Shown here: positions 1-64,000 of the stretch, in pieces | How the letters are laid out: each line of letters opens with the position of its first letter | Numbering within the stretch: position 1 is the first letter of the stretch | NCBI GenBank assembly: GCA_023246755.1 | Contig: JAHFHU010000003.1 | Location: 3,854 to 67,853, forward strand | DNA length: 64,000 bases | Direction: 5' to 3' | Origin: Candidatus Magasanikiibacteriota bacterium | GTDB lineage: Bacteria; Patescibacteriota; Patescibacteriia; Magasanikbacterales; 2-02-FULL-50-9b | Translations under genes and position numbers: made by a program | The notes under the pieces: model-generated | Told to the model about the DNA's origin: nothing | Databases searched by the model: none | What the model saw: only the letters and a program-made list of their open reading frames with translations

Positions 1-1578
1 GCCCAACTCACGACACACGCAATAAATTTGATGAATCTTAGTTCAGGGACAACATATTTTTATTGTATTCATGCGACGGATATGGCTGGAAATGAGACGG
101 CATCCTGCGAGCATTCATTCGTGACCGCTCCACCAGTTGTTACCACATCGACACCGTTCTTAGACACTACCGATGAAATGATTGTTGCTGAAGATGAGGT
201 TGCTGCAGAACCAAAAGACAATCTAGAATCGCCAGCGGAACTAATAAATCTCACAACCGCACATACAATTGAGGATAAAACTGATTTAGACACAAACATA
301 TCAGTACAAACATGGGCGCGTTTTTCTGACGCCGTGGGGAATCCAAAAAATTTGTTTGCTCCACAGAAAGAAAATGTGTACATACGCATCTTTAATCCAG
401 CGGTAAATAGCCATGATGATGAGCGAGATCGAGTTGTGGTTACGTTGACGACAGTGGGCAATGTGCGTGATGTTGAGCGAATAACTTTGGTTGAAACAAC
501 TGATAATTCAGGTCTTTTTGTCGGTGCGATTGGGTTTCATCTGGCGGCTGTTGCAACACACGGCAACAAATCTATTGAATTTAATGGACAAGGGAAAATG
601 CGTTTTAGTTATTTTGGATTACCCCATGTCGCCGCTATTTCGGGTCCATCACTCCACCGTTCTCGACCGACGATTCCATCAGATCGTTTTTTACAAATTG
701 ATGGAGGCGCGACAACAACGACATCTCGTGTCGTTACATTAAATATGAAGGCTGCGAACGCGGTCTGGATGGCTATCTCAAATAATAAAAATTTTCTTGG
801 AAGTATTTGGCAAAAAATGCAGCCATCGATTCGATGGAAACTTAGTGAAAAATTTGGAGAGAAAACGGTGTACATAAAATTTGAAAGTTCGAGTGGGGGA
901 CAATCGAAACCAATCTCACAAATGATCGCTTTCGTTAAGCAGGAAACAGCCATAGATCAATCATTATCAAAACAAACGACACCGCCGGTAGAATTGTTAC
1001 CAATTCGAGATGTGGGTAAGCTTGTTCGCTCCTTGGCCCAGCCGGACGTGTATTTTGTGCAGAACGGGGTGCGACATTCATTTTTGACACGCGGTGTATT
1101 TCGGTCATGGTTTGGTGAAACACCGACAGTTGAAATAATTTCAAATGCTGAGCTCGCTGCATTTCCACTTGGAGCGTCGCTCGGTGTGCGTCCAGGCACA
1201 CGACTTGTGAAATTTAATACGCATGGTACGGTCTATGCGGTTGAGCCGGGTGCGGTTTTGCGTGAGATACCATCAGCAAAAATTGGCGCGGCAATTTATG
1301 GCGCTTCATGGGAAAAACGAATTTTATTGTTACCGGATACGTCGATGGCATATTACACAAAGGGTACCCCCATTAGAAATGAGATTGACATACCGATGGG
1401 GACGCTTATCTCATATGGCTCTGAAAAGCGTATTGGTCTGGTGATCGCGTCGCAAACCGTTGCTCCGCTTTCCATAAGCGGTTTTGCGAAAAATAGATTT
1501 CAAGAGCAGTACGTTATCCCCGTGGGCGAATTGAGCTCGCTGCAATTTGTAAAAAGTATAGATGAGTTGGTAGAGTGA
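1..1578 (+). CDS. hypothetical surface/secreted protein, 5'-partial (ORF open to window edge); C-terminal ~110 aa domain shared with the giant protein at 59632
   Basis: No stop between nt 1 and the first ATG in frame. C-terminal segment (VRHSF..GTRLVKF..VYAVEPGAVLR..YGASW) aligns with residues ~55-165 of the 59632..63393 product. Confidence 0.5.
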   Translation, partial: AQLTTHAINLMNLSSGTTYFYCIHATDMAGNETASCEHSFVTAPPVVTTSTPFLDTTDEMIVAEDEVAAEPKDNLESPAELINLTTAHTIEDKTDLDTNISVQTWARFSDAVGNPKNLFAPQKENVYIRIFNPAVNSHDDERDRVVVTLTTVGNVRDVERITLVETTDNSGLFVGAIGFHLAAVATHGNKSIEFNGQGKMRFSYFGLPHVAAISGPSLHRSRPTIPSDRFLQIDGGATTTTSRVVTLNMKAANAVWMAISNNKNFLGSIWQKMQPSIRWKLSEKFGEKTVYIKFESSSGGQSKPISQMIAFVKQETAIDQSLSKQTTPPVELLPIRDVGKLVRSLAQPDVYFVQNGVRHSFLTRGVFRSWFGETPTVEIISNAELAAFPLGASLGVRPGTRLVKFNTHGTVYAVEPGAVLREIPSAKIGAAIYGASWEKRILLLPDTSMAYYTKGTPIRNEIDIPMGTLISYGSEKRIGLVIASQTVAPLSISGFAKNRFQEQYVIPVGELSSLQFVKSIDELVE

Positions 1579-1786
1579 GTGGATATGTTTTGTGATGGGG
1601 CAGCGTTGTTAAAAATGAAGCAACCGTAGGTGTTATTTGTTCATTTGCTCGATTGGTTGATGGTGTGTTATAGTTTTATTTAACATAAATTATATGGCAA
1701 AAGGAAATCATGCACAGCAGAAAAACGTGAAGAAACCGAAGCAAAATAAGGACAAGAAAAAATAGGGCAGTTCGGCGTTAATTATT

Positions 1787-2185
1787 ATGCGTAAACAAAA
1801 AATTGTTTCAATTGTTCTTGGTATTTTTGTTGTTGCGAGTGCGGCTGCGCTTGCGGTATACGCAAAACCAAAGCCAAAACTAAATTCAATGCGGCCGCGA
1901 TCGATTGATGCGTCGCCGAAAGTTGAAATAACAGCGACAACGTCAACGCCAGCGACATACACACTCATGCAAGTTGCGGCGCACAAAGATGCGTCAAGTT
2001 GTTGGACCACGATCAATGGCGCGGTTTATGATGTGACGCCGTGGATAAGCGCACACCCAGGCGGCGCGAGCGCAATTTTGAGTTTGTGCGGAACAGATGG
2101 TTCTGTGGCGTTTAATGAACAGCATGGCGGCAAATCGCGTCCGGCCAATGAGCTTGCTGCGTATAAAATCGGCGCGTTAAAATAA
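1787..2185 (+). CDS. cytochrome b5-like heme-binding domain protein with N-terminal TM anchor
   Basis: HPGG heme-binding motif (WISAHPGGASAIL) and a cyt-b5 fold signature following an N-terminal hydrophobic helix. Confidence 0.7.
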   Translation: MRKQKIVSIVLGIFVVASAAALAVYAKPKPKLNSMRPRSIDASPKVEITATTSTPATYTLMQVAAHKDASSCWTTINGAVYDVTPWISAHPGGASAILSLCGTDGSVAFNEQHGGKSRPANELAAYKIGALK

Positions 2186-2188
2186 AAT

Positions 2189-2581
2189 ATGATGAATCAT
2201 AAAAAATACGCCCCCGTGGTTTTGAGACTCGGGATGTGCGCGGTTGTTGCGTGGTTTGGGGCATCGCAGCTCAGCAATCCGAATATGTGGTTTGGGGTCG
2301 TGCCGGCGTGGGCGCTCGAATTTTCGCACCTGTCCGCGCAGACGATCATTCGTTTGAACGGCTGGTTTGAAATTATCGCCGCACTCGCGCTCGGCGTCGG
2401 TGTTTTTACCCGTTGGGTCGCGCTTGCTTTGTCCGCACATCTTTTCGTCATTGCGCTTGGCTTTGGTTTAAGCGCAGTCGGCGTTCGCGATTTTGGTTTG
2501 ACATTCGGGTTGCTCGCTGTCGCGATGTTTGGCGCGGATTGCCTCTGTTTTGAGGACGTAGCGCCGCCCCTTGCGGTTTAG
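2189..2581 (+). CDS. DoxX-like small integral membrane protein
   Basis: 130 aa with 4 predicted TM helices and a DoxX-like pattern. Starts 4 nt after the cyt-b5 gene. Confidence 0.4.
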   Translation: MMNHKKYAPVVLRLGMCAVVAWFGASQLSNPNMWFGVVPAWALEFSHLSAQTIIRLNGWFEIIAALALGVGVFTRWVALALSAHLFVIALGFGLSAVGVRDFGLTFGLLAVAMFGADCLCFEDVAPPLAV

Positions 2582-2623
2582 TCGAATATGCGGTAGACTG
2601 ACGAATCATTCTCTGATAAAAAT

Positions 2624-3079
2624 ATGAATAATTTTAAGCGTGGCGGCGGTGGTTTTAAGCCAACGGGCGGGGGAGGCAGTCGGTTTGGCGGAGGCAGTGG
2701 TTTTGGTGGCGGAGCTGGACGAGGACGCGGCGATGATCGCGACGGTGGTCGCCCTGCTATGCACAAAGCAATTTGTGCACGATGTGAAAATTCATGCGAA
2801 GTTCCATTTAAGCCAAATGGGGTAAAGCCGATTTTTTGCAATGACTGTTTTGGCAAGGACGCATACGGGAATCAGAATGCACCGGATCGTGCGGAACGTC
2901 GTCCATCATTTCAGCGTGAAAGTTTTGGTGGTGATCGCGCACCTGCAGCTGCTCCCGCATCGAATAATAACGCTGCATTACTTGTTGAATTGAAAGCGAT
3001 GAACTCAAAGCTTGACGCACTCGTGAAAATTTTGACACCTGAAGAAAAACCAGCGCGCGCAAAAAAAGCGGCGAAATAA
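2624..3079 (+). CDS. glycine-rich CxxC-x17-CxxC zinc-ribbon protein
   Basis: N-terminal GGGGF/GGGSG repeats followed by CARCENSCEVPFKPNGVKPIFCNDCF (CxxC...CxxC). Confidence 0.6.
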   Translation: MNNFKRGGGGFKPTGGGGSRFGGGSGFGGGAGRGRGDDRDGGRPAMHKAICARCENSCEVPFKPNGVKPIFCNDCFGKDAYGNQNAPDRAERRPSFQRESFGGDRAPAAAPASNNNAALLVELKAMNSKLDALVKILTPEEKPARAKKAAK

Positions 3080-3085
3080 ATTCAG

Positions 3086-3892
3086 ATGAAACCGCGGCTG
3101 CTGTTATTGACCAATACGGACAACAGCAGCCCGGAGGAGGATAAATATCTCGCGGATTTTCTGCGAGATATTTTTGATGTGACGCGCGTGCATCCGCGCG
3201 ATGCGGGCGAATTTGAGGATGTGGCTGATTTGATTTTGGTGCGGAATATTTGGCCGACAGAAACGCAGTTGCCGGAATTGCACGCGATGTATGCGCGGTT
3301 CGCGCGGAAAAATTTGTGTGTGTACAATCCATTTATTGGGCACGGGGATATGCAGGGTAAAAAATATTTGCCTGAATTGTGGCGGTTGGGGTATCCGGTG
3401 ATTCCGTCGGTTGAGCGGGTGAGTGAGTTGGGCGCGTTGCCGTTGACCGAAAATTTTATGGTGAAGCCGCTATTTGGGGGGAGTAGTTTTGGCGTGAAAA
3501 AAATTGCGCGATCGAAACTTGAGGCGATGCCATTGACCGATCACATCATTCAGCCATTTTTGCAAATCGAAAAAGAAATTTCATTTTATTTTATCGACAA
3601 CGAGTTACAGCATGTTCTTGCGACGCGCGGCGACCGATGGAATCTCCAGTTTTACGACGCAACAGACGAACAAAAAATGATCGCGCAGAATTTTGTCCAG
3701 TGGAACTCGCTTCCGCGTGGAATTCAGCGCATCGATTTTGCGTTGACCTTTGATGGCGAATTTTTGCTCATGGAGATTGAGGATTGGTGCCCTTTTTTAT
3801 CGTTGCGGGGGCTTGATGCAGCGCGGTCAGCCTTGTTTTTTGAGGCCATTAGGGGCGCTCTTTTGCGCGCGATTTTTTTTGCAAATGATTAA
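3086..3892 (+). CDS. ATP-grasp domain protein (RimK-like ligase fold)
   Basis: MVKPLFGGSSFGVKKI matches the ATP-grasp vvKP..gs.G.gv motif. Rest of the protein has weak similarity. Confidence 0.45.
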   Translation: MKPRLLLLTNTDNSSPEEDKYLADFLRDIFDVTRVHPRDAGEFEDVADLILVRNIWPTETQLPELHAMYARFARKNLCVYNPFIGHGDMQGKKYLPELWRLGYPVIPSVERVSELGALPLTENFMVKPLFGGSSFGVKKIARSKLEAMPLTDHIIQPFLQIEKEISFYFIDNELQHVLATRGDRWNLQFYDATDEQKMIAQNFVQWNSLPRGIQRIDFALTFDGEFLLMEIEDWCPFLSLRGLDAARSALFFEAIRGALLRAIFFAND

Positions 3893-4493
3893 TATGTTTT
3901 GTGATCCAGATGATGATGAGAAGAAAAAAAAGATAAATTATGATGCCATAAAATGTTCGATGGTTTGTTTGTGCGGGTGGCGCGTGTATGCGAGCGGCTT
4001 GCGTTGGGATTGTTGATTTTTGGTTAGTAATTTCTTTGTGTAGTTGGGTTGTTGATAAACGCCATGTTTTATCCTTGAGTGCCAAAACAGACCCCGGTTT
4101 TGTTTGGAGTCCGATACGGACACCGTGTGTTGTGAGTGTGATAGCCGGGTCGTCCGTCGTGGGAATATAAACACGCATGAGCAAATTTGGTGTAGACCCC
4201 TTTTTTGGCTGTGCGTGGGGTATCATTCCAAGGAATGATACATATTTTGTTTGATTAGTTTTTGTGCCAAGTATGGTGAGTGGCGCGTGCGGCCACACGC
4301 GCGCGATTGAGTGCGCAACATCAATATATTTTGGTGAAATTAGCGTATCAAAAATTATAGAGCCTTCAAATGCATTGACCTGGGTTGATGGTGAAAGAAA
4401 AATATCGATATAAAATTCATCAGTTCGACCAGCATCGCTACCAAGTTTAAAATCTATTTGTGGTGTTATAAATTGTGATGCCATATATATCAC
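3849..4493 (-). CDS. hypothetical protein
   Basis: Long ORF that starts 4 nt inside the upstream minus-strand ORF; no recognisable motifs. Confidence 0.35.
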   Translation of the reverse strand: MIYMASQFITPQIDFKLGSDAGRTDEFYIDIFLSPSTQVNAFEGSIIFDTLISPKYIDVAHSIARVWPHAPLTILGTKTNQTKYVSFLGMIPHAQPKKGSTPNLLMRVYIPTTDDPAITLTTHGVRIGLQTKPGSVLALKDKTWRLSTTQLHKEITNQKSTIPTQAARIHAPPAQTNHRTFYGIIIYLFFLLIIIWITKHINHLQKKSRAKERP

Positions 4494-5089
4494 TCACCCC
4501 AATAATACGAAAGAATTGAAAAATCAACGAGATCGACCATCTTATCTTTGTTGAGGTCTGTCGGGTGTGTCGGCTGCGTGGTTTCATATGCGGCTACCAT
4601 TGCTTGGTATAAATCAAACATTGCGGCGTTGTATCCGGCGCTATCACCTGTCGGGCTGATGAGCGTCGTGACAAATGGACGGAATGAAAAAGATCCCTCG
4701 ATAAATCCGGGCGTGCCAGCTGGGGGCTCGTTTATTTGGGGCGTCTGTGAAGCTGATGGCGTTGGTTTTGGTGGTGCAATGATTGCGGGCGATTGATCGC
4801 TGGGAAGCGTAATGAGTGGCTGCCCCGATGGGTTCGTTGGAATAATTGTTGGAGTCGTAGCAGGTGGTTCAACATACGATGTATAACATCCGCTACACGC
4901 AATTGGATCTCGAGTGACCGCCACAGGTGCGGGAGCGGTTGGTGTTTCATCGTCAGTACTCGCGGTAACTTGAACACCAATTGTTAAAATGTTTGTGTCT
5001 GCTTGTACTGGCACGAGGTTAAAAAAAAATAGCACACCGGCACCTAATATCGAAATAAAAATTGTTTTATTTCCCGATTGATTTTTCAT
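4490..5089 (-). CDS. secreted Pro/Thr-rich protein with dockerin-like C-terminus
   Basis: N-terminal signal peptide (..FFFNLVPVQA), PT-rich linker, and a C-terminal DLNKDKMVDLVDFSIL calcium-binding-like repeat. Confidence 0.45.
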   Translation of the reverse strand: MKNQSGNKTIFISILGAGVLFFFNLVPVQADTNILTIGVQVTASTDDETPTAPAPVAVTRDPIACSGCYTSYVEPPATTPTIIPTNPSGQPLITLPSDQSPAIIAPPKPTPSASQTPQINEPPAGTPGFIEGSFSFRPFVTTLISPTGDSAGYNAAMFDLYQAMVAAYETTQPTHPTDLNKDKMVDLVDFSILSYYWGE

Positions 5090-5094
5090 GCAAA

Positions 5095-5454
5095 TTATTT
5101 TTGTAATAAAATTGCCGCGGTTGTTACCGCGATAACAAGCAAGATTCCCAGTAAAAATAGGATACGAATGCGGACATAAACTTTATGAAATTGTACCACA
5201 GAAATTTCACAGACAATTTTTTTCTTTGAAAAATGTTCATTTGCACGATGAAAGCACTCGGGAAAGCTGTAGCGCATCACAAAAGGAATTGCACGCGGAT
5301 TTTTGCTTAACATAAAGCCGAGTATCAGCATCGAAACGAGAATACCGATTATGAATCCAATAAAAAGTGGGTCATTAAACAAATAAACAAATGTTAAAAA
5401 TGCAGCATGTACGTTTGCAGTTGCCGCGGAAGCGCTGTTGATAAAAAAATTCAT
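5095..5454 (-). CDS. hypothetical membrane protein
   Basis: Two to three hydrophobic helices; divergent from lepB. Confidence 0.35.
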   Translation of the reverse strand: MNFFINSASAATANVHAAFLTFVYLFNDPLFIGFIIGILVSMLILGFMLSKNPRAIPFVMRYSFPECFHRANEHFSKKKIVCEISVVQFHKVYVRIRILFLLGILLVIAVTTAAILLQK

Positions 5455-5477
5455 AAAGATCTGGTATAATAGGTGAA

Positions 5478-6017
5478 ATGAAACAAAGTATTCACATCTT
5501 CATTTCTTTTTTAGAAGACGGGTTAAAAACCTTCTTGATTATAGCACTTTGCTTGATTGGCGTAAAAGAGGTGATTGTTTCGGTTGATCAGGTAGTTGGA
5601 AACTCAATGGTTCCTAATTTTAAGAGTAGCCAACATTTTGTTGTTAATAAGATTGTGTATTATTTTCGTTCGCCAGCGCGCGGTGATGTTGTTCAAGCAA
5701 TTGAACCACAACATAAATCTTTTGTAATTAAGCGTGTTATTGGCATTCCGGGTGACGTCTTATTTACAAAGAACGGTGTTTTATACCGAGGATCAGCAAA
5801 CAACCCTCTGTCGTTTGCTGATGCACAGCGTGTTTTCGAGCCGTATTTGCCCGAGAGTTTTATAACAGATGTTAGAGGATCTACCGCTCAAACCATGTTT
5901 ATCGTGCCGCCGAACCATTATTTTTTGATTGGGGATAACCGATCGCATAGCACAGATTCTCGAGTATACGGACCGGTCTCGCGTATCTCAATTACGGGTT
6001 TTGTACAGGGTTTATAA
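5478..6017 (+). CDS. lepB: signal peptidase I
   Basis: S26 motifs: GNSMVPNF (catalytic Ser box), IKRVIGIPGD (Lys box) and GDNRSHSTDSRVYG. Confidence 0.8.
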   Translation: MKQSIHIFISFLEDGLKTFLIIALCLIGVKEVIVSVDQVVGNSMVPNFKSSQHFVVNKIVYYFRSPARGDVVQAIEPQHKSFVIKRVIGIPGDVLFTKNGVLYRGSANNPLSFADAQRVFEPYLPESFITDVRGSTAQTMFIVPPNHYFLIGDNRSHSTDSRVYGPVSRISITGFVQGL

Positions 6018-6969
6018 CACGCTCGTCCATTGCAGTGACAATAGTGTTTCCATTTGACTCAATCCGTGTATATTTTTGTAAAGCAAAATTAACAATCGTT
6101 GTTGCTCCGGTTGATGATTTGAATAGGGCTATTTCTGGATCGATCCATTGAATTTTTTCAGCACGTAACGGAAATATCAAGCGCATGGATTTTTTCGCAT
6201 CGGTTTCTGATTTGTATGTCCAAAAGCCGAGCAAATGTTTTTTGATTTCATATTTTTGTTTGATTTTTGGCTGTTTGTCGGTCATTTCGGTGTTAGATTT
6301 GATTGCGGTAGCCTCGTCTGCGGTGAGTCTTGTTGGAGCATCTTTCCATGGATCGAACGCGAAACGTGTAATTGCACCACTCGAGTTTTTTGAAAATTCA
6401 ACAAGTGCTGTGTGGTTTTCTTTAAGATCCCACTCAGCATTTTCTGTTTTTGTGCCTGCTGGACGCATGAGCTTGTTTTCGAAGGGGATGCATGGCGCAT
6501 CTGTTGGAATTTCAGGAATAAATTCTCGAATACAATAACCAATTTTAGTTTTGTCTTTATCAAATGTTTTTAAAATTAGGTAACGCGCGTCTGGGCTTAA
6601 AGATGCGTCTGCAATCGAAATACGTTGCTTGATGCGCTGCCTGATCCCACCATTTGAAGAGATCGCCATGTACGTTGTTGAAGTTGCTGTCGAACGATTA
6701 TCGAAAGCTAAGGCGATGTTTTGGCGTAGATAAAGTAATGTAATTGAGCCATTGAGACGTATCGCATCTTCTTTGGTGAGTGGTTGAACAACGTATTCAT
6801 TGTGAATTTTATCGAGTTCGACGATGAGTTGCGGAATGAAGCCTGCGCCTACGATGTCGCGTGAACCAGATCTAAAGACTGCGAGATATGGTGCAGCGAG
6901 CAAATATAAGCAAAATACGAATATGCAAATTCCAAGGAAAATGCCGACAATAAGTGGTTTATTTTTCAT
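5992..6969 (-). CDS. hypothetical membrane-anchored protein
   Basis: N-terminal TM helix followed by a large extracytoplasmic domain; no motif recognised. Confidence 0.45.
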   Translation of the reverse strand: MKNKPLIVGIFLGICIFVFCLYLLAAPYLAVFRSGSRDIVGAGFIPQLIVELDKIHNEYVVQPLTKEDAIRLNGSITLLYLRQNIALAFDNRSTATSTTYMAISSNGGIRQRIKQRISIADASLSPDARYLILKTFDKDKTKIGYCIREFIPEIPTDAPCIPFENKLMRPAGTKTENAEWDLKENHTALVEFSKNSSGAITRFAFDPWKDAPTRLTADEATAIKSNTEMTDKQPKIKQKYEIKKHLLGFWTYKSETDAKKSMRLIFPLRAEKIQWIDPEIALFKSSTGATTIVNFALQKYTRIESNGNTIVTAMDERVINPVQNP

Positions 6970-6985
6970 ACGCCACCATCATACT

Positions 6986-7021
6986 ACAAAAAACCACCGC
7001 CGGAAAGGCGGTGGTTTTTTA
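6986..7021 (-). terminator. rho-independent terminator (bidirectional hairpin)
   Basis: ACCACCGCC-ggaaa-GGCGGTGGT perfect 9-bp stem flanked by an A-run and a T-run, immediately downstream of the 7039..8163 minus-strand gene. Coordinates approximate. Confidence 0.6.
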
Positions 7022-7038
7022 AACGAGCAACCTATGAC

Positions 7039-8163
7039 TTAGCTGAGGCCCGTTGTACCGACGAAGATCATGTAACCTGAACACGAACCACTGATACCGA
7101 GATTCGGCTTGAGTTTGAGATACAAACTTGAGCTTGGAACCGAGTTTGCAGCAGTCGCTGTCGCTGATGCGATGTTACCAGCACCCGATGAACCTGATGG
7201 GGTTGTTGATGGAACTGAGCTAGCTGAGAAGTAGGTAAACCCTGACGATGCAGTTGAGTAGCGGAGACGATATGTTGGGATATTACCAACGCTACAGGCC
7301 ATCGCGTAGTTTGGTGTTCCACTTCCGGTTGATGAGGCTGAAATGCGATAGTCGGAAGTTGTGTTTCCTGTGTTGTAAACAACGACAGTCTTTGCATCCG
7401 ATTCACTTTCAAGTTGAACGGAACCACCACTTTTTTGAAACGTGATCGATGATGCATCGAGCACAACTGCATTAAGTGATGCTACTTGGTATGCGTTAGA
7501 ATCAGTGGTAAATACTGAACCGGTAGTTGCATACGAAGCGCTTCTTAATCGAATCGCAAGTTTCCATGTGCTAACCGGAGTAGCATTGTACTTCATGTGA
7601 ATTTTACATGAGAATGTTTCCGATGTCGCAATGGAAGATGACTGCGATGAGTCCGAGAAATTACAATCAAGTCCTGATGTATCCATCTGCATTGAGTAGC
7701 AACCTTTTGATGCTGTTCCTCCGTTTAAACCTGTTGTTGGAGTACATGATCCATCCGTAAGGCCCGCGGTTGTTGAGGCAAAGTAATACACGAAGCGATC
7801 TGCACCTTCACTGTACCATTCTGAAATGGTGCTTGATGCATAAAGCGTACCGGTGAAGTAAATGTCTGTGCCGCCGGTTGCGCCACCGCTCGCGTCAGTT
7901 TCCGTTAGTGTAATGGTACCACCGTCTGAAAGTGGTGTTCCACACGCACCTGCCGACGCGTGGTTTGAACTATTGTCAAGACAAACTTTTAAGTTTGCGA
8001 GTGAAGGGGCTGTTGAAGAAACAGAAAGATTGCTATTGAGTGTGTTGCTGTCGTCAGCCTTGCTTTTTAAGTTGACAAAAACGAGAAGGATAAGAAGTCC
8101 GGCAATGCCGAGAAGTACGGCAAATATCCAGTGCGTTTTTGAATCCGAATATTCTTGATTCAT
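7039..8163 (-). CDS. secreted Ser/Thr/Gly-rich hypothetical protein
   Basis: N-terminal TM/signal (WIFAVLLGIAGLLILLVFV) and a low-complexity S/T-rich body. Confidence 0.5.
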   Translation of the reverse strand: MNQEYSDSKTHWIFAVLLGIAGLLILLVFVNLKSKADDSNTLNSNLSVSSTAPSLANLKVCLDNSSNHASAGACGTPLSDGGTITLTETDASGGATGGTDIYFTGTLYASSTISEWYSEGADRFVYYFASTTAGLTDGSCTPTTGLNGGTASKGCYSMQMDTSGLDCNFSDSSQSSSIATSETFSCKIHMKYNATPVSTWKLAIRLRSASYATTGSVFTTDSNAYQVASLNAVVLDASSITFQKSGGSVQLESESDAKTVVVYNTGNTTSDYRISASSTGSGTPNYAMACSVGNIPTYRLRYSTASSGFTYFSASSVPSTTPSGSSGAGNIASATATAANSVPSSSLYLKLKPNLGISGSCSGYMIFVGTTGLS

Positions 8164-8174
8164 AATTTATTAAT

Positions 8175-8474
8175 TTATTTGGTTACCTGAACCTGTGTTT
8201 TGAGAATTTTTGCCGACTCGTCAGGTGACGAACCGTCAGGATTTTTGATGTTGACCTTTGTTTTTAGTACATCAATTGGGCTTTGTGTGCCTTCAATCGT
8301 TCTAAAAATTGTTTTCGGAATTTGTGAAACCGTTGCTGCTGTTTCGTGGTTCGTTTTTGATAATCTCATCCCATACAGGACAATTCCTGTGATCAGGGCG
8401 AAGACGACCCAAACAACGCCGAGTGCTTCCGCGAATCGGGCAGCGTTATTACTTTGTGTTTGTTGCTGATACAT
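8175..8474 (-). CDS. small membrane protein
   Basis: 99 aa with one TM helix; sits in an operon-like arrangement with flanking secreted proteins. Confidence 0.4.
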   Translation of the reverse strand: MYQQQTQSNNAARFAEALGVVWVVFALITGIVLYGMRLSKTNHETAATVSQIPKTIFRTIEGTQSPIDVLKTKVNIKNPDGSSPDESAKILKTQVQVTK

Positions 8475-8514
8475 AGTTGTTAACGATTAATAAGGTTAGT
8501 TTATTTTTCGACGT

Positions 8515-9753
8515 TTATTTTTTTGCGCGTTTTTTAAGGACAACAGACGCAATTACTACGAGCAAGATAGCACCAAGCGCCATCCAAATTATTCGGACGA
8601 CCCCTGATGAACCAACTTGCAAGTCAAGTAATCGCTCTTCCGTTCGGTTAGGGCCGTAGTCAACAAAACCGCGAACTTTAAACTTCCCACCCTTTTTTGT
8701 TGTGTAGGTGAGTTTCAGGATCGCTTCGCGCGATTTTGTGATGATGATTTTTTCTGTGTGTATGGCGTCCACGATGTCTGTGCCATCTAAAATTTCGACG
8801 AAAAGCGTTGCGTCTACGGTTGAATCTCCGGCGTTGATAACTTTTGCTTCAATACGGACGGGTGTCCCGATCGTTTTTATTTCGTTCGATGATAATTCAA
8901 AAGTTTTGAGGGTGAGTTTTTGTGTCAATGTTCCGGGTGCAACAACGGTGAGGCCCGCTTTTTCGGTTTGACCGATCTGTTTTTCGTTGATGTAAAAATC
9001 AATTTGTGTTTTGTAACTGCCAACGGGTAGGCTCATTTCAACGGGAACGTTACGCTCACTGTTTGTGTCAGGCGCTACAGCCTCGACATTTTTGAGTGCA
9101 ACCGTTTTATTACTTATTACCGATTCTCCACTTGAGTTTATTACGGTGATAACTATTTTATTTGGAGCAATATCTATGTTGCCTAAGTTGTTAAATTGAA
9201 ATGTGAGTGGGGCAAATTCGTGCTCTGCTTGCTCAAAATCCGAGAATTGGACATGGCTGATCTTTCCTTCAATAATTTGCTCATCGCTGACGGTGAAGCT
9301 TATAAGCGTTTCTGCTCCAATTTGAAAGGCAGAGCCTGCTGTTGAATTTTTAAGAGCTCCTTTCGGTGGTTCCGTGCTCGGAATAAATGTTAAGTACGCT
9401 TTGTAAGATCCATTTGCAGCCGTTTTTGGAGCAATATAAAATTCAAATGGCATCGTTGTTTTTCCTTTTGGAAGTGTGTACGTTTTCTCAAATTTGAGAT
9501 ACGGGGCTCCATCGCCCGATGCCGTGACATTAAACACCTGATCATTTTCTGCATTCTGTCTTTGGACATTCACTGTCTTTTTTAATTCTGATGTTTTTAA
9601 AACACGTTCAGCAGTTATAATTCCCGGCGAGATGCCGAGTGCAAAAACTGGCTGCACTTCTGCGAGAGAAAAGAGAATGACGAATGTGAGCAGCGATCCG
9701 TTAAGTATTTTTTTCATAAATAGAACTGAAATTATAATAGCACATTCTCGCAA
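8515..9753 (-). CDS. secreted hypothetical protein with C-terminal TM anchor
   Basis: Signal peptide, beta-rich body, and a C-terminal hydrophobic helix followed by KKRAKK. Confidence 0.5.
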   Translation of the reverse strand: MRECAIIISVLFMKKILNGSLLTFVILFSLAEVQPVFALGISPGIITAERVLKTSELKKTVNVQRQNAENDQVFNVTASGDGAPYLKFEKTYTLPKGKTTMPFEFYIAPKTAANGSYKAYLTFIPSTEPPKGALKNSTAGSAFQIGAETLISFTVSDEQIIEGKISHVQFSDFEQAEHEFAPLTFQFNNLGNIDIAPNKIVITVINSSGESVISNKTVALKNVEAVAPDTNSERNVPVEMSLPVGSYKTQIDFYINEKQIGQTEKAGLTVVAPGTLTQKLTLKTFELSSNEIKTIGTPVRIEAKVINAGDSTVDATLFVEILDGTDIVDAIHTEKIIITKSREAILKLTYTTKKGGKFKVRGFVDYGPNRTEERLLDLQVGSSGVVRIIWMALGAILLVVIASVVLKKRAKK

Positions 9754-10180
9754 ATTTTTCCTGTGGATATGTTTTTTGAGATCAAATTTTTTTATGCGAT
9801 TTAATTATTTTAAAATTTTGAATCGTCATATCTCGAAGCTCGAAGGTGTCCCCTATGCAGAGGAGCTTTCTGCGCGAGTTGCTCACATCGGTGAAGATTC
9901 ACGCGCCGCGACACGCGAGCGTGAGGAATTGGCGTTGACGAGTAAGTGTACCCGTCTATGGCACCGCCTGATTTTGAGCGCGATCTTCGACCGTTCGGTA
10001 GTCTAGAATCGCTAACCGCCTTTGATTTGAAGGCGAAGTTTTAGCAGAATCATCGGGAGCAAAGTGCGCGTCATGGATACGTGGCACTTTTGTGAAGGCG
10101 TGTGATGTTGCGGTGGCACTCAACTTTTTTGTCGGCATGAACTTGATGCGGACGGAAAGGATTGGGTGCTTTTTTATCGC

Positions 10181-10234
10181 TACAAAAATGTTTAACAATT
10201 ACGCTCAAAATGTTTAACATTTTTGTATCACACA
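10181..10234. promoter_or_regulatory. conserved 54-bp motif copy 1 (two ATGTTTAACA(T) palindromic sites 21 bp apart)
   Basis: tacaaaaatgtttaacaatt-6nt-aaaatgtttaacatttttgtatcacaca. 48 of 54 nt identical to 57225..57278. Confidence 0.4.
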
Positions 10235-10391
10235 AAAAGAATGTTGCTGCCATCAGATGGGACTCGCCGACTCGCAAAGTGCTCGTCGGCCGGAGCAGTC
10301 GGAATGCGCCCCGCGCGTTTCTTGGTGCTCTTCTTGTCCCTTCCAGTCCGCCGGAAAAGAAAAAAGGCACCCAGCAGGGTGTCTTTTTTCA

Positions 10392-10468
10392 TGGCGGACT
10401 GGAAGGGACTCGAACCCTCGACCTTCCGCGTGACAGGCGGACGTTCTAACCAGCTGAACTACCAGTCC
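10392..10468 (-). tRNA. tRNA-Asp (anticodon GTC)
   Basis: Reverse complement folds as a canonical 77-nt cloverleaf: acceptor GGACTGG/CCAGTCC, anticodon loop CTGTCAC, T-loop GGTTCGAGTCC, encoded CCA. Confidence 0.85.
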
Positions 10469-10598
10469 AAAGTGAGGGATACAACGAGCGTTCACGCTCG
10501 GTTGTCTCCCGAACGCGGACTGGTAGTTACGAGCAGCATGGCTGCGAAGTAACTAAGTCCAAGCGAGCTAGTTAGTAATTCCTCAGTTTATTTTAAAT

Positions 10599-10952
10599 TT
10601 ACGCCTTCGCCAACACCTTCTTAACCACTCCCTCAAACACTTTCGGATACTTTGACGCAAGTTCTGCGAGAACTTTACGATTCAAAACAATGCCGGACTT
10701 CTTCAAGGCGTCCGTGAATTTTGAATAAGACATTCCGTATTCGCGAACCGCCGCATTGATGACAATGTGCCAACCGCCGCGGGCGACCGCTTTTTTCTTG
10801 CGACGATCCTGCATCGAATTAACACCCGAATGCAAAATTGCTTCTTTTGCAACTTTGACACGGTTTTTGCGGCCCCACATGAAGCCTTTGGTATTTTTGA
10901 GCAATTTTGCGCGCTTCTGGGCGCGAACTGTTCCTCGTTTAACGCGTGGCAT
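10599..10952 (-). CDS. rplT: 50S ribosomal protein L20
   Basis: MPRVKRGTVRAQKRAKLLKNTKGF..INAAVREYGMSYSKF matches the L20 family. Confidence 0.9.
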   Translation of the reverse strand: MPRVKRGTVRAQKRAKLLKNTKGFMWGRKNRVKVAKEAILHSGVNSMQDRRKKKAVARGGWHIVINAAVREYGMSYSKFTDALKKSGIVLNRKVLAELASKYPKVFEGVVKKVLAKA

Positions 10953-10954
10953 AC

Positions 10955-11155
10955 TTATTTAATGTTAGACAACGAGCGCACAATCAGCTTTACGTGCGAT
11001 TTCGCCAGTGACTTGTCCGTGCGCTTGGCGCGCGTTGTGTTGCCGCTTTCACGCGCATTAAAGTGGTCCTGTCCGGCTGCGCGGTGGATTACCTTGTTCG
11101 TGCGTGTCACGCGGAAGCGCTTTGCGATCGATTTTTTTGTTTTGAGCTTCCCCAT
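10955..11155 (-). CDS. rpmI: 50S ribosomal protein L35
   Basis: MGKLKTKKSIAKRFRVT.. matches L35; sits between infC and rplT. Confidence 0.85.
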   Translation of the reverse strand: MGKLKTKKSIAKRFRVTRTNKVIHRAAGQDHFNARESGNTTRAKRTDKSLAKSHVKLIVRSLSNIK

Positions 11156-11202
11156 AGGTCAGAAATTAGTGTGCGGAGTATAGCAGCAACGGGCTACCCG
11201 CG

Positions 11203-11790
11203 TCAAGCCTTAGTCAGCAGAGCGATAATCTTGTTTTCCTGCTTGGTTGGGGCTTGTTCAACACGAAGCGGTGATTGCTTATTGAGATTCTCGATAAAAT
11301 CTTTGACAACTTTGAACGCATTTTCAACGAATTGTCGCTCGCGGCCGCGTAAAATAATTTCGACTTTGACTTTATTGCCATCCTCGAAAAAGCCTTTGGC
11401 TTGGTTGAGGCGCAGTGTTTTGTCGTGCTCGCCGATGCGGAGCGACAGCCGAACGCCCTTAACCTCGGTTTCTTTCTGTTTCTTTTTTTGAAGGCGTTCT
11501 TCTTTATCTTTTTGGTATTTAAATTGCCCGTATTCCAAAATTTTCACCACCGGCGGATTTGCTTCGGGATTAATCTCAATCAAATCAAGACCGCGTTCTT
11601 GCGCGAGTTTTTGGGCAGCTTCTGTTGACATCGTGCCGACGTGTTCGCCATTTTCATCGATCACGCGTACTTCGGGCACACGGATCATATCATTGAAGCG
11701 GACTTTGATTTTGATTGGTTCTGGCTTGAAACGCTTTCGGGCAATACGCATATATGGCAGGAGTATAGCGAATGTTTGCGTGTTATGCAA
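11203..11790 (-). CDS. infC: translation initiation factor IF-3
   Basis: VRVIDENGEHVGTMSTEAAQKLAQERGLDLIEINPEANPPVVKILEYGQFKYQ matches IF3. True start is probably a non-ATG or internal codon near MRIARK, so the N-terminal boundary is uncertain. Confidence 0.85.
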   Translation of the reverse strand: MHNTQTFAILLPYMRIARKRFKPEPIKIKVRFNDMIRVPEVRVIDENGEHVGTMSTEAAQKLAQERGLDLIEINPEANPPVVKILEYGQFKYQKDKEERLQKKKQKETEVKGVRLSLRIGEHDKTLRLNQAKGFFEDGNKVKVEIILRGRERQFVENAFKVVKDFIENLNKQSPLRVEQAPTKQENKIIALLTKA

Positions 11791-11807
11791 GGGGCTGGTT
11801 ATGAGAC

Positions 11808-12722
11808 TTACAAGCTAATGATCGCCGCCCCACCCAGCATCGCGATGATGGCGAAAATTTTTTGTGCGAGATGTGCGCGGCCGATTTTTTCAGTGCCGAG
11901 TTTCGGGAAAAACAACGTGAGACCAACGGCGATGAGCAAAACGAACACGGGTTGAAAACCATTGACAACTTGCGTGAGTGCGACGGGAACGGAAAGTAAT
12001 GCGAACGCCATTAACCGATTCCCCGCGCTATCGATGAGCGAGCTTGCAAAGTCGATAAGGAAAAATCGCGCGGTGTTTGCGCGGAAAATTTGGAAAAATT
12101 GTTCACGATATTTTGGCACGCACACAAATAGGAGGATGCTGAATCCGAGTGAGCCAAAAAATTGCCAGAGCGTTGCGGTCCAATAATCTGCGGTTGCGAC
12201 GGCGCCAATTTTGAAAAAAAGCCATGTGCACGCGATAAGAAACGACGCGACGAGCATGAGGCCGAGAACGGACATTTTTATTTTTTTTCGACGTGCGCCG
12301 AAATCAATCGACAGAAAAATTGCGGCTGCGACAATGATGATACTGCCGATGAGTTGTTGGCGCGACAATGTTTCGCCGAGCAGAAAAAATCCGATGAGAA
12401 ATGTAAACACCGGGATCGTTTGCCAGATCGGCACGACGTTTGAGGTTTCGTCACGCTCGAGTGCGTGGAGATAGAGCAGCACCGCGATGGTGTAAAGCGC
12501 GCCGCTTGCGAGAAGAACACCTGCGGCGTGTGCATCGAGCAACAGCGTGGCGGGTTTGAAAAAAATGATGAGTGGAATGAAGATGGCGAAGTCGAGCGCG
12601 GCGAACAGTACGTAACCGCCGGCGCCACCACCGACAAAATATTTCGATAACAAAAATTTTTCGATGTGATTCGTGATGCTCCAACAGAGTGATGCCAAAA
12701 GCGCGATGAAAATCCAGTGCAT
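11808..12722 (-). CDS. EamA-like (DMT superfamily) transporter
   Basis: Ten hydrophobic helices with a duplicated EamA-like pattern. Start reassigned to MHWIF (ATG 12722) because the 157-aa extension of the track ORF overlaps the DedA gene on the other strand. Confidence 0.6.
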   Translation of the reverse strand: MHWIFIALLASLCWSITNHIEKFLLSKYFVGGGAGGYVLFAALDFAIFIPLIIFFKPATLLLDAHAAGVLLASGALYTIAVLLYLHALERDETSNVVPIWQTIPVFTFLIGFFLLGETLSRQQLIGSIIIVAAAIFLSIDFGARRKKIKMSVLGLMLVASFLIACTWLFFKIGAVATADYWTATLWQFFGSLGFSILLFVCVPKYREQFFQIFRANTARFFLIDFASSLIDSAGNRLMAFALLSVPVALTQVVNGFQPVFVLLIAVGLTLFFPKLGTEKIGRAHLAQKIFAIIAMLGGAAIISL

Positions 12723-12800
12723 AGTTTTTAGTATAACAAAAAATCGATGATCGTGTGCGTGGAGTTGTGTAAGATTGAATAATTCGCTACACTTCTTTTT

Positions 12801-13433
12801 ATGCTCGACATCATCACACTCATCAAAGCGGGCGGCTATATCACCGTTGGCGGATTCGTATTCGCCGAATCGGGCATACTTGTCGGATTTTTTCTGCCGG
12901 GCGACAGCCTTTTGTTCACCGCAGGGTTTCTTGCCTCGCAAGGATACCTCAACATCGGAATTTTGGTTGCCGTTACGTTTGTGTGCGCACTTGTCGGTGA
13001 TAGCGTTGGATATGCATTTGGTAAACGGCTTGGCCCGCGTATTTTCACTCGCGAAGATTCGATTTTTTTCGACAAACAACACGTCCAACGGGCGGAAGCG
13101 TTTTATCAAAAACATGGCGGCAAAGCAATCACACTCGCGCGTTTCATTCCGGTTGTGCGGACATTCGCGCCCGTCGTCGCGGGTGTTGGTCATATGCCGT
13201 ATCGAACATTTTTGTTTTATAATTTTATCGGCGCGCTTGTGTGGGGCGTGGGACTGCCGATCATCGGATATTTTGCCGGTTCGTACATTCCAAATATTGA
13301 TGAATATTTATTGCCGGTGATTCTCGGCATCGTGTTCATATCAATTTCGCCCGCGATTTTTCATTTGGTCAGACACAAAAATGATCGCGCGCAGTTGATC
13401 GCGAAAGTCCGTGCGATTTTTTCGAAAAAATAA
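12801..13433 (+). CDS. DedA/SNARE-associated family membrane protein
   Basis: GFFLPGDSLLFTAGFLA..ARFIPVVRTFAPVVAGVGHMPYRTF is a DedA signature. Confidence 0.7.
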   Translation: MLDIITLIKAGGYITVGGFVFAESGILVGFFLPGDSLLFTAGFLASQGYLNIGILVAVTFVCALVGDSVGYAFGKRLGPRIFTREDSIFFDKQHVQRAEAFYQKHGGKAITLARFIPVVRTFAPVVAGVGHMPYRTFLFYNFIGALVWGVGLPIIGYFAGSYIPNIDEYLLPVILGIVFISISPAIFHLVRHKNDRAQLIAKVRAIFSKK

Positions 13434-13436
13434 AAT

Positions 13437-14213
13437 ATGCAGTCATCAAATAAATCAACGTCATGGGGTGGAGTTGCTGATTGGTATGACGGTGTTGTTG
13501 AGCATCAAGATTCATATCAAAAAACGGTGGTGCTCCCCAATTTATTGCGGATGATGAAAATTAAGTCGGGCGATCGGATTTTTGATATCGCGTGCGGTCA
13601 GGGATTTTTTGCCCGAGCGTTTGCATCGGCGGGTGCGCATGTTGTCGCGTCGGATATTTCGTCGGAACTCATTGCGATTGCGCAAAAAAGTTCGGCATCC
13701 GAGATTGATTTTCACGTAGCGTCGGCAAATGAGTGCGAATTTATTGCGGCCGAATCCATCGATACGATTACGATTATTTTGGCGTTGCAAAATATCGAAC
13801 GCGTTGCGCCGGTTATGAGTGCGGCGGTGCGCGCGCTGAGGCACGGTGGAAAAATGTTTTTGGTTTTGAATCATCCGGTGTTTCGCAATCCGGGAAAATC
13901 TGCGTGGGGGTGGGATGAAAAAACGCGCACGCAATTTCGTCGCGTTGATGAATATTTGACCGAGAAAAAACAGGCGATGCAGATGCACCCGGGCGCGGAT
14001 CCAACGAACGTGACTTTTTCGTTTCATCGACCGCTGCAATTATATGTTAAGCATCTTGCGCGTGTTGGCTGTGCGGTGACGGCGCTCGAAGAGTGGGTTT
14101 CGGATCGCGTATCAACCAAGGGCGCGCGTTCGGCGGCGGAAAATAAATCGCGCGCGGAGATCCCGCTTTTTATGTGTATCGAGGCGACGAAACTATTTGA
14201 AAAACAAAAATAA
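13437..14213 (+). CDS. class I SAM-dependent methyltransferase
   Basis: Motif I IFDIACGQGFFARAF plus acidic post-I residue (VVASDIS). Confidence 0.65.
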   Translation: MQSSNKSTSWGGVADWYDGVVEHQDSYQKTVVLPNLLRMMKIKSGDRIFDIACGQGFFARAFASAGAHVVASDISSELIAIAQKSSASEIDFHVASANECEFIAAESIDTITIILALQNIERVAPVMSAAVRALRHGGKMFLVLNHPVFRNPGKSAWGWDEKTRTQFRRVDEYLTEKKQAMQMHPGADPTNVTFSFHRPLQLYVKHLARVGCAVTALEEWVSDRVSTKGARSAAENKSRAEIPLFMCIEATKLFEKQK

Positions 14214-14275
14214 AAAACCCCAGAGCCGATCCGCGAGAAGTTGCGCGCGAGATCGGGTGGGGGATTTTGGTTTGA

Positions 14276-14953
14276 TTAGATCATGCGGGCAACGAATTGC
14301 CGACCGTGACCGAGTTCAATGTTGATGGGAACGCCTGCCGCGCACAGGGGGCAACTCGCCGCGTCGTATGCGGTGAGCGGCGTTGTGACGAGTGGACTGA
14401 AGCGGATGTCCTGTTTCGCGAAATCGTCGTGCGTCAATGGCCCGCGGTTGCAAATCGCATGCACGCTTACCACGGTGCCGCCGTTTTCCTTCACGAGATC
14501 GATGAGACGCAGCACGGTTTTTCCCGTGTTTACGATGTCTTCGACGATCACCACCCTTTTTCCGGCAACGAGCTTGTCAAAGCCGCGTTTGAGCATGATT
14601 TGCTCGACGCGGACGACACGATCGTTTTCCATGCGGAAACTTACGTCGTTGTCGGCAAACAGCGAAAGCGGCTTGTTTTTTTTGCGGGCATGCATCGAGA
14701 TTTCTTGCGCGACGATTGGAGACATCATCGCGCCAACGACCGCCGCTCCAAGAACGATGTCGGGGTCATCTTTTAATGCGTTGGATGCGATCCACCAACA
14801 CAATTGTGTGAAATCGTTCGGGTGCTGCGTGATTGCGGTTTTGTCAATGTACTCGGCGCCGTGTTTGCCGCTCGTATAAACAAAGTGGCTGTTCGTGACG
14901 ACGGCGCCGAGGCGGCTGAGCATCTCGAGCACCTGTATCTCGATATTCTTCAT
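14276..14953 (-). CDS. pyrE: phosphoribosyltransferase, probable orotate phosphoribosyltransferase
   Basis: PRPP-binding motif VVIVEDIVNTGKT, N-terminal FVYTSGKHGAEY, and adjacency to pyrF. Confidence 0.6.
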   Translation of the reverse strand: MKNIEIQVLEMLSRLGAVVTNSHFVYTSGKHGAEYIDKTAITQHPNDFTQLCWWIASNALKDDPDIVLGAAVVGAMMSPIVAQEISMHARKKNKPLSLFADNDVSFRMENDRVVRVEQIMLKRGFDKLVAGKRVVIVEDIVNTGKTVLRLIDLVKENGGTVVSVHAICNRGPLTHDDFAKQDIRFSPLVTTPLTAYDAASCPLCAAGVPINIELGHGRQFVARMI

Positions 14954-14965
14954 GAGAACCCCTTT

Positions 14966-15946
14966 TTACAGACCGCGGATGCGATCGATTTCTTTGTTGA
15001 ACTGCATGAGCCGTGACCGTGCCGCCGTGGCGTAGTCGTTCTCACGCGATGCGTGGATGATGCCGCTGGCGTTGACCGGCAACACGCCGGTGCGCCGCTC
15101 GGTCCAGCCTTCGTGAAGCGCTGGTTCTGCAACGGCACCCTGCGATCCAAAGCCGGGCATGAGGATCGGCATGTAAGCAGCTTGGCTGCGCGCAAGCCGA
15201 AGATTTTGTGCGGTGCAATTGCCACCGATCACCAGTCCACAGTTGCCGTTGTAATTCCATTTTCTGCGAACCGTTGATGCAACTGCTTGCCACCATGTCG
15301 GGAAATCGCCATCACTGAGGCATTGAAATTCTTCGCCGCCTGCGTTACTTGTGCGGCAGACAACGAAAATGCCTTTGTTCGCGCGTTTGAGAAATGGTTC
15401 CATCGCCTCGTGCCCGTGCCACGCGTGGACCGTGATCGCGTCTGCGCCGAGCTCGTCGAACAAGAAATCGGCGTATTGTGCGTTCGTGTTGCCGATGTCT
15501 GCAACCTTGCAGTCAACGATAATCGGTACATCGGGGGCAACTTCTTTGATGTAGGCGACGGTGTTTTTGAGGATATGGAGCCGCGACAGATAAAACGCCC
15601 AGTTGAGTTTGTACGAACCGACCTGATCGTGCGTTGCGGTGATTATTGCCTCAAGGAAATTCGTGTACGCGAAATTGAGGCTCGATTCGTTCACGTGATC
15701 ATCGTATCTGAGTGGCATTTTTGCCCGATCCGGATCGAGTCCAAGGCAGGTGATGAGGCCCGTTGCCTCGCGTGCGTGCCACAATTTCATGAAGTTTCGT
15801 TGCTGATTCGGCATGATTTTTCTCCAAAGAACCATTATGTGCAAACCACGATAGTTTGCAGCTGGGGCGGATTTTAACACGGATTTTTTCGTAGAGCAAA
15901 TTCGGATAATAAAAAGCGGCCACTGCATGTGCGTTTGATTGCACAC
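14966..15946 (-). CDS. pyrF: orotidine 5'-phosphate decarboxylase (long type 2 form)
   Basis: IIVDCKVADIGNT (DxKxxDIxxT catalytic motif); 326 aa length fits type 2. Confidence 0.7.
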   Translation of the reverse strand: MCNQTHMQWPLFIIRICSTKKSVLKSAPAANYRGLHIMVLWRKIMPNQQRNFMKLWHAREATGLITCLGLDPDRAKMPLRYDDHVNESSLNFAYTNFLEAIITATHDQVGSYKLNWAFYLSRLHILKNTVAYIKEVAPDVPIIVDCKVADIGNTNAQYADFLFDELGADAITVHAWHGHEAMEPFLKRANKGIFVVCRTSNAGGEEFQCLSDGDFPTWWQAVASTVRRKWNYNGNCGLVIGGNCTAQNLRLARSQAAYMPILMPGFGSQGAVAEPALHEGWTERRTGVLPVNASGIIHASRENDYATAARSRLMQFNKEIDRIRGL

Positions 15947-15978
15947 ACGGTGGCCGCGGGTTGAGCAGTTGGGCCTTT

Positions 15979-16290
15979 TTAGCCGCCGCGGATCACGTTT
16001 ACGCCGAGTCGTATCGTTGTGATTCCGTAGTGGAGCGGCGCGGCTGCGTTGACGATTGCGTCGCTGACGAGATCGCCGAGCGCGAGTGCGCTGTCTACGA
16101 TGTTTGTAGTACTCTCAGTTTCTTTATGAATCGCGTGGTTTTTTTCCCGCTTGAGCGCCGAGATGACGCTGAGCGGAATTGAGATGCCGAGCATCGGGGC
16201 CGTTGCGACGGTGATCGCCGCGCCGACACCGATGATCGTTCCGCCGATGTTGATGCGAATGATGGCGGATGGGATGGTAAAAAGTGACAC
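15979..16290 (-). CDS. small hypothetical protein (glycine-zipper, possibly membrane)
   Basis: ORF only; GxxxG-rich hydrophobic N-terminus. Confidence 0.3.
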   Translation of the reverse strand: MSLFTIPSAIIRINIGGTIIGVGAAITVATAPMLGISIPLSVISALKREKNHAIHKETESTTNIVDSALALGDLVSDAIVNAAAPLHYGITTIRLGVNVIRGG

Positions 16291-16343
16291 GAGCTGCCTC
16301 CGAAGTTATTGAGACTTTTTTATAGCACGCGGAATTTTTTCTG

Positions 16344-16592
16344 TCAATCGTGCATGCTGTTGGCGGGTTCGACGGTGATGTCAGCGCGACCTGCGTACCA
16401 GAATGGCCGATTCGCGCAATCGAAGCCACACCCGAGTTCGGTTCCGACACCCTCATGTTCTTGGTCTGGATCAGGTTCGCCGCACGCGGGGCAGAGATAC
16501 GTGCCGTACGCGTCGCGAAATGTCGGCTCGCTGTAGCCAATGCCCTCGGTGGACGCGTCGGCGTGGCGATTTGGGTTGTAATTGTGGGCCAT
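16344..16592 (-). CDS. small Cys-rich (zinc-ribbon-like) hypothetical protein
   Basis: Internal start at MAHNY with GGAG 9 nt upstream; CPACGE...CGFDC. The longer track ORF would run across the fic promoter region. Confidence 0.25.
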   Translation of the reverse strand: MAHNYNPNRHADASTEGIGYSEPTFRDAYGTYLCPACGEPDPDQEHEGVGTELGCGFDCANRPFWYAGRADITVEPANSMHD

Positions 16593-16787
16593 GGTGTTTG
16601 ACTCCGTGTTTGAGGTGACTGTCCTGCAGTATGCCCGTGTGTTTGGGGGAATGTCAATGGTGTAAACAAAAAAGCTTGAAGCAACATATAAATAAAAGCT
16701 AGCCAACACGGAAGAACTAAAAAATCTGTTCTCAAAAAGGCCTTTGGCGGGGAGCTGTGACTTTGTATAGATTGATTGACTGAATAG

Positions 16788-16810
16788 ATACAAACTGCTA
16801 TAGTTTGTAT
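16788..16810. promoter_or_regulatory. perfect 9-bp inverted repeat (ATACAAACT-n5-AGTTTGTAT), putative operator 15 bp upstream of fic
   Basis: Read directly from sequence. Its position between -10-like TATAGT/TATACA elements and the fic ATG suggests autoregulation. Confidence 0.4.
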
Positions 16811-16824
16811 ACATCGTAAAAAAT

Positions 16825-17997
16825 ATGGAAACAAACCGTATAAAATCACTTCAGATTGGCAGAAATATAGAGCAAAAAGAAGGTTTTAAGGCCTTTGTTC
16901 CTCATCATTTTCCCCCAAAGGAAGGTTTTGACTTTGATCCAAAAATTTTGAAAAAGAATAATGAAGCGACGCGCCTACTTGGTAAGCTCGACGGTATTAC
17001 CAAGCTTCTTCCGGACGCTGACTTTTTTTTGCTCATGTATTTAAGAAAAGATGCGACGTCCTCCAGTCAGATCGAAGGAACGATGGCAACGATGATTGAT
17101 GCAATTGAAGCCGAAGTGCAAGTCAGTGAGCATATTCCAGAAGATGTAGATGATATTTTGCATTACATTACGGCACTCAATTACGGCATCAAGCGAGTGA
17201 CGTCGGATAATTTTCCGATGGCACTCCGCTTTGTGCGGGAACTCCATCAAAAATTAATGCATACGGCGCGAGCTACGCATTTTTCTGATCCCGGAGAATT
17301 CAGAAAATCACAAAATTGGATCGGCGGCACGCGTCCGGGCAACGCGCGATTTGTTCCGCCGCCCGTTAGCGAGATGCATACATCTCTCAATGATCTTGAA
17401 TTATTCATGCATGCTGATGACACAACTCCAACGGTCATTAAGGCGGGGCTCATCCATGCTCAGTTTGAAACGATTCACCCATTTTTAGATGGAAACGGAA
17501 GAACAGGACGCATGTTGATCACGTTTTATTTGTGGAAAGAAGGTTTCTTGGAAAAACCTGTTTTATTTTTGTCGTCTTATTTTAAAAAACATCAAAAATT
17601 GTATTACGAAAAATTGTCTGGATATCACAGTGATGATGCCAAGATTGCTGAATGGGTTGAATTTTTTTTGGATGGTGTGATTGAAATTGCTAATGAAGCT
17701 ATTGCCATCGTTGATAAGATTAGTGTTTTGCGCGAAAAGGATATGGAAAAAGTTCAATCACTCGGCAAGCGAGCTTCGGAAAGTGCGATCATGGTTTTGC
17801 CGAAGCTGTACGGTCAGCCAATTGTTAATAATGCTTTAATCCAGAAATGGACAGGCTTCACTCGTGCGGGGGCGCAAACGGTGATTGATCGATTTATTGC
17901 GTTAGGAATCCTTTCTCCGAAAGATAAGGATAAAAAATATGGTCAATCATACATCTACAAAAAGTATGTTGCGATTTTTGTAGATACGGATCATTGA
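16825..17997 (+). CDS. fic: Fic family protein (AMPylator) with intramolecular inhibitory motif
   Basis: HPFLDGNGRTGRML core Fic motif. N-terminal SSQIEG matches the [ST]xxxE[GN] inhibitory helix of class II Fic. Confidence 0.85.
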   Translation: METNRIKSLQIGRNIEQKEGFKAFVPHHFPPKEGFDFDPKILKKNNEATRLLGKLDGITKLLPDADFFLLMYLRKDATSSSQIEGTMATMIDAIEAEVQVSEHIPEDVDDILHYITALNYGIKRVTSDNFPMALRFVRELHQKLMHTARATHFSDPGEFRKSQNWIGGTRPGNARFVPPPVSEMHTSLNDLELFMHADDTTPTVIKAGLIHAQFETIHPFLDGNGRTGRMLITFYLWKEGFLEKPVLFLSSYFKKHQKLYYEKLSGYHSDDAKIAEWVEFFLDGVIEIANEAIAIVDKISVLREKDMEKVQSLGKRASESAIMVLPKLYGQPIVNNALIQKWTGFTRAGAQTVIDRFIALGILSPKDKDKKYGQSYIYKKYVAIFVDTDH

Positions 17998-18149
17998 TCG
18001 AATTTACCGTAGCCCGAGGTTCGGGCCCGTACACGTCTCGCGCTATCTGGCGCGCGAAGGTAACCAGGGAAATCTGCTGGGAACCGTATGTCGTGGCGGA
18101 CTAACCAGAAGTGGTTGGGAGATTTCATTCACGGAGCGCGATCGGCTGA

Positions 18150-18656
18150 TTGCGCGCTCACGGTGGATTTAATCTCTCAGCCACTTTTATTTTGGAAACA
18201 TATGGAACAGAAAACAGAGGCGCACGTATTCACGCAGGCCGAGGAGCTCGTGCGTACGCGCCGTTTCATGTGCGCGATTTGCTCGTGGAGCATGGATATG
18301 GTCCCGAGGTGTGTCTTGCGGGGCTGCTGCACGACATTGTCGAGGATGGCGGTGTGTCGCTGGGTGAGCTGCGCGCGGCAGGATTTGGTGAGCGCGTCGT
18401 GGAGCTCGTTGATTTGTGCACGCATGACGCGTCGATTGAGGGGAATGATGCGCGATGGATTGTTATGATGGCGCGGCTGGTGCAGGCAGGCGACAGTGAC
18501 GCGTGGGCGATTAAGGTGGCGGATCTGGCGGATAATTTGCGGGATAGTGGGACGATGGAGGAGGGGCGGAGGAAGTGGATGTGGGAGGTTAAGAGGCCGA
18601 TGATGGGGAGGGTGGCGAAGGGGGCTAATGAGGAGCTGCTGAAGTTATTGGGTTGA
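18150..18656 (+). CDS. HD-domain phosphohydrolase (RelA/SpoT-like HD fold, small stand-alone)
   Basis: HAGRGARAYAPFHV...LAGLLHDIVED, i.e. H..HD..D metal ligands. True start may be a TTG/GTG near 18190. Locally GC-rich. Confidence 0.55.
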   Translation: MRAHGGFNLSATFILETYGTENRGARIHAGRGARAYAPFHVRDLLVEHGYGPEVCLAGLLHDIVEDGGVSLGELRAAGFGERVVELVDLCTHDASIEGNDARWIVMMARLVQAGDSDAWAIKVADLADNLRDSGTMEEGRRKWMWEVKRPMMGRVAKGANEELLKLLG

Positions 18657-18698
18657 TGTGACATTCTTTGTGAATTGTAGTAAGATCCCACTATATTT

Positions 18699-19532
18699 AT
18701 GAGTAGTCACGCCTTACAATTGCTTCTTCCGAGCGGTGACCCAAACGGGCTTAAGGTTATCAGTCTGAGCGGGTGGGCAGGGAAGTGTTTTATAGTTCCA
18801 CGTACTAATTTAAAACAGCTTAAGGATCGTATTGAAATTGATAAACCAGGGTTATATTTTTTATTTGGTCCTCGTGAGGAGGCTCCTCGGGTATATATTG
18901 GTGAGTCAGAGAGTTTTTATTCACGCATTATAAATCACGACATAAATAAAGATTTTTGGGAGACAGTGCTGATTTTTACCGGCGAGCTTAATCGTGCCGA
19001 TGTAAAATATCTTGAATTTAAAGCGACAACTTTTGCAAAAGAGTCTGCACGTTATTCTGTTGAAAATAAAGTACAGCCACAGGAAAATTCGCTTTCAGAA
19101 TTTGATAAAATTAAGGTTGAACATTTTTTTGAAAATGCGCGTCTTATTTTGCGCACATTTGGCTATGAAATTTTTGAGAAAGCTGCAGAGTCGTTTGCGG
19201 ATAGAGAGTTGTATTATTTAAAGGGTGAATTTTTTGATGCACGTGCGCGAATTTTGGAGGATGGTAGCTTGTTAGTTTTAAAAGGTTCCTTTGCACGCGC
19301 TCGTGAAACGTCATCATTTGATGGTTGGGCGAAGCTTGCACGAGAAGGGTTTTTGGTATCTGGTAAACTAGAGCCAGCTGTAAATCATTACGAATCTTAT
19401 GAATTTATGGAAGATGTAATTTTCAAAAGCCCTAGTGCTGCCGCAGCAACAATTGCGGGCCGCTCTATAAATGGTTGGACAGCATGGAAAAATGAGAAAG
19501 GTATAACGCTGGATGAAAATTTAAGAAAATAA
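18699..19532 (+). CDS. GIY-YIG nuclease family protein with DUF4357-like C-terminal domain
   Basis: GLYFLF..VYIGESESFYSRI GIY-YIG core. Sits immediately upstream of hsdM, as often seen for DUF4357 proteins. Confidence 0.6.
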   Translation: MSSHALQLLLPSGDPNGLKVISLSGWAGKCFIVPRTNLKQLKDRIEIDKPGLYFLFGPREEAPRVYIGESESFYSRIINHDINKDFWETVLIFTGELNRADVKYLEFKATTFAKESARYSVENKVQPQENSLSEFDKIKVEHFFENARLILRTFGYEIFEKAAESFADRELYYLKGEFFDARARILEDGSLLVLKGSFARARETSSFDGWAKLAREGFLVSGKLEPAVNHYESYEFMEDVIFKSPSAAAATIAGRSINGWTAWKNEKGITLDENLRK

Positions 19533-19551
19533 AAAGCAGTTTGATAATTAT

Positions 19552-21138
19552 ATGAGTAACAAGGATTCAAATTTGAATACGACCAAAGAGCAGGAGCGTT
19601 CAGAATTGCACCGGGCTATTTGGCAGATTGCAAATGATTTACGCGGGAGTGTTGATGGTTGGGATTTCAAGCAATATGTGTTAGGGGTGCTTTTTTATCG
19701 TTTTATCAGCGAAAATCTTACCAACTACATTAATTCCGATGAACGCCGCGCGGGTAAAAAGGATTTTGACTATGCGAACTTGTCAGACAAGGAGGCAGAA
19801 TTTGGGCGAGCTGATACCGTAAAAGAAAAAGGATTTTATATTTTACCAAGTGAACTTTTTGTAAATGTTCGCAAGAATGCCCGCAATGATGCCAACCTTA
19901 ATGAAACTCTCACAACTGTTTTTCGTAACATTGAGAATTCGGCAAAGGGTGCAAACAGCGAAGATGATATCAGAGGCTTGTTTGATGATCTTGATGTGAA
20001 TTCTAATAAATTGGGTGGCACGGTTGAAAAACGAAATCAGAAACTTGCAAAACTTTTTGAATCTATCGGTGACCTTCGTCTGGGTAATTACTCCGACAAC
20101 ACTATTGACGCCTTTGGTGACGCCTACGAATTTTTGATGACCATGTACGCCTCAAACGCCGGTAAGTCCGGGGGTGAGTTCTATACTCCCCAAGAAGTTA
20201 GCGAACTTTTGGCGGAAATCACTACGGTTGGGAAAACAGAGGTGAATAAGGTTTACGATCCAGCCTGCGGTTCTGGTTCCCTACTCCTCAAGTTCGCTAA
20301 AGTCCTTGGTAAAGAAAATGTTCGGCAAGGTTTCTATGGGCAAGAAATTAATCTTACAACCTACAATCTCTGCCGTATTAACATGTTCTTGCACGACATC
20401 AATTACAATAATTTTGATATTGCTCACGGTGATACGCTTATAGATCCGAAACACTGGGACGACGAGCCGTTTGACGCTATTGTCTCCAACCCACCGTATT
20501 CTATACATTGGGAAGGTGATGCAAACCCGCTTCTCATTAATGACCCCCGTTTTTCCCCGGCTGGAGTATTGGCACCAAAGAGTAAGGCCGATCTTGCGTT
20601 TACTATGCACATGCTTGCTTGGCTCTCGACAAGTGGCACTGCGGCGATCGTTGAGTTTCCCGGCGTTCTCTATCGTGGTGGCGCAGAGGGTAAAATAAGA
20701 AAGTATTTGGTAGACAACAATTATGTTGATGCGGTAATTCAACTTCCTCCTGACCTCTTTTTTGGCACAACTATCGCTACCTGTATCATCGTGCTCAAAA
20801 AGAGCAAAAAAGATAACAAAGCGCTTTTCATAGATGCTTCTGCCGAGTTTGTCCGTGGTGGTAACAAAAACAAATTGAGCGAAGTAAATCGGAAAAAGAT
20901 TTTAGACGCTTTTACTACCCGCCAAGACGCGAAGTATTTTGCCAAGCTCGTTGATAATAAAACCATTGCTGAGAACGACTACAATATTGCCGTTTCAAGT
21001 TATGTCGTGGCAGAAGATATGCGCGAGGTGGTAGACATAACCACGCTCAACACAAAAATCGCTAAGATTGTCACAAGGCAAAACGAACTCCGCACAGCGA
21101 TTGATGAGATTGTGGCAGATATTGAAGGTAATAAATAA
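19552..21138 (+). CDS. hsdM: Type I restriction-modification system methyltransferase subunit
   Basis: HsdM N-terminal domain, motif I (DPACGSGSLL) and motif IV NPPY (VSNPPYSIHW). Confidence 0.9.
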   Translation: MSNKDSNLNTTKEQERSELHRAIWQIANDLRGSVDGWDFKQYVLGVLFYRFISENLTNYINSDERRAGKKDFDYANLSDKEAEFGRADTVKEKGFYILPSELFVNVRKNARNDANLNETLTTVFRNIENSAKGANSEDDIRGLFDDLDVNSNKLGGTVEKRNQKLAKLFESIGDLRLGNYSDNTIDAFGDAYEFLMTMYASNAGKSGGEFYTPQEVSELLAEITTVGKTEVNKVYDPACGSGSLLLKFAKVLGKENVRQGFYGQEINLTTYNLCRINMFLHDINYNNFDIAHGDTLIDPKHWDDEPFDAIVSNPPYSIHWEGDANPLLINDPRFSPAGVLAPKSKADLAFTMHMLAWLSTSGTAAIVEFPGVLYRGGAEGKIRKYLVDNNYVDAVIQLPPDLFFGTTIATCIIVLKKSKKDNKALFIDASAEFVRGGNKNKLSEVNRKKILDAFTTRQDAKYFAKLVDNKTIAENDYNIAVSSYVVAEDMREVVDITTLNTKIAKIVTRQNELRTAIDEIVADIEGNK

Positions 21139-21143
21139 AATTT

Positions 21144-23348
21144 ATGAATAAGTTGAGGATCGAATTACAGCATTGTTATGGAATAAAAAAACTTAATCAT
21201 GAGTTTGATTTTTCAAATTGCAAAACCTTTGTAATTTATGCCCCAAATGGAGTAATGAAAACTTCGTTTGCAAAAACTCTTAAAAATATTGCAAAGGGCG
21301 AAAAACCATGTGATCAGACAGATGACACATTGGTTCCGGTTTATAATTTTTTTATTGATGACTCCAATAATCAAATCCAACGGGAAGATATATGTGTCAT
21401 AGAGCCCTATAATAAAAAAGCATTTGATTCTGAAGATAAAGTCCTTACCCTTTTAGCAGACGATGAAACAAGAAAGGAATATTTGACAATATTTAACGAA
21501 ATTGAATCTCTTAAAAAATCTTCTCTTTCTGGATTAAAAAAAATATCAGGTAGTAGCAACTACGAATCTGAAATTATAGAAGCATTTTCTAATCTTGATA
21601 AGAAAAATATTTTTGAAATTTTCGAGGCTATTTTAAACGACATTGAAACCTCAAAAGATTCATTTGAATTTAAATATAATGATGTTTTTGACAAAGCCAA
21701 TAAGGTTAAAAAATTTCTTGCAGACAATTTTACATTGTTGAAAGAATACATTGAAAAATACAATGATCTGATTAGCAAATCTACCTTTTTTGCAAAAAAT
21801 GCTGACCATGTTTTTGGCACAACAGAAGCAAAAATTCTTGGCAAGTCCCTTGAGGGAGATGAATATTTTATTGCTGGGCATAAGCTAGTATTAAAATCTC
21901 ACGGAGACATATCTGCTAAAAATAAATTAGCAGATATAATAGATGAGGAGATTGCAAAAGTTTTTAATGATAAGGGCCTGAAAGATGTCTTTGAGAAAAT
22001 TGATAATTTACTCGACGCTAATAAAGAATTGCAATCCTTTAAAAAGGTTATAGAAAGAGACAATTCGATTTTATTGAGATTAAATGATTACGATGTATTT
22101 AGAAAAGAGGTATGGTTTAGTTTCTTAAAACAAATTGAAACTGGTATAAAATCATTAGTTGAATTATATAATCAAAAAAAGTTTGATTTAGAAAAAATTA
22201 TACAAAAAGCAAAGGACAGTCAATCGCAATGGGAAAGCACTATTAAGGAATTCGAGAACAGATTTGTTAATAACCCATTTACTCTCGAAATTCAAAATAA
22301 GGCGGATGCGATATTAAATGAAAAAACACCAGCAATTGATTTTAAATTTCAAGGAAAAGATATTGAAAGGAATAATTTAATAGAAAATGTATTGAGCCAA
22401 GGAGAAAGACGGGCTTTATATATTTTAAACGTTATTTTTGAGATTAAATCTCGGCAATTACAAAATAAAAAAACGTTGTTTATCATTGATGACATAGCAG
22501 ACTCTTTTGATTATAAAAATAAATATGCCATTGTTGAGTATTTAAATGATTTGTCCAAAGAAGATAATTTTTGCTCAATAATTTTAACTCACAATTTTGA
22601 TTTTTTTAGAACTCTTCAATCAAGGATTTTACAAGATAAAAAATGGGAATATTCGTTTGTTGCCGAGAGACTAAAAGATGAGATTAAGTTAATTAATGCT
22701 GGCAGTAGAAATGTTACCGACCCATTTACCAACTGGAAAGCGGGAGTTAATAATAACGAAAAACATTTAATTGCATGCGTTCCTTTCGTACGTAATTTAA
22801 TTGAATTTAAAGATGGACAAAGCAATGCCCATTATAAGCTTTTGACGCATGCTCTTCATAGAAAGCTTTTGGACGGAATTATTAAGGAAACCGCAGATAT
22901 TAGAATTGCTGATTTACGAGACCCATTTTCATCTGTTTTATCGGGTATTACATTTACATTCACAGACACAAATAAAAAAATTGTAGATATTATCGAGGAA
23001 CAGATCACGGCAATAAAGGGAGCTGAAAATTATGATTCAATTGTTTTGGAAGATAAAATTATTCTTGCCATCGGAATCAGATTGAAAGCGGAAGAATATA
23101 TGTGGTCTCAGGTCACAAACCAAAATCCAATACACGGCTCGCAAACAGGGGTATTATTTGGGAGATATAAACAGGATTTTAAAGACAACGATACTCATAA
23201 AGAGACACTGAAAATTCTTGAGAGCGTCATCATAATGACCCCTGAAAACATACATTTGAATTCTTTTATGTACGAGCCGATTTTAGATATGGGCATAGAT
23301 GAATTAAAGAGTTTGCATGATAAAGTTTGCAATTTAACAAGTACATAA
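21144..23348 (+). CDS. ABC/SMC-type ATPase embedded in the hsd operon (PrrC/RloC-like anticodon-nuclease candidate)
   Basis: Degenerate N-terminal Walker A (IYAPNGVMKTSF), ~370 aa K/E/L-rich predicted coiled-coil insert, ABC signature LSQGERRALYIL, Walker B LFIIDDIADSFD, THN H-loop. C-terminal ~280 aa has no recognised family but carries an R-x3-E...H arrangement (VRNLIEF..NAHYKLLTHALH). Lies between hsdM and hsdS. Confidence 0.55.
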   Translation: MNKLRIELQHCYGIKKLNHEFDFSNCKTFVIYAPNGVMKTSFAKTLKNIAKGEKPCDQTDDTLVPVYNFFIDDSNNQIQREDICVIEPYNKKAFDSEDKVLTLLADDETRKEYLTIFNEIESLKKSSLSGLKKISGSSNYESEIIEAFSNLDKKNIFEIFEAILNDIETSKDSFEFKYNDVFDKANKVKKFLADNFTLLKEYIEKYNDLISKSTFFAKNADHVFGTTEAKILGKSLEGDEYFIAGHKLVLKSHGDISAKNKLADIIDEEIAKVFNDKGLKDVFEKIDNLLDANKELQSFKKVIERDNSILLRLNDYDVFRKEVWFSFLKQIETGIKSLVELYNQKKFDLEKIIQKAKDSQSQWESTIKEFENRFVNNPFTLEIQNKADAILNEKTPAIDFKFQGKDIERNNLIENVLSQGERRALYILNVIFEIKSRQLQNKKTLFIIDDIADSFDYKNKYAIVEYLNDLSKEDNFCSIILTHNFDFFRTLQSRILQDKKWEYSFVAERLKDEIKLINAGSRNVTDPFTNWKAGVNNNEKHLIACVPFVRNLIEFKDGQSNAHYKLLTHALHRKLLDGIIKETADIRIADLRDPFSSVLSGITFTFTDTNKKIVDIIEEQITAIKGAENYDSIVLEDKIILAIGIRLKAEEYMWSQVTNQNPIHGSQTGVLFGRYKQDFKDNDTHKETLKILESVIIMTPENIHLNSFMYEPILDMGIDELKSLHDKVCNLTST

Positions 23349-23349
23349 C

Positions 23350-24534
23350 ATGACAAACAATCAATCAAAAATTGAAAAATTGATCAGCAAACTCTGCCCG
23401 AATGGAGTGGAGTTTAAGGAGTTAGGTGAACTTTTGGATTACGAACAGCCGGGCAATTTCATCGTTAGATCAACTGAATATAATGATAATCTAGCAACGC
23501 CAGTATTGACGGCTGGGAAAAGTTTTATTCTTGGTTATACAGATGAAGTAGACGGTATATATAAAGCGAGCCAAGAATATCCGGTAATTATTTTTGACGA
23601 TTTTACGACTTCGTTCCACTGGGTAGATTTTCAATTTAAAGTTAAATCTTCCGCGATGAAAATGTTACGGAATAAAAAGGATGTTGATGTAAGCTTTAAA
23701 TTTATCTATTTTGCGATGAGATGTATACATTATGTTCCTTCAGATCATGCACGTCATTGGATTTCTCAATATTCAAAATTTAAAATCCCTCTTCCACCCC
23801 TTGAAATCCAAGAAGAGATTGTCAAAATTCTTAATAGTTTTACAGAGCTGGAGGCAGAGCTGGAGGCAGAGCTGGAGGCAAGAGAATCGCAATATAAGCA
23901 TTATCGAAAAAAGCTTTTAAGTATTAATGGTGATAGCGTGCAGTGGAAAACATTGGGAGAAGTTGCGGAGTACCGTCGAGGTTCTTTCCCGCAACCCTAT
24001 GGTGAAACTAAATGGTATGGAGGTGAAGGCGCTATGCCATTTGTTCAAGTGGCTGACGTTGGAGAAAATATGCGACTTGTTGAAAATACTAAACAGAAAC
24101 TTTCTAAGTTAGCCCAGTCTAAGAGTGTATTTGTACCTTCCGGAACAGTTATTGTAACCTTACAAGGCAGTATTGGACGAGTTGCCGTTACTCAATATGA
24201 TAGTTATGTTGATCGTACACTTGCAATTTTTGAAAGTTTTAAAAACAAAATTAATAAAAAATATTTTGCATATCAATTAGAAAGTAAATTTAGTGTCGAA
24301 AAAGAAAATGCGCGTGGAAGTACGATAAAAACAATTACAAAAGAAGAATTCACAAAATTTAAAATTCCAGTTCCATCACTTGAAATGCAGGATTATATAG
24401 TTACCAAACTAGATGCATTTAATTTACTTTTGAATGACATTTCAATTGGTTTGCCGGCAGAACTCTCGGCTCGCAGGCAACAATACGAATATTACCAAGG
24501 GAAGCTTTTAACTTTCAAAGAATATGCCAAATAA
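23350..24534 (+). CDS. hsdS: Type I restriction-modification system specificity subunit
   Basis: Two target-recognition domains separated by a conserved central helix containing (ELEA)x3. C-terminal conserved region (QQYEYYQGKLL). Overlaps hsdR start. Confidence 0.85.
   Translation: MTNNQSKIEKLISKLCPNGVEFKELGELLDYEQPGNFIVRSTEYNDNLATPVLTAGKSFILGYTDEVDGIYKASQEYPVIIFDDFTTSFHWVDFQFKVKSSAMKMLRNKKDVDVSFKFIYFAMRCIHYVPSDHARHWISQYSKFKIPLPPLEIQEEIVKILNSFTELEAELEAELEARESQYKHYRKKLLSINGDSVQWKTLGEVAEYRRGSFPQPYGETKWYGGEGAMPFVQVADVGENMRLVENTKQKLSKLAQSKSVFVPSGTVIVTLQGSIGRVAVTQYDSYVDRTLAIFESFKNKINKKYFAYQLESKFSVEKENARGSTIKTITKEEFTKFKIPVPSLEMQDYIVTKLDAFNLLLNDISIGLPAELSARRQQYEYYQGKLLTFKEYAK
23845..23880 (+). repeat. 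3 x 12-bp perfect tandem repeat (GAGCTGGAGGCA) encoding (ELEA)3 in the HsdS central conserved region
   Basis: Read directly from sequence. Confidence 0.8.
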
Positions 24535-27500
24535 TAAATACAATCTGGTTGCGGAGAATCCACAGAGCACTGTCGTGGGTGAGTATGTAGCGGAAGGTGT
24601 GCGCGTTGCTCATTATCAAAGTGAGGCAGATTTGGAGCGAGCTTTTATCAAACAACTTGAAACACAAGCGTACGAATATCTACCCATCACCTCTGAAGCT
24701 GATTTAATACTCAACCTGCGTAAGCAACTGGGGAAACTCAATGATTTTACTTTTACCGATAGCGAATGGGAACATTTTTTTGTCAGTGAGCTTGCCAACC
24801 CAAATCAAAGCATTGCCGAAAAGACCTCCACCATTCAAGAAGACCACATCAAAAACCTGACGCGCGAAGATGGCACGACCAAGAATGTGTACCTCATAAA
24901 AAAGGATAACATTCACGACAATAGTTTGCAGGTGATCAATCAATACGCGACCGAAGACGGTCAGCGTGCCAATCGCTATGATGTGACGGTGCTTGTGAAC
25001 GGCTTGCCTTTGGTGCATATTGAGCTCAAACGACGTGGAGTGGCTATTGCCGAGGCGTTCAATCAGATCAATCGTTACAGCCGAGAAAGTTTTTGGGCTG
25101 CGTCGGGACTTTTTGAATATGTGCAGTTATTTATTATTTCCAACGGTACACATACTAAGTACTATAGTAACACTGTCCGTTCAGAGCACATTAAGGAAGC
25201 CGGTGAAGGTGCGGTGAAAAAAGGCAAACGTTCGAGTAATAGTTTTGAATTTACCAGCTGGTGGGCAGATGCTACCAATCGACCGATTACGGATCTGATG
25301 GATTTTGGGAAAACATTTTTTGCCAAGCACGCACTCCTCAATATCTTGACCAAGTATTGTGTATTCACAACCGATAGACAGCTTTTAGTAATGCGACCAT
25401 ATCAGATTGTCGCAACCGAGAGAATACTTAGTCGTATTGAAGTAAGTACTAATTACAAGAAACTCGGCACGGTCGAGGCTGGCGGTTACATTTGGCATAC
25501 GACCGGATCAGGAAAAACTTTGACCAGTTTCAAAACCGCACAACTTGTAAGTAAATTATCTTACGTAGATAAGGTTATTTTTGTGGTTGACCGCAAGGAT
25601 TTGGATTATCAAACAATGCGAGAATACGATAAGTTTGAAAAAGGTGCAGCAAATAGTAATACAAGTACAGCAGTTTTGACGCGTCAGCTAGGAGATTCGA
25701 ATTCACACATCATTATTACCACTATTCAGAAGCTCGATCGTTTTATCGGACGCAATGCCGGACACGCTATTTTTGATGGTCATGTAGTGCTTATCTTTGA
25801 TGAATGTCATCGTTCTCAGTTTGGGGATATGCACGCTGCTATTACCAAAACATTCAAGAATTACAATTTGTTTGGTTTTACTGGTACTCCGATTTTTGCC
25901 AAGAATGCGTCTGCTGGTGGACGACCAGAATTGAAAACGACCGAGCAGGCTTTTGGTGAAAAGTTGCATACCTACACGATTGTTAATGCTATCGCTGATA
26001 AAAATGTTTTGCCGTTTAAAGTGGATTATGTCTCTACGGTTAGAGAAGCAGAGAATATTGAAGATGCACAGGTAAGAGATATTGATCGTGAAGCAGTGCT
26101 GGCTTCGCCGGAACGCCTGGCAAATATCGTTGGTTACATTCGCGAGCATTTTGACCAAAAGACCAAGCGGAATAGTTTTTATAAATTGAACGATCGCCGG
26201 TTAGCCGGGTTCAATTCTATTTTTGCCGTTTCGTCTATTGATGTGGCAAAAAAGTATTACGCTGAATTCAAAAAACAACTTGATGGTGTGCCAAGCGATA
26301 AGCAGCTCAAAGTGGCAACGATATATAGCTTTGGAGTTAACGATGAGGATGCGGATGGAATGATCGACGAAAATTCAGAGGATACGAACGGACTTGATGT
26401 GAGCTCAAGAGATTTTCTTGATAGCGCAATTACTGATTACAATGCGATGTTTGGAACATCCTACGATACCTCGTCTGAGAAGTTTCAGAATTATTACAAA
26501 GACGTGAGCTTAAAAATGAAAAATCGTGAGATTGATGTGCTGATCGTGGTCAATATGTTTTTGACCGGCTTTGATGCTACAACGCTGAACACGCTTTGGG
26601 TGGACAAAAACTTGAGACTACATGGACTCTTGCAGGCATTTTCCCGCACCAATCGAATATTAAATAGTGTAAAGGCTTTTGGTAACATTGTCTGTTTCCG
26701 TAATTTAGAGAAGGCAACAAACGAATCTATTGCTCTTTTTGGAAATAAAGAAGCGGGTGGCGTGGTACTTCTTAAGTCATACGATGAGTATTACAACGGC
26801 TTCAAAGATGGCGATAAGGAAGTGCGTGGATACGCAAGTTTGGTGGCAGAGCTCACGGAAAAATTTCCGATTGGTGAGCAAATTTTGGGCGAGCAAAACC
26901 AAAAAGATTTTATCAAGCTCTATGGTGGAATTTTGCGAGTGCGCAACATTCTGACTACCTTCGACGAATTTATTGGCAACGAGATTTTAAGTGAGCGCGA
27001 TGTGCAGGATTATCACAGTATGTACATCGATCTTTACAATGAATTCCGTAAAGGTGCTGAGATTGAACAGGAAAATATTAATGATGATCTTGTTTTTGAG
27101 ATGGAGCTTATCAAGCAAGTAGAAATAAATATTGATTTTGTATTAGCTCTTATTAAGAGATACCACGAAGATCATAATCAGGATCGTGAGATTTTGGCTG
27201 ATATCAATAAAGCGATTGATTCAAGTGTAGAGCTACGAAATAAAAAGGATCTTATCAATCAATTCATTACATCACTTGATATCCATTCAGTCGTTGAGGA
27301 GGATTGGCAGAAATTCGTGGACAAAAAAAAGATTGAGGAGCTGGAAAAAATTATTGATAATGAAGGTTTGGATCACGATGCAACATTTGCGTTTGTACGA
27401 AATTCTTTTCGTGATGGAAGTGTGGCAACGACTGGTACAGCAATAACCAAAGTTTTACCGCCAGTAACTCGTTTTTCTCCGACCGGCGAACGAACTCAAA

Positions 27501-27580
27501 AGCGTGAAAGTGTAATTAGTAAGCTCACAAGTTTCTTTGAAAGGTTCTTCGATATTTCTGGTGGAAAGTTTTCAGATTAA
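24524..27580 (+). CDS. hsdR: Type I restriction enzyme R subunit (SF2 helicase + nuclease)
   Basis: Walker A HTTGSGKTLTSF, DEAH-box FDECHRSQ, 1018 aa, directly follows hsdS. Confidence 0.9.
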   Translation: MPNNKYNLVAENPQSTVVGEYVAEGVRVAHYQSEADLERAFIKQLETQAYEYLPITSEADLILNLRKQLGKLNDFTFTDSEWEHFFVSELANPNQSIAEKTSTIQEDHIKNLTREDGTTKNVYLIKKDNIHDNSLQVINQYATEDGQRANRYDVTVLVNGLPLVHIELKRRGVAIAEAFNQINRYSRESFWAASGLFEYVQLFIISNGTHTKYYSNTVRSEHIKEAGEGAVKKGKRSSNSFEFTSWWADATNRPITDLMDFGKTFFAKHALLNILTKYCVFTTDRQLLVMRPYQIVATERILSRIEVSTNYKKLGTVEAGGYIWHTTGSGKTLTSFKTAQLVSKLSYVDKVIFVVDRKDLDYQTMREYDKFEKGAANSNTSTAVLTRQLGDSNSHIIITTIQKLDRFIGRNAGHAIFDGHVVLIFDECHRSQFGDMHAAITKTFKNYNLFGFTGTPIFAKNASAGGRPELKTTEQAFGEKLHTYTIVNAIADKNVLPFKVDYVSTVREAENIEDAQVRDIDREAVLASPERLANIVGYIREHFDQKTKRNSFYKLNDRRLAGFNSIFAVSSIDVAKKYYAEFKKQLDGVPSDKQLKVATIYSFGVNDEDADGMIDENSEDTNGLDVSSRDFLDSAITDYNAMFGTSYDTSSEKFQNYYKDVSLKMKNREIDVLIVVNMFLTGFDATTLNTLWVDKNLRLHGLLQAFSRTNRILNSVKAFGNIVCFRNLEKATNESIALFGNKEAGGVVLLKSYDEYYNGFKDGDKEVRGYASLVAELTEKFPIGEQILGEQNQKDFIKLYGGILRVRNILTTFDEFIGNEILSERDVQDYHSMYIDLYNEFRKGAEIEQENINDDLVFEMELIKQVEINIDFVLALIKRYHEDHNQDREILADINKAIDSSVELRNKKDLINQFITSLDIHSVVEEDWQKFVDKKKIEELEKIIDNEGLDHDATFAFVRNSFRDGSVATTGTAITKVLPPVTRFSPTGERTQKRESVISKLTSFFERFFDISGGKFSD

Positions 27581-27587
27581 ATCTGTA

Positions 27588-29051
27588 ATGAAACACATGT
27601 CTGCTTCCTTCACCCCCTCCCTCTTCTACAAATTCTCCACCTGCCCGCACTGGATCTGGCACGATTTTTTCGGTAACCCCGCAAATAAAATCGAAGTCCC
27701 AGCACTCGCGCAAAAGTTGATCGATCAGGGTGTATTGCATGAAGAAGAATATATCAAAGGATTGAATTTTGTTTCAGTGACATTAAAAAATTCAACCGAT
27801 GCGTTCGCGGCAACGCTCGCGCTTATGCAAAGCGGCACGGATCTGATTTATCAGGGTGAAATTCAGTACGAAGAAAACAACATTTTGTACCATGGCCGCC
27901 CTGACCTGCTCGAAAAGCGACCAGGCACGTCGAAATTCGGCGCCTACTATTACGCGCCCATTGATATTAAATCGTCGAGCAAGCTCGATAAGAAACATAA
28001 GCTACAACTGACGCTCTACGCAACTATTCTTGAACAGATGCAGGGCGTGTTTCCCGAGGAGACGGCGATCATCAATCGCGCGCACGAACGCATTCCATTC
28101 ACCATCGCGCCAAAAGATCGCGCGGAAACGCAGAAACAAATGAGCAGCATTCTTGCAGTGATGTCAGGCGAAAAGCCGCCGCTCAAACTCGCAGGCAGTT
28201 GCAAACAAAGTCCGTGGTACCCTGAGTGCGTGCACGATGCAGAGGAAGCGCAGGATATCGCGCTGCTGTATAAGCTCGACAATCGCGCGTGTGCGGCGCT
28301 GCGTGCAGAGGGGATTGTATCGATTCATGATGCGGCGCAGATGGACATCGTACGTCTGCCAAAAATTCCATTCGCGAGTCAGAAAATTCTTGCGCGCGTG
28401 AAAGTGCAGGCGCAGTCGCTTCTCGATGGAGAATTGAAATGGCTTGCGCGCCCATCGCTGCCACACGCGCCGCTCCAACTCTATTTTGATATTGAAGGCG
28501 ATCCACTGCTCGGCGTCGATTACTTGTTCGGGTTGTGGGTGTGCGGCGACGCAGCGCACGCCTACGCACACACGGGTCACGTTCGGTTCGACGCGGAGTC
28601 GAGCGATTATTTTATTTATTTTGTTGCAGAGACGCCGGAGGATGAAGGGGCGATGTGGGCCGCGTTTTTGCAGTGGATCGAGGCGCTGCCGACGGGGAAG
28701 TATGACACGTTTCACTACGCAGATTACGAACGTTCACACACCGGCGCGCTTGCTGCGAAATACGGCACGTCCGCGGCGTTCGAGGAATTTGTGACGACGT
28801 ATGTTGACCTGATGAAGGTGATGAGCGCGTCTGTTGTGTTGCCATTATATTTTTATTCGATCAAAGATATCGCAAAATCTCGTTTCTTGAATTTCAAATG
28901 GCGTCACGAAAAAGCAGGTGGCGCGCAAAGTATTTTTTGGTACGAAGAATGGCTCGAGAAACGCGACTCGGGGATTTTAAAAGATATTGTAGACTATAAC
29001 GAGGACGATGTGCGGGCGACGAAGGCGTTGTATGGGTGGCTAATAACTTAA
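27588..29051 (+). CDS. RecB-family nuclease, TM0106-type (N-terminal PD-(D/E)xK/Cas4-like domain plus C-terminal DnaQ-like fold)
   Basis: N-terminal FSTCPHWIW, GRPDLL, IDIKSS motifs; C-terminal LYFDIEGDP (DxE exonuclease-like). Start set at the MKHMS ATG just after the hsdR stop. Confidence 0.5.
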   Translation: MKHMSASFTPSLFYKFSTCPHWIWHDFFGNPANKIEVPALAQKLIDQGVLHEEEYIKGLNFVSVTLKNSTDAFAATLALMQSGTDLIYQGEIQYEENNILYHGRPDLLEKRPGTSKFGAYYYAPIDIKSSSKLDKKHKLQLTLYATILEQMQGVFPEETAIINRAHERIPFTIAPKDRAETQKQMSSILAVMSGEKPPLKLAGSCKQSPWYPECVHDAEEAQDIALLYKLDNRACAALRAEGIVSIHDAAQMDIVRLPKIPFASQKILARVKVQAQSLLDGELKWLARPSLPHAPLQLYFDIEGDPLLGVDYLFGLWVCGDAAHAYAHTGHVRFDAESSDYFIYFVAETPEDEGAMWAAFLQWIEALPTGKYDTFHYADYERSHTGALAAKYGTSAAFEEFVTTYVDLMKVMSASVVLPLYFYSIKDIAKSRFLNFKWRHEKAGGAQSIFWYEEWLEKRDSGILKDIVDYNEDDVRATKALYGWLIT

Positions 29052-29074
29052 GTTATATAAATGACGGGAGGTCT

Positions 29075-29100
29075 AATTATCCACAATTCAGTGGATAATT
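29075..29100. promoter_or_regulatory. perfect inverted pair of DnaA-box-like 9-mers (AATTATCCAC-aattca-GTGGATAATT) abutting a TTGACA-n17-TATAGT promoter
   Basis: TTATCCACA equals the consensus DnaA box. Promoter at ~29110..29139 precedes the NYN gene. Confidence 0.35.
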
Positions 29101-29202
29101 CATGCCTTGACACCAAAACTTTCTCGATCTATAGTTACTTCATCGTCGCCTGCTCCGCCGTCACTGGCCTGGGCAGGTTTTCCATATTATATTCTAAACA
29201 CT

Positions 29203-29838
29203 ATGAGGAGGGCATGTGTTTTTGTTGATGGGAGCAATTTCTATCATCGCGTTTTAAAAAATTTAGGTATTCAGGAGTCAAATTTTGATTTCAATGCATT
29301 TGCGCAATTTTTGGTTTCAAGCTATGCACCTTCTGAAAATCAGTTTCGACATTATTCTGGCGTCATCGCAGGAGTTTCATTTCATGAGATGTCAGACTCC
29401 GCAAAAGATCATCAGAAAACTATTCGGTCACTCATGAGTCTCGATTGTTGGTCAGTCATTACGGCAAAATTGAGAACTCGCAAGGAACATATAGTCATCG
29501 ATGATCGGGTGGATAATCATGTTCGATTGAAAGAGTTAGGTGTGGCCAAAATTTGTTTTTCAAGAGAGCGTGAAAAAACAATTGATATGAAAATCGGTCT
29601 TGATATGATGTTGGGCGCACTCGATAACCTCTACGATGTTGCAATTTTAATAAGTTCAGATTCAGATTTGGTACCCGTTTGTGAATTGGTAAAAAGCAGA
29701 TTTTGGAAACGTGTAGAATACGTTGGATTTCATATTATTGCACCAGACACCACTGTGCCGACAAAAGCTTTGATGTATGCAACTGATAGCCAAAGAATTT
29801 TTGGTCCTGATGATATTAAACGATTTGTCAGGCGATAA
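29203..29838 (+). CDS. NYN-domain (LabA-like PIN-fold) protein
   Basis: Start at MRRACVFVDGSNFYHRV (NYN DGxN motif). The upstream 32 codons of the track ORF overlap a promoter-like sequence. Confidence 0.55.
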   Translation: MRRACVFVDGSNFYHRVLKNLGIQESNFDFNAFAQFLVSSYAPSENQFRHYSGVIAGVSFHEMSDSAKDHQKTIRSLMSLDCWSVITAKLRTRKEHIVIDDRVDNHVRLKELGVAKICFSREREKTIDMKIGLDMMLGALDNLYDVAILISSDSDLVPVCELVKSRFWKRVEYVGFHIIAPDTTVPTKALMYATDSQRIFGPDDIKRFVRR

Positions 29839-29865
29839 GGTGTCTGATGTTATAATGTTTTTCAT

Positions 29866-30261
29866 ATGCCCCCCTTCCCCAAACTCTCCGCCCTCCTCAA
29901 AAAACACGCCAAAAATCCGCTCCTGACCCTCGTCACTACGGTGCCGGGTTCAAAGCAAACGGACAAACCGCAGCTGCATATTTATAGCAAAGCCGCGGTG
30001 GTGATCGAGAAGCGGCCGGCGCGACAAACGTTTGTCGTTGGAATTATTCAGCAAAAAAATCAGCTGGGGTTCTATAGTCTGGCGATGTACACGCATCCGG
30101 GTCAGATGGGCGATTTGAGCCCGCAGCTCAAAAAAGCGCTCAAAGGGAAATCATGTTTTTACATCACCGACGCAAACCTCACACCCGCCATGCTCGCCGA
30201 AATCGATGCGCACATTGCTAAGGCGATTGCGCTGTATAAAAAAGCGGGGTGGCTTGGATAA
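29866..30261 (+). CDS. hypothetical protein
   Basis: ORF with plausible codon usage; no motif recognised. Confidence 0.4.
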   Translation: MPPFPKLSALLKKHAKNPLLTLVTTVPGSKQTDKPQLHIYSKAAVVIEKRPARQTFVVGIIQQKNQLGFYSLAMYTHPGQMGDLSPQLKKALKGKSCFYITDANLTPAMLAEIDAHIAKAIALYKKAGWLG

Positions 30262-30344
30262 GTAGCTGTTGTGTGTACGCCAATGGATATTAAGCTATTT
30301 GTTGTATAATTGGGTTTAGAACAATAATACAACAACTTACACCT

Positions 30345-30797
30345 ATGCCCTGCATTTTTTGCTCCATCGTTTCCGGCGAAGCGCCGTCACACAAAATTTG
30401 GGAGGATGAAAATCATCTCGCGTTTTTGTCGATTTTTCCGAACACGCGCGGCACGACCGTGGTGATTCCGAAACAGCATGCGGCGAGTTATGTTTTTGCC
30501 GTCGCGCCAAAAATCATGCACGACCTGATGGATGCGGCGGCGAGAGTCGCGGCGCTGATCGACACGCGCCTCCCGAATGTCGGTCGCACCGGCCTCATCT
30601 TCGAAGGTTTCGGGGTCAACCATTTACACGCAAAATTATTTCCGCTCCACGACACCGCGGCACCCGATTGGCAACCGGTTAATTCGTCTGTGACCAAAAT
30701 GTTTGAAACCTACGAAGGCTATCTTTCGTCGCACGATGGCCCGCGCGCGGATGACAACGAGCTCGCGGAAATCGCGCGGGTGTTGCGTGGCACTTGA
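30345..30797 (+). CDS. HIT-family (histidine triad) hydrolase
   Basis: N-terminal CIFCSI..HKIWEDE and a histidine triad variant VNHLHAKLFP. Confidence 0.8.
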   Translation: MPCIFCSIVSGEAPSHKIWEDENHLAFLSIFPNTRGTTVVIPKQHAASYVFAVAPKIMHDLMDAAARVAALIDTRLPNVGRTGLIFEGFGVNHLHAKLFPLHDTAAPDWQPVNSSVTKMFETYEGYLSSHDGPRADDNELAEIARVLRGT

Positions 30798-30881
30798 CAA
30801 AAATAACAACACGTTATATATTTTATTCACGCATCGCCGCTAGGCGTCCTCTCCTCCTCACAAGGGAGGAGAGTTTATTTT
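30793..30881 (+). promoter_or_regulatory. promoter (TTGACA-n17-TATATT) plus structured leader (HP1 CGCC-gcta-GGCG; HP2 CTCTCCTCC-n6-GGAGGAGAG followed by a U-tract) preceding the PemK-like gene
   Basis: Read from sequence. Architecture and hairpins are conserved with compensatory changes at 31583..31680. Confidence 0.4.
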
Positions 30882-30891
30882 TAAGGGGGGT

Positions 30892-31290
30892 ATGTATCAA
30901 AAAGATTTTGACCAATGGAGTAAAGTCAAAAAACAAATAAACGTTAAAAAAGTTCGAATCACTATTCGGTCAGGCGATGTTCGGTGGATTATTTTTGGCG
31001 TAAATGTTGCAAGTGAAATCGACGGTAAGGGGGATTTATTTTTACGACCGGCTTTGATACTTCATGTGATTGGTGCGGATCTCGCGCTTGTCGTTCCTCT
31101 AACTTCGAAGCAAAAAAATATTCCCGGATATATACCATTTGCATTGAAGAAAAAATTTTGTTCACTATGTCTCCACCAAATAAAAGTAGTTTCACAAAAT
31201 CGCATGTTGTATCGACTTGAGCATGTTGCAGATAGCAGAGTGTATGAAGTGCAAAGACACGTCATGGATTTTTACGGGTTTCATAGATAA
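30892..31290 (+). CDS. PemK/MazF-fold endoribonuclease toxin-like protein (orphan, copy 1)
   Basis: SGDVRWIIFGVNVASEIDGKGDLFLRPALIL...LVVPLTSKQK...HQIKVVSQNRMLYRLEHV matches Kid/PemK/MazF motifs (GD[IV]W, RPxLIL, PLTS). Confidence 0.65.
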   Translation: MYQKDFDQWSKVKKQINVKKVRITIRSGDVRWIIFGVNVASEIDGKGDLFLRPALILHVIGADLALVVPLTSKQKNIPGYIPFALKKKFCSLCLHQIKVVSQNRMLYRLEHVADSRVYEVQRHVMDFYGFHR

Positions 31291-31316
31291 AGTTAAAGTG
31301 GCGTATACTATGCCTC

Positions 31317-31574
31317 ATGTACCACCTCTACCTTCTCCGCTGCGCCGATGACACGCTGTATGCCGGCATCACGACCGACCTTGTGCGGCGCGTCGAAGAA
31401 CATAGCACATCGGCGCGCGGTGCAAAGTACACGCACGCGCGGCGGCCGGTCGAACTCGTGTACAGCAAAAAATTTCGCACGCGCTCGACTGCATCACGCG
31501 CGGAATATAAACTCAAACAACTTTCGCGCGACGAAAAATTAGCGCTCATCAGTTTTCCACAAAAAAGTGGATAA
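31317..31574 (+). CDS. GIY-YIG nuclease superfamily protein (UPF0213/YhbQ-like)
   Basis: YHLYLLRCADDTLYAGITTDLVRRVEEH..GAKYT..RRPVELVY is a classic GIY-YIG small protein. Confidence 0.75.
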   Translation: MYHLYLLRCADDTLYAGITTDLVRRVEEHSTSARGAKYTHARRPVELVYSKKFRTRSTASRAEYKLKQLSRDEKLALISFPQKSG

Positions 31575-31582
31575 CCACGGCT

Positions 31583-31680
31583 TGACAAAATTTTTGTTCC
31601 GTGGAATAGTGTAAATACATTTCGCCGTTAGGCGCCCGAGCCTCCTCCATCACGGGGGAGGTGCATACTTTTAAGGAGGG
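31583..31680 (+). promoter_or_regulatory. promoter (TTGACA-n17-AATAGT) plus structured leader (HP1 CGCC-gtta-GGCG; HP2 CCTCCTCC-n5-GGGGGAGG followed by a U-tract) preceding PemK-like copy 2
   Basis: Paralogous to 30793..30881. Stems are conserved by covariation rather than by sequence identity. Confidence 0.4.
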
Positions 31681-31682
31681 GT

Positions 31683-32558
31683 ATGTATCAAAAAAATTTT
31701 GAGCAGTGGAATTTAATTAAGCAGCAGATAAATTATGAAAACCGTTCAGTACGAATTCGTGCGGGCGATGTTTGTTGGATTTTTGTTGGTGTAAATGTTG
31801 GGAGTGAAATTGATGGTAAGGGCGAATCTTTTCTTCGCCCAGCTTTGATTTTGAATGTTATGGGTGATGATTTGGTTCTAATCATTCCTCTCACGTCAAA
31901 ACAAAAACAATTACCGCGCTACATTCCACTCGAAATTCAAGATCGTACGAGCTTTTTATGTCTTCATCAATTAAAGGTAGTTTCTCAAAATCGTATTTTA
32001 CGTCGTATCGAGCATATTTCTGACTCGCGTCTCGCCTCCGTTCGTCATAACGTGCTATTATTCCACAACTTCACACCGACGCCTAAACCAAAACCTATGG
32101 CTCACATTCACGAACTCATCGATTTCACCGTGTCTTGCATGATTCTTCATCCAACCGAACCAAAAATTTTGTTAATTAATCACAAAATACTCAACACATG
32201 GCTGCCAATTGGTGGGCACATCGAACTCAATGAAGATCCGGACGAAGCGATCGCACGCGAAGTCGCTGAAGAGTGTGGTCTTCCGATCGAAATGATTTCG
32301 CGACGTCACTCCGGCGAATATCCGGAAACTAAAATGTTGCTCATCCCTGAAACTGTTGACATCCACACGATCAACACCGCGCACCGCCACATCAATTTCG
32401 GCTACCACGCACGTGCGCTCAGCGCAAACCCAAAACTTGCGCCCGAGGAGCATCACGATATTCAATGGTTCGGTGCAGACGAACTTGCCGACCCGAATTT
32501 TAACATCAAGCCCGCGGTCCGCGTCTACGCACTTGAATTTTTGCAAAAAAATGCGTAA
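31683..32558 (+). CDS. PemK/MazF-fold toxin-like domain fused to a C-terminal NUDIX hydrolase domain
   Basis: Residues 1-125 are paralogous to 30892..31290 (about 60 % identity). After a PTPKPKP linker comes the Nudix box GGHIELNEDPDEAIAREVAEECGL (GX5EX7REUXEEXGU). Confidence 0.6.
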   Translation: MYQKNFEQWNLIKQQINYENRSVRIRAGDVCWIFVGVNVGSEIDGKGESFLRPALILNVMGDDLVLIIPLTSKQKQLPRYIPLEIQDRTSFLCLHQLKVVSQNRILRRIEHISDSRLASVRHNVLLFHNFTPTPKPKPMAHIHELIDFTVSCMILHPTEPKILLINHKILNTWLPIGGHIELNEDPDEAIAREVAEECGLPIEMISRRHSGEYPETKMLLIPETVDIHTINTAHRHINFGYHARALSANPKLAPEEHHDIQWFGADELADPNFNIKPAVRVYALEFLQKNA

Positions 32559-32612
32559 CCGTCTATAATCGCGCGGGGAGTCTCGCAAGAGGCACCCCCG
32601 TTTATTTTTTCT

Positions 32613-33635
32613 ATGACCCTCGTCAACAACGCGGCTGCAGTTATCGCCGAAAATATCACGAAATCATACGGCTCTGTTCACGCGCTTTCGGGCGTAAGTC
32701 TTACGATTCCGTACGGCACGGTGCTTGGCCTACTTGGCCCGAACGGCGCGGGTAAAACCACGTTCGTGCGCGCACTCACAACGCTTCTTAAACCAGATAG
32801 CGGCCGCGCAATCATCGCGGGTTACGACATCGCAACTGATGGCGACATGGTTCGGAGCGTCATTGGCCTCACTGGTCAATTTGCTGCAATCGACGAATAT
32901 TTAACGGGCCGTGAGAATATCGAATTGGTCGGTAAGCTGTATCATTGGCCACGCGCGGCAATTAAAACGCGTGCAATCGAGTTGCTTGAAAAATTCGATC
33001 TCACCGACGCCGCAGATCGCTCATCAAAAACATATTCCGGCGGCATGCGTCGTCGTCTCGACCTTGCGATGAGCCTATTTAACAATCCAAAAGTTTTATT
33101 TCTTGACGAACCAACGACCGGACTTGACCCACAAAGTCGCATCGCACTCTGGCAAATTATCAAAGAACTTGTTGCGCAGGGGACAACCGTTTTGCTCACG
33201 ACGCAATATCTCGAAGAGGCGGATCATCTCGCGGACAATATCGTCGTGATCAATCACGGGCGCATCATCGCGGCCGGCACACCCGAAGAACTCAAAAAAG
33301 AAATTGGTGGCGACGTGCTCGAGGTCCATGTGCAACAGATCAGCGACACCGCGCGTGTCGCCGCGCTTCTCGCGCCGCTCGCACACGAAGCGCCACACGT
33401 GCAGCACGAGCTCGGGATGATCAGCATTCCGGCGGTGAGTGGCGCGGGAATTCTTGTTGAAGCGGTGCGTTTACTTGACGCTGCACACATCAGCATCGCA
33501 GATATAGCACTCCGTCGGCCAACGCTCGACGATGTGTTTCTCGCGTTGACCGCGCATGGGGGTGCTGACGCTGCGCCCGCGCCCACAACAGAATCCGTTG
33601 ATGTTGCTCCAAATTTTTTCAACCCAAATCTATGA
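32613..33635 (+). CDS. ABC transporter ATP-binding protein (ABC-2/DrrA-like)
   Basis: Walker A GPNGAGKTT, signature YSGGMRRRL, Walker B LFLDEPTTGLD. Confidence 0.85.
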   Translation: MTLVNNAAAVIAENITKSYGSVHALSGVSLTIPYGTVLGLLGPNGAGKTTFVRALTTLLKPDSGRAIIAGYDIATDGDMVRSVIGLTGQFAAIDEYLTGRENIELVGKLYHWPRAAIKTRAIELLEKFDLTDAADRSSKTYSGGMRRRLDLAMSLFNNPKVLFLDEPTTGLDPQSRIALWQIIKELVAQGTTVLLTTQYLEEADHLADNIVVINHGRIIAAGTPEELKKEIGGDVLEVHVQQISDTARVAALLAPLAHEAPHVQHELGMISIPAVSGAGILVEAVRLLDAAHISIADIALRRPTLDDVFLALTAHGGADAAPAPTTESVDVAPNFFNPNL

Positions 33636-34411
33636 GCGCACATAATTCTATCCTCAACATTGGCCGCGACGTCATCACGCTCACCGGTCGCAACCTCATC
33701 AAATACACGCGCCTCCCGCAACTCCTCGTATTTTCAACCATCCAACCAGTGATGTTCATGTTGCTCTTCACCTACGTATTCGGCGGCGCGCTCAAAACCG
33801 GCACGCGCGATTACATCTCATATTTGCTTCCGGGCATTCTCGTACAAACCGTTTTGTTCGGCTCGATGCAAACCGGCATATCGCTCGCCGAAGATTTGGC
33901 GCGCGGCATCATCGACCGTTTTCGTTCGCTTCCGATGGCGCAATCTGCGATTCTCGCCGCGCGCACCTTCACGGACGTCGTGCGCAATCTGTTTGTGATT
34001 TCGCTCATGACCGGCGTTGGTTTCATCATCGGATTCCGCATTCATCACGGCATTGCGCATTTTCTCGGCGGCCTTTGCCTCGTGTTGCTCTTCGGTTACG
34101 CATTTTCCTGGATTTCCGCAACGATCGGCCTCTTCGTCAAAGATGTTGAAACCGCGCAGGTCGCCGGATTTATCTGGGTGTTTCCGCTCGTGTTTGCCTC
34201 GTCGATTTTTGTTCCGGTGCAAACGATGCCGTCGTGGCTTCAGGCATTTGCCAAACACACACCGATCACCGCAACCGCAAATTCTATGCGCGCGTTGACG
34301 CTCGGTTTGCCGGCCGGCGATTATGTGCAACAAGCGTTACTCTGGGTCGCGGGACTGCTCGTCGTTTTCATCCCGCTCGCCGTGTACGCGTACAACAAAA
34401 AGAAGGGGTAG
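33632..34411 (+). CDS. ABC-2 type transporter permease
   Basis: Six TM helices; overlaps the ATPase stop, typical of a DrrB-like partner. Confidence 0.7.
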   Translation: MSAHNSILNIGRDVITLTGRNLIKYTRLPQLLVFSTIQPVMFMLLFTYVFGGALKTGTRDYISYLLPGILVQTVLFGSMQTGISLAEDLARGIIDRFRSLPMAQSAILAARTFTDVVRNLFVISLMTGVGFIIGFRIHHGIAHFLGGLCLVLLFGYAFSWISATIGLFVKDVETAQVAGFIWVFPLVFASSIFVPVQTMPSWLQAFAKHTPITATANSMRALTLGLPAGDYVQQALLWVAGLLVVFIPLAVYAYNKKKG

Positions 34412-34417
34412 TGTTTT

Positions 34418-35527
34418 ATGGAATTTTTTGCGCGGTTGCATGCAAAGTATTGGTGGTTTGAGCCGCTTCTTATTTTTATCATGTGGCGAGTGATCATCGA
34501 AATCGTCGCGCAATTTTTTTCTGCTCGACATCCGTTGGTTTCGTCATGGCCCGACAGTCCGTTTCCGCCGGTGTGGGCGCGCTGGGATAGTGGTTGGTAC
34601 TATTCAATTGTCAAAAATGGATATTCATATGGCGTGAACGTTCGGTCAAATGTAAATTTTTTCCCGTTGTATCCATTTTTATGGAAGGGCGTCGTCATGT
34701 CGCTTCGCATCCCGATTTTTTGGGCAGGTCTGCTCGTCTCGAACGCGTGTACGCTCGCGAGTTTTTTGATCATCTATCGCTGGGTGCAAAACATTTCAAC
34801 GACTAAACTCGCGCGGAACACAGTGATTGCGCTTGTGATGTTTCCGACATCGTTTTTTTTCATCAGCGCATATAGCGAATCGGTTTTATTATTTTGTACA
34901 GCGCTCACGTTGTTTTTTTCTTCAAAAAAATCATGGATTCTCGCCGCACTTTTTGCAGGCATGGGAAGTGCCGCACGGCCCGTTGGAATTTTTTTATTGC
35001 CGCTCGTCGTTCTGTTGTGGCTTCGTGAGACGTCGGTGCGCGATCGAAATTATCGCAAATTATTTTTTATAATTTTGTTGGGATCATCGGGGCTCGCTGC
35101 GTTTTCATTATTTTTGAAATATAAATTTGGAACGCCGATTGCGTGGATACACAGTCAGGAGGCGTGGGGACACAAGTTTGTGTGGCCGCACGAGCTCGTT
35201 TATTCGTATGCTCGAAACATGGTAACGCGCGGAGAAGATTGGATTTTACATGTGGTCGAAGTTTCGGCAGTCGGATTTATTGCCCTGCATCTCCGACGTA
35301 TGTGGCAGGCGAATCCCGCATATGCCATTTTTGCATTGCTCATGCCGCTGCTGTTATTGGTGAGTAACTCATTTTCATCATCACAGCGCTACATCCTTGT
35401 GGTCATCCCGCTATTTTTTGTGGTTGCGCATCAATCAAAAAAAATGTGGTTTTTTTACAGTGTTGTGTCTGTGCCACTTTCTGTCTTTGCAATTTACCGA
35501 TTTGTAACGGTGCAGTGGGTTGGCTAG
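34418..35527 (+). CDS. polytopic membrane protein, putative GT-C-type glycosyltransferase (mannosyltransferase-like)
   Basis: About 10 TM helices with loop motifs reminiscent of the PMT/ArnT-like fold; weak. Confidence 0.35.
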   Translation: MEFFARLHAKYWWFEPLLIFIMWRVIIEIVAQFFSARHPLVSSWPDSPFPPVWARWDSGWYYSIVKNGYSYGVNVRSNVNFFPLYPFLWKGVVMSLRIPIFWAGLLVSNACTLASFLIIYRWVQNISTTKLARNTVIALVMFPTSFFFISAYSESVLLFCTALTLFFSSKKSWILAALFAGMGSAARPVGIFLLPLVVLLWLRETSVRDRNYRKLFFIILLGSSGLAAFSLFLKYKFGTPIAWIHSQEAWGHKFVWPHELVYSYARNMVTRGEDWILHVVEVSAVGFIALHLRRMWQANPAYAIFALLMPLLLLVSNSFSSSQRYILVVIPLFFVVAHQSKKMWFFYSVVSVPLSVFAIYRFVTVQWVG

Positions 35528-35661
35528 CGAATGGATGGGGAGGCGTGGCTCCCATATCGTTGAGGATTTTTATGCACCGGTTTTCCACCATTGACAAAAT
35601 TTTTGATTCGTGGAACCCAGTAGTTTGTACGTCGCGCTGCGGCGGATAAATTTTAAGATCT

Positions 35662-36087
35662 ATGATGACGCATAGGAGGGTGCGATTGTTTGGGTATGTG
35701 GTTATTGAACGTGGAGTTGGAGAATTTGGGCCGATATATTCTGGCATTCGCGGGCAGGACGCAGTGAATTTTTTGTTGCAGGCAAAATCAGGTGAGGTAT
35801 TGGCTGCTTTTATGCATTCGGTTCTTGGGCCGATTGATTTGGTTTGGGGAGTAGAAACGGTTGGTGAGCGAAAGGGTTTTGGTCTTGCAAAAATTATCCA
35901 AAAACATCCCGAAGCGATTCATAGTCTGACAGAAGCGATAAAAAATAGCGAAATTGTTGAGGAACTTCCGGATAGACGTGTTCTTTTGTCACGTGATCAT
36001 GATCAGCAGTCCGTTATTGATTTGCAGTTTAACAATAAAAGTAAAAAGTGGTTGCTTACGTCGTATTTCCTTATAAAAATAACTTGA
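35662..36087 (+). CDS. hypothetical protein
   Basis: ORF only. Confidence 0.35.
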   Translation: MMTHRRVRLFGYVVIERGVGEFGPIYSGIRGQDAVNFLLQAKSGEVLAAFMHSVLGPIDLVWGVETVGERKGFGLAKIIQKHPEAIHSLTEAIKNSEIVEELPDRRVLLSRDHDQQSVIDLQFNNKSKKWLLTSYFLIKIT

Positions 36088-36260
36088 GCCCCCATTGCTG
36101 GGGGCTGACAACTTCTTTTCGAGCTTAAGCCAGATTACTCTCAAGTGAGCTTAAGTAAAAAATATCATACGCGATGCCGCACTGTCAAACCCTTGACACG
36201 CGCACAGGATTAGTGGTGTACTTTGTCATAACCCGAGTGGGTTATGAGGAGGTTGCATCC

Positions 36261-37364
36261 ATGATTGATACGTTTGTTGGCCGGACGGCTGACTCGCTCC
36301 CGCCTGAATTTGACATCATCAAAACTGGCCGCGGCTACACGATGGCTGGTTGGGATTTCAGCCGCGCCGAACTTGCGGCCGCGATCAATGCGCATCAGAT
36401 GCTCAATCCCGCGATGGAGCTTGGCACGAACGCGTGTCCGTGGAATTGCAGTTTTTGTTTCACGGAAAGTCCGGATAATCCGGATGGTGCAAAGCGGCGA
36501 CTCACGAATGAGATGTCGATCGCGCGGAGGCTCCAGCTTATCGATGAGGCCGCAGCGCTCGGTGCACGGTCAATCAATTTCGTCGGCGCGGGCGAGCCAA
36601 CGATCGATCCGAATTTTTGGCAGCTCATCGAGCGCATGCACCTGCGACACATCACGCCGATCGTGTACACCGAGGGTGCGTTACGTTTGACGGATCGCGC
36701 ATTTGTGCAGCGGCTGTATGATCTGGGCGCGACAGTCGTGTTCAAGGTGAACAGCTTGCATGACGAGGCGTACCAGAATGCGATTGTTGCGGGCGATGGT
36801 GTTCGCAAAAATCCGCGCAGCGAAAATTACACAGAGCGGCGCAACGCGGCGATCGATCTGTGCATGGACATCGGATTTCATCGGCATGACCCGACGCGTC
36901 TCGCGTTCGACACGATCGTGTGCGCGCAGAACGCGGGTGAGATTTTTGACCTGCATCGCTTCGCGCGGCGCAACAATATTTTCATCCTCATCGTGAATTA
37001 CTTGCCGAGTGGCCGCAGCACGGATCCGTTACATGGTGCGTTGTCGCGCGCTGAACAGTTTGATCTGTTTGCGCAACTTGCGCGGGTGGATCGCGAAGAG
37101 TTTGATCTTGAGCTCGCGAGCAGGTTTCCGTATGCGGGCGGCACACCGTGCACAATTCGTGGCATGGGTTTGTTCGTCAAAATTGGTGGGCGTGTGTTGG
37201 ATTGTCCGGGTGAATCAGAATCGCTCGGTGATCTACGCGAAAATTCGCTTGCCGAAATTTGGGGACGCGCGCGGCACATAACGCGTGCGCTCGACGGCGG
37301 GTGCGCCCCACGTGAAGTCGCGTGGGCAAAACAACGGAAGCAGTTATCGATCGAACGCACGTAA
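36261..37364 (+). CDS. radical SAM protein with C-terminal Cys-rich (SPASM/twitch-like) region
   Basis: CPWNCSFC (Cx3Cx2C), GAGEPT glycine-rich SAM motif, and C-terminal CTIRG...DCPGE..GGCAP cysteines. Start chosen at ATG with GAGGAGG 9 nt upstream. GC-rich. Confidence 0.7.
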   Translation: MIDTFVGRTADSLPPEFDIIKTGRGYTMAGWDFSRAELAAAINAHQMLNPAMELGTNACPWNCSFCFTESPDNPDGAKRRLTNEMSIARRLQLIDEAAALGARSINFVGAGEPTIDPNFWQLIERMHLRHITPIVYTEGALRLTDRAFVQRLYDLGATVVFKVNSLHDEAYQNAIVAGDGVRKNPRSENYTERRNAAIDLCMDIGFHRHDPTRLAFDTIVCAQNAGEIFDLHRFARRNNIFILIVNYLPSGRSTDPLHGALSRAEQFDLFAQLARVDREEFDLELASRFPYAGGTPCTIRGMGLFVKIGGRVLDCPGESESLGDLRENSLAEIWGRARHITRALDGGCAPREVAWAKQRKQLSIERT

Positions 37365-37655
37365 TTAAAAGCCCTCTGCAGTTTGGAAGTCGTGTAATTT
37401 CACGACTCATTGTAGGGGTTATTTTATATGGCCAATTTCATGTATTTGACACAAAATTTTAGATGCGTTATAACCGTAATTAAGTATGTACAATAAAATG
37501 GTTAACATCGAAGTGCATCTGATGAAAATGGCGGGCTATCCACCGCAAGTTTTGTATACCGACAAGCGAGGGCGTGTTGTTGATATCGTTGATAAAAAAT
37601 ATATTCCACGGTCAGTTAAGGAATTTTTTAGAAAATGTAAAGCCGTATAAAAACT

Positions 37656-38117
37656 ATGAGCAAGGAGGGGGTTGTTTTTGATTTTTCGTATAGAAAAAGC
37701 GGAGAAGTTACACCCGCAAAAGCGTTGGCATATCGAATCGATCCGGTTACGCGTCGGATTATTGAAGTGATCAAGCCTCGAACACATGAGTTTGAAAATA
37801 TTTTGCGTGCAACAGTCAAAGCGTTGCTCAAACAGAATAAAAAATTTCCAACAAATAAAGATGTCTTTGTTTTAATTGAGCATGGTTTGCACGCCACACA
37901 CGATTTTGAAGAGTGTGATGTGGACAATCGAGCAAAAACAATTTTGGACGCGCTTAAAAATGCTGTGTACCAAGATGACAAGCAAGTTTCAGTTTTGTGG
38001 ACGTGTAAAAAATTTTTGCGTTCCCAGCAAGAAAGTTATTTTACTATTTCAATCTGCATTTTGAATGTTGTAAAACGTCAGCAGATTATGCGAATGATGA
38101 AGTGTGTCGATGTTTAA
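37656..38117 (+). CDS. RusA-like Holliday junction resolvase (phage-type endodeoxyribonuclease)
   Basis: ECDVDNRAKTILDALKNAVYQDDKQV matches the RusA D-x-DN...K..DAL...DD-x-V catalytic motif. Confidence 0.5.
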   Translation: MSKEGVVFDFSYRKSGEVTPAKALAYRIDPVTRRIIEVIKPRTHEFENILRATVKALLKQNKKFPTNKDVFVLIEHGLHATHDFEECDVDNRAKTILDALKNAVYQDDKQVSVLWTCKKFLRSQQESYFTISICILNVVKRQQIMRMMKCVDV

Positions 38118-38323
38118 CATTTTTTTGTTTTTGTGTTCTGTGAGCGAGACTGCGCAGGCGTTGCGGACCGCCTTTTGATAATTTTGTTTTTTCTTTTGTG
38201 AAAGAGACTGCGCACAAGCATCATCGCGCAAATTTATTTTGCGCTTGGATGATGCGCGGAGGAACAAACGAAGATTTGCATGTGGCAATTCAAGAGGTCT
38301 CTTGAACAAAAGAAAAAACCAAA

Positions 38324-38727
38324 TGGTGGAGATGCCGGGAATTGAACCCGGGTCGAAGAAAAAGGTCGCCCTCGGCCTACGTGTGTAGTCCGGTTAATTT
38401 TTACCTATGCGCGTCCATCAATCGGACGAAAAATACGCACACAGGAACTGTGTTGGTTTCGGTAACGTGCGCGACAGATAGCGCGCGACGAGACCTACAT
38501 TACTGTTTTATAACACCGCGCATCGGACCGTAATCGTCCGACGTCGATGGCATTACGTTCTTAGGCGAATGCTGGAACAAAAGTTGGTGCGAATGCGTTA
38601 GCAACCGCGGCTTTTGCACGTGCAAAAATATTTGCATCTGGGTTTTGCCCCGCGTTTTAACGAGAAACGAGACATTCCCGACACGCCCGTTCGAGTCTTC
38701 TTTCTCTCCTCGAAGCCTGTCATCCCC
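38324..38727 (-). ncRNA. ssrA: tmRNA (transfer-messenger RNA)
   Basis: Minus-strand 5' GGGGAUGACAGGCUUCGAGGAG... pairs with 3' ...GGGUUCAAUUCCCGGCAUCUCCACCA (tRNA-like domain, encoded CCA). Internal tag reading frame ...GCU AAC GCA UUC GCA CCA ACU UUU GUU CCA GCA UUC GCC UAA. smpB lies adjacent. Ends approximate. Confidence 0.8.
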
Positions 38728-38789
38728 ATATAAAATTGTCAACGGACAAAAATCTGACCCTCCAACCATACCGCAGTTTTTACAAAAAG

Positions 38790-39317
38790 TCAATCCTTTG
38801 AATCCGGCGGATTTTCAAACGGTAAATCAAGTGGATTATCGTAGGGGCGTGTTTCGTTGAAGTCAGGATTTTTATTTCTAACTATAGGCAAAGATGGTAA
38901 AGGAGTGTTTGCGCGCGCAAGCTGAACAGCAATTTCGCGTTCCAAGTTCGTCGGTCCCGCAGAATCTTCACGAAGTGTGTCTCGTTGATTTGCGTCATCG
39001 ATAATATTTTTTGCTGCTGTACGCAATCCAAGCACATCGGGAACGAGGTCGTGATTTTTTTGTGAAACCGCTGCACGAAACATCGTCTTGAGTGTTTCCG
39101 TATCAACATGAACAACGCCGTTGACAAGTTTCGTCGGGGCGCCTTGCATTGTTGGGTCACCTTCTTTGAATGGAACAATGACGTTAAGCAGCGACATGAC
39201 CTCGTGCATTGTAGTTTTATGGCTCATGTCTCTACGAAAAGTGTCCGCTAAAATACGCGTTTGATTAAACTCATCTTTTTTCGCCATATTTTTATTGCTT
39301 AAGCTCGCGTCGTGCAT
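38790..39317 (-). CDS. hypothetical protein
   Basis: ORF between ssrA and smpB on the same strand. Confidence 0.35.
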   Translation of the reverse strand: MHDASLSNKNMAKKDEFNQTRILADTFRRDMSHKTTMHEVMSLLNVIVPFKEGDPTMQGAPTKLVNGVVHVDTETLKTMFRAAVSQKNHDLVPDVLGLRTAAKNIIDDANQRDTLREDSAGPTNLEREIAVQLARANTPLPSLPIVRNKNPDFNETRPYDNPLDLPFENPPDSKD

Positions 39318-39741
39318 CGCGCGCGATGTCGCGTTGTTTTAAAATTTCTTTTTTCTCGTGCGTTTTGCGGCCGCGCGCGATTGCAACTTTCAATTTAATC
39401 AATCGGCCGCGCGTGTAAATTTGAAGTGGCACCAGCGTGAAGCCACGCGTTTCGAACGCATCAAACATTTTCATCAACTCCTTTTTGTTGACGAGCAATC
39501 GGCGTGTGCGATAGGGGTCGTACACGGCGAGTGCGCCGCCCGCCGCTTTTTCATATTTTGGAATAAACGCGTTGATCAAAACGAGTTCACCGCCGACGAT
39601 TTTCACAAACGCACCGCGTAATTTCATCTGCCCCGCGCGTATTGGTTTGACTTCCACGCCGAGCAATTCCAAACCGGCCTCAAATTCATTGAGGACATCA
39701 AAATCACGTCGCGCGGTTTTGTTTTCGGCTAAGGCTGGCAT
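39292..39741 (-). CDS. smpB: SsrA-binding protein
   Basis: GVEVKPIRAGQMKLRGAFVKI..AGGALAVYDPYRTRRLLVNKKEL..GFTLVPLQIY..LKVAIARGRKTHEKKE matches SmpB. Confidence 0.85.
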   Translation of the reverse strand: MPALAENKTARRDFDVLNEFEAGLELLGVEVKPIRAGQMKLRGAFVKIVGGELVLINAFIPKYEKAAGGALAVYDPYRTRRLLVNKKELMKMFDAFETRGFTLVPLQIYTRGRLIKLKVAIARGRKTHEKKEILKQRDIARDARRELKQ

Positions 39742-39788
39742 AGATAAATCAAAAAGAGTATACTGTATTTACCGCATTTCTCACAACT

Positions 39789-40808
39789 ATGGTCAACCAA
39801 CGCATCACCATCTCAACCGATTCAATCGTGCGTGTTTTTTTAATCGCGCTTGCGCTGTGGCTTGCCTATGCGGTGCGCGGAACACTTTTGCTCGTGCTGA
39901 TTTCCTTTATATTGGCGACCATAATGCAACCGCTCGTTTTGCGCGCGGAACAATATCGCATCCCGCGTTCGGTCAGTGTTTTGACGGTTTACGCTCTCGG
40001 ATTTTTGGTTTTTGCCGCGGTCGGTTGGGCGCTGATGCCGATTTTGTCGCAAGAGGTCACCCAAATCTCTCAAAATTTTGGTGATTATTGGAATAAAGTC
40101 GTCGCAATTTTGCCGCAAGCGCTCGGAAACAACATCAAACAAACGATGCAAACGAATATCACCTCGATTGCCGACGCAGCGCGGAGCGGTCTCGCGTTAA
40201 CCGTCACCGGCCTCGCCTCGACGCTCCACGGATTGATCAGTGTCATCGGTTCGGTGGTGATTATTTTAGTTCTTGCGTTTTACTTTGTTGTTGAAGAGCG
40301 CGCCATTAAAAAGGCGCTTGTTCGAATTTTACCGATCACACACGTGCCGTTTGCTGAACGCATGATCGTCAATTCACAATTTTGGCTCGGCGGTTGGGCG
40401 CGCGGACAAATCATCCTGTCGTTTCTTGTTGGCACGCTCGTGTTCATTTCGCTCACGGTTATCGGCGTTCCTTACGCGTTTGCGCTCGCCGCACTTGCCG
40501 GGCTCGTTGAATTTATTCCGTATGTCGGTCCGATCAGCTCTGCAGTTTTTGGAATTTTTTTTGCGCTCACCATCTCGCCAACAGTCGGGTTGATAACCGC
40601 AATCGCATACTACGTCATTCAGATTCTCGAAAATAATATTTTTATTCCGAAAGTCATGCAAAAAACTGCGGGTGTCAATCCCGTGCTTTCGTTCACCATG
40701 ATTTTGCTCGCATACGAAGCGCTTGGTGTCGTCGGCGTTTTTCTCGGCGTTCCAATCGCGTCGCTCATCATGGCGATCATGGATTCCCTCGAACCGCGCG
40801 CGCATTAA
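39789..40808 (+). CDS. AI-2E family transporter (PerM/UPF0118)
   Basis: Eight TM helices and the characteristic C-terminal region; 339 aa. Confidence 0.55.
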   Translation: MVNQRITISTDSIVRVFLIALALWLAYAVRGTLLLVLISFILATIMQPLVLRAEQYRIPRSVSVLTVYALGFLVFAAVGWALMPILSQEVTQISQNFGDYWNKVVAILPQALGNNIKQTMQTNITSIADAARSGLALTVTGLASTLHGLISVIGSVVIILVLAFYFVVEERAIKKALVRILPITHVPFAERMIVNSQFWLGGWARGQIILSFLVGTLVFISLTVIGVPYAFALAALAGLVEFIPYVGPISSAVFGIFFALTISPTVGLITAIAYYVIQILENNIFIPKVMQKTAGVNPVLSFTMILLAYEALGVVGVFLGVPIASLIMAIMDSLEPRAH

Positions 40809-40809
40809 T

Positions 40810-41349
40810 ATGAATCTCGAAAAAGCCAGAAAACCATTAACAGTGCTCGCGGTGCTCGTCAGCGCAACCGGTCTCGCACTTCTGGTCGATGGCCGAAAAG
40901 TTTTAATCGAAATTTGCGTTGTCGCGCTGGCGCTCACCGTTTTTTTTGTGTGGGCATGGATCCGCGCGTATCAAAATTTTTGGAAAATTCAGCGCGTGAT
41001 GGCCGCATTTTTTTTGTGGAGCGCAACATCTGCCGTGTTTGCGTTCCGCATGCTACATCTTGAATCCTTATATCTCATCATTTTTCTCGGCGCACTCGTC
41101 GCAATTTTTGTGGGATTGCTGTGGAGCCCGGTTCGCTTTCTCGGCGCACTCATCACATTCGAATGGTTTGTAATTTTTTTATTCGCGCCGGCAAGTTACG
41201 CGGTGCTCGGCGCGCTCACGACGACCTTTTCGATCGCAACGATGTGTATGTTTGATGCGACGAATACGCGTCGTGATATCATCAAACAACTGATCGGCGC
41301 CGCGCTCGTCGGCGCGATTTTCATTCTTGCTTTTAAATGGATGCTTTGA
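40810..41349 (+). CDS. hypothetical membrane protein
   Basis: Start at MNLEKARKP (ATG 40810) just after the upstream stop; 4-5 TM helices. Confidence 0.4.
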   Translation: MNLEKARKPLTVLAVLVSATGLALLVDGRKVLIEICVVALALTVFFVWAWIRAYQNFWKIQRVMAAFFLWSATSAVFAFRMLHLESLYLIIFLGALVAIFVGLLWSPVRFLGALITFEWFVIFLFAPASYAVLGALTTTFSIATMCMFDATNTRRDIIKQLIGAALVGAIFILAFKWML

Positions 41350-41355
41350 TTTTTT

Positions 41356-42408
41356 ATGACCATCCCTCCACACATTCCTCTCGAAAATGATGCGGCGCGT
41401 GAAATGTTGCGCACGGATCGTTCGCGTTTGATTTTCACCACGATTACGATTGTCGTTGCGGCGCTCAGCGGTTTTATCGCGAGTCTCGTCTACACCGCGT
41501 ATGGCCCGTCAACAGCGCCGATCACCTCAATCCAAACGCGTGTTGAAAAAACAGCGGTCGAAGCAATTGACGAGTCGCGAATAAAAAATACGCAAGAGGC
41601 GATCGCGACGTTCACGGGTGAGAAAACGGATCAGACACTTGCGTATGGTGTTGCGTTGACGGGGGATGGATGGTTTTTGGCGTCTGCCGCCGCGACAAAA
41701 ACGAAACATGCGCTGCTGCATCCACAAACGACGGGCGCGATTGAAAACGTCGTCAATGATCCCGCGTCCGGACTCGTATTCGTCAAAACAAATATTCAGA
41801 ACGCGCGACTCCTCGCGAGCGGCACGCTTGAAAATACGCCGCGCGGCTCGACGTTGTTTATCATTTTGCCGCACACCGCAATTCCCGTTACGTTGCAAGA
41901 CACGCACGTGTGCATAACCGATCGATGCCCAGCTGAGTATGGCGACAAAATTTCGTATGCAGCCGGCATCGTCGAATCGTTGCCACAATTTATGATCGAC
42001 GGCGCGCCGGTTATTTCCGGACAAGGGGATTTAGTTGGGATCGCGACACGCGCGGCGAACAACAGTGCGATCATCATGCCGCTCACGGAAGTGCGTTCGG
42101 TTTTTGCGTCCGTTTTTTCAAAAGGTGTCGCGACGCGCGTCGTGGCTCCGCTTCGCGTGGTTAATTTGACGCGGTGGTCGGTGTTTGACGCGGACAACCA
42201 TTTGCCTGAGCAGGGGATGCTTGTTGAAAGTGCGCCGGCCGCGACGCTGCTCAAAGAGGGCGATGTGATTACCGCGATTGAACATCAGCGCATCGAAGCC
42301 GACACCATGTTGTTTGACCTCGTCAACCAGTTACAATCGCGCGGCGCGGTGTCGATGACTGTTTTGCGCACGGGCGTTTCGATGGACATCGCGGTTCCGT
42401 TAAGGTAA
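41356..42408 (+). CDS. membrane-anchored protein with trypsin-like/PDZ-like features
   Basis: N-terminal TM; C-terminal GDVITAIEHQRI PDZ-like segment. Catalytic triad not confidently identified. Confidence 0.35.
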   Translation: MTIPPHIPLENDAAREMLRTDRSRLIFTTITIVVAALSGFIASLVYTAYGPSTAPITSIQTRVEKTAVEAIDESRIKNTQEAIATFTGEKTDQTLAYGVALTGDGWFLASAAATKTKHALLHPQTTGAIENVVNDPASGLVFVKTNIQNARLLASGTLENTPRGSTLFIILPHTAIPVTLQDTHVCITDRCPAEYGDKISYAAGIVESLPQFMIDGAPVISGQGDLVGIATRAANNSAIIMPLTEVRSVFASVFSKGVATRVVAPLRVVNLTRWSVFDADNHLPEQGMLVESAPAATLLKEGDVITAIEHQRIEADTMLFDLVNQLQSRGAVSMTVLRTGVSMDIAVPLR

Positions 42409-42417
42409 AATATTTTT

Positions 42418-42999
42418 ATGGCACATCGTTCGTTCGGCACCTCAATTTTTTTTGGCATCGTCGTCGGTTTGCTCGCGATGATTCTTGCGCCAATTGTTTC
42501 GCCGCTCAAGTACGGTGCGCAGGCGCGTGTGCTCGTGACCCCACACGCGATCCCCGGCGTTGACCCGTACACGAGCAGCAAGGCCGCGGAACGCATCGCG
42601 CAAAATGTTGCGCAGATTGTTGGGACGAGCGAATTTTTTAATCGGGTGATTTCGGTTTCGGTTGGTGTTGATGGGAATTATTTTCCAAAAGATGAGCTCA
42701 CGCGTCGCAAACTCTGGAATCAGACAATCGAGGCGAGTGTGGTGTACAACACCGGCATCTTGCAAATCACGGCGTATCATCCGGACAAGCAGCAGGCCGA
42801 GGCGATCGCGACCGCGGTCAGCTATGTTTTGACGCAGGCCGGCAACGATTTTGCGGTCAACGCAGCGGATTTTCGGTTGATCGACCGTGCGATTGGGTCA
42901 AAATATCCGAGCAAACCAAATTTCCCTGCGCTCGGCGTCGGCGGCTTTTTGGCAGGCACCGCGCTTTCCTTGCTCTATTTACGACCAAAAAAGCGTTAA
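42418..42999 (+). CDS. small bitopic membrane protein (Wzz/chain-length-determinant-like topology)
   Basis: TM helices at both ends flanking a ~140 aa soluble domain. Confidence 0.3.
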   Translation: MAHRSFGTSIFFGIVVGLLAMILAPIVSPLKYGAQARVLVTPHAIPGVDPYTSSKAAERIAQNVAQIVGTSEFFNRVISVSVGVDGNYFPKDELTRRKLWNQTIEASVVYNTGILQITAYHPDKQQAEAIATAVSYVLTQAGNDFAVNAADFRLIDRAIGSKYPSKPNFPALGVGGFLAGTALSLLYLRPKKR

Positions 43000-43262
43000 T
43001 TTGGATATAAAACAGTGTTTTTGAGCGGTTTCCTCTGTTGAGTTCTCGTGTCTGATGGGGACTTGACATTTTTTTCGTTATCTGATATGGTGGAGAGTCT
43101 TGAAGTGGCAATTGCAACGCCTGCGCCACCCAAGAGTTCGCGAACCTTCTGGTTTTCGAGCGTTTCAGCAGGCGGTTTACAAACTAGGTAGTTAAAATTG
43201 CATCGACGCGGCCCATGGTGGGTTGTTGCGATGTATCACGCCGAAAGGCAAAGGAAAAGGTC

Positions 43263-44048
43263 ATGAAGAAGGCAAGTGTCAAAAAAACTGCGCAGGTCGC
43301 TATTGAGGGAAAGTGCGATGGCGACGGCAACGGCGCGCCGATTTCGAAGGCAGGGTCGGATGAGGTTGCGGCTCCGGCTGTGGAATGGGTTATGCCGGTC
43401 AAGGTGGCCGACGTTGCTCCAGTCGCGGTCAATCCGGATGCGCAGCCAGCGGTCTTCAACTTCGACGATGGCTTCGCCGATGGCCCCGAGGCAAGGGGAG
43501 CCGCCCAAGAAGCGGAAGTTGCTCGGCGGATCGACGCGGCGCTCAATGATGGTCGCGCGGCTGGTTTGGCCGAAGGTCGGCGTTTGGCGGCTGCCAGCGT
43601 GGAATCGCCGACACCACCCAAGAAAAAGGATGGCGGTGACGATTCTCTTCCTGCTCCGGTGGCGGCGGCTCGTGCCCCAGCGGCTTCGACGCCGAGCGAC
43701 GATGATGGTGGTATGTGGCGCGTTATTGGCGCACTTGCGCTCATTGTGGCGCTGGTGGGTTTGATCTACTACAATTGGCCGAAAGACGGCCATGTGGTTG
43801 GCGGACCGCCACCGGCGCCGACGGCAGTTGCAAAGCCAGCACCGGCAACGGTGCCTGCGACTCCGGCTCCTGTGCCGGCATCCGCACCCGCTCCTTCGCC
43901 GGCGAGCGTTGAGGAAGAATTGGTTCTCGAGCACCTTGAGGTCGACCCGGACACGGGTTCCATCAAGAAGGTCTTGGAGACCAAACGTGGCAGCACTATC
44001 GTGAGCACCGCGGAAACCATCGTCTTCGCACCGAGCTACGCGCCCTAG
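43263..44048 (+). CDS. Ala/Pro-rich membrane protein
   Basis: Start ATG with AAGGAAAAGG RBS, central TM helix, PAPAT low-complexity tail. GC-rich block. Confidence 0.4.
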   Translation: MKKASVKKTAQVAIEGKCDGDGNGAPISKAGSDEVAAPAVEWVMPVKVADVAPVAVNPDAQPAVFNFDDGFADGPEARGAAQEAEVARRIDAALNDGRAAGLAEGRRLAAASVESPTPPKKKDGGDDSLPAPVAAARAPAASTPSDDDGGMWRVIGALALIVALVGLIYYNWPKDGHVVGGPPPAPTAVAKPAPATVPATPAPVPASAPAPSPASVEEELVLEHLEVDPDTGSIKKVLETKRGSTIVSTAETIVFAPSYAP

Positions 44049-44308
44049 TGAAGGTTGGGCGAATCAGGAAGTAGTGGACGGCGGCTGTTGCAACACAGCA
44101 TGCCGCCGTCCACGAAGTTTTTCTAGAACAGTCTTGTGCGCGTTAGGCAACGCTTAATCCGCAAAAGACTGTTCTGGACTGTGTGCCATGTTGGCGCGCG
44201 TTTCAGACAGTGTCCTTTCAAATTAGTTTTCCGGTTCGCGAGGCAAGGCTGCCAAGCAACCATCACCGTCCGCATTCTCGCGGACAAGCTAGGCCCAAGG
44301 AGGGCATC

Positions 44309-45307
44309 ATGAAGAGTTTCTTTTTGGCGGCCATTGCCGCGTTGTTTCTGGTTTCGTTCTCGTTCTCGGCGTTCGCGCAAACGGCTTCGCTGCCAAGTTC
44401 TGCAACGGCTACCATCGGCACTGTCGAACGCATCGTCAACGCCCGCGTGGCGCAGACCGATGCGGCCCTCATTGCCGCCCGCGCCGATGTCGACCGCAAG
44501 GCGGCGGCCGGTCAGCTCCTCATCGTTGCCGATTTCGCTCGCGTTCGCGCGGCGGCGGCGGCGGAGGCAAATGCTCGAGCTGATCGTGATCGAGTGCTGG
44601 GTAGCGACATCGCCAAACTGGCTCGCACTGGCAAGGCGACGCGCGCGCAGCTGACCGCTCTCATCGCAGACGTTAAAAAGATTGACGGTCTCGCGAAGGG
44701 CGACCACGAGCAACTTGGCGTTCTCGCTGGTCAGCTGACCGCTGTGGTTGTGGAGCAGACACGCCACGTCGAGCGAATGAATGGTATCGAAGTGCGGCAG
44801 GGCGTGACGGACCGCAACGTCACGATCGTGAACAGCAAAGTCGACGCGCTCGCTGCCAGTCTGTGGCAGAGCTCGTTCGACATCGGTATCTACTCAGGCC
44901 GCGGCATCGGCACATCGGAGACCGGTTTCAGTCTCGACTACGGCTCGTTGAGCCCGTCGGGAAATGGTTGGATCGCAGGCCTCTCGGTCGGCGCCGGTGA
45001 TCTGTTCAGCAGCCCGCATCCGACTTCGTTCCTCGCGCACGCGGGCGCGCAAGTGACCATGGGCAGCGTGCGCTCGCCGATTTTGTTCAACGCCGGCCTC
45101 TTTGGCGGCGCAGCGAGCAAGTCGTCCTTGTCACGTATGGCTGACACTGGCTTCGCAGTCGGTGGCGAGATCGCGTTGGTTGTGAAGCCGGCGGCGCTCT
45201 CGGGTCTCGGTTTCAAGCTGATGACCCAGCAAGTGTTCGGTCGGTACGAAGGTTTTGGGTTCTACGGAGCCCTGACGTTCGATCCGTCGAAGCTACCCGC
45301 GTTCTAG
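44309..45307 (+). CDS. secreted hypothetical protein
   Basis: Signal peptide MKSFFLAAIAALFLVSFSFSAFA; GC-rich block. Confidence 0.45.
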   Translation: MKSFFLAAIAALFLVSFSFSAFAQTASLPSSATATIGTVERIVNARVAQTDAALIAARADVDRKAAAGQLLIVADFARVRAAAAAEANARADRDRVLGSDIAKLARTGKATRAQLTALIADVKKIDGLAKGDHEQLGVLAGQLTAVVVEQTRHVERMNGIEVRQGVTDRNVTIVNSKVDALAASLWQSSFDIGIYSGRGIGTSETGFSLDYGSLSPSGNGWIAGLSVGAGDLFSSPHPTSFLAHAGAQVTMGSVRSPILFNAGLFGGAASKSSLSRMADTGFAVGGEIALVVKPAALSGLGFKLMTQQVFGRYEGFGFYGALTFDPSKLPAF

Positions 45308-45676
45308 TAGGTCGCACGCAACTGGTGCGGCCGTCCCTTGGGGCAAGAGTTGAGGAAGTGTGCACGACGTGCATGCGACCAAAAATTCTTGCCCCGAGGT
45401 GAGATTTTTTCCACAGGCACGTTACTTGACAACTGATTCAAGAAGAATGATAATGAACATCCAATTAAGTTCACCTTCTTGAGGACTGAAGTCGTCCGGC
45501 GAAGATCTGTTATGCTCCCTCCTTCATAACAGGTTTCTTGCCGGACGGCTCCAGTCCTTTGGTTATTCCGGACATACCGGAAGAATCAAAGCGGCTGCGG
45601 TTCACACACGCGCGGGGTGGCTGCCTCGTTGCGTTTTCGCCCACAGGGCATACCCCTGCGGGGGAAGGAGACAGCC

Positions 45677-46810
45677 ATGCGTAAGTTCCTTTCAATCATT
45701 TCAGGTTTCTTTTTCACGGCGGCGTGTCAAGGTGGCGCGTTGACTCATGACAATGGCGGTGAGCAGCAAGCGGCTCCGGCGGCGCAAGCCAACCCGACGA
45801 CCACCGGCCAGCAAGCGGCTCCGACATGCAGCTGTGCCATCAAGAGTCCTGGCGTCTACTGCCAAGTGGAGGGTGGCGGTGCGAATTTGCACTGTGAAGC
45901 CTTCACCGGCGGATGCGATAGCGCCGGTGCCTGCAAGAGCGACCCGGGCGCGAGCAAGTCGAGCGTTTGCCCGACGGGCCAAGTCTGGCAAGGTGCAACG
46001 AGCTGGGCCCCTGCGGCCAACGTGTTTGCATGCGCGGAATCAAAAACCGCTGCAGCGTCGCCAACGACAACGGTCGAGACTGCGTGCAAAGCAACGAGTC
46101 AGTGCCAGAAGGGCCTGAAGTTTTGCAGGTGCGCAGGCGAGATCGGCGGTCAATCGCTGAGCTGCATTACGCAGACCGGCGAGTGCGCCAAAGATGTGAT
46201 CGGCGAGTTCTGTGTCGCAAGTGCGGAAAGCGCAGAGTCGTGCGGTTCCAACATGGCGTGCAAAACGCAAGGCTGGTTACCCCTCGATGAGGCGTGTGTT
46301 CCACAGTGGAAGCCCGCGGTAACAACTGGCTGCAAAGCCAATGGTTGCCCCGCGGGTCAGACCTGCGGCAGCGACGACAAATGTTTCGCGCTGGCGCCGC
46401 CTACCGTGGGCACCGGCATCTGCGAAATCAAGACGCTGAGCGGCCTAGGCTTCACGGCCTATGGCAGCGGTGTTTCGTCCGTCGATGGCGCCGAAGCAGG
46501 TTGGTCTGCAGGCGTTGTCGCTCCGGCAAACGGCAGCGCCAAGTTGAGCGTGGGCAGCGCAAGCTACCTCGCGTTCAACGCCCAACTCAGCACCGGCCTT
46601 TGGGCCTACGGCTGGGACGGCGTATCGGCCAGCAACGCCACGAAGGTCGTAGACAACTGGCAGGTGAGCTGTGGCGGCATCAGTTATGTAAAGTTATTCG
46701 AGGGTCCGCAGCAGCCAAACTGCGCGGCGAACCTTGCTATCGGCAACGCCTGTTACTGGGCTAAGCCAAACACGACCGGCACATATCGTGTCGTCGTGCG
46801 CGTGAAGTAG
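45677..46810 (+). CDS. Cys-rich secreted lipoprotein
   Basis: Lipobox-like FFTAAC followed by many paired cysteines. Confidence 0.5.
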   Translation: MRKFLSIISGFFFTAACQGGALTHDNGGEQQAAPAAQANPTTTGQQAAPTCSCAIKSPGVYCQVEGGGANLHCEAFTGGCDSAGACKSDPGASKSSVCPTGQVWQGATSWAPAANVFACAESKTAAASPTTTVETACKATSQCQKGLKFCRCAGEIGGQSLSCITQTGECAKDVIGEFCVASAESAESCGSNMACKTQGWLPLDEACVPQWKPAVTTGCKANGCPAGQTCGSDDKCFALAPPTVGTGICEIKTLSGLGFTAYGSGVSSVDGAEAGWSAGVVAPANGSAKLSVGSASYLAFNAQLSTGLWAYGWDGVSASNATKVVDNWQVSCGGISYVKLFEGPQQPNCAANLAIGNACYWAKPNTTGTYRVVVRVK

Positions 46811-47069
46811 CGAATCGGCGTCCAACCGGATGCCAAGCGGTCATTATCCGTCGGCTGTGACTTTCTCTTCGAGAAGGTTGCAGTCGGCGGTGTTTTATTT
46901 TTATCCACAATTTAGCCAAAAAATGTGTCATTTTGCCTCTTGACAAAATTAGGACTTTCGTGATATTGTGCGCAGTCCGCTCTGTGTTCCCAAGAGTGTG
47001 ACGTCAACGTTGGGGAAACTAAACAGGTTTTTAATGGGCCATTTCGGCCCGCAAAAAAGGAGACCTGCC

Positions 47070-48695
47070 ATGGACAAGATCTTTACGGCGGCCATGGCGG
47101 CCGTCCTCGTTTCTTTCTTCGGTTGTTCGAGCGACATGATCGCACCGGCGAGTAGCGATGCCACGACGGGCGCAGCAGACGCAAAGGCCACTGCGGCAAT
47201 TGAGCAGCCTCCGGGTTGTGATATTGTCAAAAATGGTAGCGACTGCGTGGATTGGATTATTTCCGTCGACGGCCAATGTCACCGGTCCGTTAAATGTCAG
47301 CGCAAGGCTGATGTCGACGGCTCTCCGATTGACAAATGTGTCGTTACCGATAACGGTCAGGTTGGCACGGCGTGCGACGACAGCAATAAATGCACAACGG
47401 GCGACCAATGTGCAAATGTCGGCGCGTGCGTCGGCAAGTCGGTGGACTGCGACGACAAGAACGCGTGCACGACGGACAGTTGCGACAAGGCCAAAGGCTG
47501 CCTGCACGGGACGGTTGACACCGCCTGCAGCGACGGCGATGCGTGCACGTCGGGCGATAAATGCTTGGGCGGCGCGTGCGCCGGTGCCAAGATCGATTGC
47601 GACGACAAGAACGCCTGCACCAGCGACTCATGCGACCCGGCCAAGGGCTGCGTCAACGCTCACAACGCCAACGCGTGCACCGACGACAACGTCTGCACCG
47701 AGGGTGATGTCTGCAAAGATGGCGCCTGTGCGGCCGGCGCGGCGAAAAACTGCGACGACGGCAAGCAATGCGTCGACGATGCGTGCGACCCGATCAAGGG
47801 CTGCGCACACGTCAACGCCAAAGTCGGCGCGGCGTGCGACGACGGGATCGTAAAAACCGTCGGCGACATCTGCGACGGCGGCGGCAAGTGCATCGGCAAA
47901 ACTGCAACGGCCTGTGCGGCCAACGCAGATTGCGCCGGGCTCGAGGTCAACAAGTGTGCCAGCTACGTGTGCGATATCGGTTTGGGGCTGTGCAAGCCGC
48001 AACCCGCCGCGCTGACGGACGACGGCAATCCATGCACTCTCGAGGTGTGCAACCCGGTGGACGGGAGCACATTGCACACGGCGCTCGATGTGTCGTGCGA
48101 CGACAAGAACGTCTGCACGGTGGGCGACCTTTGCAAGAAGGGCGTCTGCACGGCGGGCGGCGCTACGATGCCGTGCGACGACAACAACGCGTGCACCACG
48201 GACAGCTGCGACAACATTGTCGGCGGCTGCGTCCACGCGACCCTCGCGTGCGACGACAAAAATCCGTACACCGACGACAGCTGCGAGCCCAAGTGGGGTT
48301 GTCAGTTTGTCGCGAAGCAAGCGACGGTCGCTTGTGAAGTCCCCAAAGACTTCATGGTCGGATTTGTTTTCACGGATTGTTCCGTTGAGACAAAATTCGG
48401 CAAGGCGGACGCCGCAACCGGAGCAAAGACTTTCGCTAACCCGATGGTTGGCAAGGTTGTGAAGCTCAGCCTCGAGCAGCTCTGCGCTGCGCTCGCGGGC
48501 GGTGCGGTGCTGGTCGTGAAGGCCACGGCGTACATGTCCGACGGCACGCCGATTTCCGGCGGCGGCGAGTTGTCGAGCGTGAGCATGCCCGACGGTAGCA
48601 AGGTTGAGGGTTCGTTCCAAGCGTGGAGCGGTACCGAAGCCGAGCGGATCGTTGGAAAGGCCGACATCGGCACGTTCTGTCCGCCGCTCAAGTAG
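47070..48695 (+). CDS. lipoprotein with Myxococcus-type cysteine-rich repeats
   Basis: Lipobox SFFGCSS. At least nine repeats of C-x-D-x-N-x-C-T-x-D-x-C-D-x-x-x-G-C (e.g. CDDKNACTTDSCDKAKGC). Confidence 0.55.
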   Translation: MDKIFTAAMAAVLVSFFGCSSDMIAPASSDATTGAADAKATAAIEQPPGCDIVKNGSDCVDWIISVDGQCHRSVKCQRKADVDGSPIDKCVVTDNGQVGTACDDSNKCTTGDQCANVGACVGKSVDCDDKNACTTDSCDKAKGCLHGTVDTACSDGDACTSGDKCLGGACAGAKIDCDDKNACTSDSCDPAKGCVNAHNANACTDDNVCTEGDVCKDGACAAGAAKNCDDGKQCVDDACDPIKGCAHVNAKVGAACDDGIVKTVGDICDGGGKCIGKTATACAANADCAGLEVNKCASYVCDIGLGLCKPQPAALTDDGNPCTLEVCNPVDGSTLHTALDVSCDDKNVCTVGDLCKKGVCTAGGATMPCDDNNACTTDSCDNIVGGCVHATLACDDKNPYTDDSCEPKWGCQFVAKQATVACEVPKDFMVGFVFTDCSVETKFGKADAATGAKTFANPMVGKVVKLSLEQLCAALAGGAVLVVKATAYMSDGTPISGGGELSSVSMPDGSKVEGSFQAWSGTEAERIVGKADIGTFCPPLK

Positions 48696-48912
48696 AGAGG
48701 GTGGGCGAGCAGGTTCAACAAAACCGGGGTGAGTATGAGAAAGTAGTGCGAACGCACGAAATCAAAATACTCACCTCGGGGATATTTTCTCCTGACAATT
48801 TTCCAAATGGGTTGGTCTGTGCGACATGCCGCTCCGTTTGGTGAATGGTCATATCGGCTGTTCACTCCGGTTTACGCCCCCGGTTTCTGGGCTAATTCGT
48901 AAGGAGGTCCTC

Positions 48913-51117
48913 ATGTGGGGACAGCGTTTTCTCATCGTTATTTTGTTGGTCATTGCATCTGCGACGGCCTGTACCGACGTCAACCCCAATCCGGCTCCGG
49001 CCGAGAGCATCAACGGCGCCGCCGGGATGGGTCAAAAGAACGGTCCGCTGAGCGTCGTTGATCAGACCAATGGCAATGTTGTGGCCTGCGATCCGCAGAA
49101 GGACGTCAATCTTTTTGGCCCCAATGGCCAAGGAAAGATCTGCGATCGCGAGTCTAAGACGTGGATCCTCGTGATGTCCGTTGACGCAGACTGCAAATTT
49201 TCGGACAATGCATTCGACCCGTTGAGCTGTGTGTTCACGCCGTGCAAGACGGCTGACGACTGCGCCGACAACATCGCCAGCACCACCGACGCGTGCGAAT
49301 GGATCGAGGGGTCGTACGCCAAAGGTACCGGCATGTGCCGGAACTACTTCGCGGCGTGCAAAGCAAAGGAAGGCACGCCATGCGCGGCTATCGGCGCCGT
49401 GGTCAAAGACAAGGACAGCAACTACACATGCGACGCGGTCGCAAAAATGGCGTTGGCTGAGACCGAAACGTGCAACAACGTCGACGACGATTGCGATGGT
49501 ACAACCGACAACGGGAAAAACGTTGACGGAAGTGCATTCAACATCGGCAAGGCGTGCGACGGCGGCGACAGCGACAAGTGCGCCAATGGCACGTGGACGT
49601 GTTCGCCTACGGCGAGTGGTGCTGAGTGCATCAACGAAACCAAGAAGGACATCGCCGAAGTCTGCAATGGCATCGACGACAACTGCGACGGCGTGATTGA
49701 CGACCCGTGGCCGACGCTCGGCAAGGCGTGCGACGGCGACGACAGCGACAAGTGCAAGAACGGCGTGGACGTGTGCAACAACGCAAAAGACGGCGTGAGC
49801 TGTCTCGAGGTTGGCAAAAACGTCGACGAGATCTGCAATGGCAGTGACGACAATTGTAACGGCACGACCGACGAGGCGTGCGACATGGACAACGACGGCT
49901 ACTGCACCAGCAAGATGCTCGTCGCGAAAACCGCGAAGTGTCTCAAGTCAAAGTTACCAGCCGATGCGTCGACCCCCGCGGGCGACGACTGCAACGACCT
50001 TTCTGTCGACACCCACCCGGGCGCCACGGAAATGTGCAATGAGCTGGATGACAACTGCAACGCGCAGACGGACGAGGGTTTCAGCCTCGGCTTGAGCTGC
50101 GTAAGTGGGAATGCAGACGGTGTCTGCACGACCACAGGCAAGTTCTCGTCGTGTTCGGCTGATTCGTTGTCCGCGGTGTGTGACGCAAAGAAGGACGTGA
50201 ATAAAATCGCGACCGAGATTTGCGACAACCTCGACAACGACTGCAACGGCAAGACCGACGAGGGCTGCGACGACGACAGCGACGGCTATTGCGACGCCAA
50301 GATGAAGGTGTCGAAAGACGCCAAGTGCGCGAAGTCAAAATTGCCAAGCGATGCGTCGACCCCTGCGGGCGACGACTGTGACGACGCTGCCAAAGCGGTC
50401 AATCCGGGTGCAACGGAGATCTGCAATGGTCTCGACGACCAGTGCGATGCCAAGACCGACGAGGGCTGCGACGATGATGTCGACGGCTATTGCGACGCCA
50501 AGATGGCGTTTGCGGCGGGCGCTGCGTGCAAGCAAAGCGCGGCCGGAGTCGGCGACTGCGACGACGCCGTCAAGGCGATCAACCCCGACGCTGCGGAAGT
50601 CTGCGACAACGTGGACAACAACTGTGACGGCAAGATCGACCAAAACGCTGCGGGACAGTCGGTTTGCGCCTCGGTGTGCGGAAACGCTGTTTTCATCAAC
50701 TGCGGTGGCACCACCGTTTTGTCAATGAAGACGGACAATCCGTTCAAGGGCCTGTACACGCCGGCGGGTAGCTATACGTGCCCAAAGGTGGTTGGCGGTG
50801 CGACGCAAGTCTACACGTCGAACACCGCGGCAGCTGAACTTTACATCGTTGTGCAAGGCAACGGCATGAAGACGGCGAACCTCAAGATCAACGCGCCGGC
50901 CGGTGGCAATGGCATGGCAGCGGTGTTAACGGACTGCACGAGTAAGAATGCGGCGTTTAGCGCGCTGCAGTGCTCGCAACAGGGTGTCTTCGGCACCACG
51001 TCATCGGGAACTGTCGTCTCGACGAATCTGACCGGCGTCAAAGTCGGTGGACAAGTCGTTGCGATCGACTCATCGATCGAGATCGACAAGGTGTCCATCA
51101 CGGTCACCTGCCAGTAA
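48913..51117 (+). CDS. lipoprotein with MopE-like putative metal-binding repeats (CxxxDxDCDGxxDEG)
   Basis: Lipobox IASATAC. Repeats CNNVDDDCDGTTDNG, CNGIDDNCDGVIDD, CDNLDNDCNGKTDEGCDDDSDGYCD and others. Nucleotide-level tandem duplications near 50.2-50.5 kb. Confidence 0.55.
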   Translation: MWGQRFLIVILLVIASATACTDVNPNPAPAESINGAAGMGQKNGPLSVVDQTNGNVVACDPQKDVNLFGPNGQGKICDRESKTWILVMSVDADCKFSDNAFDPLSCVFTPCKTADDCADNIASTTDACEWIEGSYAKGTGMCRNYFAACKAKEGTPCAAIGAVVKDKDSNYTCDAVAKMALAETETCNNVDDDCDGTTDNGKNVDGSAFNIGKACDGGDSDKCANGTWTCSPTASGAECINETKKDIAEVCNGIDDNCDGVIDDPWPTLGKACDGDDSDKCKNGVDVCNNAKDGVSCLEVGKNVDEICNGSDDNCNGTTDEACDMDNDGYCTSKMLVAKTAKCLKSKLPADASTPAGDDCNDLSVDTHPGATEMCNELDDNCNAQTDEGFSLGLSCVSGNADGVCTTTGKFSSCSADSLSAVCDAKKDVNKIATEICDNLDNDCNGKTDEGCDDDSDGYCDAKMKVSKDAKCAKSKLPSDASTPAGDDCDDAAKAVNPGATEICNGLDDQCDAKTDEGCDDDVDGYCDAKMAFAAGAACKQSAAGVGDCDDAVKAINPDAAEVCDNVDNNCDGKIDQNAAGQSVCASVCGNAVFINCGGTTVLSMKTDNPFKGLYTPAGSYTCPKVVGGATQVYTSNTAAAELYIVVQGNGMKTANLKINAPAGGNGMAAVLTDCTSKNAAFSALQCSQQGVFGTTSSGTVVSTNLTGVKVGGQVVAIDSSIEIDKVSITVTCQ

Positions 51118-51247
51118 AGCGGTCGCGGCTTCCTTGCGAAAATGATCCCACAACCGGGATCTGCGCTCTGTGAATGAGCGTACAGTTGGTCGGCAGTTTC
51201 CTTCGGGAAGCTGTCGGCCATTTTTTGTTTTTGGTATACTGCTGCTC

Positions 51248-52600
51248 ATGCGCGCATCCGCACATTCAGAAACAGGAATCATGGTTTTAGTCGGATTAAT
51301 TTTGATCGGATTTCTGATCTTTTTATCCCAATTTTTGTCGCTCACCGCGATGGTTGTTTTGTGCGGGGGTGCGATGGCGATCGGCGTCGCAATCGCGCGA
51401 CCACAACTCGCCGCATACGCACTCGCGTTTTTTGCGCCGATGAGTGGGCTGGTCATCGACTTCACCCGTGACCAAAGCCTCGCGCGACTTCCGTACGTCG
51501 GCTCGATCAACGCGCCGGTCGTTGATATTTTTGCCGTCGCAACGCTGGTGCTCATCGCGCTGTTGTTTTTAATACATCCGGAAAAAATCGCACTCGCGCG
51601 CGCGACAAAATTTTGGCAAATTCTACTTGCGCTGTACGTCGTGCTTGCGATTTCTGTTGCGGGAGCAGATTCGTTATTTTTCGGCATAACGCTCAAAGCT
51701 TTTTTTCGTCCGTACATTTTTATGTACGTTGGATTCGCGGTGCCGATAATTTTGCTGCTCAAAACGCGCGTCGATTTGTTGCGCGCGTTGTTTGCGTATG
51801 AATGTGCGGCGCTTGTCGGCGCGCTCATGGGCGCGATTTCGTTTGTCACGCAAAATGTTGTTGGGTTCGCCCGCGCGATGCCGTTTTCCGTCGCGGGCTA
51901 CGCACCGTTCGGCGTCAATCACAACGTGCTCGCCGAATCATTAACCGCGATTATTCCGTTCGCGTGGTGGTTCGCGGCAAAACATCCGCGCGGCGGGCGA
52001 CGCGCGCTGCTTTTCGCGGCAGCTGGATTTATTTCCGTCATCGCGCTGCTCACTTTTTCGCGCGCGGCGTGGATTGTGATGACGCTGCAAGTATGTTTTT
52101 ATATGTGGTGGCGCACGAATCAAACTGAGCACCATCGTGGTCGCAGCATCGGGATCGTCGTCGCGCTTGCGGCGCTCGGAATTTTTTTCATGATCATTCA
52201 ATCGACGGTCATCGCCGACAGCAGCGACAACACGCGCAAGGATTTGCTCGGCATCGCGGTGACATATTGGCAGCGCGCGCCGTGGTTTGGGCACGGGCCG
52301 GGGATGTATTTGCCGCTCGTCAATGAAACAACGGCATTCCACATGGATTACGGCGACGCGATGGATGCGCATGGCGTCGTGCAAAAATTGATGCTCGAAA
52401 CGGGCGTTGTCGGCACGATGCTGTTCGGCGTGTATGTTTTGTGCGTGCTGCGGGCGCTGTGGATGCGGCGCGATTCGCACTTCCACCTGATGCTGTTTGT
52501 CACCGTGATTTCGCTCGGGACGTATCAGCTCTTTAACACCGGCTATTTTGATGGTAAAGTGTGGGTTCTGATGGGCGTGGCAATCGCCTCAATTCTATGA
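51248..52600 (+). CDS. O-antigen ligase-like (Wzy_C) polytopic membrane protein
   Basis: About 11 TM helices with a large periplasmic loop containing FSRAAW/ H-containing motif. Confidence 0.5.
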   Translation: MRASAHSETGIMVLVGLILIGFLIFLSQFLSLTAMVVLCGGAMAIGVAIARPQLAAYALAFFAPMSGLVIDFTRDQSLARLPYVGSINAPVVDIFAVATLVLIALLFLIHPEKIALARATKFWQILLALYVVLAISVAGADSLFFGITLKAFFRPYIFMYVGFAVPIILLLKTRVDLLRALFAYECAALVGALMGAISFVTQNVVGFARAMPFSVAGYAPFGVNHNVLAESLTAIIPFAWWFAAKHPRGGRRALLFAAAGFISVIALLTFSRAAWIVMTLQVCFYMWWRTNQTEHHRGRSIGIVVALAALGIFFMIIQSTVIADSSDNTRKDLLGIAVTYWQRAPWFGHGPGMYLPLVNETTAFHMDYGDAMDAHGVVQKLMLETGVVGTMLFGVYVLCVLRALWMRRDSHFHLMLFVTVISLGTYQLFNTGYFDGKVWVLMGVAIASIL

Positions 52601-53703
52601 AAAAACAAGGACTCGGCGGCGTGCGAAAAATTAAAGTTGTTCATATCATTCCGACGCTTGATTTGGGTGGTGCGGAACGTATCGCGGTTGACCTCGTGCG
52701 GTTCGGCAATCACGAGGTGTTTGATTTTTCCGTGGTAACGATTGTCGGTGGTGGTCCGCTCGAAGCGGATCTGCGCGCGGCGGGCGTTCCGTATTATTCG
52801 CTCACGAAATTCACGACGCTCGGGCTCGGGATGCTCGTTGAGTTGACGCAATTATTGAATCGCCTTGAACCGGATATCGTGCACACACATTTGTTTGGTG
52901 CGCATTTGTGGGGGCAAGTTGCGTCGATGCTTAATCGTGTGCCGTTTATGGTTGCGTCTGAGCAAAACACGGATGTCGATTTGGGCGAACTCCGCACGCG
53001 CGTCAAACAGCTGCTGTCGTATTCGGCGGACACCGTGATCGCCGCGAGCGACGCGATTCGAGAATTTTTGATCACACAAGGCCATATTTCCGAGGAAAAA
53101 ATTGTCGTGATCCGCAATGCGATTGACACGATGCAGTATCTTGCGTTGCCAGCGCCACAGTTTGGGCCGAAATTAAAATTATTGTCGATCGGTCGGTTGA
53201 CGCCGCAAAAAGGTCACGATATTTTGATTGAAGCGCTGACTGGTTTGCACGATGTTCCGTTTGAGCTCACGATCGCGGGTGTTGGCGAGTTGCTTGATGA
53301 TCTGTCGGATCGGGTGACCCTGCATCATTTGAATGATCGGGTGCAGTTTTTGGGGACGACGAATGATGTGCCGGCGCTTATCGGCGAATATGATGTTGTG
53401 GTGATGCCGTCGCGGTGGGAGGGAATTGGGCTCGTGGTGATGGAAGGGATGGCGGCGGCGCGGCCGGTGATCGCGTCGAATGTTGGCGGGATTCCGGAGA
53501 TCGTTGAGCATGGCAAAACGGGCGTGCTTGTCCAGAGCGAAAATCCGACGGCACTTGCTGAGGCAATTCGGTGGGTGTGGGAGCATCAATCGGCTGCGGG
53601 GGCGATCGGTCTGCGGGCGCGCGAGTATGCGCGGGTGCAGTGCGATGTGCGCGAGATGGTTAAACAATACGAACGGGTGTATGCGCATCTTACTCATCAA
53701 TAA
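52597..53703 (+). CDS. GT4 family glycosyltransferase
   Basis: EGIGLVVMEGMAAARPVIASNVGGIPEIV (E-x7-E motif). Confidence 0.75.
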   Translation: MKKQGLGGVRKIKVVHIIPTLDLGGAERIAVDLVRFGNHEVFDFSVVTIVGGGPLEADLRAAGVPYYSLTKFTTLGLGMLVELTQLLNRLEPDIVHTHLFGAHLWGQVASMLNRVPFMVASEQNTDVDLGELRTRVKQLLSYSADTVIAASDAIREFLITQGHISEEKIVVIRNAIDTMQYLALPAPQFGPKLKLLSIGRLTPQKGHDILIEALTGLHDVPFELTIAGVGELLDDLSDRVTLHHLNDRVQFLGTTNDVPALIGEYDVVVMPSRWEGIGLVVMEGMAAARPVIASNVGGIPEIVEHGKTGVLVQSENPTALAEAIRWVWEHQSAAGAIGLRAREYARVQCDVREMVKQYERVYAHLTHQ

Positions 53704-54886
53704 TTTTTTTCGTGATGTCGGCGGGGTCGAGCGCGTTTTTTTTGCCGAGCGCGAATTATTGATGCAACACGGTCACACGGTGATTGATTTTTCAACGACG
53801 CACGCGGCGAATTATCCGTCGAATTACGCGCGCTATTTTGTGAGCGCGGTGGATTTTCATGCGCGCGGGGACTGGTTTAAAAAAGCGGCGCGATTTTTTT
53901 ATTCGCGCGAAGTTGCGACGCAGCTCGATCGATTAATTTCGGAAATCGCGCCGGATGTTGCGCACGTGCATGGAATTTTTGATGTGCTCGGGCCAACGGT
54001 TTTGCGCGTGCTGAAAAAACGTGGCGTGCGGATTGTGTTTACGGCGCACGCGTATAAACTGGTGTGTCCGAGCGGCCGATTATTTTCGCGCGGCGCAATT
54101 GACGAGTCGTGTCGGCGTAATCTTTTGAATGACGCACTCCATCGCGGTGTGCAAAATTCGTTGGTGAAAAGTTTGTGGGCCGTGTTGGCGCTCGGGTGGC
54201 ACCGCTCGCGGCGAACGTTTGAGCTGTTTGACCGCATCATAGCGCCGAGTCAATTTTTGATTCACAAACATGTCGAGTTTGGTTTTGATGCGCGGCGTTT
54301 TGTGCACATTCCGAATCCGGTTGATGTGACAAAATTTTCGGTGTCTAAATGTGCCGGCGCGTACGTGCTGTTCGTCGGGCGATTGGTTCCGGAAAAAGGT
54401 GTTGCTGTGTTGATCGCAGCTGCGGCGCGACTTCCGGAGATCGAATTTAAAATTGTGGGCGACGGGCCGGAGCGCGCGCGGCTTGAAAATTTAGTGGTTG
54501 AAAAAAAATTGAAAAATATTTCGTTTGACGGGCACCGCGCGCCGCGTGATGTGCAAACATACGTTGCGAACGCAGCTGCAGTTGTCGTTCCGTCGGTTTG
54601 TTTTGAAAATGATCCGTATTCCGTGCTCGAAGCGCAGGCGCAGGGGAGCGTCGTCATCGCGTCATATACCGGCGGCATCCCTGAGCAGATTCGGCATGGC
54701 GAAACCGGGTTTTTATTTGAGCAAGGGAACGCAGCGGCGCTCGCGGAGGCGCTTGCGCGGGTGTGGGCGATGACGCCGCATGAGCGCGCCGCGATTGGCA
54801 CGCAGGCACGGGCGTTTGTGGATATCGTTCGCGCGCCGGAGCTCTATTATGAGGCGATTATGGACGTTTTTGGATCAACAAAGTAG
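53681..54886 (+). CDS. GT4 family glycosyltransferase
   Basis: Start at MRILLINNFF; C-terminal DPYSVLEAQAQGSVVIASYTGGIPE. Confidence 0.7.
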   Translation: MRILLINNFFRDVGGVERVFFAERELLMQHGHTVIDFSTTHAANYPSNYARYFVSAVDFHARGDWFKKAARFFYSREVATQLDRLISEIAPDVAHVHGIFDVLGPTVLRVLKKRGVRIVFTAHAYKLVCPSGRLFSRGAIDESCRRNLLNDALHRGVQNSLVKSLWAVLALGWHRSRRTFELFDRIIAPSQFLIHKHVEFGFDARRFVHIPNPVDVTKFSVSKCAGAYVLFVGRLVPEKGVAVLIAAAARLPEIEFKIVGDGPERARLENLVVEKKLKNISFDGHRAPRDVQTYVANAAAVVVPSVCFENDPYSVLEAQAQGSVVIASYTGGIPEQIRHGETGFLFEQGNAAALAEALARVWAMTPHERAAIGTQARAFVDIVRAPELYYEAIMDVFGSTK

Positions 54887-54943
54887 TCCACAGGCGAGGG
54901 TTGACATTTTCGGGAAAATCCGGTAGAATTGGTTGTTATCGCT

Positions 54944-56140
54944 ATGGTCAAAAAACCCTTACATATCGCATATATCGGCCAAAAAGGCGCTCCAGCACTC
55001 TGGGGCGGCGTTGAGCGTGCAACCGAAGAATTGGCGGTGCGGATGGCTGCGGCGGGGTATTTTGTCACCGTGTATTGTCGCACCTGGTACGCAAAACATC
55101 AGCCACTTTTTTATCGCAATGTGCGGCTCAAATACGTGCCGAGCGTTCATACGAAGTATTTGGACGCGATTACCCACACTTTTTTTTCGGTGGTCAACGC
55201 GATGTGGAATGGTGTCGATGTCATTCATTTTCAAGGTATCGGACCGGCGCTTCTCGCGTGGATTCCGCGCATGTTTGCGCCGCATACCCGTGTGCTCGTG
55301 ACGTTTCATTGTTTGGATCGTAAATTGCAGAAATGGAACTGGTTTGCCCGTCTCATGTTTTATGTGGGCGAGTACGTTGCGATTTCGTGCAGCCATGAAA
55401 TGTTTGTGACGTCGCGCGCGCTTGAACAGTATGTTTTGCACACGTGGAATCATCGCGCGACCTATTTGCCCAACGGCGCGTTTGAACGTACTATCGCGTT
55501 TGATTCAACGGAAGATATTCGCGCGTTTGGTTTGACGCCGCATCGCTACGTGGTGTGCGTCGGGCGTTTGATGCGCGATAAAGCGCAACACGAAGTGATC
55601 GCGGCGTTTGTGCGCGCGAAAGAACGTTTGGATGATGCGTCGTGTGCAGATTTAAAATTAGTTATTGTTGGCGATAGTGCGGATGCGCACGATTCGTATC
55701 GCGCATATTTGAATGAGCAAATTGCGGGCCGCGACGACGTGGTATTTTTGGGTGTGCAAACGGGTTCGATTTTGAAATCGCTCATCAAGCATGCGCGGGT
55801 GGGTGTGTCGTTGTCGTATTCGGAAGGCATGCCGCTTGCGGTTTTGGAAATGGCGTCGTATGGCGTTCCGCTCGTTGTTTCTGATATTACGGCGCATCGC
55901 GAAATTTTTGGTGACGATCATGCATTTATTGAGGTTGGAAATGTTGAGCGTGCGGCCGTGCAGCTTGCGCGGCTCGTGAAAAATTTTGATGAGATTCGGG
56001 TGATCGCTGCGATCATCGCGGAACGAATTGCTGCGCGATATTGTTGGGACATTATTGTCGCGCGGTATTGTGTGTCCATTGTTTCCGTTCAAACTGAGTT
56101 TGAGCGCGAACACGTTGTTTTACAAGCGCGGTTGGTCTAA
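54944..56140 (+). CDS. GT4 family glycosyltransferase
   Basis: EGMPLAVLEMASYGVPLVVSDITAHREIF. Confidence 0.7.
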   Translation: MVKKPLHIAYIGQKGAPALWGGVERATEELAVRMAAAGYFVTVYCRTWYAKHQPLFYRNVRLKYVPSVHTKYLDAITHTFFSVVNAMWNGVDVIHFQGIGPALLAWIPRMFAPHTRVLVTFHCLDRKLQKWNWFARLMFYVGEYVAISCSHEMFVTSRALEQYVLHTWNHRATYLPNGAFERTIAFDSTEDIRAFGLTPHRYVVCVGRLMRDKAQHEVIAAFVRAKERLDDASCADLKLVIVGDSADAHDSYRAYLNEQIAGRDDVVFLGVQTGSILKSLIKHARVGVSLSYSEGMPLAVLEMASYGVPLVVSDITAHREIFGDDHAFIEVGNVERAAVQLARLVKNFDEIRVIAAIIAERIAARYCWDIIVARYCVSIVSVQTEFEREHVVLQARLV

Positions 56141-57166
56141 ACTTTTTGTGTCCACCGTGATGGTCGCGCGAGAAAATTCTCGCTGCCACACGCCCGGGGA
56201 AATTTCGATTGGTGCGCCGCGTGGTGCGCCAATTTTTTGTTCGTATGCGGGATACCACCACAGCGAGGCGTGGTTGGTGTCGCCAAAATCATAGGCGAAA
56301 TATGCGTCGAAGAGGAGTGCACTATTGAGACCGAGTCGCATCGTTGTTTCGGATTGATTTTCTGTGTTATTGCGCGCGGTCGCGTTGAAAATAATGATCG
56401 GATTTTTGGTGTGCGTTGCATGGAATTCTCGCGCGCGTGCGACCGTCTCGGCCCATCCGTGATCTGGAAAATTTTCGAACACAACGCCATCGAGCGCGTC
56501 AAATTGTGTGCTACCGTTGCCGATGATAATTTTTTTGGGCCCCGCGGCGCGTAGATCGTTGATGAGCTGTTTTGTCGCGTCGCTCCATGCGGCGTTGGCG
56601 GCGTCGGGCACGTCAGTTTTTTGATCGTCGTCGAGATCAACATCGCCAACGTACCATGTCACGCCATCCCACACATTATCGAGCATGACACCATCCCAAA
56701 CCGGATTGGCGAAAATTTTTTTCTTGATAAATGTCGTGAGCAGCGCGCGCCACGGGCCGGTTAGATTCATGAGATGTGCGTTCGGCCAAAAATAAACCGC
56801 GTCGCCGTTTGCGCGATGAACATAGAATTGTTCGGGCGCGTGGGCAAGGAGCGCGTTTCGGAGCGGCGCTTCCTGCTCGAGCTCGTCGGTCGGTATGTGG
56901 AGTTCGGATGTTGAAACGTAAGCTAGAATTTTTATGCCGGGATGCAGCGCGCGCATTTTTTTGATGAGTTTTGGTTGACGCGCGCCAACTTCCGCATCGA
57001 GCACGACGAGATCCCAGCGCGCCAATTTTTGTGCGTCAGCCGCCGTAATTTTCCACGATAAAAATAAATTTGCCGTGCGCGGATGTTGTTGTGCCGTTGT
57101 TGTGGCCGCCGCAACGGGGGTGGGCGTGGTCACGAGCAATAAAAAAACAAAAAATAAAAATTTCAT
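56120..57166 (-). CDS. secreted putative glycoside hydrolase (GH114/TM1410-like)
   Basis: Signal peptide and a TIM-barrel-like pattern (DLVVLDAE, ILAYVSTSE); weak. Confidence 0.35.
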   Translation of the reverse strand: MKFLFFVFLLLVTTPTPVAAATTTAQQHPRTANLFLSWKITAADAQKLARWDLVVLDAEVGARQPKLIKKMRALHPGIKILAYVSTSELHIPTDELEQEAPLRNALLAHAPEQFYVHRANGDAVYFWPNAHLMNLTGPWRALLTTFIKKKIFANPVWDGVMLDNVWDGVTWYVGDVDLDDDQKTDVPDAANAAWSDATKQLINDLRAAGPKKIIIGNGSTQFDALDGVVFENFPDHGWAETVARAREFHATHTKNPIIIFNATARNNTENQSETTMRLGLNSALLFDAYFAYDFGDTNHASLWWYPAYEQKIGAPRGAPIEISPGVWQREFSRATITVDTKSLDQPRL

Positions 57167-57224
57167 GATACAAGTCTGTTTAGAATTTCAATGGGAAGAT
57201 TTGAGACAGGCTCTAAGTGGTGGG

Positions 57225-57278
57225 TACAAAAATGTTTAACAATTCAGGTCAAAATGTTTAACATTTTTGTATCACACA
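57225..57278. promoter_or_regulatory. conserved 54-bp motif copy 2 (two ATGTTTAACA(T) palindromic sites)
   Basis: Near-identical to 10181..10234. Lies ~60 bp upstream of the 56120..57166 start and 43 bp downstream of the HTH gene. Confidence 0.4.
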
Positions 57279-57320
57279 TTTTAGTACTCATCCGCGCGCC
57301 CAAATAGGCTCTGGGGTTTA

Positions 57321-57770
57321 TTATAGCGGAAGTGTTGAGTTTTGGCGCGTGTTCGATTTGGGTGCGCGCTTATTGGGAGGTTCTGGTGTGGTCGGTTTGA
57401 TTTCAATTCGATCTTCGGGTCGCACCATAAATAAATTCATATTTTGGCCTGCCACGGGTTCCGCTGGTTGAATAATATGAGGGTTTGGGGCGTAAATTTT
57501 GTTGCGAATTTTCCATTGGTCAACGAATTGTCCGATGCCGCGCGACTCCATTTTATTGTTAATGGTGGCATGACCCTGCGACCAGGTTAAGAGGCTTTCG
57601 AAGCTGATTTTGTAGCGTCCCTGCACGATTACATAGGACAACTCCTCGCGTTTAATGGCGCGGCGTATTGTTTGCGCATTGACGCCGAAAAGCTTTGCTG
57701 CTTCAGAAATCGAAACTCGGATAATTTCATCAAGTGCCATAGTGAAAAAAGTGTACAACAATCTATACAA
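57321..57770 (-). CDS. helix-turn-helix DNA-binding protein (excisionase/MerR-like HTH family)
   Basis: N-terminal IRVSISEAAKLFGVNAQTIRRAIKREEL HTH; divergent from the ECF sigma gene. Confidence 0.55.
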   Translation of the reverse strand: MYRLLYTFFTMALDEIIRVSISEAAKLFGVNAQTIRRAIKREELSYVIVQGRYKISFESLLTWSQGHATINNKMESRGIGQFVDQWKIRNKIYAPNPHIIQPAEPVAGQNMNLFMVRPEDRIEIKPTTPEPPNKRAPKSNTRQNSTLPL

Positions 57771-57928
57771 ATAGTCAAAAATAGGGGGTTATCTGGACGT
57801 GTGGTGCGGTTGACAAAAAAGCATGAATATCGTATAATTTCTCCTATATTTGGCCTCGTATGGCCACCCCCTAATTCTGCGGTGCAGACCCGAGTTGTAA
57901 CACTTTGGTTTCTGCAACGTCATATTAA

Positions 57929-58498
57929 ATGAGCAGCAAATTGCGCGACAAATACCTCTTATACCGAATACAGACAAAACGCGACGCGCAAGCGTATGGC
58001 GAGCTGTATGATACGTATGTGGCGGGTATTTACCGGTTCATCTCGTTTAAGGTGAGCTCAAAAGAAGAGGCGCAAGATTTGACCTCGGAGACGTTTCTGC
58101 GCGCTTGGCACTATCTGCTCGAAAGTCGAGATGTCGCAAGTTTTAGTGCGTTACTCTATCGTATCGCGCGAAACCTCGTCATCGATCATTACCGCAGTCG
58201 TCGCGCAACCGTTTCGCTCGACGAGCAACTCGAGATCGATATCGATGAAAATACGAGCCCCACGGATAAAGGCGAGCAGATTAAAATGCTCGACATCAAT
58301 CTTGAGGCGAGCGCAGTTGCCACAGCGATGAAACAGCTGAAAGAAGAGTATCGTGACATTTTGACCTTGCGATATATCGAAGAGCTTTCAACGGCAGAAA
58401 TCGCTGAGATCGTTGATAAGACATCGGTACACGTCCGCGTCTTGCTCCATCGGGCGACCAATGCACTCAAAGCATTACTTGAAAAAAATGAAATTTAA
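57929..58498 (+). CDS. ECF-type RNA polymerase sigma-70 factor
   Basis: Region 2 (YRFISFKV..DLTSETFLRAW) and region 4 (LRYIEELSTAEIAEIVDKTSVHVRVLLHRA). Confidence 0.8.
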   Translation: MSSKLRDKYLLYRIQTKRDAQAYGELYDTYVAGIYRFISFKVSSKEEAQDLTSETFLRAWHYLLESRDVASFSALLYRIARNLVIDHYRSRRATVSLDEQLEIDIDENTSPTDKGEQIKMLDINLEASAVATAMKQLKEEYRDILTLRYIEELSTAEIAEIVDKTSVHVRVLLHRATNALKALLEKNEI

Positions 58499-59456
58499 TG
58501 ATGTTACACAATCGATCCGCATGCTTAAGGGCACGGAGCACGCAGCAACCCCTGATACACAGTGGTTGTCTTCGAATCGCTCGCGCTTGCTTACGCATAT
58601 TGATCGAACAACGGAAGAGATGCCGACGCGCGTGTTCACCCTCGTGCACCTGTGGTCAGCGCTTTCATTGATCATGCCGCAGCGCACTGTTTACGCAGTT
58701 GTGCGACCTGCGTTTATTTTCGTACTTTGTTTTGGGCTCGGAACTGCGGGGTGGATCACGACGGTGAGTGCGTCGCTCGAAAGTTTGCCCGGCGACGCGT
58801 TATATGGTGTGAAGCTCGCGACCGAACACACGCAGGTTGCGGTTGTTGAAGCTGTCCAAGGAAAACGCGCGTCAACAGAATTACGACTCACGTTTGTTTC
58901 GCGCCGTGTTGACGAGGTTGGAAAATTAGTCGCGGCGGGGACAGCGGATAATTCTGCAAAACAGGAACGGGTGAATCAGGCTGTTGAGAATTTGAAATCA
59001 GAAGTACGAGGCGTGAGTGATAATTTAAACGAAGTGAAAGCGTCGAATCCGATGGATGCTGTGCACGTCGCGCAAGCGATTGATCGAAAAGTTGACGTGA
59101 TTCAGCTGTCATTGATTTCCACAAATGCAACGACATCAAGCACAGAGGCGAGTGCGGTTATCGCGCAGTTGAAACAAGAAAGCGGCGCTGCTGCAACATC
59201 GACGTCTTCGATGAATGGTGGCGCGCCAAGTTCGACTCCAGCAGCAGCATCAAGCCCAAACTCAACGGCAACTTCGACAACAGCGGCAACGACATCATCA
59301 ACGAAAATTATCGCGCCGTTAACGCGTGGAGTTTTAGAAACCCCACTTGAACAGCCGATTGTTCCAAAAAAAGAATTAATTCCAGAGCGCCCAACTGAGT
59401 TGGGTCCGGATGTCGTTGATGTATCAGCGCCGATTAGTATCCAAATGCGAGACTAA
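58491..59456 (+). CDS. single-pass membrane protein following sigma factor (DUF5667-like; candidate anti-sigma/accessory)
   Basis: Start overlaps the sigma-factor stop. TM helix followed by an extracytoplasmic helical domain and an S/T/A-rich tail. Confidence 0.45.
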   Translation, partial: KFNDVTQSIRMLKGTEHAATPDTQWLSSNRSRLLTHIDRTTEEMPTRVFTLVHLWSALSLIMPQRTVYAVVRPAFIFVLCFGLGTAGWITTVSASLESLPGDALYGVKLATEHTQVAVVEAVQGKRASTELRLTFVSRRVDEVGKLVAAGTADNSAKQERVNQAVENLKSEVRGVSDNLNEVKASNPMDAVHVAQAIDRKVDVIQLSLISTNATTSSTEASAVIAQLKQESGAAATSTSSMNGGAPSSTPAAASSPNSTATSTTAATTSSTKIIAPLTRGVLETPLEQPIVPKKELIPERPTELGPDVVDVSAPISIQMRD

Positions 59457-59631
59457 TCGATTGACTACAATTGTGGAGTACAGATGTGCGAGGGGATTTG
59501 TACTTCACGAGCTGCGATTTCGCAGTAACGAGTACAAATTACCTTAAGCGTGATAAGGCAAGCAAGGTCGACCGGTAACCCCCGGTGCAATCACGAATTT
59601 ACAAGGGATTCTTAGAACGTTAATTCTTATT

Positions 59632-62600
59632 ATGAATAGTATTGTAAAAACAGCAAAACAAGCACTGTCAACAGTGGTTGTCGGCGCAACAATTCTTTGG
59701 TCAATGGGTGCTTCACTCTTGGTCGGCTCGCTCACTGCGACTGCTGCTCAGGTTGATGGCTCACTCATCAAGGCAAAGGAATTTGATTCAGTCTACTACT
59801 ACAAAGCAGGACAGCGCTGGGTATTTCCTAACCTCAAGGCTTACAAGTCTTGGTACAAGGATTTCTCAACCGTTAAAGTAATTCCACGCACAGAATTGGA
59901 ATCATATTCAATTCATCTTCCGGGTTCAAACATTGTGTATCGCGCGGGCACACGCCTTGTGAAGATCACAACTGACCCGAAAGTGTACGCAATTGAACCA
60001 GGCGGTAAACTCCGCTGGGTCAAGGACGAAGCAACCGCAAAAGCTCTCTACGGCAACGATTGGGCAAAGCGCGTTGACGATGTATCAGATGCATTCATGA
60101 CCAGCTACAATGTTGGTGCAGATTTGTCAGGTACAATGCTTCCAGACGGTTCACTCGTGAAGTCAGGTTCAAACTGGTACTACATCGATGGCGGCAAGAA
60201 GCGCATGGTAAGCGAAGCAGCATTTGCAGGTAACAACTTCAATGCAGCATACGCACTCAGCGTTTCAGACGTTTCAGCATATGCTGACGGCGCAGCCCTC
60301 GGCATGTCAGACGTTGTTGACACCGCACAAGGCGGCTCAGTTTCGTCACCAACATCAGGCCCTGTCGTTTCAGGCGCACTCGCAATCTCACTCGCATCTG
60401 ACAGCCCATCAGGCACACAGTCTGTTGTGGTTCAGAATACCAATGGTGCAAGTGGCGTGAGCGGTCAGCGCATGTCAAAGATGGTCAAGATTAACTTCAC
60501 CGCTTCAGCATCAGGCGACGCAAAAGTTACCCAGGTAACTGCAAAGCGCCTCGGTGTTTCAAAAGATGGTGATGTTGATACTCTCTTTCTTGCAGATGCA
60601 AGCGGCAAAATTCTTGCAAAGAACACCTCATTCTCTGGTGGTGTAGCAACATTTGCTGGCGCACTCTTCACTGTTCCCGCAGGTCAGACTGTTTCAGTTT
60701 GGCTCACGGAAGATGTGAATGCAAACGCTTCAGCTGGTTCAACACAGGGTTGGTCAGTTGACGCAGCAGGTGTAAAGACTGACGGCAATGGTGCAGTAAC
60801 CGGTTCAGCAATGGGTGGCTTGTTCACCGTTGCAAACGTTACTGACTTGGGTCAGCTCGAATACGCAACGTCTTCACCAACATCAGCAGCTACTGTTGAT
60901 GCAGGTAAAGTTGGTTACACACTCGGTACATTCAAGTTCCGAGCGATGAATCAGGAACTTCGTGTCACGAAAGTCAAGTTCACTCAAATTGGTACAATCG
61001 CAACAACGGATCTTCAGAATTTGAAGCTTCAGGTTGCAGGCGTTCAATATGATGCAGTTAAGCAGTTGAACTCGGACAACACGATTTGGTTTGATTTCAC
61101 CAAAGATTCAACCGGCGCTGCTAACGTAGACGGTGGTTTGAAGATTTTGGCTGGTCAGACAAAGTTTGCGGATATCGTTGGCGATATCGTCGGTGGTACC
61201 AACCGCAACTTCAAGTTCAGCGTTCAAAATCAGGAAGATGTGTCAGCATGGGACAGCAACTACAAAGTTAACGTACCAGTCGCAGATTGGGGTACGGATG
61301 CTTTCGCAGTTGAAAGCCTCGCGCAGACAAGCATCAATACGGGTACTTTGACCGTAACGGTTGCAGCAGATGCACCAAACGGCAATATTGCTCAAAATGC
61401 TTCAAGCATCACTCTTGCACGTTTCAACTTGACTGCTGCAGGTGAAGACATGAAGGTAACTTCATTGTCAGTAACGAGCACATCAAGCGACTACACCAAC
61501 ATCTTCAAGAACGTTAAGCTTATGCTTAATGGTGCACAGGTTGGTACAACCGCAACGTCATTGACAGCGGGTGTTGCAAGCGCACAGACCTTCAGCAACA
61601 ATTTTGTTGTTAAGGTTGGTAAAGTAAGCGTTCTCGAAATTGTTGCAGATCTTACTGATACAACAGTGTCAGCATCAGGTGCAGCAAACGAGACATTCTC
61701 ATTCAGCTTGGTTGCAGGTGGTTCAAATGCACAAGGTTTGATCTCATTGGCAAATGTCAGCACGGCATCTGTTTCAGGCAATACTTTGACACTCAAGTCG
61801 GGTGCTCCAACCATTGCAAAAAATAATGCCATGGTTGACGCGTCAACTGTTAACCCAACTGGTGTTATCAAGGATACTGATCTTAAGATTGCTTCATTCG
61901 TTATTACAGCTGGTGCTGGTGAAGGTGCGAAGATCAGCTCTATTGGTCTTAAAGACAACGCAGCAGCTCTTAATGGCCTCTTCACACGTCTTCGTGTGCA
62001 GAATGCAGGTGTAAATCTTGCTCCTGAAGTCGGCTCATTAAGTGGTGCAAGCTCAACATACACCTTTAACTTCACCACTCCGGTGACGTTAGCAAAGGGT
62101 CAACAGTATGTTGTTGACGTTGTTGCAGACGTTCTCTCAACAACTTCAACGGCGCAATTGACAGATAATCCAAATCCAGTCATTCAGGTTTTGGACAGCA
62201 CAATCGCATTTCAGACTCTCGATACGGCTCAAAGTGGTAACATTGCTGTTTCGGGCACGACCGGTGTCGGACAGAATGTGTTTCTTGCTTCAAAGGGCTC
62301 ACTTGTAGCAGCTGTTTCAGCAGATACCGCAGTTGCACAACAGCTCGTCATGGGCGCGGTCAATCAGCCTGTGTTCAAATTTAAACTTACCGCCGGTAAG
62401 TCAGAAGATTTGAATGTGACTGAATTGACAACTGCAGCTACCATCATGGCTTCATCAACACCAACGGGTATCATTAAAAATATTCGTTTGTATGATGGTG
62501 ATACAATGATTGGTAATCCGGTTGCGGCTCTTATCACATCAGATGCTTCAGGTACAAATGCAACATCAACTGCATATGCGAAGTTTTCAGCTTTGAATCT

Positions 62601-63393
62601 TACGATTGCAAAGAACACTTCAAAGACATATTCAGTGGTTGTAGATGTAGCATCATCTCCAGACATCTACTCTGGTGTGAATCTCACAATGCATCTTATT
62701 AACAGCTATGATACGGGCGCAAGCTCAGCCATAGTTGCAAAGGGTGGAAAGAGTGGTCAGACAATTAGTGCGTCTGGACCAACAACAGGATTCCTTCAGA
62801 CAACAGATATTAAGGGTAATGTAATGACTGTTTATAAAACAAAGGTTACCGTTGCTCATGCTGCAAATGCACCATCCGGCGCTGCATCAAAGGGTACTGA
62901 CCAAGTTGTTGCTAAGTTTGTTGTTTCAAACTCAGCTAATGTAAACAATCAGGCTGCGACAATTAGTGCGATGGATGTATCGATTTCAACATCGATTTCG
63001 TCCGCAGGAAGTCAGACACGTGTCACGAGAATTTATAAGACAGAACAGTTAGTAGCAGCAAATCAATTGGTTTCAACATCTATTGATTCGACAGCTGCTA
63101 ACAGCGCATGTCTTTTTGGAAGCTCTCGAAATGAGTCGTCTTCTGGAACGACTGGTTGCCCTCTGTTCTTTAAGAGTGCAATTGTCGGGCAGTCTCCATT
63201 CTCACCAGCGGTCACAATTGAAGCTGGTGCTGCACAGACATTCTCGATTACACAGGACACGAACGACGCGTCGGCAAATAACACACTTACTGCTGGTATT
63301 TCAGCTGGTAAGATTGTGTGGAGTGACGGCTATACATCATTAATTACTGTTGTAGATAGCTTACCACTTACCGGCAAGACACTTACCTTCTAA
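59632..63393 (+). CDS. giant (1253 aa) cell-surface protein with Ig-like/low-complexity repeats
   Basis: N-terminal signal/TM. Conserved ~110 aa domain shared with the first ORF of the window. Long Ser/Thr/Ala/Gly/Val-rich beta-repeat body. Confidence 0.55.
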   Translation: MNSIVKTAKQALSTVVVGATILWSMGASLLVGSLTATAAQVDGSLIKAKEFDSVYYYKAGQRWVFPNLKAYKSWYKDFSTVKVIPRTELESYSIHLPGSNIVYRAGTRLVKITTDPKVYAIEPGGKLRWVKDEATAKALYGNDWAKRVDDVSDAFMTSYNVGADLSGTMLPDGSLVKSGSNWYYIDGGKKRMVSEAAFAGNNFNAAYALSVSDVSAYADGAALGMSDVVDTAQGGSVSSPTSGPVVSGALAISLASDSPSGTQSVVVQNTNGASGVSGQRMSKMVKINFTASASGDAKVTQVTAKRLGVSKDGDVDTLFLADASGKILAKNTSFSGGVATFAGALFTVPAGQTVSVWLTEDVNANASAGSTQGWSVDAAGVKTDGNGAVTGSAMGGLFTVANVTDLGQLEYATSSPTSAATVDAGKVGYTLGTFKFRAMNQELRVTKVKFTQIGTIATTDLQNLKLQVAGVQYDAVKQLNSDNTIWFDFTKDSTGAANVDGGLKILAGQTKFADIVGDIVGGTNRNFKFSVQNQEDVSAWDSNYKVNVPVADWGTDAFAVESLAQTSINTGTLTVTVAADAPNGNIAQNASSITLARFNLTAAGEDMKVTSLSVTSTSSDYTNIFKNVKLMLNGAQVGTTATSLTAGVASAQTFSNNFVVKVGKVSVLEIVADLTDTTVSASGAANETFSFSLVAGGSNAQGLISLANVSTASVSGNTLTLKSGAPTIAKNNAMVDASTVNPTGVIKDTDLKIASFVITAGAGEGAKISSIGLKDNAAALNGLFTRLRVQNAGVNLAPEVGSLSGASSTYTFNFTTPVTLAKGQQYVVDVVADVLSTTSTAQLTDNPNPVIQVLDSTIAFQTLDTAQSGNIAVSGTTGVGQNVFLASKGSLVAAVSADTAVAQQLVMGAVNQPVFKFKLTAGKSEDLNVTELTTAATIMASSTPTGIIKNIRLYDGDTMIGNPVAALITSDASGTNATSTAYAKFSALNLTIAKNTSKTYSVVVDVASSPDIYSGVNLTMHLINSYDTGASSAIVAKGGKSGQTISASGPTTGFLQTTDIKGNVMTVYKTKVTVAHAANAPSGAASKGTDQVVAKFVVSNSANVNNQAATISAMDVSISTSISSAGSQTRVTRIYKTEQLVAANQLVSTSIDSTAANSACLFGSSRNESSSGTTGCPLFFKSAIVGQSPFSPAVTIEAGAAQTFSITQDTNDASANNTLTAGISAGKIVWSDGYTSLITVVDSLPLTGKTLTF

Positions 63394-63430
63394 TTCTGTT
63401 AGTTGCGTAAAACTCTTGTTTAGGAAAATA

Positions 63431-63460
63431 ACGGCCGCCCTTCGGGGCGGCCTTATTTTT
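63431..63460 (+). terminator. rho-independent terminator
   Basis: GGCCGCCC-ttcg-GGGCGGCC followed by TTATTTTT, 40 nt after the surface-protein stop. Confidence 0.6.
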
Positions 63461-64000
63461 CTTGAATGACACTTTTTTGGGCTAAATATTGACAAAATCA
63501 GTTAAAACTGCTATAATTTTTTGCTATAGCTGAAAGGCTGTGGAAGTCCTGCATGCAGGTGTATGTGGGCATGAATTTTGACAACTAAGAGATAGGGAGG
63601 TGCAAGATGAAGGTCTTTTTTTGTGCGATCGCGGCTAGCATTTTGATGACTGGGTGCATGGCACCCATGCTCGAAGAGGGTCAAAGTGGTGATGCTGATC
63701 AATCGATCGGTTCGATTGATGGCGTCATCGGTGAGGACAGTTCTGTGCGTCGTGTGGCGGAAGTCGTTGACGTTCTGGTTTTGCAAGACTCATTGGAAGT
63801 CGCAGGACCAAAGGACGATGTCGCTGCGGACACTGAACTCGATATCCAGCCAGATGTGTTGCAGGAGAACGACAAGAAAACGATCGTTGAAACCGAGACG
63901 AATGATATCGATTTTGAAATTGATGACACCATCGAGATCGTCGAGGTTGAAACTCAAGTCGATGTTCAAACGGATATCGCTGCTGATGAAATCGGAACCG

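Follow-up and report, generated by a model that had tools for sequence, protein, structure and literature searches.

Nature and layout of the repeated unit

A short sequence that recurs almost unchanged at two places 47 kb apart in a patescibacterial chromosome raises the question of what it is: an operator, the promoter of an RNA, or a piece of DNA that arrived by insertion. Patescibacteria have genomes of roughly 1 Mb and cannot yet be manipulated genetically, and to our knowledge their regulatory sites and mobile elements are almost undescribed. The reading preferred here, at a probability of roughly 0.4, is that a small family of inserted, non-autonomous elements of MITE-like type has this sequence as its conserved terminal module. 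A discrete unit in a group-fixed gene junction would show how reduced genomes gain DNA and perhaps regulation, and the 54-mer is a concrete substrate with which protein binding and promoter activity can be assayed; should the unit be no more than the decaying end of a MITE, it is ordinary.

A repeat search of the window (the whole 64-kb stretch of DNA that was analysed) returned a direct repeat of 54 nt, with both copies in the same orientation and 51 of 54 positions identical (blastn E 1.7e-17; nhmmer E about 1e-14):

10181-10234, plus strand: copy 1 of the unit, TACAAAAATGTTTAACAATT-ACGCTC-AAAATGTTTAACATTTTTGTATCACACA (repeat search, blastn, nhmmer)
57225-57278, plus strand: copy 2 of the unit, with the spacer CAGGTC (repeat search, nhmmer)

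The description given in the initial annotation, a 54-bp motif at two distant loci made of 20 identical, 6 variable and 28 identical nucleotides, is exact. All three mismatches lie inside the 6-nt spacer (ACGCTC in copy 1, CAGGTC in copy 2), so that 3 of 6 positions differ there against 0 of 48 outside it (hypergeometric p = 8e-4). Because the arms are identical and the spacer has diverged, the arms are probably still under constraint. The flanks of the two copies resemble each other no more than shuffled sequence does, and the edges of the unit are sharp. The presence of 48 identical bases with sharp edges at two non-homologous loci implies a copy-and-paste event under any model. Copy 2 is identical in two further assemblies of the same species (L001, L002). 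A coding function was rejected, as the open reading frames that cross the motif differ between copy 1 and copy 2. No extra degenerate copies were found in the window by nhmmer with models of the unit and of the arm.

Each copy had been described as carrying two ATGTT-T-AACAT palindromes with centres 26 bp apart. The second palindrome is indeed a perfect ATGTTTAACAT, the first, ATGTTTAACAA, contains one mismatch, and the spacing is different: the centres in copy 1 lie at 10193 and 10215, 22 bp apart, so that both face the same side of the helix. A better description of the sites is that of palindromes of 15-17 bp, AAAATGTT-T-AACATTTT, site 2 being perfect over 17 bp and site 1 imperfect. The proposed architecture of a dimeric operator pair is thus present in form, as two 17-bp-type palindromes 22 bp apart from centre to centre. 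A 17-mer scan of the window on both strands, allowing up to 3 mismatches, gave 9 matches at five sites against 0.85 expected, including the following:

10185-10201 (copy 2 equivalent 57229-57245): site 1 of copy 1, imperfect 17-bp palindrome AAAATGTTTAACAATTA
10207-10223 (copy 2 equivalent 57251-57267): site 2 of copy 1, perfect 17-bp palindrome AAAATGTTTAACATTTT
38107-38123, plus strand: solitary third site, an exact match to the unit over the 15-mer ATGTTTAACATTTTT

The third site overlaps the stop codon of a RusA-like open reading frame and lies about 200 bp from the 3' end of tmRNA.

As a whole, the unit also forms a 20-7-20 inverted repeat with an asymmetric TCACACA tail after it, which stands on one side only in both copies. 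This layout, with variation confined to the centre, recalls a dif- or lox-type site for a site-specific recombinase, in which inverted arms would surround a 6-7-bp crossover region and the different spacers would block deletion of the intervening 47 kb. In addition, compared by eye, the arms share ATGTTAAA with the XerD arm of E. coli dif. This origin is nevertheless improbable: the arms measure 20 bp against the 11-13 bp of dif, Xer and lox sites, GC skew stays positive across both copies without a switch, there are two copies and a fragment rather than one, the inner TTAT/ATAA positions typical of dif are unmatched, the TCACACA tail is left unaccounted for, and no recombinase was found in the window. 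A chromosomal dif site, for which a single copy with an 11-6-11 core at the GC-skew switch would be expected, was rejected specifically, as the unit is neither single-copy nor at such a switch. An integron attC site was also rejected: the GTTTAAC boxes occupy mid-arm positions, the hairpin is predicted to be free of bulges, and the searches gave no integrase.

Genomic setting between and around the copies

By the homologues of its HTH_17 protein, the window belongs to Candidatus Magasanikbacteria, within Patescibacteria. The 47 kb between the copies includes the core genes rplT, infC, pyrF, smpB and tmRNA, and the copies are therefore not the ends of an island, as had been argued from the start. 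The interval also holds a low-GC defence island (about 16-38 kb) with Fic, type I restriction-modification, NYN, MazF and RusA genes. No genes for recombinases, transposases, Xre-type proteins or Phd-type proteins were found in the 64-kb window, and no integrase was found for the defence island beside tmRNA. A search for att-like duplicates of the tmRNA and tRNA-Asp 3' ends gave nothing beyond the genes themselves and an inverted tRNA-Asp fragment. No RusA relatives were present in viral contigs.

Several smaller repeats were observed in this interval. The solitary palindrome at 38107-38123 is followed by a 34-nt direct repeat (38123-38156, 38182-38214), and a 28-nt inverted repeat (38181-38208 vs 38297-38324), which encloses another hairpin, lies downstream of the tmRNA 3' end and adjoins the gene. 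Near-identical promoter-like segments of 25 nt, TTGACAAAATTTTTG..., precede different toxin-type genes at 31582-31606 and 35591-35615, and the 5' ends of the two MazF-like genes are duplicates (30878-30950 and 31669-31741). This is promoter reuse within the defence island.

Copy 2 in the HTH_17-GHL15 junction

Copy 2 lies between two genes of the minus strand:

57321-57740, minus strand: gene for an HTH_17 protein (Xis/BldC-like winged helix), 139 aa (homologues, predicted structure)
56120-57166, minus strand: gene for a secreted protein of the GHL15 family (domain search, alignment of relatives)
57167-57320, intergenic: 154-bp region between the HTH_17 and GHL15 genes, containing copy 2 (comparison with six related species)

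The HTH gene had been drawn as 57321..57770; its start is most likely 57740, which gives 139 aa. The distances estimated for the two copies, about 160 bp from tRNA-Asp and about 60 bp from a secreted hydrolase, agree with the measured ones: copy 1 is 157 nt from the tRNA-Asp 3' end (10392), and copy 2 is 58 nt from the GHL15 start codon (57164-57166) and 42 nt from the HTH_17 stop codon.

The HTH_17 locus was compared in six related species, not strains (L037, L040, L041/L042, L043, L053 and L054). All six keep the same gene order, with an ECF sigma gene on one strand and HTH_17 followed by GHL15 on the other. From the HTH_17 stop to the GHL15 start there are 7-17 bp in 6/6 of these species and 154 bp in the window, and ATGTTNAACA is absent within 10 kb of the HTH_17 loci of the six relatives (up to 20 kb looked at). 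Because the junction in the relatives is this short and lacks the motif, copy 2 lies in lineage-specific inserted DNA. By this comparison, about 140 bp of the 154-bp gap, with copy 2 inside it, is a lineage-specific insertion. Since GHL15 can be aligned right from the start of its N-terminus, the extra DNA is non-coding as well as lineage-specific. Removal of 57166-57278 in silico leaves ...AAA|ATGAAA..., an intact start-codon context as in the relatives.

The comparison also bears on the adjacent HTH_17 protein, which had been put forward as the possible binder of the motif. Such an operator would fit the position of copy 2, only 42 nt from the HTH_17 stop, and the winged helix-turn-helix of the protein; the motif can moreover be read as two 13-nt direct repeats, the type of site used by Xis/BldC-type proteins, a class that binds direct repeats head to tail (PMC5859096). 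The proposal is nevertheless very improbable. The HTH_17 gene, its promoter (TTGACT-17-TAGACT, conserved in the six relatives) and the gene order are all kept in species that lack the motif, which makes HTH_17 unlikely as a dedicated binder. The motif stands downstream of the gene, away from its promoter, and it is limited to one lineage, whereas the protein family is nearly universal in Patescibacteria (797 matches, with 60-70% identity over about 85 residues). The confident core of the protein (residues 8-57) is a predicted winged helix closest to Pukovnik Xis and BldC, and the BldC consensus AATT-N4-C (PMC5859096) has no match in the motif. In this setting the unit looks more like the end of an inserted element, or like a copied promoter or operator unit, than like a conserved HTH_17 operator.

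The neighbourhood shows further conserved features. Of the roughly 85 conserved HTH_17 residues, only the first 50 or so model as an Xis/BldC-like winged helix. The HTH_17 gene is always divergent from an ECF sigma/DUF5667 pair and directly upstream of GHL15 (57321-57928; loci L037-L055). The HTH_17/sigma intergenic region contains an invariant TTGTATA within the HTH_17 promoter; on the side of the sigma gene it has a TTGACA promoter of sigma-70 type and, conserved upstream of that gene, a TGTAACA...CGTC site of ECF type. The motif itself was considered as an ECF-sigma promoter and rejected, as it has no CGT at the right distance when compared with the TGTAACA...CGTC site of the neighbouring sigma gene.

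Copy 1 beside tRNA-Asp

Copy 1 stands between a terminator and a conserved structured module:

10110-10175, plus strand only: intrinsic terminator, a long G-U-rich hairpin followed by six U, ending 5 nt before copy 1
10258-10361, plus strand: structured module ending in an inverted copy of the tRNA-Asp 3' end (10339-10355); conserved, and present twice in L050
10363-10390: bidirectional terminator between the module and tRNA-Asp

Homology with the relative L050 ends at about 10258, 24 nt from the TCACACA end of copy 1, and the window DNA beyond this break is lineage-specific. In the loci fetched around rplT and tRNA-Asp, what the relatives share 3' of tRNA-Asp is the bidirectional terminator and an inverted copy of the last ~23 nt of tRNA-Asp. 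The ~100-nt module folds well on the plus strand (z -3.75), uses G-U pairs and shows 2-3 compensatory changes relative to L050.

The inverted copy of the last 15-23 nt of tRNA-Asp occurs in 3-4 species and tracks each species' own tRNA sequence (window 10331-10414; L050 452-587 and 1280-1470; L047 1135-1200; L045 1777-1850). In the window and in L050, it closes the ~100-nt module through an acceptor-like stem, GGACU/AGUCC. In L050, terminator, fragment and module are all present twice, as if they were cassette boundaries. The fragment and its module could be a tRNA-like small RNA or the relic of an old attachment site. In the leader upstream of tRNA-Asp there are one or two hairpins whose sequence repeats the tRNA 5' end (GGACTGGTAGTTA...TAACTAC), at 10470-10580 (minus strand) in the window, at 1520-1700 in L045 and at 250-375 in L050.

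On the other side of copy 1, the initial annotation had suggested that the motif might drive a minus-strand ncRNA in the gene-less stretch 9754-10180, possibly of the SRP or 6S type. The data speak against this. The terminator at 10110-10175 has a folding energy of -35.5 kcal/mol (z -9.3) for the plus strand versus -14.5 for the minus strand, and since a terminator acting on the plus strand only stands at the end of the stretch, the motif is not its minus-strand promoter. The promoter-like site found there, TTTTCA-16-TATAAT at 9711-9738, is also on the plus strand, and no minus-strand promoter was found by scan or by eye. Among the Rfam covariance models only tRNA and tmRNA reached threshold, and nothing credible appeared in 9754-10180 at E up to 5. 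The sole plausible open reading frame of the stretch (9794-10006, 70 aa) returned only itself in a homologue search.

Positions 9711-10175 of the plus strand have the look of an unannotated transcription unit of ~430 nt, whose body is strongly structured (z -3.1) and whose terminator is strand-specific. Next to it, 3849-9717 of the minus strand is a run of orphan genes for secreted or membrane proteins; a signal-peptidase-like gene (5478-6017) lies opposite, on the plus strand. Among 5.8 billion proteins, the 400-aa first gene product of this run matches only itself.

Inverted-repeat partners and the possible end of an inserted element

From its TCACACA side, the unit reads TGTGTGA-TACAAAAATGTTAAACATTT. 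The 23-mer TGATACAAAAATGTTAAACATTT was compared at every window position on both strands (127,364 positions). The best four matches, each 17/23, were a low-complexity A-run at 54499, the third site at 38108, and the plus-strand positions 57166 and 8467. The last two are in left-end orientation, each to the left of a motif copy:

57166-57188, plus strand: candidate left terminal inverted repeat (TIR) of a 109-bp insertion at 57166-57274, TGATACAAGTCTGTTTAGAATTT; 23 nt, 74% complementary to 57252-57274
8467-8488, plus strand: weaker candidate left end, TGATACATAGTTGTTAACGATT, of a 1764-bp segment at 8467-10230; 22 nt, 77% against 10209-10230

The pattern TGATACA-N4-TGTT occurs four times, in two convergent pairs, against 0.03 expected; as it was chosen after the sites had been seen, these statistics are inflated, and the unbiased test is the ranking of the 23-mer. 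The ends of the candidate 109-bp element read 5'-TG...CA-3', the left one lying directly against the GHL15 start codon. CA stands on both sides of the element, without amounting to a convincing target-site duplication. The 109-bp segment covers most of the inserted DNA and leaves about 30-40 nt outside the explanation; a partial further arm was found at 57276-57290 in the inverted-repeat search. At 8467-10230, with GC on one side against CA on the other, there is no target-site duplication.

Two features expected of MITEs were found, namely imperfect TIRs and, for copy 2, an empty site in the relatives. The TIR evidence around copy 2 favours a mobile-element origin, the very outcome that the initial annotation had named as contrary to its operator proposal. 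The end of a MITE-like element is ranked first because the insertion into a fixed junction, the inverted-repeat partners and the TG...CA tips occur together.

As the end of such an element, the unit read from the TCACACA side would consist of a 5'-TG tip followed by two opposed arms of ~20 bp, each with a palindrome of 15-17 bp. The palindromes would serve as sites for a dimeric DNA-binding protein encoded outside the window, the simplest candidate being the transposase of the element. Copy 2 would be the well-kept end of the 109-bp insertion (57166-57274), which would have gone in precisely between the stop of HTH_17 and the start of GHL15. Copy 1 would be an end of the same type, bordering lineage-specific DNA next to the variable region of tRNA-Asp, and may pair with 8467-8488, while 38107-38123 would be a decayed fragment of the unit. 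The constraint on the arms could reflect transposition competence in source lineages, or a secondary use by the host as a weak rightward promoter or as the binding site of another protein.

The unit resembles known MITE and TIR elements with TG...CA ends (IS3, IS21, Mu and Tn7 classes) in being a short insertion in a conserved gene junction, with imperfect TIRs, TG...CA tips, sharp edges and subterminal repeats that look like binding sites, and in being confined to one lineage. It differs from them in its 2-3 copies in the window, in left ends that are far more decayed than the right ends, in copies that share one end module only, and in the lack of a clear target-site duplication and of a cognate transposase among the genes found. 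Several observations count against the MITE-like reading. No more than two full copies and a single fragment were seen in the 64 kb; no homologous copy turned up in the public collections searched, and no transposase or recombinase in the window; the candidate left ends agree at only 65%, whereas the right ends are identical; the remainder of the 109-bp insert is not common to copy 1; and the 400-aa gene within 8467-10230 looks like the native first gene of the minus-strand surface-protein operon. An internal palindrome in each arm is also a feature more usual in repressor operators than in transposase sites. About 70 kb of DNA from the relatives showed no REP- or MITE-like families.

Operator, promoter and hairpin alternatives

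The palindromes also lie over a promoter-like sequence:

10192-10220, plus strand: weak sigma-70-like match TTAACA-17-TAACAT (9/12), predicted start near 10227 (promoter scan, at threshold)

The same match occurs in copy 2 at 57236-57264, with a start near 57271, and this sole promoter-like match inside the motif points rightward. The main rival reading, a tentative but appreciable possibility, is a host regulatory cassette, in which tandem 17-bp operators of a dimeric repressor overlie a rightward sigma-70-type promoter. At copy 1 the cassette would drive a ~160-nt structured RNA resembling tRNA-Asp (10258-10390). At copy 2 either transcription from it would run antisense into HTH_17, or the cassette would be a roadblock separating HTH_17 from GHL15. 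The geometry of the palindromes and their 22-bp phasing suit an operator pair over -35 and -10 hexamers, and the promoter-like match is present in both copies. Relative to that promoter, the conserved block reaches from roughly -46 to +8, and the only bases that vary lie in the promoter spacer. Divergence restricted to the spacer is also consistent with long-term selection on the arms, and copy 1 fills a slot between a plus-strand terminator on one side and a conserved module with its own terminator on the other.

Against the cassette, the promoter match barely reaches the scan threshold, no regulator gene stands beside either copy, and no Xre- or Phd-like homologues are encoded in the window. 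No open reading frame lies downstream in the direction of the promoter, and at copy 2 nothing obvious is available for rightward transcription. A promoter-like site was not found in the equivalent slot of L050, and the motif is absent from all orthologous loci fetched. The features of an operator pair were thus found in part: the phased palindromes over -35/-10 are present, while a nearby regulator or regulated gene and conservation at orthologous loci are not. A cassette of this kind would still need copy-and-paste to place 48 identical bases at two non-homologous loci.

The similarity to phage-type operators was considered in this context. As in lambda OR1-OR2/PR, two 17-bp palindromes lie just over two helical turns apart on -35-like and -10-like hexamers. 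In unrelated genomes, ATGTTTAACAT pairs spaced 21-23 bp apart occur beside CI/Cro-, HTH_26- and Phd-like genes. Specifically, the pair in the viral contig L034 lies between divergent HTH_3 (CI/Cro-like) genes and flanks a TTGACA hexamer, the pair in L031 is 87 bp from an HTH_26 gene, and the pair in L008 stands directly before a Phd/YefM-like gene. These operator-like settings indicate that the twin-11-mer architecture serves as an operator elsewhere; the counterpoint is that the same 11-mer also occurs in many-copy tandem arrays in two Bacteroidales MAGs. Unlike phage-type operators, the unit has no repressor gene nearby and no downstream coding gene in the direction of its promoter, and its two copies are 47 kb apart in direct orientation in the core chromosome.

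The end of a MITE-like element and a host operator cassette are not exclusive, as an element end can be co-opted. A combined version, in which a mobile operator-promoter cassette was copied into two loci, next to a conserved small RNA at one and splitting the HTH_17-GHL15 operon at the other, is unlikely. If true, a mobile cassette drives a small RNA that mimics the 3' end of tRNA-Asp and has brought a surface glycan hydrolase under new regulation, by a repressor whose gene lies elsewhere.

Least probable is a role at the RNA level, in which the 20-bp AU-rich stem would act as a REP-like signal for transcript processing, stability or termination. Folding predicts a hairpin on either strand (z about -4 to -5), and copy 2 lies inside the presumed HTH_17-GHL15 co-transcript. 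Neither strand has a U-tract after the stem, however, and the palindrome within each arm is superfluous for a hairpin. On each strand, one copy stands directly behind a strong terminator or has no upstream promoter, which makes a function at the DNA level more likely than one at the RNA level. The likeness to REP and REPIN sequences lies in the extragenic palindromic doublet with each half palindromic, the spacer that varies more than the arms, the short conserved flank on one side (TCACACA) and the position of the copies 3' of genes. The unit differs from them in being AT-rich, in its very short 7-nt spacer, in having a flank motif on one side only and in its apparently low copy number, and no RAYT gene is present in the window.

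Searches of public collections for further copies

Pattern scans covered genome, viral and metagenome contigs, and BLAST covered phages and plasmids. The twin-site unit had no homologous copy in any of 185,579 species genomes, in JGI metagenomes, in IMG/VR or in the phage and plasmid records. As the scans returned not even the window's own copies, the source genome itself is absent from these collections. A literature search on the 11-mer and on motifs in Patescibacteria gave nothing relevant. The scan matches that were obtained are unrelated to the unit, being either operators beside small regulator genes or tandem 21-bp arrays in Bacteroidales. In the latter, AATGTTTAACAC-N10-AATGTTTAACA is part of a tandem 21-bp array that occurs at many loci of the Bacteroidales MAGs Phil12 and RUG093 (L003-L033) and is unrelated to the window.

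Follow-up and report, generated by a model that had tools for sequence, protein, structure and literature searches.

Type I restriction-modification (RM) genes that lie in AT-rich DNA between nuclease genes raise two questions: whether they arrived as a horizontally acquired defence island, and whether the flanking nucleases are further defence components or housekeeping genes. We asked this of positions 18699-29838 of a 64,000-nt window, meaning the whole stretch of DNA analysed (Candidatus Magasanikiibacteriota bacterium, GCA_023246755.1 JAHFHU010000003.1:3854-67853). The host chromosome is patescibacterial and Magasanikbacteria-like; the closest match of the host SmpB is from Magasanikbacteria.

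The restriction-modification operon

An initial annotation gave the gene order as GIY-YIG/DUF4357, hsdM, ATPase, hsdS, hsdR, TM0106 and NYN, and all seven genes were recovered with Pfam, PADLOC and NCBIfam profiles:

18699-19532, + strand: PDC-S14 candidate defence gene (PADLOC PDC-S14 8e-81; Pfam DUF4357 5e-18)
19552-21138, + strand: hsdM, type I N6-adenine methyltransferase subunit (TIGR00497 763 bits; N6_Mtase 2e-114; HsdM_N)
21144-23348, + strand: PDC-S46 ABC/SMC-type ATPase (PADLOC PDC-S46 1e-228)
23350-24534, + strand: hsdS specificity subunit (Methylase_S in two stretches; PADLOC Specificity_I 7e-102)
24524-27580, + strand: hsdR restriction/translocase subunit, EcoR124I-like, type IC (HSDR_N, SWI2_SNF2, T1R_D3-like, EcoR124_C)
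27597-29051 (alternative start 27585), + strand: TM0106-family RecB-like nuclease (TIGR03491 300 bits against a cutoff of 97.45, positions 6-462 of 462)
29203-29838, + strand: NYN-domain (PIN-like) predicted RNase (Pfam NYN 6.5e-14, 53 bits against a cutoff of 24)

The first six genes (18699-29051) are spaced by -11 to +19 nt, from the 11-nt overlap of hsdR with hsdS to the 19 nt that separate the PDC-S14 stop from hsdM, and are probably co-transcribed as a single operon. HsdM carries its NPPY motif at residue 313. In HsdS, conserved regions separate two target-recognition domains, and internal repeats lie at 23774-23822 and 24353-24401. HsdR aligns over nearly its full length with EcoR124I HsdR (PDB 2w00; E = 6.5e-253), scores 1156 bits against the REase_I profile, and contains the D...ELK motif of a PD-(D/E)xK nuclease as well as GKT and DECH. 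These features match a family IC type I system: HsdM has the N6-adenine methyltransferase fold, HsdS is two-domain, and HsdR couples its nuclease to an SF2 motor and ends in the C-terminal domain specific to the family. Judged by sequence, all three subunits are complete with their catalytic motifs and are predicted to form an intact EcoR124I-like type IC system, in which M2S1 would methylate host DNA and R2M2S1 would translocate and cut unmethylated phage DNA.

Composition, surroundings and horizontal origin

The locus has a GC content of 39.5%, against 48.2% for the whole window. It had been described as one contiguous AT-rich segment up to 29838, and this holds for 18699-27580, which at 37.7% GC is the lowest-GC 8.9-kb stretch of the window (minimum starting at 18701), but not beyond, because the TM0106 gene has 50.9% GC. 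The locus is therefore a mosaic, not a single contiguous AT-rich island. Codon composition follows the same dip: GC3 is 0.26-0.43 in the five cassette genes, whereas the remaining 54 ORFs have a median of 0.535 (Mann-Whitney p = 0.0016); the three lowest values in the window all belong to cassette genes, and PDC-S46, at 30% GC, is its lowest-GC ORF. The windowed check thus bore out the expectation that composition is not homogeneous.

A patchy background could by itself produce such a dip. Per-kb GC values in the window span 0.29-0.61, with further low-GC patches, for example at 5-7 kb, as would be expected if the dip were mere heterogeneity and the RM operon an old resident. Evidence that does not depend on composition makes this very improbable. 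At the DNA level, the hsdM-ATPase-hsdS-hsdR core (19570-27562) shares 72-80% identity with cassettes on other contigs, among them L024, L027 and L028 (GC 0.33-0.35); these contigs come from Patescibacteria of 32-35% GC and include a Candidatus Magasanikbacteria MAG. The homology starts at hsdM and stops exactly at the hsdR stop codon, and the genes flanking it in the other contigs are unrelated. HsdM, the PDC-S46 ATPase and HsdR are 81-88% identical to their counterparts at the protein level; HsdS shows about 80% identity in its conserved regions and only 35-42% in its target-recognition domains. In a relative (L070, 81% SmpB identity), synteny is kept on the tmRNA/SmpB side, and a different, AT-rich type I hsdR adjoins the ortholog of the MazF-NUDIX gene described below. 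In 21 loci with distant pyrF homologues, pyrF-pyrE never has an RM gene as its neighbour, and so the gene order is not conserved as core. Collectively, these comparisons support horizontal acquisition of the core cassette well, as the initial annotation had proposed. A close relative that lacks the cassette was not found, and its boundaries are drawn from homology alone. We regard the identity, intactness and horizontal origin of the RM operon as very likely.

The defence-rich region is wider than 18699-29838, with a SoFic-like gene upstream and MazF modules downstream:

16825-17997, + strand: Fic/DOC-family gene (SoFic-like), 41% GC (Pfam Fic_N 2.9e-20, Fic 8.1e-20)
18150-18656, + strand: small HD_4-domain protein, 58% GC (Pfam HD_4 1.9e-6, 28.1 bits against a cutoff of 27.2)
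30892-31290, + strand: MazF (PemK_toxin)
31317-31574, + strand: small GIY-YIG protein (GIY-YIG 1.6e-16)
31683-32558, + strand: MazF-NUDIX fusion (PemK_toxin and NUDIX)

The SoFic-like gene matches PADLOC SoFic over its full length (1e-106) and scores 129 bits against the NCBIfam SoFic equivalog, whose cutoff is 550. The HD_4 gene, between the SoFic-like gene and PDC-S14, has no PADLOC match. HD_4 genes also occur near the related cassette in L024. Paralogous repeats (D1/D2) mark the downstream MazF region, which also contains a promoter at 31582-31610. We considered a classical integrative genomic island and rejected it: there is no integrase or recombinase domain in 16-38 kb, no flanking direct or att repeats were found, the tmRNA is 10.7 kb away, and a 22-nt resemblance to tmRNA at 18034 goes no further. 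With its SoFic-like, NYN and MazF genes, the interval of 16.8-32.6 kb is a defence- and toxin-rich variable region, not a single integrative island.

Accessory genes and competing explanations

The initial annotation suggested that the flanking nucleases could be further defence components. They are probably extra anti-phage modules, with a strength that differs from gene to gene. The suggestion fares best for PDC-S14, a candidate defence component well supported by its membership of a PADLOC candidate family and by its position directly upstream of hsdM in 3/3 contexts, across different type I families. Its C-terminal domain is DUF4357/RAMA-like, and a GIY-YIG motif can be read in the protein (GLYFLF...VYIGES...SRIINH). 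The window protein has no Pfam GIY-YIG match; several of its homologues carry a precomputed PF01541 assignment or the NCBI name GIY-YIG nuclease. With a putative GIY-YIG domain and a DUF4357 DNA-binding domain, PDC-S14 would contribute a nuclease activity of its own, coupled to hsdM; this could be type IV-like and directed against modified DNA.

For the NYN gene the idea is weak: its PADLOC match, to HEC-09, reaches only 1e-12, and in tests HEC-09 did not protect against phage. The gene, at 38.9% GC, is preceded by two elements:

29075-29100, unstranded: perfect 10+10 palindrome AATTATCCAC-aattca-GTGGATAATT, containing the DnaA-box consensus TTATCCACA
29107-29135, + strand: sigma-70-like promoter TTGACA-17-TATAGT (11/12 positions, joint best in a 16-32 kb scan)

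Both had been noted before, as the gene's own promoter and a DnaA-box-like site, and both are present as sequence facts. The TTG at 29107, earlier assumed to be the NYN start, coincides with the -35 hexamer; therefore, the start is likely the in-frame ATG at 29203, from which another assembly calls a 211-aa protein. The palindrome precedes the promoter and has a second copy at 31552-31576, in the MazF region (TCCAC-N3-9-GTGGA occurs twice against 0.16 expected). As RNA it folds with -16.9 kcal/mol (z = -3.4), with no U-tract, and it may be either an operator or a transcript-end hairpin.

The TM0106-family protein combines a Cas4-like PD-(D/E)xK domain (Cas_Cas4 5.6e-8) with a DEDD-like RNase_H_2 domain (6e-27), and retains the D..DIK and DIE motifs and Cas4-like cysteines. 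We rejected Cas4 itself as an identity, as TIGR00372 gives 48.5 bits against a cutoff of 65, no CRISPR array lies nearby and the annotated neighbours include no cas genes. Whether the gene belongs to the acquired defence or was there before can be argued both ways. Possibly only the AT-rich block (18699/19552-27580) was acquired, and TM0106 and NYN are resident DNA-repair and RNA-metabolism genes that lie beside the insertion site by chance. The composition of TM0106 (GC3 0.58) is host-like, as in the housekeeping genes of the window, and the gene lies outside the cassette common to L024 and L027. Apart from the weak Cas4 similarity, no PADLOC system matched TM0106 or its association with RM. 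In four loci (L003, L004, L006 and L007: two Uhrbacteria MAGs, one Patescibacteria-group MAG and one labelled Gammaproteobacteria) the homologue adjoins LOG-family genes without RM. NYN, for its part, has its own promoter and a PADLOC relative that did not act in defence. Against residency, the gap to hsdR is only 16 nt, or 4 nt with the alternative start, which suggests co-transcription, and RM genes occur near TM0106 homologues in 6/14 loci from several phyla, against 0/21 control loci (Fisher p = 0.0019). Among 130 neighbours of TM0106 homologues, type I components are the commonest Pfam families, tied with ResIII and LOG. A Verrucomicrobiae MAG (L012) has hsdR of a different type I family directly upstream of its homologue, and an Altimarinota MAG has hsdM and hsdR upstream. 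TM0106, NYN and HIT are all absent from the homologous L070 neighbourhood, and long forms, in which the TM0106 module is fused to an MkoA-like SF1 helicase, occur on 76 plasmids, with defence-like surroundings in the four examined. Taken together, we consider chance residency unlikely, and a defence role for TM0106 suggestive. As a defence component translated right after hsdR, the protein (Cas4-like endo/exonuclease plus DEDD-like exonuclease) would process or degrade the DNA ends made by restriction.

In the 734-aa ATPase embedded between hsdM and hsdS, residues 1-731 align to positions 1-718 of the 719-position PDC-S46 profile. Its N-terminal part is a Rad50/SbcC-like ABC ATPase in which the signature (LSQGE), the Walker B motif (FIIDD) and the H-loop (THN) are conserved, and the protein has a helical insert of roughly 270 residues. 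At least 90% of family members have a deviant Walker A motif (APNGVMKT), in which M replaces the second G. The all-alpha C-terminal domain (residues about 498-734) bears a weak resemblance to HEPN domains without their Rx4-6H motif. This architecture is fixed across about 1,200 clusters (50% identity), and the protein is RM-linked in 6/6 contexts, four between hsdM and hsdS of EcoR124_C-type systems and two adjoining a DpnII-like type II RM system. There is published precedent: ABC-HEPN proteins share RM operons with toxins of the Fic/DOC or RhuM kind, and PrrC itself resides within a type Ic system (Anantharaman et al., 2013, PMC3710099). By analogy, PDC-S46 could be a second-line, PrrC-like module that is silenced by the RM complex or senses its state. 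Phage anti-restriction factors that disable the complex would trigger it, and RNA would be the most likely target of the HEPN-like domain. Direct comparison leaves a distance to PrrC: the window protein has no Pfam AAA_13 match, only 1/44 family members does, and hhalign against a PrrC-like AAA_13 protein was not significant (probability 2%).

PDC-S46 might instead be a DNA-directed SMC/Rad50-like ATPase that aids RM, for instance as a sensor of DNA ends or of foreign DNA with a logic like that of Septu, Lamassu, Wadjet or retron-ATPase systems, and its C-terminal domain a non-catalytic interaction module or nucleic-acid binder rather than the effector of an RNase-type abortive-infection module. 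Its best structural matches, to SMC and Rad50 heads, PtuA and retron ATPases, agree with this, as does the missing Rx4-6H, since HEPN domains of this kind are regarded as binders that lack catalytic activity (PMC3710099). So do the type II DpnII-like contexts and L024, which carries PDC-S46 plus a separate, bona fide PrrC-like gene, so the two proteins are not simple equivalents. What speaks against a purely DNA-directed helper is that no partner nuclease consistently adjoins the gene across the six contexts, that the C-terminal domain is almost exclusively fused to the PDC-S46 ATPase, and that its invariant polar residues (R550, H572, K574, D590, K638, R646, E650, H704, N706, E711 and D715) suggest catalysis. 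We think the DNA-directed reading improbable, if less so than old residency of the operon.

A proposed layered defence and known systems

The explanation that accounts best for the locus, and which we favour with moderate confidence, is a layered defence made of an intact type IC RM operon, an embedded PrrC-like ATPase and accessory nucleases. Each accessory gene recurs beside RM systems in other genomes. The mechanisms proposed above for the individual accessory genes are held less firmly, each between doubtful and somewhat short of an even chance. More speculative, and put forward tentatively, is the combined proposal that TM0106 is an unrecognised RM accessory acting at restriction ends or as a back-up nuclease, that its plasmid long forms are stand-alone defence, and that PDC-S46 is a PrrC-like guard of RM with a non-canonical HEPN-like domain. 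If true, end-processing by TM0106 would amount to a RecBCD/AddAB-like role in small genomes.

The locus offers a clean example from the Patescibacteria (CPR) of layered defence around a type I RM operon, and it shows high-GC and low-GC lineages of this group exchanging RM cassettes along with the cargo embedded in them. It also yields three leads: a structural hypothesis for the candidate family PDC-S46, as an ABC ATPase with a HEPN-like domain that lacks the canonical motif; the fixed position of PDC-S14 upstream of hsdM; and a statistical link between TM0106 and RM, drawn from 14 loci, that matches no PADLOC system. These leave the general picture of defence islands unchanged.

Overall, the locus follows an established pattern and does not represent a novel type of system. 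It resembles EcoR124I and other type IC systems in its near-full-length HsdR with EcoR124_C, in the NPPY of HsdM and in the two target-recognition domains and conserved repeats of HsdS. It differs in having all three subunits in a single M-(ATPase)-S-R operon, where a further gene separates M from S and nuclease genes flank the set, and in its patescibacterial host. The TM0106 protein shares its PD-(D/E)xK core (D..DIK) and Cas4-like cysteines with Cas4/AddB-type nucleases, but unlike Cas4 it falls below the equivalog cutoff, has no CRISPR-cas context and is tightly linked to hsdR. Like PrrC of EcoprrI and RloC, PDC-S46 joins an ABC/Rad50-like ATPase to a C-terminal helical HEPN-like domain inside a type IC hsd operon, and the RM-Fic(DOC)-RhuM neighbourhoods of those proteins are echoed by the SoFic-like gene adjoining the operon here and by a RhuM gene inside the homologous operon L074. 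It departs from them in lacking Rx4-6H and, in all but 1/44 members, an AAA_13 match, in its length and large helical insert, in its place between hsdM and hsdS, in its company with type II systems and in its coexistence with a PrrC-like gene. PDC-S46 and PDC-S14 are PADLOC guilt-by-embedding candidates (Payne et al., 2024, preprint, 10.1101/2024.01.29.577857); both genes match these families very strongly and over their full length, in the same embedded or adjacent type I RM position that defined the candidates. The structural reading of PDC-S46 as an ABC head with a HEPN-like domain and the constant placement of PDC-S14 go beyond that definition.

An intact type IC operon in an AT-rich block

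Profile searches (Pfam, PADLOC, NCBIfam) recovered all seven genes that the initial annotation had placed at 18699-29838, all on the plus strand and in the order it gave.

Genes of the locus (coordinates in the window, strand, description)
18699-19532, +, PDC-S14, a GIY-YIG/DUF4357 gene (PADLOC 8e-81; C-terminal DUF4357 5e-18; GIY-YIG motif readable in the sequence)
19552-21138, +, hsdM (TIGR00497, 763 bits; NPPY present)
21144-23348, +, PDC-S46, an ABC ATPase gene (PADLOC 1e-228, full length)
23350-24534, +, hsdS
24524-27580, +, hsdR (HSDR_N, SWI2_SNF2, T1R_D3-like and EcoR124_C; D..ELK, GKT and DECH present)
27597-29051 (or from 27585), +, TM0106-family RecB-like nuclease (TIGR03491, 300 bits against a cutoff of 97; Cas4-like and RNase_H_2 domains; D..DIK and DIE present)
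probable start ATG 29203, +, NYN-domain gene, last of the seven

From PDC-S14 through the TM0106 gene, the intergenic gaps are 19, 5, 1, -11 and 16 nt, which suggests a single transcription unit; a further 151 nt lead to the NYN gene. By motif inspection, the catalytic motifs of HsdM, HsdR and the TM0106 protein are intact. HsdR aligns almost end to end with HsdR of EcoR124I/II (PDB 2w00, E = 6.5e-253), placing the system in family IC. The initial interpretation is largely right. The type IC RM operon was acquired horizontally, is intact, carries accessory genes within it and on its flanks, and lies in a larger defence- and toxin-rich variable region of this Patescibacteria genome.

An AT-rich segment had been proposed to run unbroken to 29838. 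By windowed GC, 18699-27580 is indeed the lowest-GC 8.9-kb stretch of the window (37.7%; minimum starting at 18701), compared to 39.5% for the full span of the locus and 48.2% for the window, but the TM0106 gene (50.9% GC, GC3 0.58) resembles the adjacent housekeeping genes, after which the NYN gene drops back to 38.9%. Inside the block, GC is 30% in the ATPase gene, 36% in hsdS, 43% in hsdM and 41% in hsdR. GC3 ranges over 0.26-0.43 among the cassette's five genes, the median of the other 54 ORFs being 0.535 (Mann-Whitney p = 0.0016), and three of the five hold the three lowest values in the window. As GC is patchy across the window, composition by itself is weak evidence of transfer. At the other extreme is a GC-rich block at 43000-51100 (59-61% GC), where several large ORFs lack Pfam matches and one (46968-48695) carries Dictyostelium-type (Dicty_CTDC) repeats; its ORFs are 30-48% identical to those of a related genome, L070, compared to 64-86% for their neighbours, indicating much faster divergence.

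A mosaic, variable region

The nearest ATPase homologues whose contexts we fetched (~85% identity) lie on contigs of 32-35% GC, one of them a Magasanikbacteria MAG, in an identical hsdM-ATPase-hsdS-hsdR order. At the DNA level, these contigs are 72-80% identical to the window over 19570-23433 and 24354-27562. The homology begins exactly where hsdM does and stops where hsdR ends, with nothing in common outside the cassette. Upstream of hsdM, the related cassettes have a NucS/DUF8426-type nuclease or a divergent LexA; downstream they have unrelated genes or DUF2130. Protein identity is 81-88% for HsdM, the ATPase and HsdR, and only 35-42% for the target-recognition domains of HsdS, as expected with specificity swapping.

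The genome L070, a closer relative of the host (SmpB 81%, GC 0.55), retains synteny for window positions 39292-48695. Beyond the tmRNA, a MazF-NUDIX gene (65%) is the sole gene it has in common with the window, and its homologous neighbourhood lacks TM0106, NYN and HIT genes. Adjoining the MazF-NUDIX ortholog, at 17100-20450 of L070, is a different type I hsdR (987 aa, without EcoR124_C) that is also AT-rich (0.37-0.39); the site is a recurrent RM hotspot. At 21 loci with distant pyrF homologues, none had an RM gene near pyrF-pyrE. If the gene order were core, it would be expected across relatives; the related cassettes, L070 and the pyrF loci show that it is not. The claim of horizontal acquisition is borne out by a cassette common to low-GC contigs with other flanks and by the different hsdR of L070; the site acts like a variable hotspot of defence genes.

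To the left of the locus are infC, an EamA transporter, a methyltransferase, pyrE and pyrF, followed by a SoFic-like Fic/DOC gene (16825-17997; PADLOC 1e-106; 41% GC) and, between it and PDC-S14, a small HD_4-domain gene (18150-18656; 58% GC). On the low-GC contig L024, the related cassette likewise has two HD_4 genes upstream of it. To the right are a 131-aa ORF, a HIT protein, MazF, a small GIY-YIG gene (31317-31574) and a MazF-NUDIX fusion; farther right are an ABC transporter, a PBECR1 nuclease-like gene, a radical-SAM gene, RusA, the tmRNA (38324-38727) and SmpB, whose identity to proteins labelled Candidatus Magasanikbacteria is 70-71%. Together with the Uhrbacteria origin of the best TM0106 homologues, this marks the host as a member of the Patescibacteria with a GC content of ~50%. 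MazF is paralogous to the N-terminal half of MazF-NUDIX (30878-31137 and 31669-31928, 72-74% DNA identity), and we identified no antitoxin gene.

We found no integrase, flanking repeats or att-like site around the locus, and the region is mosaic and variable rather than a classical integrative island. A candidate tmRNA-derived att site at the left edge, a 22-nt inverted match (20/22) between the SoFic/HD_4 intergenic region (18034-18055) and the interior of the tmRNA (38469-38490), neither extends nor has an Rfam hit and is probably due to chance. Exact-protein look-ups for strain variants without the island returned contigs 99.95-100% identical to the window in DNA, except for L034, a ~93%-identical variant that covers only 30301-31681. 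In these contigs, an apparently truncated NYN gene and a 55-aa gene were mere gene-call differences, and breaks near 18030 and 18563 were uninformative on island absence. Searching for synteny through pyrF in metagenomes gave only relatives of <=45% identity, with nothing in common past pyrF-pyrE.

The flanking nucleases

The flanking nucleases had been proposed as further defence components. For PDC-S14, as a candidate, this is well supported by its position; for TM0106 it is suggested by a link to RM loci; the NYN gene is the least supported. Homologues of PDC-S14 at 85% and 61% identity lie directly upstream of hsdM, as in the window, in operons of a different type I family (T1RH-like_C HsdR) with other embedded cargo, Abi_C in one and Bro-N with a Shedu-like SduA_C in the other. 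Thus, PDC-S14 is linked to hsdM, or to type I RM generally, and not to this cassette. DUF4357 is also fused to GmrSD and McrB-type proteins, which would fit a putative role in DNA binding that senses modification.

RM methyltransferase or hsdR homologues lie near TM0106 genes at 6 of 14 loci with usable flanks, compared to 0 of 21 pyrF control loci (same tblastn probe set, fetched flanks; Fisher p = 0.0019), a small sample on the TM0106 side. By record title, the six are from Uhrbacteria, Altimarinota, Parachlamydiales, Verrucomicrobiae and two Gammaproteobacteria. The Pfam families counted most often in the 130 neighbouring ORFs are N6_Mtase, HsdM_N, Methylase_S and ResIII (4 each), tied with LOG/SLOG. 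The Verrucomicrobiae MAG matches the window in arrangement: its hsdR, from another type I family, stops 11 nt short of the nuclease gene. Against the link stand the host-like GC of the gene and four loci with a LOG neighbour and no RM genes. The best homologues (59% identity) are in Uhrbacteria MAGs; PADLOC matches to the protein are weak and via Cas4 models, the lack of any match in a phage collection gave no support to a phage-recombination origin, and the searchable literature has nothing on TM0106/TIGR03491. On plasmids, the TM0106 module occurs in 76 records as the N-terminal part of ~1,110-1,136-aa proteins with an MkoA-like SF1 helicase. Four such forms, on plasmids of Piscirickettsia, Rhizobium etli, Pseudomonas luteola and Roseomonas, neighbour SIR2, dGTPase, WYL, ThiF/multiubiquitin, Fic and toxin-antitoxin (VapBC) genes, with no PADLOC system match beyond helicase and nuclease domain similarity.

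The NYN gene encodes a bona fide NYN domain with a modest match (1e-12) to the PADLOC family HEC-09, which gave no protection in a published screen; a defence role here is weakly supported. The promoter and DnaA-box-like operator assigned to it are both present as sequence. TTGACA-17-TATAGT at 29107-29135 matches at 11/12 positions and is the joint best promoter-like site in a 16-32 kb scan. Because the promoter occupies these positions, the TTG that opens a long ORF at 29107 is the -35 hexamer, and the start is probably the in-frame ATG at 29203, as in another assembly's gene call. Just upstream, at 29075-29100, is a perfect palindrome, AATTATCCAC-aattca-GTGGATAATT, which includes the DnaA-box consensus TTATCCACA. 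As RNA it forms a stable hairpin (-16.9 kcal/mol, z = -3.4) without a U-tract, and the site may serve either as an operator or as a hairpin at a transcript end. An imperfect second copy at 31552-31576, TTTTCCACAAAAAAGTGGATAA (31553-31574), has the same geometry before TTGACA at 31582, ahead of MazF-NUDIX. Both read TCCAC-N6-GTGGA with DnaA-box-like half sites, each copy lies ~19 nt upstream of a near-consensus -35 box, and they are the only TCCAC-N3-9-GTGGA sites, against 0.16 expected. Both arms of the second copy are degraded in L034, giving no evidence of selection. Separately, a 25-nt promoter-region sequence, TTGACAAAATTTTTG.TTCGTGGAA (92% identical), is common to 31582-31606 and 35581-35615, preceding the MazF-NUDIX gene and the PBECR1 nuclease-like gene (35662-36087), which hints at co-regulation of toxin-type genes.

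The embedded ATPase

PDC-S46 belongs to a large family, with >7,500 of 8,000 scored candidates significant. Its head is interrupted by a helical insert of ~270 residues and conserves the signature LSQGE, Walker B FIIDD and H-loop THN, with a deviant Walker A, APNGVMKT. Residues 498-734 are predicted to form a separate all-alpha domain (pLDDT 87.4, pTM 0.85), whose matches are mostly HEPN: AF0298, MNT-HEPN toxins, SO_3166, sacsin HEPN and Cas13b, as well as RnlA, LsoA, Csm6 and Csx1. A Foldseek search of the PDB with this domain gave no significant match, PDB sequence searches with PDC-S46, PDC-S14 and TM0106 gave nothing useful, and the Rx4-6H motif is absent from the domain. Its invariant polar residues are R550, H572, K574, D590, K638, R646 and E650, and H704, N706, S707, Y710, E711 and D715 are also invariant. 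Clustering at 50% identity gives ~1,200 clusters that contain it, and it is almost always the C-terminal part of 710-770-aa proteins; shorter matches resemble fragments. Together with the RM association of the TM0106 family, the ABC-plus-HEPN-like reading of PDC-S46, a candidate reading, is among the most original by-products of this analysis.

PDC-S46 is RM-linked in all six contexts. Four of these, all EcoR124_C-type systems, place it between hsdM and hsdS, with RhuM also present in one and an extra PrrC-like gene in one; in the other two it follows DpnII-like type II systems. A DUF2130 gene also accompanies it in two RM contexts that otherwise differ, following hsdR in one and directly preceding the ATPase gene in the other (L027, 14247-15530; L073, 5722-7008).

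What might such a protein do? Our preferred mechanism, held tentatively, is that PDC-S46 acts as a PrrC-like second-line module watching the RM complex. EcoprrI, the host of PrrC, is also of family IC (PMC3710099). PDC-S46 differs from PrrC in that only 1 of 44 members matches AAA_13, the Pfam family of PrrC/RloC, and comparing its profile (hhalign) with that of the PrrC-like protein in L024 gave no significant match. That PDC-S46 is instead a DNA sensor seems to us less likely. Searches for literature on PDC-S46 gave nothing relevant. RM operons that combine ABC-HEPN proteins with Fic/DOC or RhuM toxins have been described (Anantharaman et al., 2013; PMC3710099). The contexts of PDC-S46 fit these neighbourhoods, and they fit the guilt-by-embedding rationale behind the PDC candidate families. 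In the window itself, SoFic, the RM operon and the ABC-HEPN-like ATPase reproduce the 'RM + ABC-HEPN + DOC' neighbourhood of that study.

What the first reader, a model, noticed from the sequence alone, without database searches (positions are those of the whole stretch)
21144..23348. PrrC/RloC-like ABC-ATPase with an uncharacterised effector domain wedged between hsdM and hsdS
The protein has an SMC/ABC-type ATPase head with a long predicted coiled-coil insert, i.e. RloC/PrrC-like architecture. Its motifs are a Walker A variant (NGVMKTS), the signature LSQGERR, Walker B IIDDIADSFD and a THN H-loop.

The Walker A glycine-lysine core is degenerate: Val-Met replaces the Ser-Gly of the canonical NGSGK[ST] P-loop. 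The ~280-aa C-terminal domain matches no family I can name. It does carry an R-x3-E...H constellation (VRNLIEF...HYKLLTHALH), reminiscent of the Arg/Glu/His anticodon-nuclease triad of PrrC.

Its position inside a Type I RM operon mirrors the prr locus, where an anticodon nuclease is kept latent by the Hsd complex. That points to an RM-coupled abortive-infection module with a possibly new effector.
Basis: partly seen in the sequence, partly recalled or inferred. Interest (0 to 1): 0.8.

Follow-up and report, generated by a model that had tools for sequence, protein, structure and literature searches.

The report
RloC-like defence ATPase inside restriction operon
This gene encodes a 734-residue ATPase of the PrrC/RloC type with an uncharacterised helical tail, wedged into a type I restriction operon; it belongs to a family already listed as an untested phage-defence candidate (PADLOC PDC-S46), so it is a reasonable but not new lead.

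Summary
It sits in a tight hsdM-X-hsdS-hsdR operon.

It matches the PADLOC model PDC-S46 end to end (E 1e-228). PDC-S46 is one of 145 untested candidates that Payne et al. 2024 predicted by the same guilt-by-embedding logic, so the idea is already catalogued.

The ATPase is an SMC/Rad50-like ABC head with a 281-residue helical insert. It falls in the PrrC/RloC (Pfam AAA_13) clade. The odd P-loop NG.MK[TS]S is invariant in 81 relatives, so it is a family trait rather than decay.

R550 and H572 are invariant and E554 is 88% conserved. A second set, R646/E650/H704, is fully invariant.

Only 15 of 80 relatives lie near hsd genes, against 48 of 49 for PrrC. Two operons carry both this gene and a PrrC.

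Most likely it is an autonomous RloC-like abortive-infection protein. RNase activity is inferred, not shown.

The parts
21144..23348 (+). Complete ORF, 734 aa plus stop. Member of the PADLOC candidate family PDC-S46.
   Evidence: PADLOC PDC-S46 E 1.1e-228, residues 1-731 against profile positions 1-718 of 719. More than 7500 homologues in the protein database.
21144..21428 (+). ABC ATPase N-lobe (residues 1-95), with the deviant Walker A YAPNGVMKTS at 21237-21266.
   Evidence: AlphaFold model, pLDDT about 90. N35, M38, K39 and S41 are 81/81 and G36 is 80/81. hhalign to the PrrC P-loop region gives 85-93% probability.
21429..22277 (+). Helical insert (residues 96-378) splitting the ATPase head. 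A conserved F..GH.L.LK element lies at 21867-21896. There is no CxxC.
   Evidence: Helices at 107-373 in the model. Foldseek matches SMC, Rad50 and cohesin heads with coiled-coil stubs. 0 of 81 sequences have CxxC in the insert.
22278..22700 (+). ABC ATPase C-lobe (residues 379-519): signature LSQGERR 22392-22412, Walker B and D-loop LFIIDDIADSFDYKNK 22476-22523, H-loop LTHN 22584-22595.
   Evidence: S418, G420, E421, D449, D450, D456, H483 and N484 are 81/81. AAA_13 hits in relatives cover this part.
22701..23345 (+). C-terminal all-helical domain (residues 520-734), HEPN-like by fold ranking and the presumed effector or sensor. Conserved blocks: PFVRNLIEF 22782-22808, LT.LH.K 22842-22865, E.K...R...E 23049-23093, V..MTPENIHLNSFMYEPILD 23226-23288.
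19552..21138 (+). hsdM, upstream operon partner (5-nt gap).
   Evidence: N6_Mtase 2e-114 and HsdM_N. 78-88% identical HsdM proteins flank the homologues in L003, L004, L006, L007 and L011.
23350..24534 (+). hsdS, downstream operon partner (1-nt gap).
   Evidence: Methylase_S 3e-33, two stretches.
24524..27580 (+). hsdR. It overlaps hsdS by 11 nt.
   Evidence: HSDR_N, SWI2_SNF2, T1R_D3-like and EcoR124_C.

Best explanation
The gene encodes a single-protein defence module of the ABC-ATPase-plus-effector kind, closest in design to RloC.

The proposed mechanism has three parts:
- An SMC/Rad50-like nucleotide-binding head, split by a 281-residue helical insert, acts as the sensor and switch.
- The 215-residue C-terminal HEPN-like helical domain is the output. 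It is most probably a metal-independent RNase acting on tRNA or another RNA, which stops translation and aborts infection.
- The protein can work on its own, since most relatives have no fixed partner. In this lineage it has been captured between hsdM and hsdS and is co-transcribed with the type I restriction enzyme, so it backs up restriction.

What is shown: the ORF, the operon, the ABC fold and motifs, membership of PDC-S46, kinship of the ATPase with AAA_13/PrrC, the helical HEPN-like tail with about a dozen invariant polar residues, and the pattern of genomic contexts.

What is inferred: nucleotide-dependent switching, nuclease activity and its substrate, the trigger, and the abortive outcome.
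For: - Full-length PDC-S46 match. That family was defined from genes embedded in type I RM, BREX or DISARM systems and is untested.
- The model has pLDDT 86.5, and the best Foldseek matches are SMC, Rad50 and cohesin heads and retron-associated ATPases.
- ABC motifs are invariant in 81 sequences that are 35-100% identical.
- Eight of 60 relatives pass or approach the Pfam AAA_13 threshold over the coiled-coil and C-lobe part.
- P-loop, Walker B and D-loop wording is shared with PrrC: YA.NG..KT and IDD...S.D.
- Invariant residues in the C-domain are R550, T568, H572, K638, R646, E650, T699, H704, N706, E711 and D715.
- RNLIE (550-554) mimics the catalytic RNLYE of PrrC (R320, E324) at the same distance from the H-loop: 67 against 69 residues.
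- R646-x3-E650-x53-H704 nearly fits the RloC pattern R-x3-E-x36-52-H (PMC2610378).
- Neighbours of relatives are RM types I, II and III, RhuM, Fic, DUF2130, Mrr-nSTAND3 and recombinases, with no constant partner.
- The gene stands alone on a conjugative plasmid.
- Its GC content is 30.2%, against 42.8% and 40.9% for hsdM and hsdR, which marks it as an inserted cassette.
Against: - No canonical Rx4-6H motif is conserved in the C-domain. The HEPN survey (PMC3710099) regards HEPN domains without it as probably non-catalytic.
- Profile comparison of the C-domain with the PrrC nuclease domain is not significant and is matched by 5 of 30 shuffles.
- The glycine before the P-loop lysine is replaced by Met, which breaks the classical Walker A pattern. 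Nucleotide binding is therefore assumed, not shown.
- I could not inspect model coordinates, so I do not know whether the invariant residues cluster into one site.
- No member of the family has been tested. No paper mentions PDC-S46 in its text, and the name is absent from the supplements held for the Payne preprint.
Confidence: 0.45

Rival explanations
1. The tail is a non-catalytic HEPN-like sensor or adaptor. On this reading the C-terminal domain binds a ligand, an RNA, a phage protein or the Hsd complex. The ATPase then acts by itself, for example by clamping nucleic acid in the manner of SMC or Rad50, or by modulating the neighbouring restriction enzyme. No nuclease activity resides in this protein.
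For: - No Rx4-6H motif is conserved, and HEPN domains lacking it are proposed to be non-catalytic binders (PMC3710099).
- The most conserved block, TPENIHLNSFMYEP, lies in a loop of low model confidence, as an interface or a disorder-to-order element would.
- The same hsd lineage keeps the gene in the same slot across phyla.
- It coexists with a real PrrC, which could be the actual effector in those operons.
Against: - Most relatives (65 of 80) have no hsd genes within 10 kb, and some are solitary on plasmids. An Hsd-dependent adaptor role therefore cannot be general.
- Twelve invariant polar or charged residues (R, H, E, K, N, D, T) across 35% identity is more typical of a catalytic centre than of a binding surface.
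Confidence: 0.25
2. The C-domain is an enzymatic effector of another kind. The invariant H704, N706, E711 and D715 loop, together with K638, R646 and E650, would form a metal-dependent DNase, or a site that modifies or depletes nucleotides, rather than a HEPN-type RNase.
For: - A His, Asn, Glu and Asp cluster is invariant in 81/81 sequences, in the strongest conservation block of the whole protein.
- No Pfam, NCBIfam or PDB sequence match constrains the chemistry.
- ABC ATPases in defence pair with many effector types (bioRxiv 10.1101/2024.01.29.577857).
Against: - Fold ranking points to HEPN and not to any known DNase fold.
- The domain is purely helical, without the beta-beta-alpha or alpha/beta cores of common metal nucleases.
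Confidence: 0.15
3. This is the first reader's reading: a PrrC-type latent anticodon nuclease. It would be held inactive by the Hsd complex and released when a phage anti-restriction protein disables that complex.
For: - Operon embedding with 5-nt and 1-nt gaps.
- RNLIE...H resembles the PrrC triad.
- The ATPase belongs to the same clade.
- In close relatives the 4-gene cassette is conserved.
Against: - The PrrC model gives no match, while the control PrrC scores 3e-148.
- The slot differs: between hsdM and hsdS, or elsewhere, whereas all PrrC loci with both flanks have the gene between hsdS and hsdR.
- hsd is linked in only 15 of 80 loci, against 48 of 49 for PrrC by the same method.
- It co-occurs with PrrC in L132 and L138.
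- The spacing from E554 to H572 is 17 residues, against 31 in PrrC (36-52 in RloC).
- E554 is not invariant.
Confidence: 0.1
4. The gene is not a defence gene. It would be an SMC-like maintenance or mobile-element function that merely hitch-hikes in variable regions.
For: - It occurs on 27 plasmids and next to recombinases and integrases.
- It is annotated only as a hypothetical protein.
Against: - The most frequent neighbours are RM and other defence genes.
- It has been inserted repeatedly and independently into unrelated type I operons, whose HsdM proteins are only 27% identical.
- Payne et al. confirmed seven of nine embedded candidates that they tested.
Confidence: 0.05

Closest known systems
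PADLOC PDC-S46, a single-gene phage defence candidate (Payne et al., bioRxiv 10.1101/2024.01.29.577857; PADLOC-DB v2)
   Same: The window protein is a full-length member (E 1e-228, profile positions 1-718 of 719).
   Different: Nothing differs. PDC-S46 is a name, not a mechanism. It is among the 145 untested candidates, and no text I could search describes its domains.
RloC, a wobble-nucleotide-excising anticodon nuclease (Davidov and Kaufmann 2008, PMC2610378)
   Same: - Size class: 658-897 aa against 734 aa.
- An ABC ATPase head split by a long helical insert, with a C-terminal extra domain.
- The ATPase falls in Pfam AAA_13 for part of the family.
- RM linkage is only occasional: 8/73 for RloC and 15/80 here.
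- The invariant R-x3-E...H set R646/E650/H704 has spacing x53, against x36-52 in RloC.
   Different: - No CxxC zinc hook in any of 81 sequences.
- The AAA_13 match stops before the nuclease part.
- Ser does not precede the His.
- The P-loop has Met in place of Gly.
- tRNase activity is untested.
PrrC, the tRNA-Lys anticodon nuclease of the prr locus (PMC1484252)
   Same: - ABC motifs are worded alike: YAFNGTGKT against YAPNGVMKT, and FIDDPVSSLD against IIDDIADSFD.
- RNLYE against RNLIE, at the same offset after the H-loop.
- Residence inside a type I hsd operon.
   Different: - PrrC is 340-416 aa and has no insert.
- It is always arranged hsdM-hsdS-prrC-hsdR (hsd detected in 48/49 loci).
- It has an Rx6H (R349...S355-H356) that is missing here.
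- C-domain homology is not significant.
- The two proteins coexist in L132 and L138.
Other ABC-HEPN fusions and RM-linked HEPN proteins (Anantharaman et al. 2013, PMC3710099), such as the APECO1_4465 and ERFG_01251 groups
   Same: An ABC ATPase with a C-terminal HEPN-type domain. The survey describes such genes as often lying in R-M operons with RhuM-like or Fic/Doc genes. That matches this window (Fic at 16825-17997) and relatives L134 and L137.
   Different: I could not obtain those sequences to test identity. This domain lacks the Rx4-6H motif that those groups retain.
HEC-01 to HEC-04 and other defence ABC ATPases (Septu PtuA, Gabija GajA, PARIS AriA, Lamassu LmuB)
   Same: The logic is the same: an ABC ATPase sensor coupled to a toxic effector, often embedded in other defence systems. 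Foldseek also lists chains of retron IA and Ec83 complexes that appear to be the ATPase subunits.
   Different: No PADLOC hit to any of them at E <= 0.01. Their effectors are TOPRIM, NERD, PIN or HNH domains, not an all-helical domain.

Membership tests
PADLOC PDC-S46 | Full-length match to the family HMM | tested here: met
   E 1.1e-228, 759.5 bits, residues 1-731 against profile positions 1-718 of 719. The C-terminal part alone gives 1.8e-77.
ABC ATPase, SMC/Rad50-like | ABC fold with Walker A, signature, Walker B, D-loop and H-loop | tested here: met
   Foldseek matches SMC, Rad50 and cohesin heads at E about 1e-5, probability 1.0. All motifs are present and invariant. Walker A is deviant: Met replaces the Gly before Lys.
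PrrC | Match to a PrrC family model, including the nuclease region | tested here: not met
   No PADLOC PrrC hit even at E <= 10 for residues 473-734, and none at 0.01 for the whole protein. The control PrrC (L129) scores 3.1e-148.
PrrC | Compact protein of about 340-416 aa without a coiled-coil insert | tested here: not met
   734 aa, with a median insert of 281 residues.
PrrC | Catalytic triad R320-x3-E324...S-H356 in a homologous C-domain | tested here: inconclusive
   - RNLIE is present. It aligns to RNLYE when the alignment is anchored on the H-loop (hhalign 67-89% probability).
- C-domain-only alignments give E 0.04-0.19, equalled by 5 of 30 shuffles.
- E554 is 88% conserved, and H572 lies 17 residues after it rather than 31.
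PrrC | Constant embedding between hsdS and hsdR | tested here: not met
   Here the gene lies between hsdM and hsdS. hsd genes are within 10 kb in 15 of 80 family loci, against 48 of 49 PrrC loci by the same phmmer method.
PrrC / RloC | Anticodon-loop cleavage of tRNA | not testable with these tools
   This needs biochemistry.
RloC (Pfam AAA_13) | AAA_13 profile match | tested here: inconclusive
   The window protein has no hit at E <= 0.01. Eight of 60 relatives do hit, with L027 at 65.9 bits and L072 at 40 bits against a cut-off of 36. These matches cover only profile positions about 308-604 of 713, which is the ATPase part.
RloC | CxxC zinc hook at the apex of the insert | tested here: not met
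   0 of 81 sequences have CxxC in the insert, and no conserved Cys occurs there.
RloC | C-terminal R-x3-E-x36-52-H motif | tested here: inconclusive
   R646-x3-E650-x53-H704 is invariant (81/81) but lies one residue outside the published range, and no Ser precedes the His. R550-x3-E554-x17-H572 does not fit (PMC2610378).
HEPN superfamily | Four-helix up-down bundle fold | tested here: inconclusive
HEPN superfamily (catalytic members) | Conserved Rx4-6H motif | tested here: not met
   No aligned R...H pair at spacing 4-6 is present in 20 or more of the 81 sequences. 58 of 81 have no such pattern anywhere in the domain.

The most novel reading that the evidence does not exclude
PDC-S46 is a distinct class of RM-associated sentinel. 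Its deviant-P-loop ABC ATPase drives a non-canonical HEPN-like domain that lacks Rx4-6H and uses an R/E/H/N constellation, giving a new RNase or other toxic chemistry. It would monitor a different signal from PrrC. That would explain why the two occupy separate slots of the same type I operon (hsdM-S46-hsdS-prrC-hsdR in L132 and L138), making a three-layer defence cassette.
Probability: 0.15. Interest if true: 0.7.

Novelty: new member of a known kind. Interest (0 to 1): 0.4.

Why it matters
If the family works as proposed, it would add a widespread single-gene abortive-infection system. It was found in at least 444 of the species genomes scanned, across bacteria and archaea, and on 27 plasmids. 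It would also extend the PrrC/RloC paradigm to a tail domain that lacks the canonical HEPN catalytic motif.

The recurrent operons that hold both this gene and PrrC offer a natural system for asking how several suicide modules are wired to one restriction enzyme.

For this window itself the result is mainly annotation. The gene is an instance of a catalogued but untested candidate, lying inside a defence island of about 14 kb.

Tried and rejected
1. The AlphaFold-database fold search (afdb50) was not available on the machine. No comparison with predicted PrrC or RloC structures was therefore possible, and PrrC has no solved structure.
2. Profile-profile tests of the C-domain, and of each half of it, against PrrC gave E 0.04-0.19. 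I first used 31 PrrC sequences recovered through the LARP peptide pattern, then a 91-sequence set that included divergent PrrCs. Five of 30 block-shuffled controls reached E <= 0.044, so I do not claim sequence homology of the tails.
3. I looked for an internal duplication by comparing half 1 with half 2. The result was E 0.13, not significant.
4. I looked for a constant partner gene by clustering all ORFs within 6 kb in 80 loci and by Pfam scans of the immediate neighbours. There is none.
5. I searched paper texts and the supplements of the Payne preprint for 'PDC-S46' or 'S46' and found nothing.
6. The exact-sequence look-up of the window protein's own contig returned nothing, so the source organism is not established. 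The nearest relatives are Patescibacteria/CPR MAGs.
7. A sequence search of the PDB with the family profile gave no meaningful hit.
8. I could not read model coordinates, so the 3-D clustering of the invariant residues was not examined.
Full report

Yes. The ORF 21144..23348 (+) is 734 codons long and is the only long ORF over that span. Every quoted motif is present:
- YAPNGVMKTS, residues 32-41
- LSQGERR, 417-423
- LFIIDDIADSFD, 445-456
- LTHN, 481-484
- PFVRNLIEF, 547-555
- HYKLLTHALH, 563-572

The flanking genes are hsdM (19552-21138), hsdS (23350-24534) and hsdR (24524-27580) by strong Pfam and PADLOC matches. The gene is separated from hsdM by 5 nt and from hsdS by 1 nt, and hsdS overlaps hsdR by 11 nt. 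The four genes therefore form one tight operon.

**2. What family is it?**

Pfam and NCBIfam give only sub-threshold SMC_N and RecF signals. The PADLOC library, however, matches the protein end to end to PDC-S46 (E 1.1e-228, profile positions 1-718 of 719).

[quoted passage not shown] They were added to PADLOC without testing (bioRxiv 10.1101/2024.01.29.577857). No paper text, and none of the held supplements of that preprint, mentions PDC-S46 by name.

The family is large. More than 7500 database proteins match it. It is found on 27 plasmids and in one metagenomic phage record, annotated almost always as 'hypothetical protein'.

**3. Anatomy**

An AlphaFold2 model built on 74 homologues has mean pLDDT 86.5. 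It divides as follows:
- Residues 1-95 and 379-519 form an ABC ATPase head.
- Residues 96-378 form a helical insert of about 15 helices, with a small beta element at a conserved F..GH.L.LK apex.
- Residues 520-734 form an all-helical domain.

Foldseek against the PDB returns heads of cohesin, condensin, SMC and Rad50, and chains of retron IA/Ec83 complexes, at E about 1e-5.

I aligned 81 sequences that are 35-100% identical. In that alignment:
- The deviant P-loop is invariant: Y32, N35, M38, K39 and S41 are 81/81 and G36 is 80/81.
- The signature S418, G420 and E421 are invariant.
- Walker B and D-loop residues D449, D450 and D456 are 81/81, and D453 is 80/81.
- The H-loop H483 and N484 are invariant.

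The Gly-to-Met change before the lysine is therefore a fixed family trait under selection, not decay. Whether it changes nucleotide preference cannot be told here.

**4. Relation of the ATPase to PrrC and RloC**

I recovered authentic PrrC genes by scanning metagenomes for DNA encoding the published LARP peptide KYGDSNKSFSY (PMC1950546). The 396-aa product of L129 has the exact EcoPrrC numbering of K46, K168, K171, D222, H251, R320, E324 and H356. It scores 3e-148 on the PADLOC PrrC model.

PrrC and the window protein word their motifs alike:
- YAFNGTGKT against YAPNGVMKT
- LSKGEES against LSQGERR
- FIDDPVSSLD against IIDDIADSFD

hhalign gives 85-93% probability over the P-loop region and 67-89% over the stretch from the H-loop onward.

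Eight of 60 diverse family members hit Pfam AAA_13, the RloC/PrrC model. The best scores are 65.9 and 40 bits against a cut-off of 36. All these matches end near profile position 600 of 713, before the nuclease part. The window protein itself does not reach E 0.01.

The ATPase therefore belongs to the PrrC/RloC clade, and the tail is the part that differs.

**5. The C-terminal domain**

The extra domain is 215 residues long, not about 280. A separate model has pLDDT 89.5 and pTM 0.88, with ten helices.

The defining catalytic motif Rx4-6H is absent, however. HMMER finds no PrrC, AAA_13 or other family in the tail. hhalign of tail against PrrC tail gives E 0.04-0.19, which 5 of 30 block-shuffled controls equal. 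Sequence homology of the tails is thus unproven.

What the tail does show is a dense set of invariant polar residues:
- R550 is 81/81, N551 is 94% and E554 is 88%. The wording RNLIE compares with RNLYE in PrrC, 67 residues after the H-loop His against 69 in PrrC.
- T568 and H572 are 81/81, and K574 is 96%.
- K638, R646 and E650 are 81/81.
- In the block V.[LI]MTPENIHLNSFMYEP[IL].D, residues T699, H704, N706, F708, M709, E711, P712 and D715 are all 81/81. This block sits in a loop of low model confidence between two helices.

An exhaustive HMMER search with the tail finds 973 cluster representatives. Nearly all of the best 150 are proteins of about 720-740 aa with the domain at the C-terminus. 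The tail is therefore not a promiscuous module.

**6. Genomic context**

I searched 80 loci from different species, with up to 10 kb on each side, using the window's HsdM, HsdS and HsdR as phmmer queries. hsd genes were found in 15 of them. The same method finds hsd in 48 of 49 PrrC loci. PrrC lies between hsdS and hsdR wherever both flanks are present, and the full order hsdM-hsdS-prrC-hsdR is seen wherever hsdM is captured. The difference is therefore real and not a sensitivity artefact.

Clustering of neighbours and Pfam scans show no constant partner. The commonest neighbours are:
- type I, II and III RM genes
- RhuM
- DUF2130
- Mrr-nSTAND3
- C5 and N6 methylases
- serine recombinases and integrases

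On a conjugative Acinetobacter plasmid the gene is solitary.

Within the window's own sub-clade the embedding is persistent. L003, L004, L006, L007 and L011 carry hsdM-X-hsdS-hsdR. Their HsdM proteins are 78-88% identical to the window's and their HsdR proteins 67-82% (no full-length HsdR match in L003, where hsdR is cut by the contig end), while X is only 48-60% identical.

Look-ups of seven closer database relatives (61-85% identical) gave these arrangements:
- hsdM-X-hsdS-hsdR-DUF2130 (L130, L131)
- hsdM-RhuM-RhuM-X-hsdS (L134)
- hsdM-RhuM/Fic-RhuM-hsdS-X-Fic (L137)
- DpnII-type RM followed by X (L139)
- hsdM-X-hsdS-[AAA_13 protein]-hsdR, seen twice (L132, L138)
- no RM genes nearby, only a DUF4145 gene upstream (P0063)

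The 384-aa AAA_13 protein of L132 is a genuine divergent PrrC. It is 36% identical to the control PrrC (E 8e-68) and carries R-x3-E and RxxxxxSH.

Other embedded cases (L022, L035, L050) involve type I systems whose HsdM is only 27% identical to the window's, so they are independent captures.

The gene's GC content is 30.2% (GC3 25.6%), against 42.8% for hsdM, 40.9% for hsdR and 48.2% for the window. That marks it as an inserted cassette.

**7. Interpretation**

The best-supported reading is an autonomous, single-protein defence module built like RloC. An ABC ATPase with a helical insert acts as sensor and switch, and a HEPN-like tail acts as effector. In this lineage the module is parked inside a type I RM operon, where co-transcription and co-transfer make it a back-up to restriction.

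The defence role rests on guilt by association. Payne et al. confirmed seven of nine embedded candidates that they tested. RNase activity rests on architecture, weak fold similarity and motif resemblance, so I give it less than even odds.

The main rival is that the tail is a non-catalytic HEPN-like binder, because it lacks Rx4-6H. A PrrC-type 'latent under Hsd' mechanism is unlikely as a general rule for three reasons: the variable slot, the low family-wide linkage, and coexistence with PrrC. A physical link to Hsd in this particular clade is not excluded.

**8. Novelty and score**

The window gene is a new member of a family that is already in a public defence database as an untested candidate. 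That family looks like a variant of the RloC/PrrC ABC-HEPN theme.

What this analysis adds:
- placement of the ATPase in the AAA_13 clade
- the true domain boundary
- the HEPN-like fold ranking
- the list of invariant residues, including a better triad candidate
- a quantified contrast with PrrC linkage
- the recurrent S46-plus-PrrC operons

None of this would strongly surprise a specialist, and no mechanism is demonstrated. I score interest at 0.4.

Noticed in passing
L132:4420-13538 and L138:8-8645: Two independent type I operons carry both an S46 homologue (between hsdM and hsdS) and a PrrC-type AAA_13 gene (between hsdS and hsdR). The arrangement is hsdM-S46-hsdS-prrC-hsdR. The L132 protein is 36% identical to the control PrrC, at E 8e-68.
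   Followed up: partly
window 18699-19532 (+): A 277-aa DUF4357/RAMA protein lies 20 nt upstream of hsdM. It matches another PADLOC candidate family, PDC-S14 (E 8e-81). Weak matches to this protein also lie beyond hsdR in PrrC loci L086 and L123.
   Followed up: no
window 27537-29838 (+): Directly after hsdR, and overlapping it by 44 nt, comes a TM0106-family RecB-like nuclease with Cas4-like and RNase_H_2 domains. A NYN-domain protein follows at 29107-29838. These are possibly further defence genes of the same island.
   Followed up: no
window 16825-17997 (+); also L134 and L137: A Fic/DOC protein lies upstream of the operon. Fic and RhuM genes recur inside the hsd operons of close relatives. 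This matches the 'R-M plus RhuM or Fic/Doc' neighbourhoods described for ABC-HEPN proteins in PMC3710099.
   Followed up: partly
window 31683-32558 (+): A 291-aa ORF combines a PemK/MazF toxin domain (residues 27-124) with a NUDIX hydrolase domain (150-273), an unusual fusion.
   Followed up: no
window 38324-38727 (-) and 10392-10468 (-): A tmRNA gene with tag peptide AVANAFAPTFVPAFA, and a tRNA-Asp(GTC). The defence island (about 16.1-29.9 kb) lies between a pyrF-like gene (14966-15946) and a HIT gene (30345-30797). It is not next to either RNA gene.
   Followed up: no
window 20000-24000 versus 42000-52000: Composition is very uneven. GC is 0.33-0.38 across the S46 and hsdS genes and 0.57-0.60 at 42-52 kb, against a window mean of 0.48.
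   Followed up: partly
L005:8306-17062: In this Patescibacteria chromosome the hsdM, hsdS and hsdR homologues are broken into many short ORFs, while the embedded S46 homologue (10001-12247) is intact. This could reflect decay of the RM genes around a retained S46, or assembly errors.
   Followed up: no
proteins P0173, P0211, P0216, P0240, P0253, P0257: Several cluster representatives of 207-219 aa consist of the C-terminal domain only, starting at about residues 5-19. They may be contig-end fragments, or split genes in which the ATPase and the tail are separate.
   Followed up: no
window 21867-21896 (residues 242-251): At the apex of the helical insert lies a conserved F..GH.L.LK element. H246 is invariant. 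It sits where RloC and Rad50 carry their CxxC zinc hook and may be a different dimerisation or sensing element.
   Followed up: no

Follow-up and report, generated by a model that had tools for sequence, protein, structure and literature searches.

An ELEA repeat in the HsdS subunit of an EcoR124-family system: probably a spacer-setting and evolutionarily labile tuner of target specificity

Introduction

The specificity gene hsdS of a type I restriction-modification operon in the window, by which we mean the whole 64,000-nucleotide stretch of DNA analyzed here, contains three identical 12-nt units in tandem. Tetra-amino-acid repeats are a characteristic of type IC hsdS genes (PMC10030836), and their copy number is known to matter: EcoR124I has two copies of a 12-bp unit encoding TAEL and recognizes GAA N6 RTCG, EcoR124II has three copies and recognizes GAA N7 RTCG (PMC3874165). 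An additional TAEL unit increases the distance between the DNA-binding domains by ~0.34 nm and turns them by ~36 degrees (PMC3874165). A sequence-only reading of the window had proposed that its repeat could act as a phase-variable switch of restriction-modification specificity. The locus raises the question of what this tract does, how labile its copy number is and whether it switches at high frequency.

Results

The tract consists of three duplicated 12-nt units

Three exact copies of GAGCTGGAGGCA (codons GAG CTG GAG GCA) are located in tandem at positions 23845-23880. They are in frame with the open reading frame at 23350-24534 on the + strand and give rise to ELEAELEAELEA, that is, three ELEA tetrapeptides at residues 166-177 of the 394-aa HsdS. 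The sequence itself, an exact-unit search of the whole window (hits at 23845, 23857, and 23869) and Tandem Repeats Finder all agree with the earlier description of three perfect 12-bp units at this place. The latter program assigned the tract to 23843..23880 (+ strand; period 12, 3.2 copies, 100% matches) with a score of 76, the highest in the window. No further copy with up to one mismatch was found in the 64 kb beyond the three tandem ones; the expected unit count is 0.09, and a count of three was attained in 0/100 shuffles. At a lag of 12, the perfect self-match extends over 26 nt, compared with at most 14 nt at all other lags from 4 to 30 and a maximum of 10 nt in 100 shuffles.

Codon usage and base composition of the tract differ from those of its surroundings. 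In the four operon genes, with the repeat excluded, CTG represents 6.6% of the Leu codons and GAG 34% of the Glu codons, whereas within the repeat Leu is encoded by CTG in 3/3 and Glu by GAG in 6/6 cases. The GC content of the repeat is 67%, that of the gene 36%. Because these locally rare codons are used throughout and the GC content contrasts so strongly, the units are products of duplication and not of independent codon choice. An assembly artefact was considered and rejected, since any read would be longer than the 38-nt tract and since dozens of independent assemblies show this architecture as well.

Each unit also harbors a Shine-Dalgarno-like GGAGG core, which could act at the level of RNA, either by directing an internal start of a half-size HsdS or by causing ribosome pausing. 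The threefold occurrence of GGAGG in the tract would be in line with such a role, as would the fact that half-size type IC HsdS proteins function as homodimers (PMC3874165). However, no in-frame ATG, GTG, or TTG is present within the usual 5-12 nt downstream, and the units of most relatives resemble GAGCTAGAAGCA or GAATTAGAGGCA and lack GGAGG, so that the motif is not conserved. An internal ribosome-binding site was rejected on both grounds, and we regard a role of the tract in RNA or translation as hardly conceivable.

The operon is assigned to the EcoR124 family

Type IC systems show the gene order hsdM-hsdS-hsdR. In the window, the three genes follow each other in this order on the + strand, interrupted by a gene for a 734-aa protein. 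The methyltransferase gene hsdM (19552..21138, + strand) is identified by the TIGR00497 hsdM equivalog (762.6 bits) and by the Pfam domains N6_Mtase and HsdM_N. It is followed by the 734-aa ABC/SMC-like ATPase gene (21144..23348, + strand), by hsdS (23350..24534, + strand), and by hsdR (24524..27580, + strand), which shares 11 nt with the end of hsdS. The restriction/translocase subunit HsdR contains HSDR_N, SWI2_SNF2, a T1R_D3-like domain, and TIGR00348, together with the EcoR124_C domain (PF12008), which was matched with an E-value of 2.1e-66 over model positions 1-260 of 260.

HsdS contains two matches to Methylase_S (PF01420), corresponding to two target-recognition domains. In a phmmer search against PDB, it matched the EcoR124I HsdS structure 7bst_A (E-value 1.2e-77, residues 8-390), with an overall identity to EcoR124I of ~38%. 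An AlphaFold2 model of HsdS, built on 42 homologues and with a mean pLDDT of 88.5, likewise had 7bst_A as its top Foldseek match (TM 0.80/0.82). Type I families were originally defined by subunit complementation or cross-reactivity. Judged by sequence and structural model, the system in the window is a type IC (EcoR124 family) restriction-modification system, because HsdS matches EcoR124I over its full length, HsdR carries EcoR124_C, and the modeled fold agrees. The link to EcoR124 that had been drawn from sequence alone is borne out by the same three results. With its three ELEA units at residues 166-177, the window HsdS shows the type IC trait described above, and the repeat is a hallmark of type IC hsdS genes in general rather than a peculiarity of this one.

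The 734-aa ATPase matches PDC-S46, a candidate defence protein of PADLOC, over its full length (E-value 1e-228). It belongs to no Pfam family, shows weak similarity to SMC_N/RecF, and contains the motifs APNGVMKTS, LSQGERRALY, and LFIIDDIADSFD. Its gene belongs to the operon but not to the repeat mechanism. The place of the gene within the operon recalls that of prrC, a foreign gene within the operon of the type IC system EcoprrI; similarity of the PDC-S46-type ATPase to PrrC was not detected in the searches that we ran. In one relative (L001), a gene with no relation to the 734-aa open reading frame of the window lies upstream of hsdS.

The repeat lies in the middle of a predicted spacing helix

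In the AlphaFold2 model, HsdS consists of two α/β domains flanked by helices at residues 151-190 and 344-386. According to DSSP, residues 151-190 (23800..23919, + strand) form a single unbroken helix, and pLDDT values in these blocks are 84-94. This central conserved helix, D1, aligns without gaps to EcoR124I, would space the target-recognition domains, and holds the repeat (residues 166-177) at its center. The C-terminal conserved region D2 comprises the modeled helices 344-362 and 367-386 (24379..24507, + strand; “...LLNDISIGLPAELSARRQQYEYY...”) and would, by analogy, be the partner of D1. Motifs typical of the conserved regions (…IVxILDxF…RKKQYxYYR…) were found at residues 154-186 and 347-383.

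The alignment of the repeat region of the window HsdS with that of EcoR124I HsdS (“FTELEAELEAELEARESQYKHYR” / “FTALTAELTAELNMRKKQYNYYR”) contains zero gaps, and the ELEA units fill the same columns as the TAEL repeats. This alignment and the modeled helix agree in placing the repeat within HsdS's central conserved region, where the sequence-only reading had put it. In the structural check suggested there, the repeat came to lie inside the predicted spacing helix 151-190 and not outside of it.

Three ELEA units correspond in length to EcoR124I

For comparison of copy numbers, we defined length classes by the number of residues between the motifs LDxF and RxxQY. With its three ELEA units, the window HsdS has a segment of 13 residues and is as long as that of EcoR124I (“TALTAELTAELNM”), in which two TAEL units are accompanied by degenerate flanks. 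EcoR124II and EcoDXXI represent the 17-residue form. The copy-number analogy of the sequence-only reading was therefore one register off, since three ELEA units equal the EcoR124I length of 13 residues and not the 17 residues of EcoR124II.

Because the segment has the EcoR124I length of 13 residues, we infer by analogy that the window enzyme would have an EcoR124I-like geometry in which 7 nt separate the methylated adenines, equivalent to N6 for a 3+4 motif. One additional unit, as present in the closest relative, would then give the geometry of EcoR124II and EcoDXXI.

Unit number varies among relatives and across the family

The closest relatives of the window hsdS are found in metagenome bins of Omnitrophota, Paceibacterota, and Saccharimonadales. 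No hsdS gene more than 84% identical to that of the window was found, the best values being 78% in the protein database, 74% in the genome collection, and 84% in a protein-guided metagenome scan. A search of metagenome contigs with the exact flanks and a variable gap gave 0 matches to the window allele. An HsdM identical to that of the window is encoded on one ENA contig of 2.1 kb, which ends ahead of hsdS.

The closest relative (L083; 84% HsdS identity) has four perfect GAGCTGGAAGCA units, the next one (P0001/L002; 78%) three, and a third one (P0002/L001; 77%) two, in the form of GAACTAGAAGCA. Between the latter two, identity is 92% and the unit number differs by one. Another case is that of two enterobacterial proteins (P0037 and P0053), in which all 398 aligned residues are identical and a single 4-aa unit is the sole difference. 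Repeat-number variation, for which the sequence-only reading had recommended to look, was thus found at the level of the closest relatives, and this variation is one between lineages, with none of the compared genes derived from the window's own lineage.

To place these cases in a wider context, we determined the length classes in two collections. The first one comprised 64 type IC hsdS genes, namely 61 of 80 species-representative genome loci with a repeat-type central region, two of the relatives mentioned above (L001 and L002), and the window gene. Segments of 5, 9, 13, and 17 aa, corresponding to one, two, three, and four units, occurred in 1, 3, 39, and 21 of these genes, respectively. 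Among the 120 best protein hits, 85 had a central region detectable by the pattern, and here the same classes were represented by 1, 4, 73, and 7 proteins. Perfect tracts are found in many of the surveyed genes and measure 37-38 nt in the case of three units and 49-50 nt in that of four. The allele of the window has the commonest length and is intact.

A degenerate, non-repetitive sequence of the same 13-residue length was found in 22/85 classified protein hits. Since these proteins keep the length without a clear repeat, a perfect repeat is not needed for function.

The segment that corresponds to the repeat region in the C-terminal half is 17 residues long in the C-terminal regions listed by the pattern search. 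Across the type IC hsdS loci of many phyla (L003-L098), central segments of 5, 9, 13, or 17 residues stand beside a listed C-terminal one of 17, and both helices are equal in length solely in the four-unit form. In the commonest, three-unit form, the central helix is four residues shorter than the C-terminal one.

Units within a gene evolve in concert

At the DNA level, units of the same gene resemble each other far more than units of different genes. ELEA units from 19 genes differ at 0.20 positions per 12 nt within genes and at 2.28 between genes; for ELTA units from 22 genes, the corresponding values are 0.28 and 1.73. In permutation tests, the observed within-gene values were attained in 0/2000 cases for both ELEA and ELTA. 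The differences between genes fall at synonymous sites. Because the units are near-identical within a gene and synonymously divergent between genes, they evolve in concert. This is the mark of tracts that shrink again and again and expand anew from single units, and hence of continuing turnover on an evolutionary time scale.

These data bear directly on the idea that the repeat is static. In that case, E-L-E-A would be kept as part of a helix or coiled coil, the DNA-level identity of its units would be a remnant of a single former duplication, and the lineage would show no biologically meaningful change in copy number. The predominance of the 13-residue class, the 22/85 proteins that hold this length without a clear repeat, and the intact window allele in its modal state are all compatible with such a structural element. 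It is at odds, however, with the difference between 0.20 within and 2.28 between genes (0/2000 permutations): because within-gene homogeneity recurs across genes, a single old duplication cannot explain dozens of lineages. Among the nearest relatives, the finding of four, three, and two units likewise speaks against a fixed copy number, and experiments with homologues show that it has a functional effect (PMC3874165; PMC6789123). We therefore consider a static element very unlikely.

The operon is part of a low-GC defence island

The restriction-modification operon is located in a low-GC defence island of ~13 kb, in which GC content is 33-47% as compared with 45-60% in the flanks. The island looks horizontally acquired. 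Upstream of the operon, we found a gene for a Fic protein (PADLOC SoFic, E-value 1e-106; 16825-17997, + strand) and, directly upstream of hsdM, one for a protein of 277 aa that has DUF4357/RAMA at its C-terminus (PADLOC PDC-S14, E-value 8e-81; 18699-19532, + strand). The end of hsdR is overlapped by the open reading frame (27537-29051, + strand) of a RecB/Cas4-like nuclease that belongs to the TM0106 family and has an RNase H-like domain, after which a NYN-domain protein is encoded (PADLOC HEC-09; 29107-29838, + strand). Downstream of the island genes lies the gene for a HIT-domain protein (30345-30797, + strand). Domain matches further identified a MazF/PemK-like toxin gene (30892-31290, + strand) and a MazF/PemK-like paralogue with the same N-terminal domain fused to a NUDIX hydrolase domain (31683-32558, + strand). 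The window also contains a tRNA-Asp(GTC) gene (10392-10468, – strand) and a tmRNA gene (38324-38727, – strand) with the tag peptide AVANAFAPTFVPAFA. NCBIfam scans of six large genes yielded nothing informative; large open reading frames of 575, 763, and 1253 aa in the high-GC part (46968-51117 and 59632-63393, + strand) had no NCBIfam matches whatsoever.

Discussion

The repeat as a tuner of target spacing

Taken together, the tract is very probably the tetra-amino-acid, spacer-setting repeat of a type IC HsdS and acts as an evolutionarily labile specificity tuner. Helix position, homology to EcoR124I, length steps of four amino acids, and concerted evolution are the basis of this reading in our own data, while the effect on the spacer and the mechanism are taken from the literature. 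In the proposed mechanism, three identical 12-nt units in the middle of D1 encode ELEA, which is LEAE in a different register. By analogy to solved HsdS structures, D1 would run antiparallel to the C-terminal helix D2 and thereby fix the distance and twist between the target-recognition domains. Units may be gained or lost by slipped-strand mispairing or by unequal crossing-over between identical copies, as the homologue literature suggests. Each such change would amount to four residues, or about one helical turn, and, by analogy to the characterized members of the family, would lengthen or shorten the bipartite target by 1 bp in its non-specific spacer.

Evolutionary turnover versus rapid switching

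A rival view of the tract is that it is a true contingency locus. It would then undergo reversible slippage at rates above ~1e-5 per generation, generate clonal sub-populations with different spacers, and be selected as a bet-hedging strategy against phages or as an epigenetic switch. Several observations would suit this view: the perfect DNA identity of the units despite locally rare codons, their concerted evolution across the family, and the existence of proteins that differ by just one unit (P0037/P0053). From the literature, variation of unit number within a single hsdS allele of Xylella (bioRxiv 10.1101/2022.09.01.506293) and among gonococcal strains (PMC6789123) could be added, and Atack et al. 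raise the possibility that repeats whose unit length is a multiple of three vary specificity (PMC7383803).

On the other hand, the tract is short, with about three units of 12 nt (a perfect 38-nt tract, 3.2 copies). Slippage is expected to be far rarer in such short tracts than in classical contingency repeats. Moreover, the modal class dominates in both collections (39/64 and 73/85), and this points to a preferred state instead of free switching. In the literature, the copy-number change of EcoR124 was ascribed to unequal crossing-over, which yielded a variant and not rapid switching (PMC3874165).

Other phase-variation machinery is also absent from the window. A tblastn search revealed no second hsdS copy in the window, convincing inverted repeats were not found between 18 and 30 kb, and the hsd genes contain neither homopolymers longer than 8 nt nor short-unit repeats. 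For these reasons, both a shufflon and an ON/OFF switch were rejected. As far as the 12-nt tract itself is concerned, its unit length is divisible by three; ON/OFF switching is therefore impossible, and specificity alone could change, a point that Atack et al. make for repeats of this kind (PMC7383803).

What our data show is evolutionary turnover of unit number, not a switching rate or heterogeneity within a population. A short tract and one dominant length class fit better with a preferred state and occasional change than with free switching, and we judge a contingency locus in the above sense to be unlikely. A repeat that works as a high-frequency reversible switch in this uncultivated lineage, with populations mixing two-, three-, and four-unit alleles and hence N(n-1), N(n), and N(n+1) spacers, seems somewhat less likely still. 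If it were true, the locus would represent a “specificity phasevarion” based on an in-frame repeat instead of ON/OFF frameshifts, which would be tolerated because type IC assembly limits self-restriction, and the perfect DNA repeats found family-wide would reflect selection for evolvability.

In sum, the interpretation given by the sequence-only reading holds with respect to family, position, and the N6/N7 rule, whereas its register of copy number relative to EcoR124I and EcoR124II had to be corrected and its phase-variable switch goes further than the turnover seen here. That going from two to three TAEL units lengthens the spacer by 1 bp, as stated there, agrees with the published data (PMC3874165).

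Significance

The repeat marks the system as type IC and predicts an EcoR124I-like target geometry that would change by 1 bp in either direction per unit gained or lost. This is mostly of value for annotation; high-frequency switching within a population, if shown, would raise the importance of the locus. Beyond the window, our survey adds that the number of units ranges from one to four in genes of many phyla, and that units are nearly identical at the DNA level within genes while diverging between them. It thereby quantifies the known idea that continual repeat turnover is a built-in tuner of restriction specificity.

Comparison with known systems

The system in the window shares with EcoR124I/II the family, the helix, the alignment columns, the unit of 12 nt or 4 aa, and the EcoR124_C domain of HsdR. 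It differs in the unit itself, which is ELEA instead of TAEL, and, unlike EcoR124I/II, its operon carries an ATPase gene between hsdM and hsdS. An EcoR124I-like allele of our survey (L038) contains about two perfect units and a degenerate flank, whereas the window gene reaches the same total length with three perfect ones. The type IC HsdS proteins of EcoDXXI and EcoprrI exceed that of EcoR124I by four residues in the central region, and both systems have N7 spacers (PMC12707154; PMC3874165). This longer form corresponds to the 17-residue class of the closest relative of the window gene, which itself belongs to the 13-residue class.

Both NgoAV of Neisseria gonorrhoeae and the window system carry a tetra-amino-acid repeat in the central region of HsdS, LEAT in the former and ELEA in the latter. 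NgoAV is reportedly a type IC system, as described by Adamczyk-Poplawska in 2003. Among gonococcal strains, the number of LEAT repeats ranges from 0 to 3, and PacBio methylomes assign GACN6TGC to one and GACN7TGC to two LEAT units (PMC6789123). Such methylomes are the same kind of test that the sequence-only reading had proposed for relating motif spacer to repeat count. In NgoAV, HsdS is additionally subject to truncation through a phase-variable poly-G tract, and no such tract is present in the window hsdS.

A further type IC system is XfaII of Xylella fastidiosa, in which 0.75-3.75 LEAE repeats occur across strains and their number varies even within one hsdS allele (bioRxiv 10.1101/2022.09.01.506293). 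This tetrapeptide is that of the window in another register and, going by the published description, LEAELEAELEA, counted there as 2.75 copies, equals the state of the window. The organism and the target-recognition domains differ, and the hsdS of XfaII has further variable short repeats that are absent from the window gene. The mechanism is thus already documented, by EcoR124I/II, by the LEAT repeats of NgoAV, and by the LEAE repeats of Xylella, and the tract in the window is a further case of this well-known repeat.
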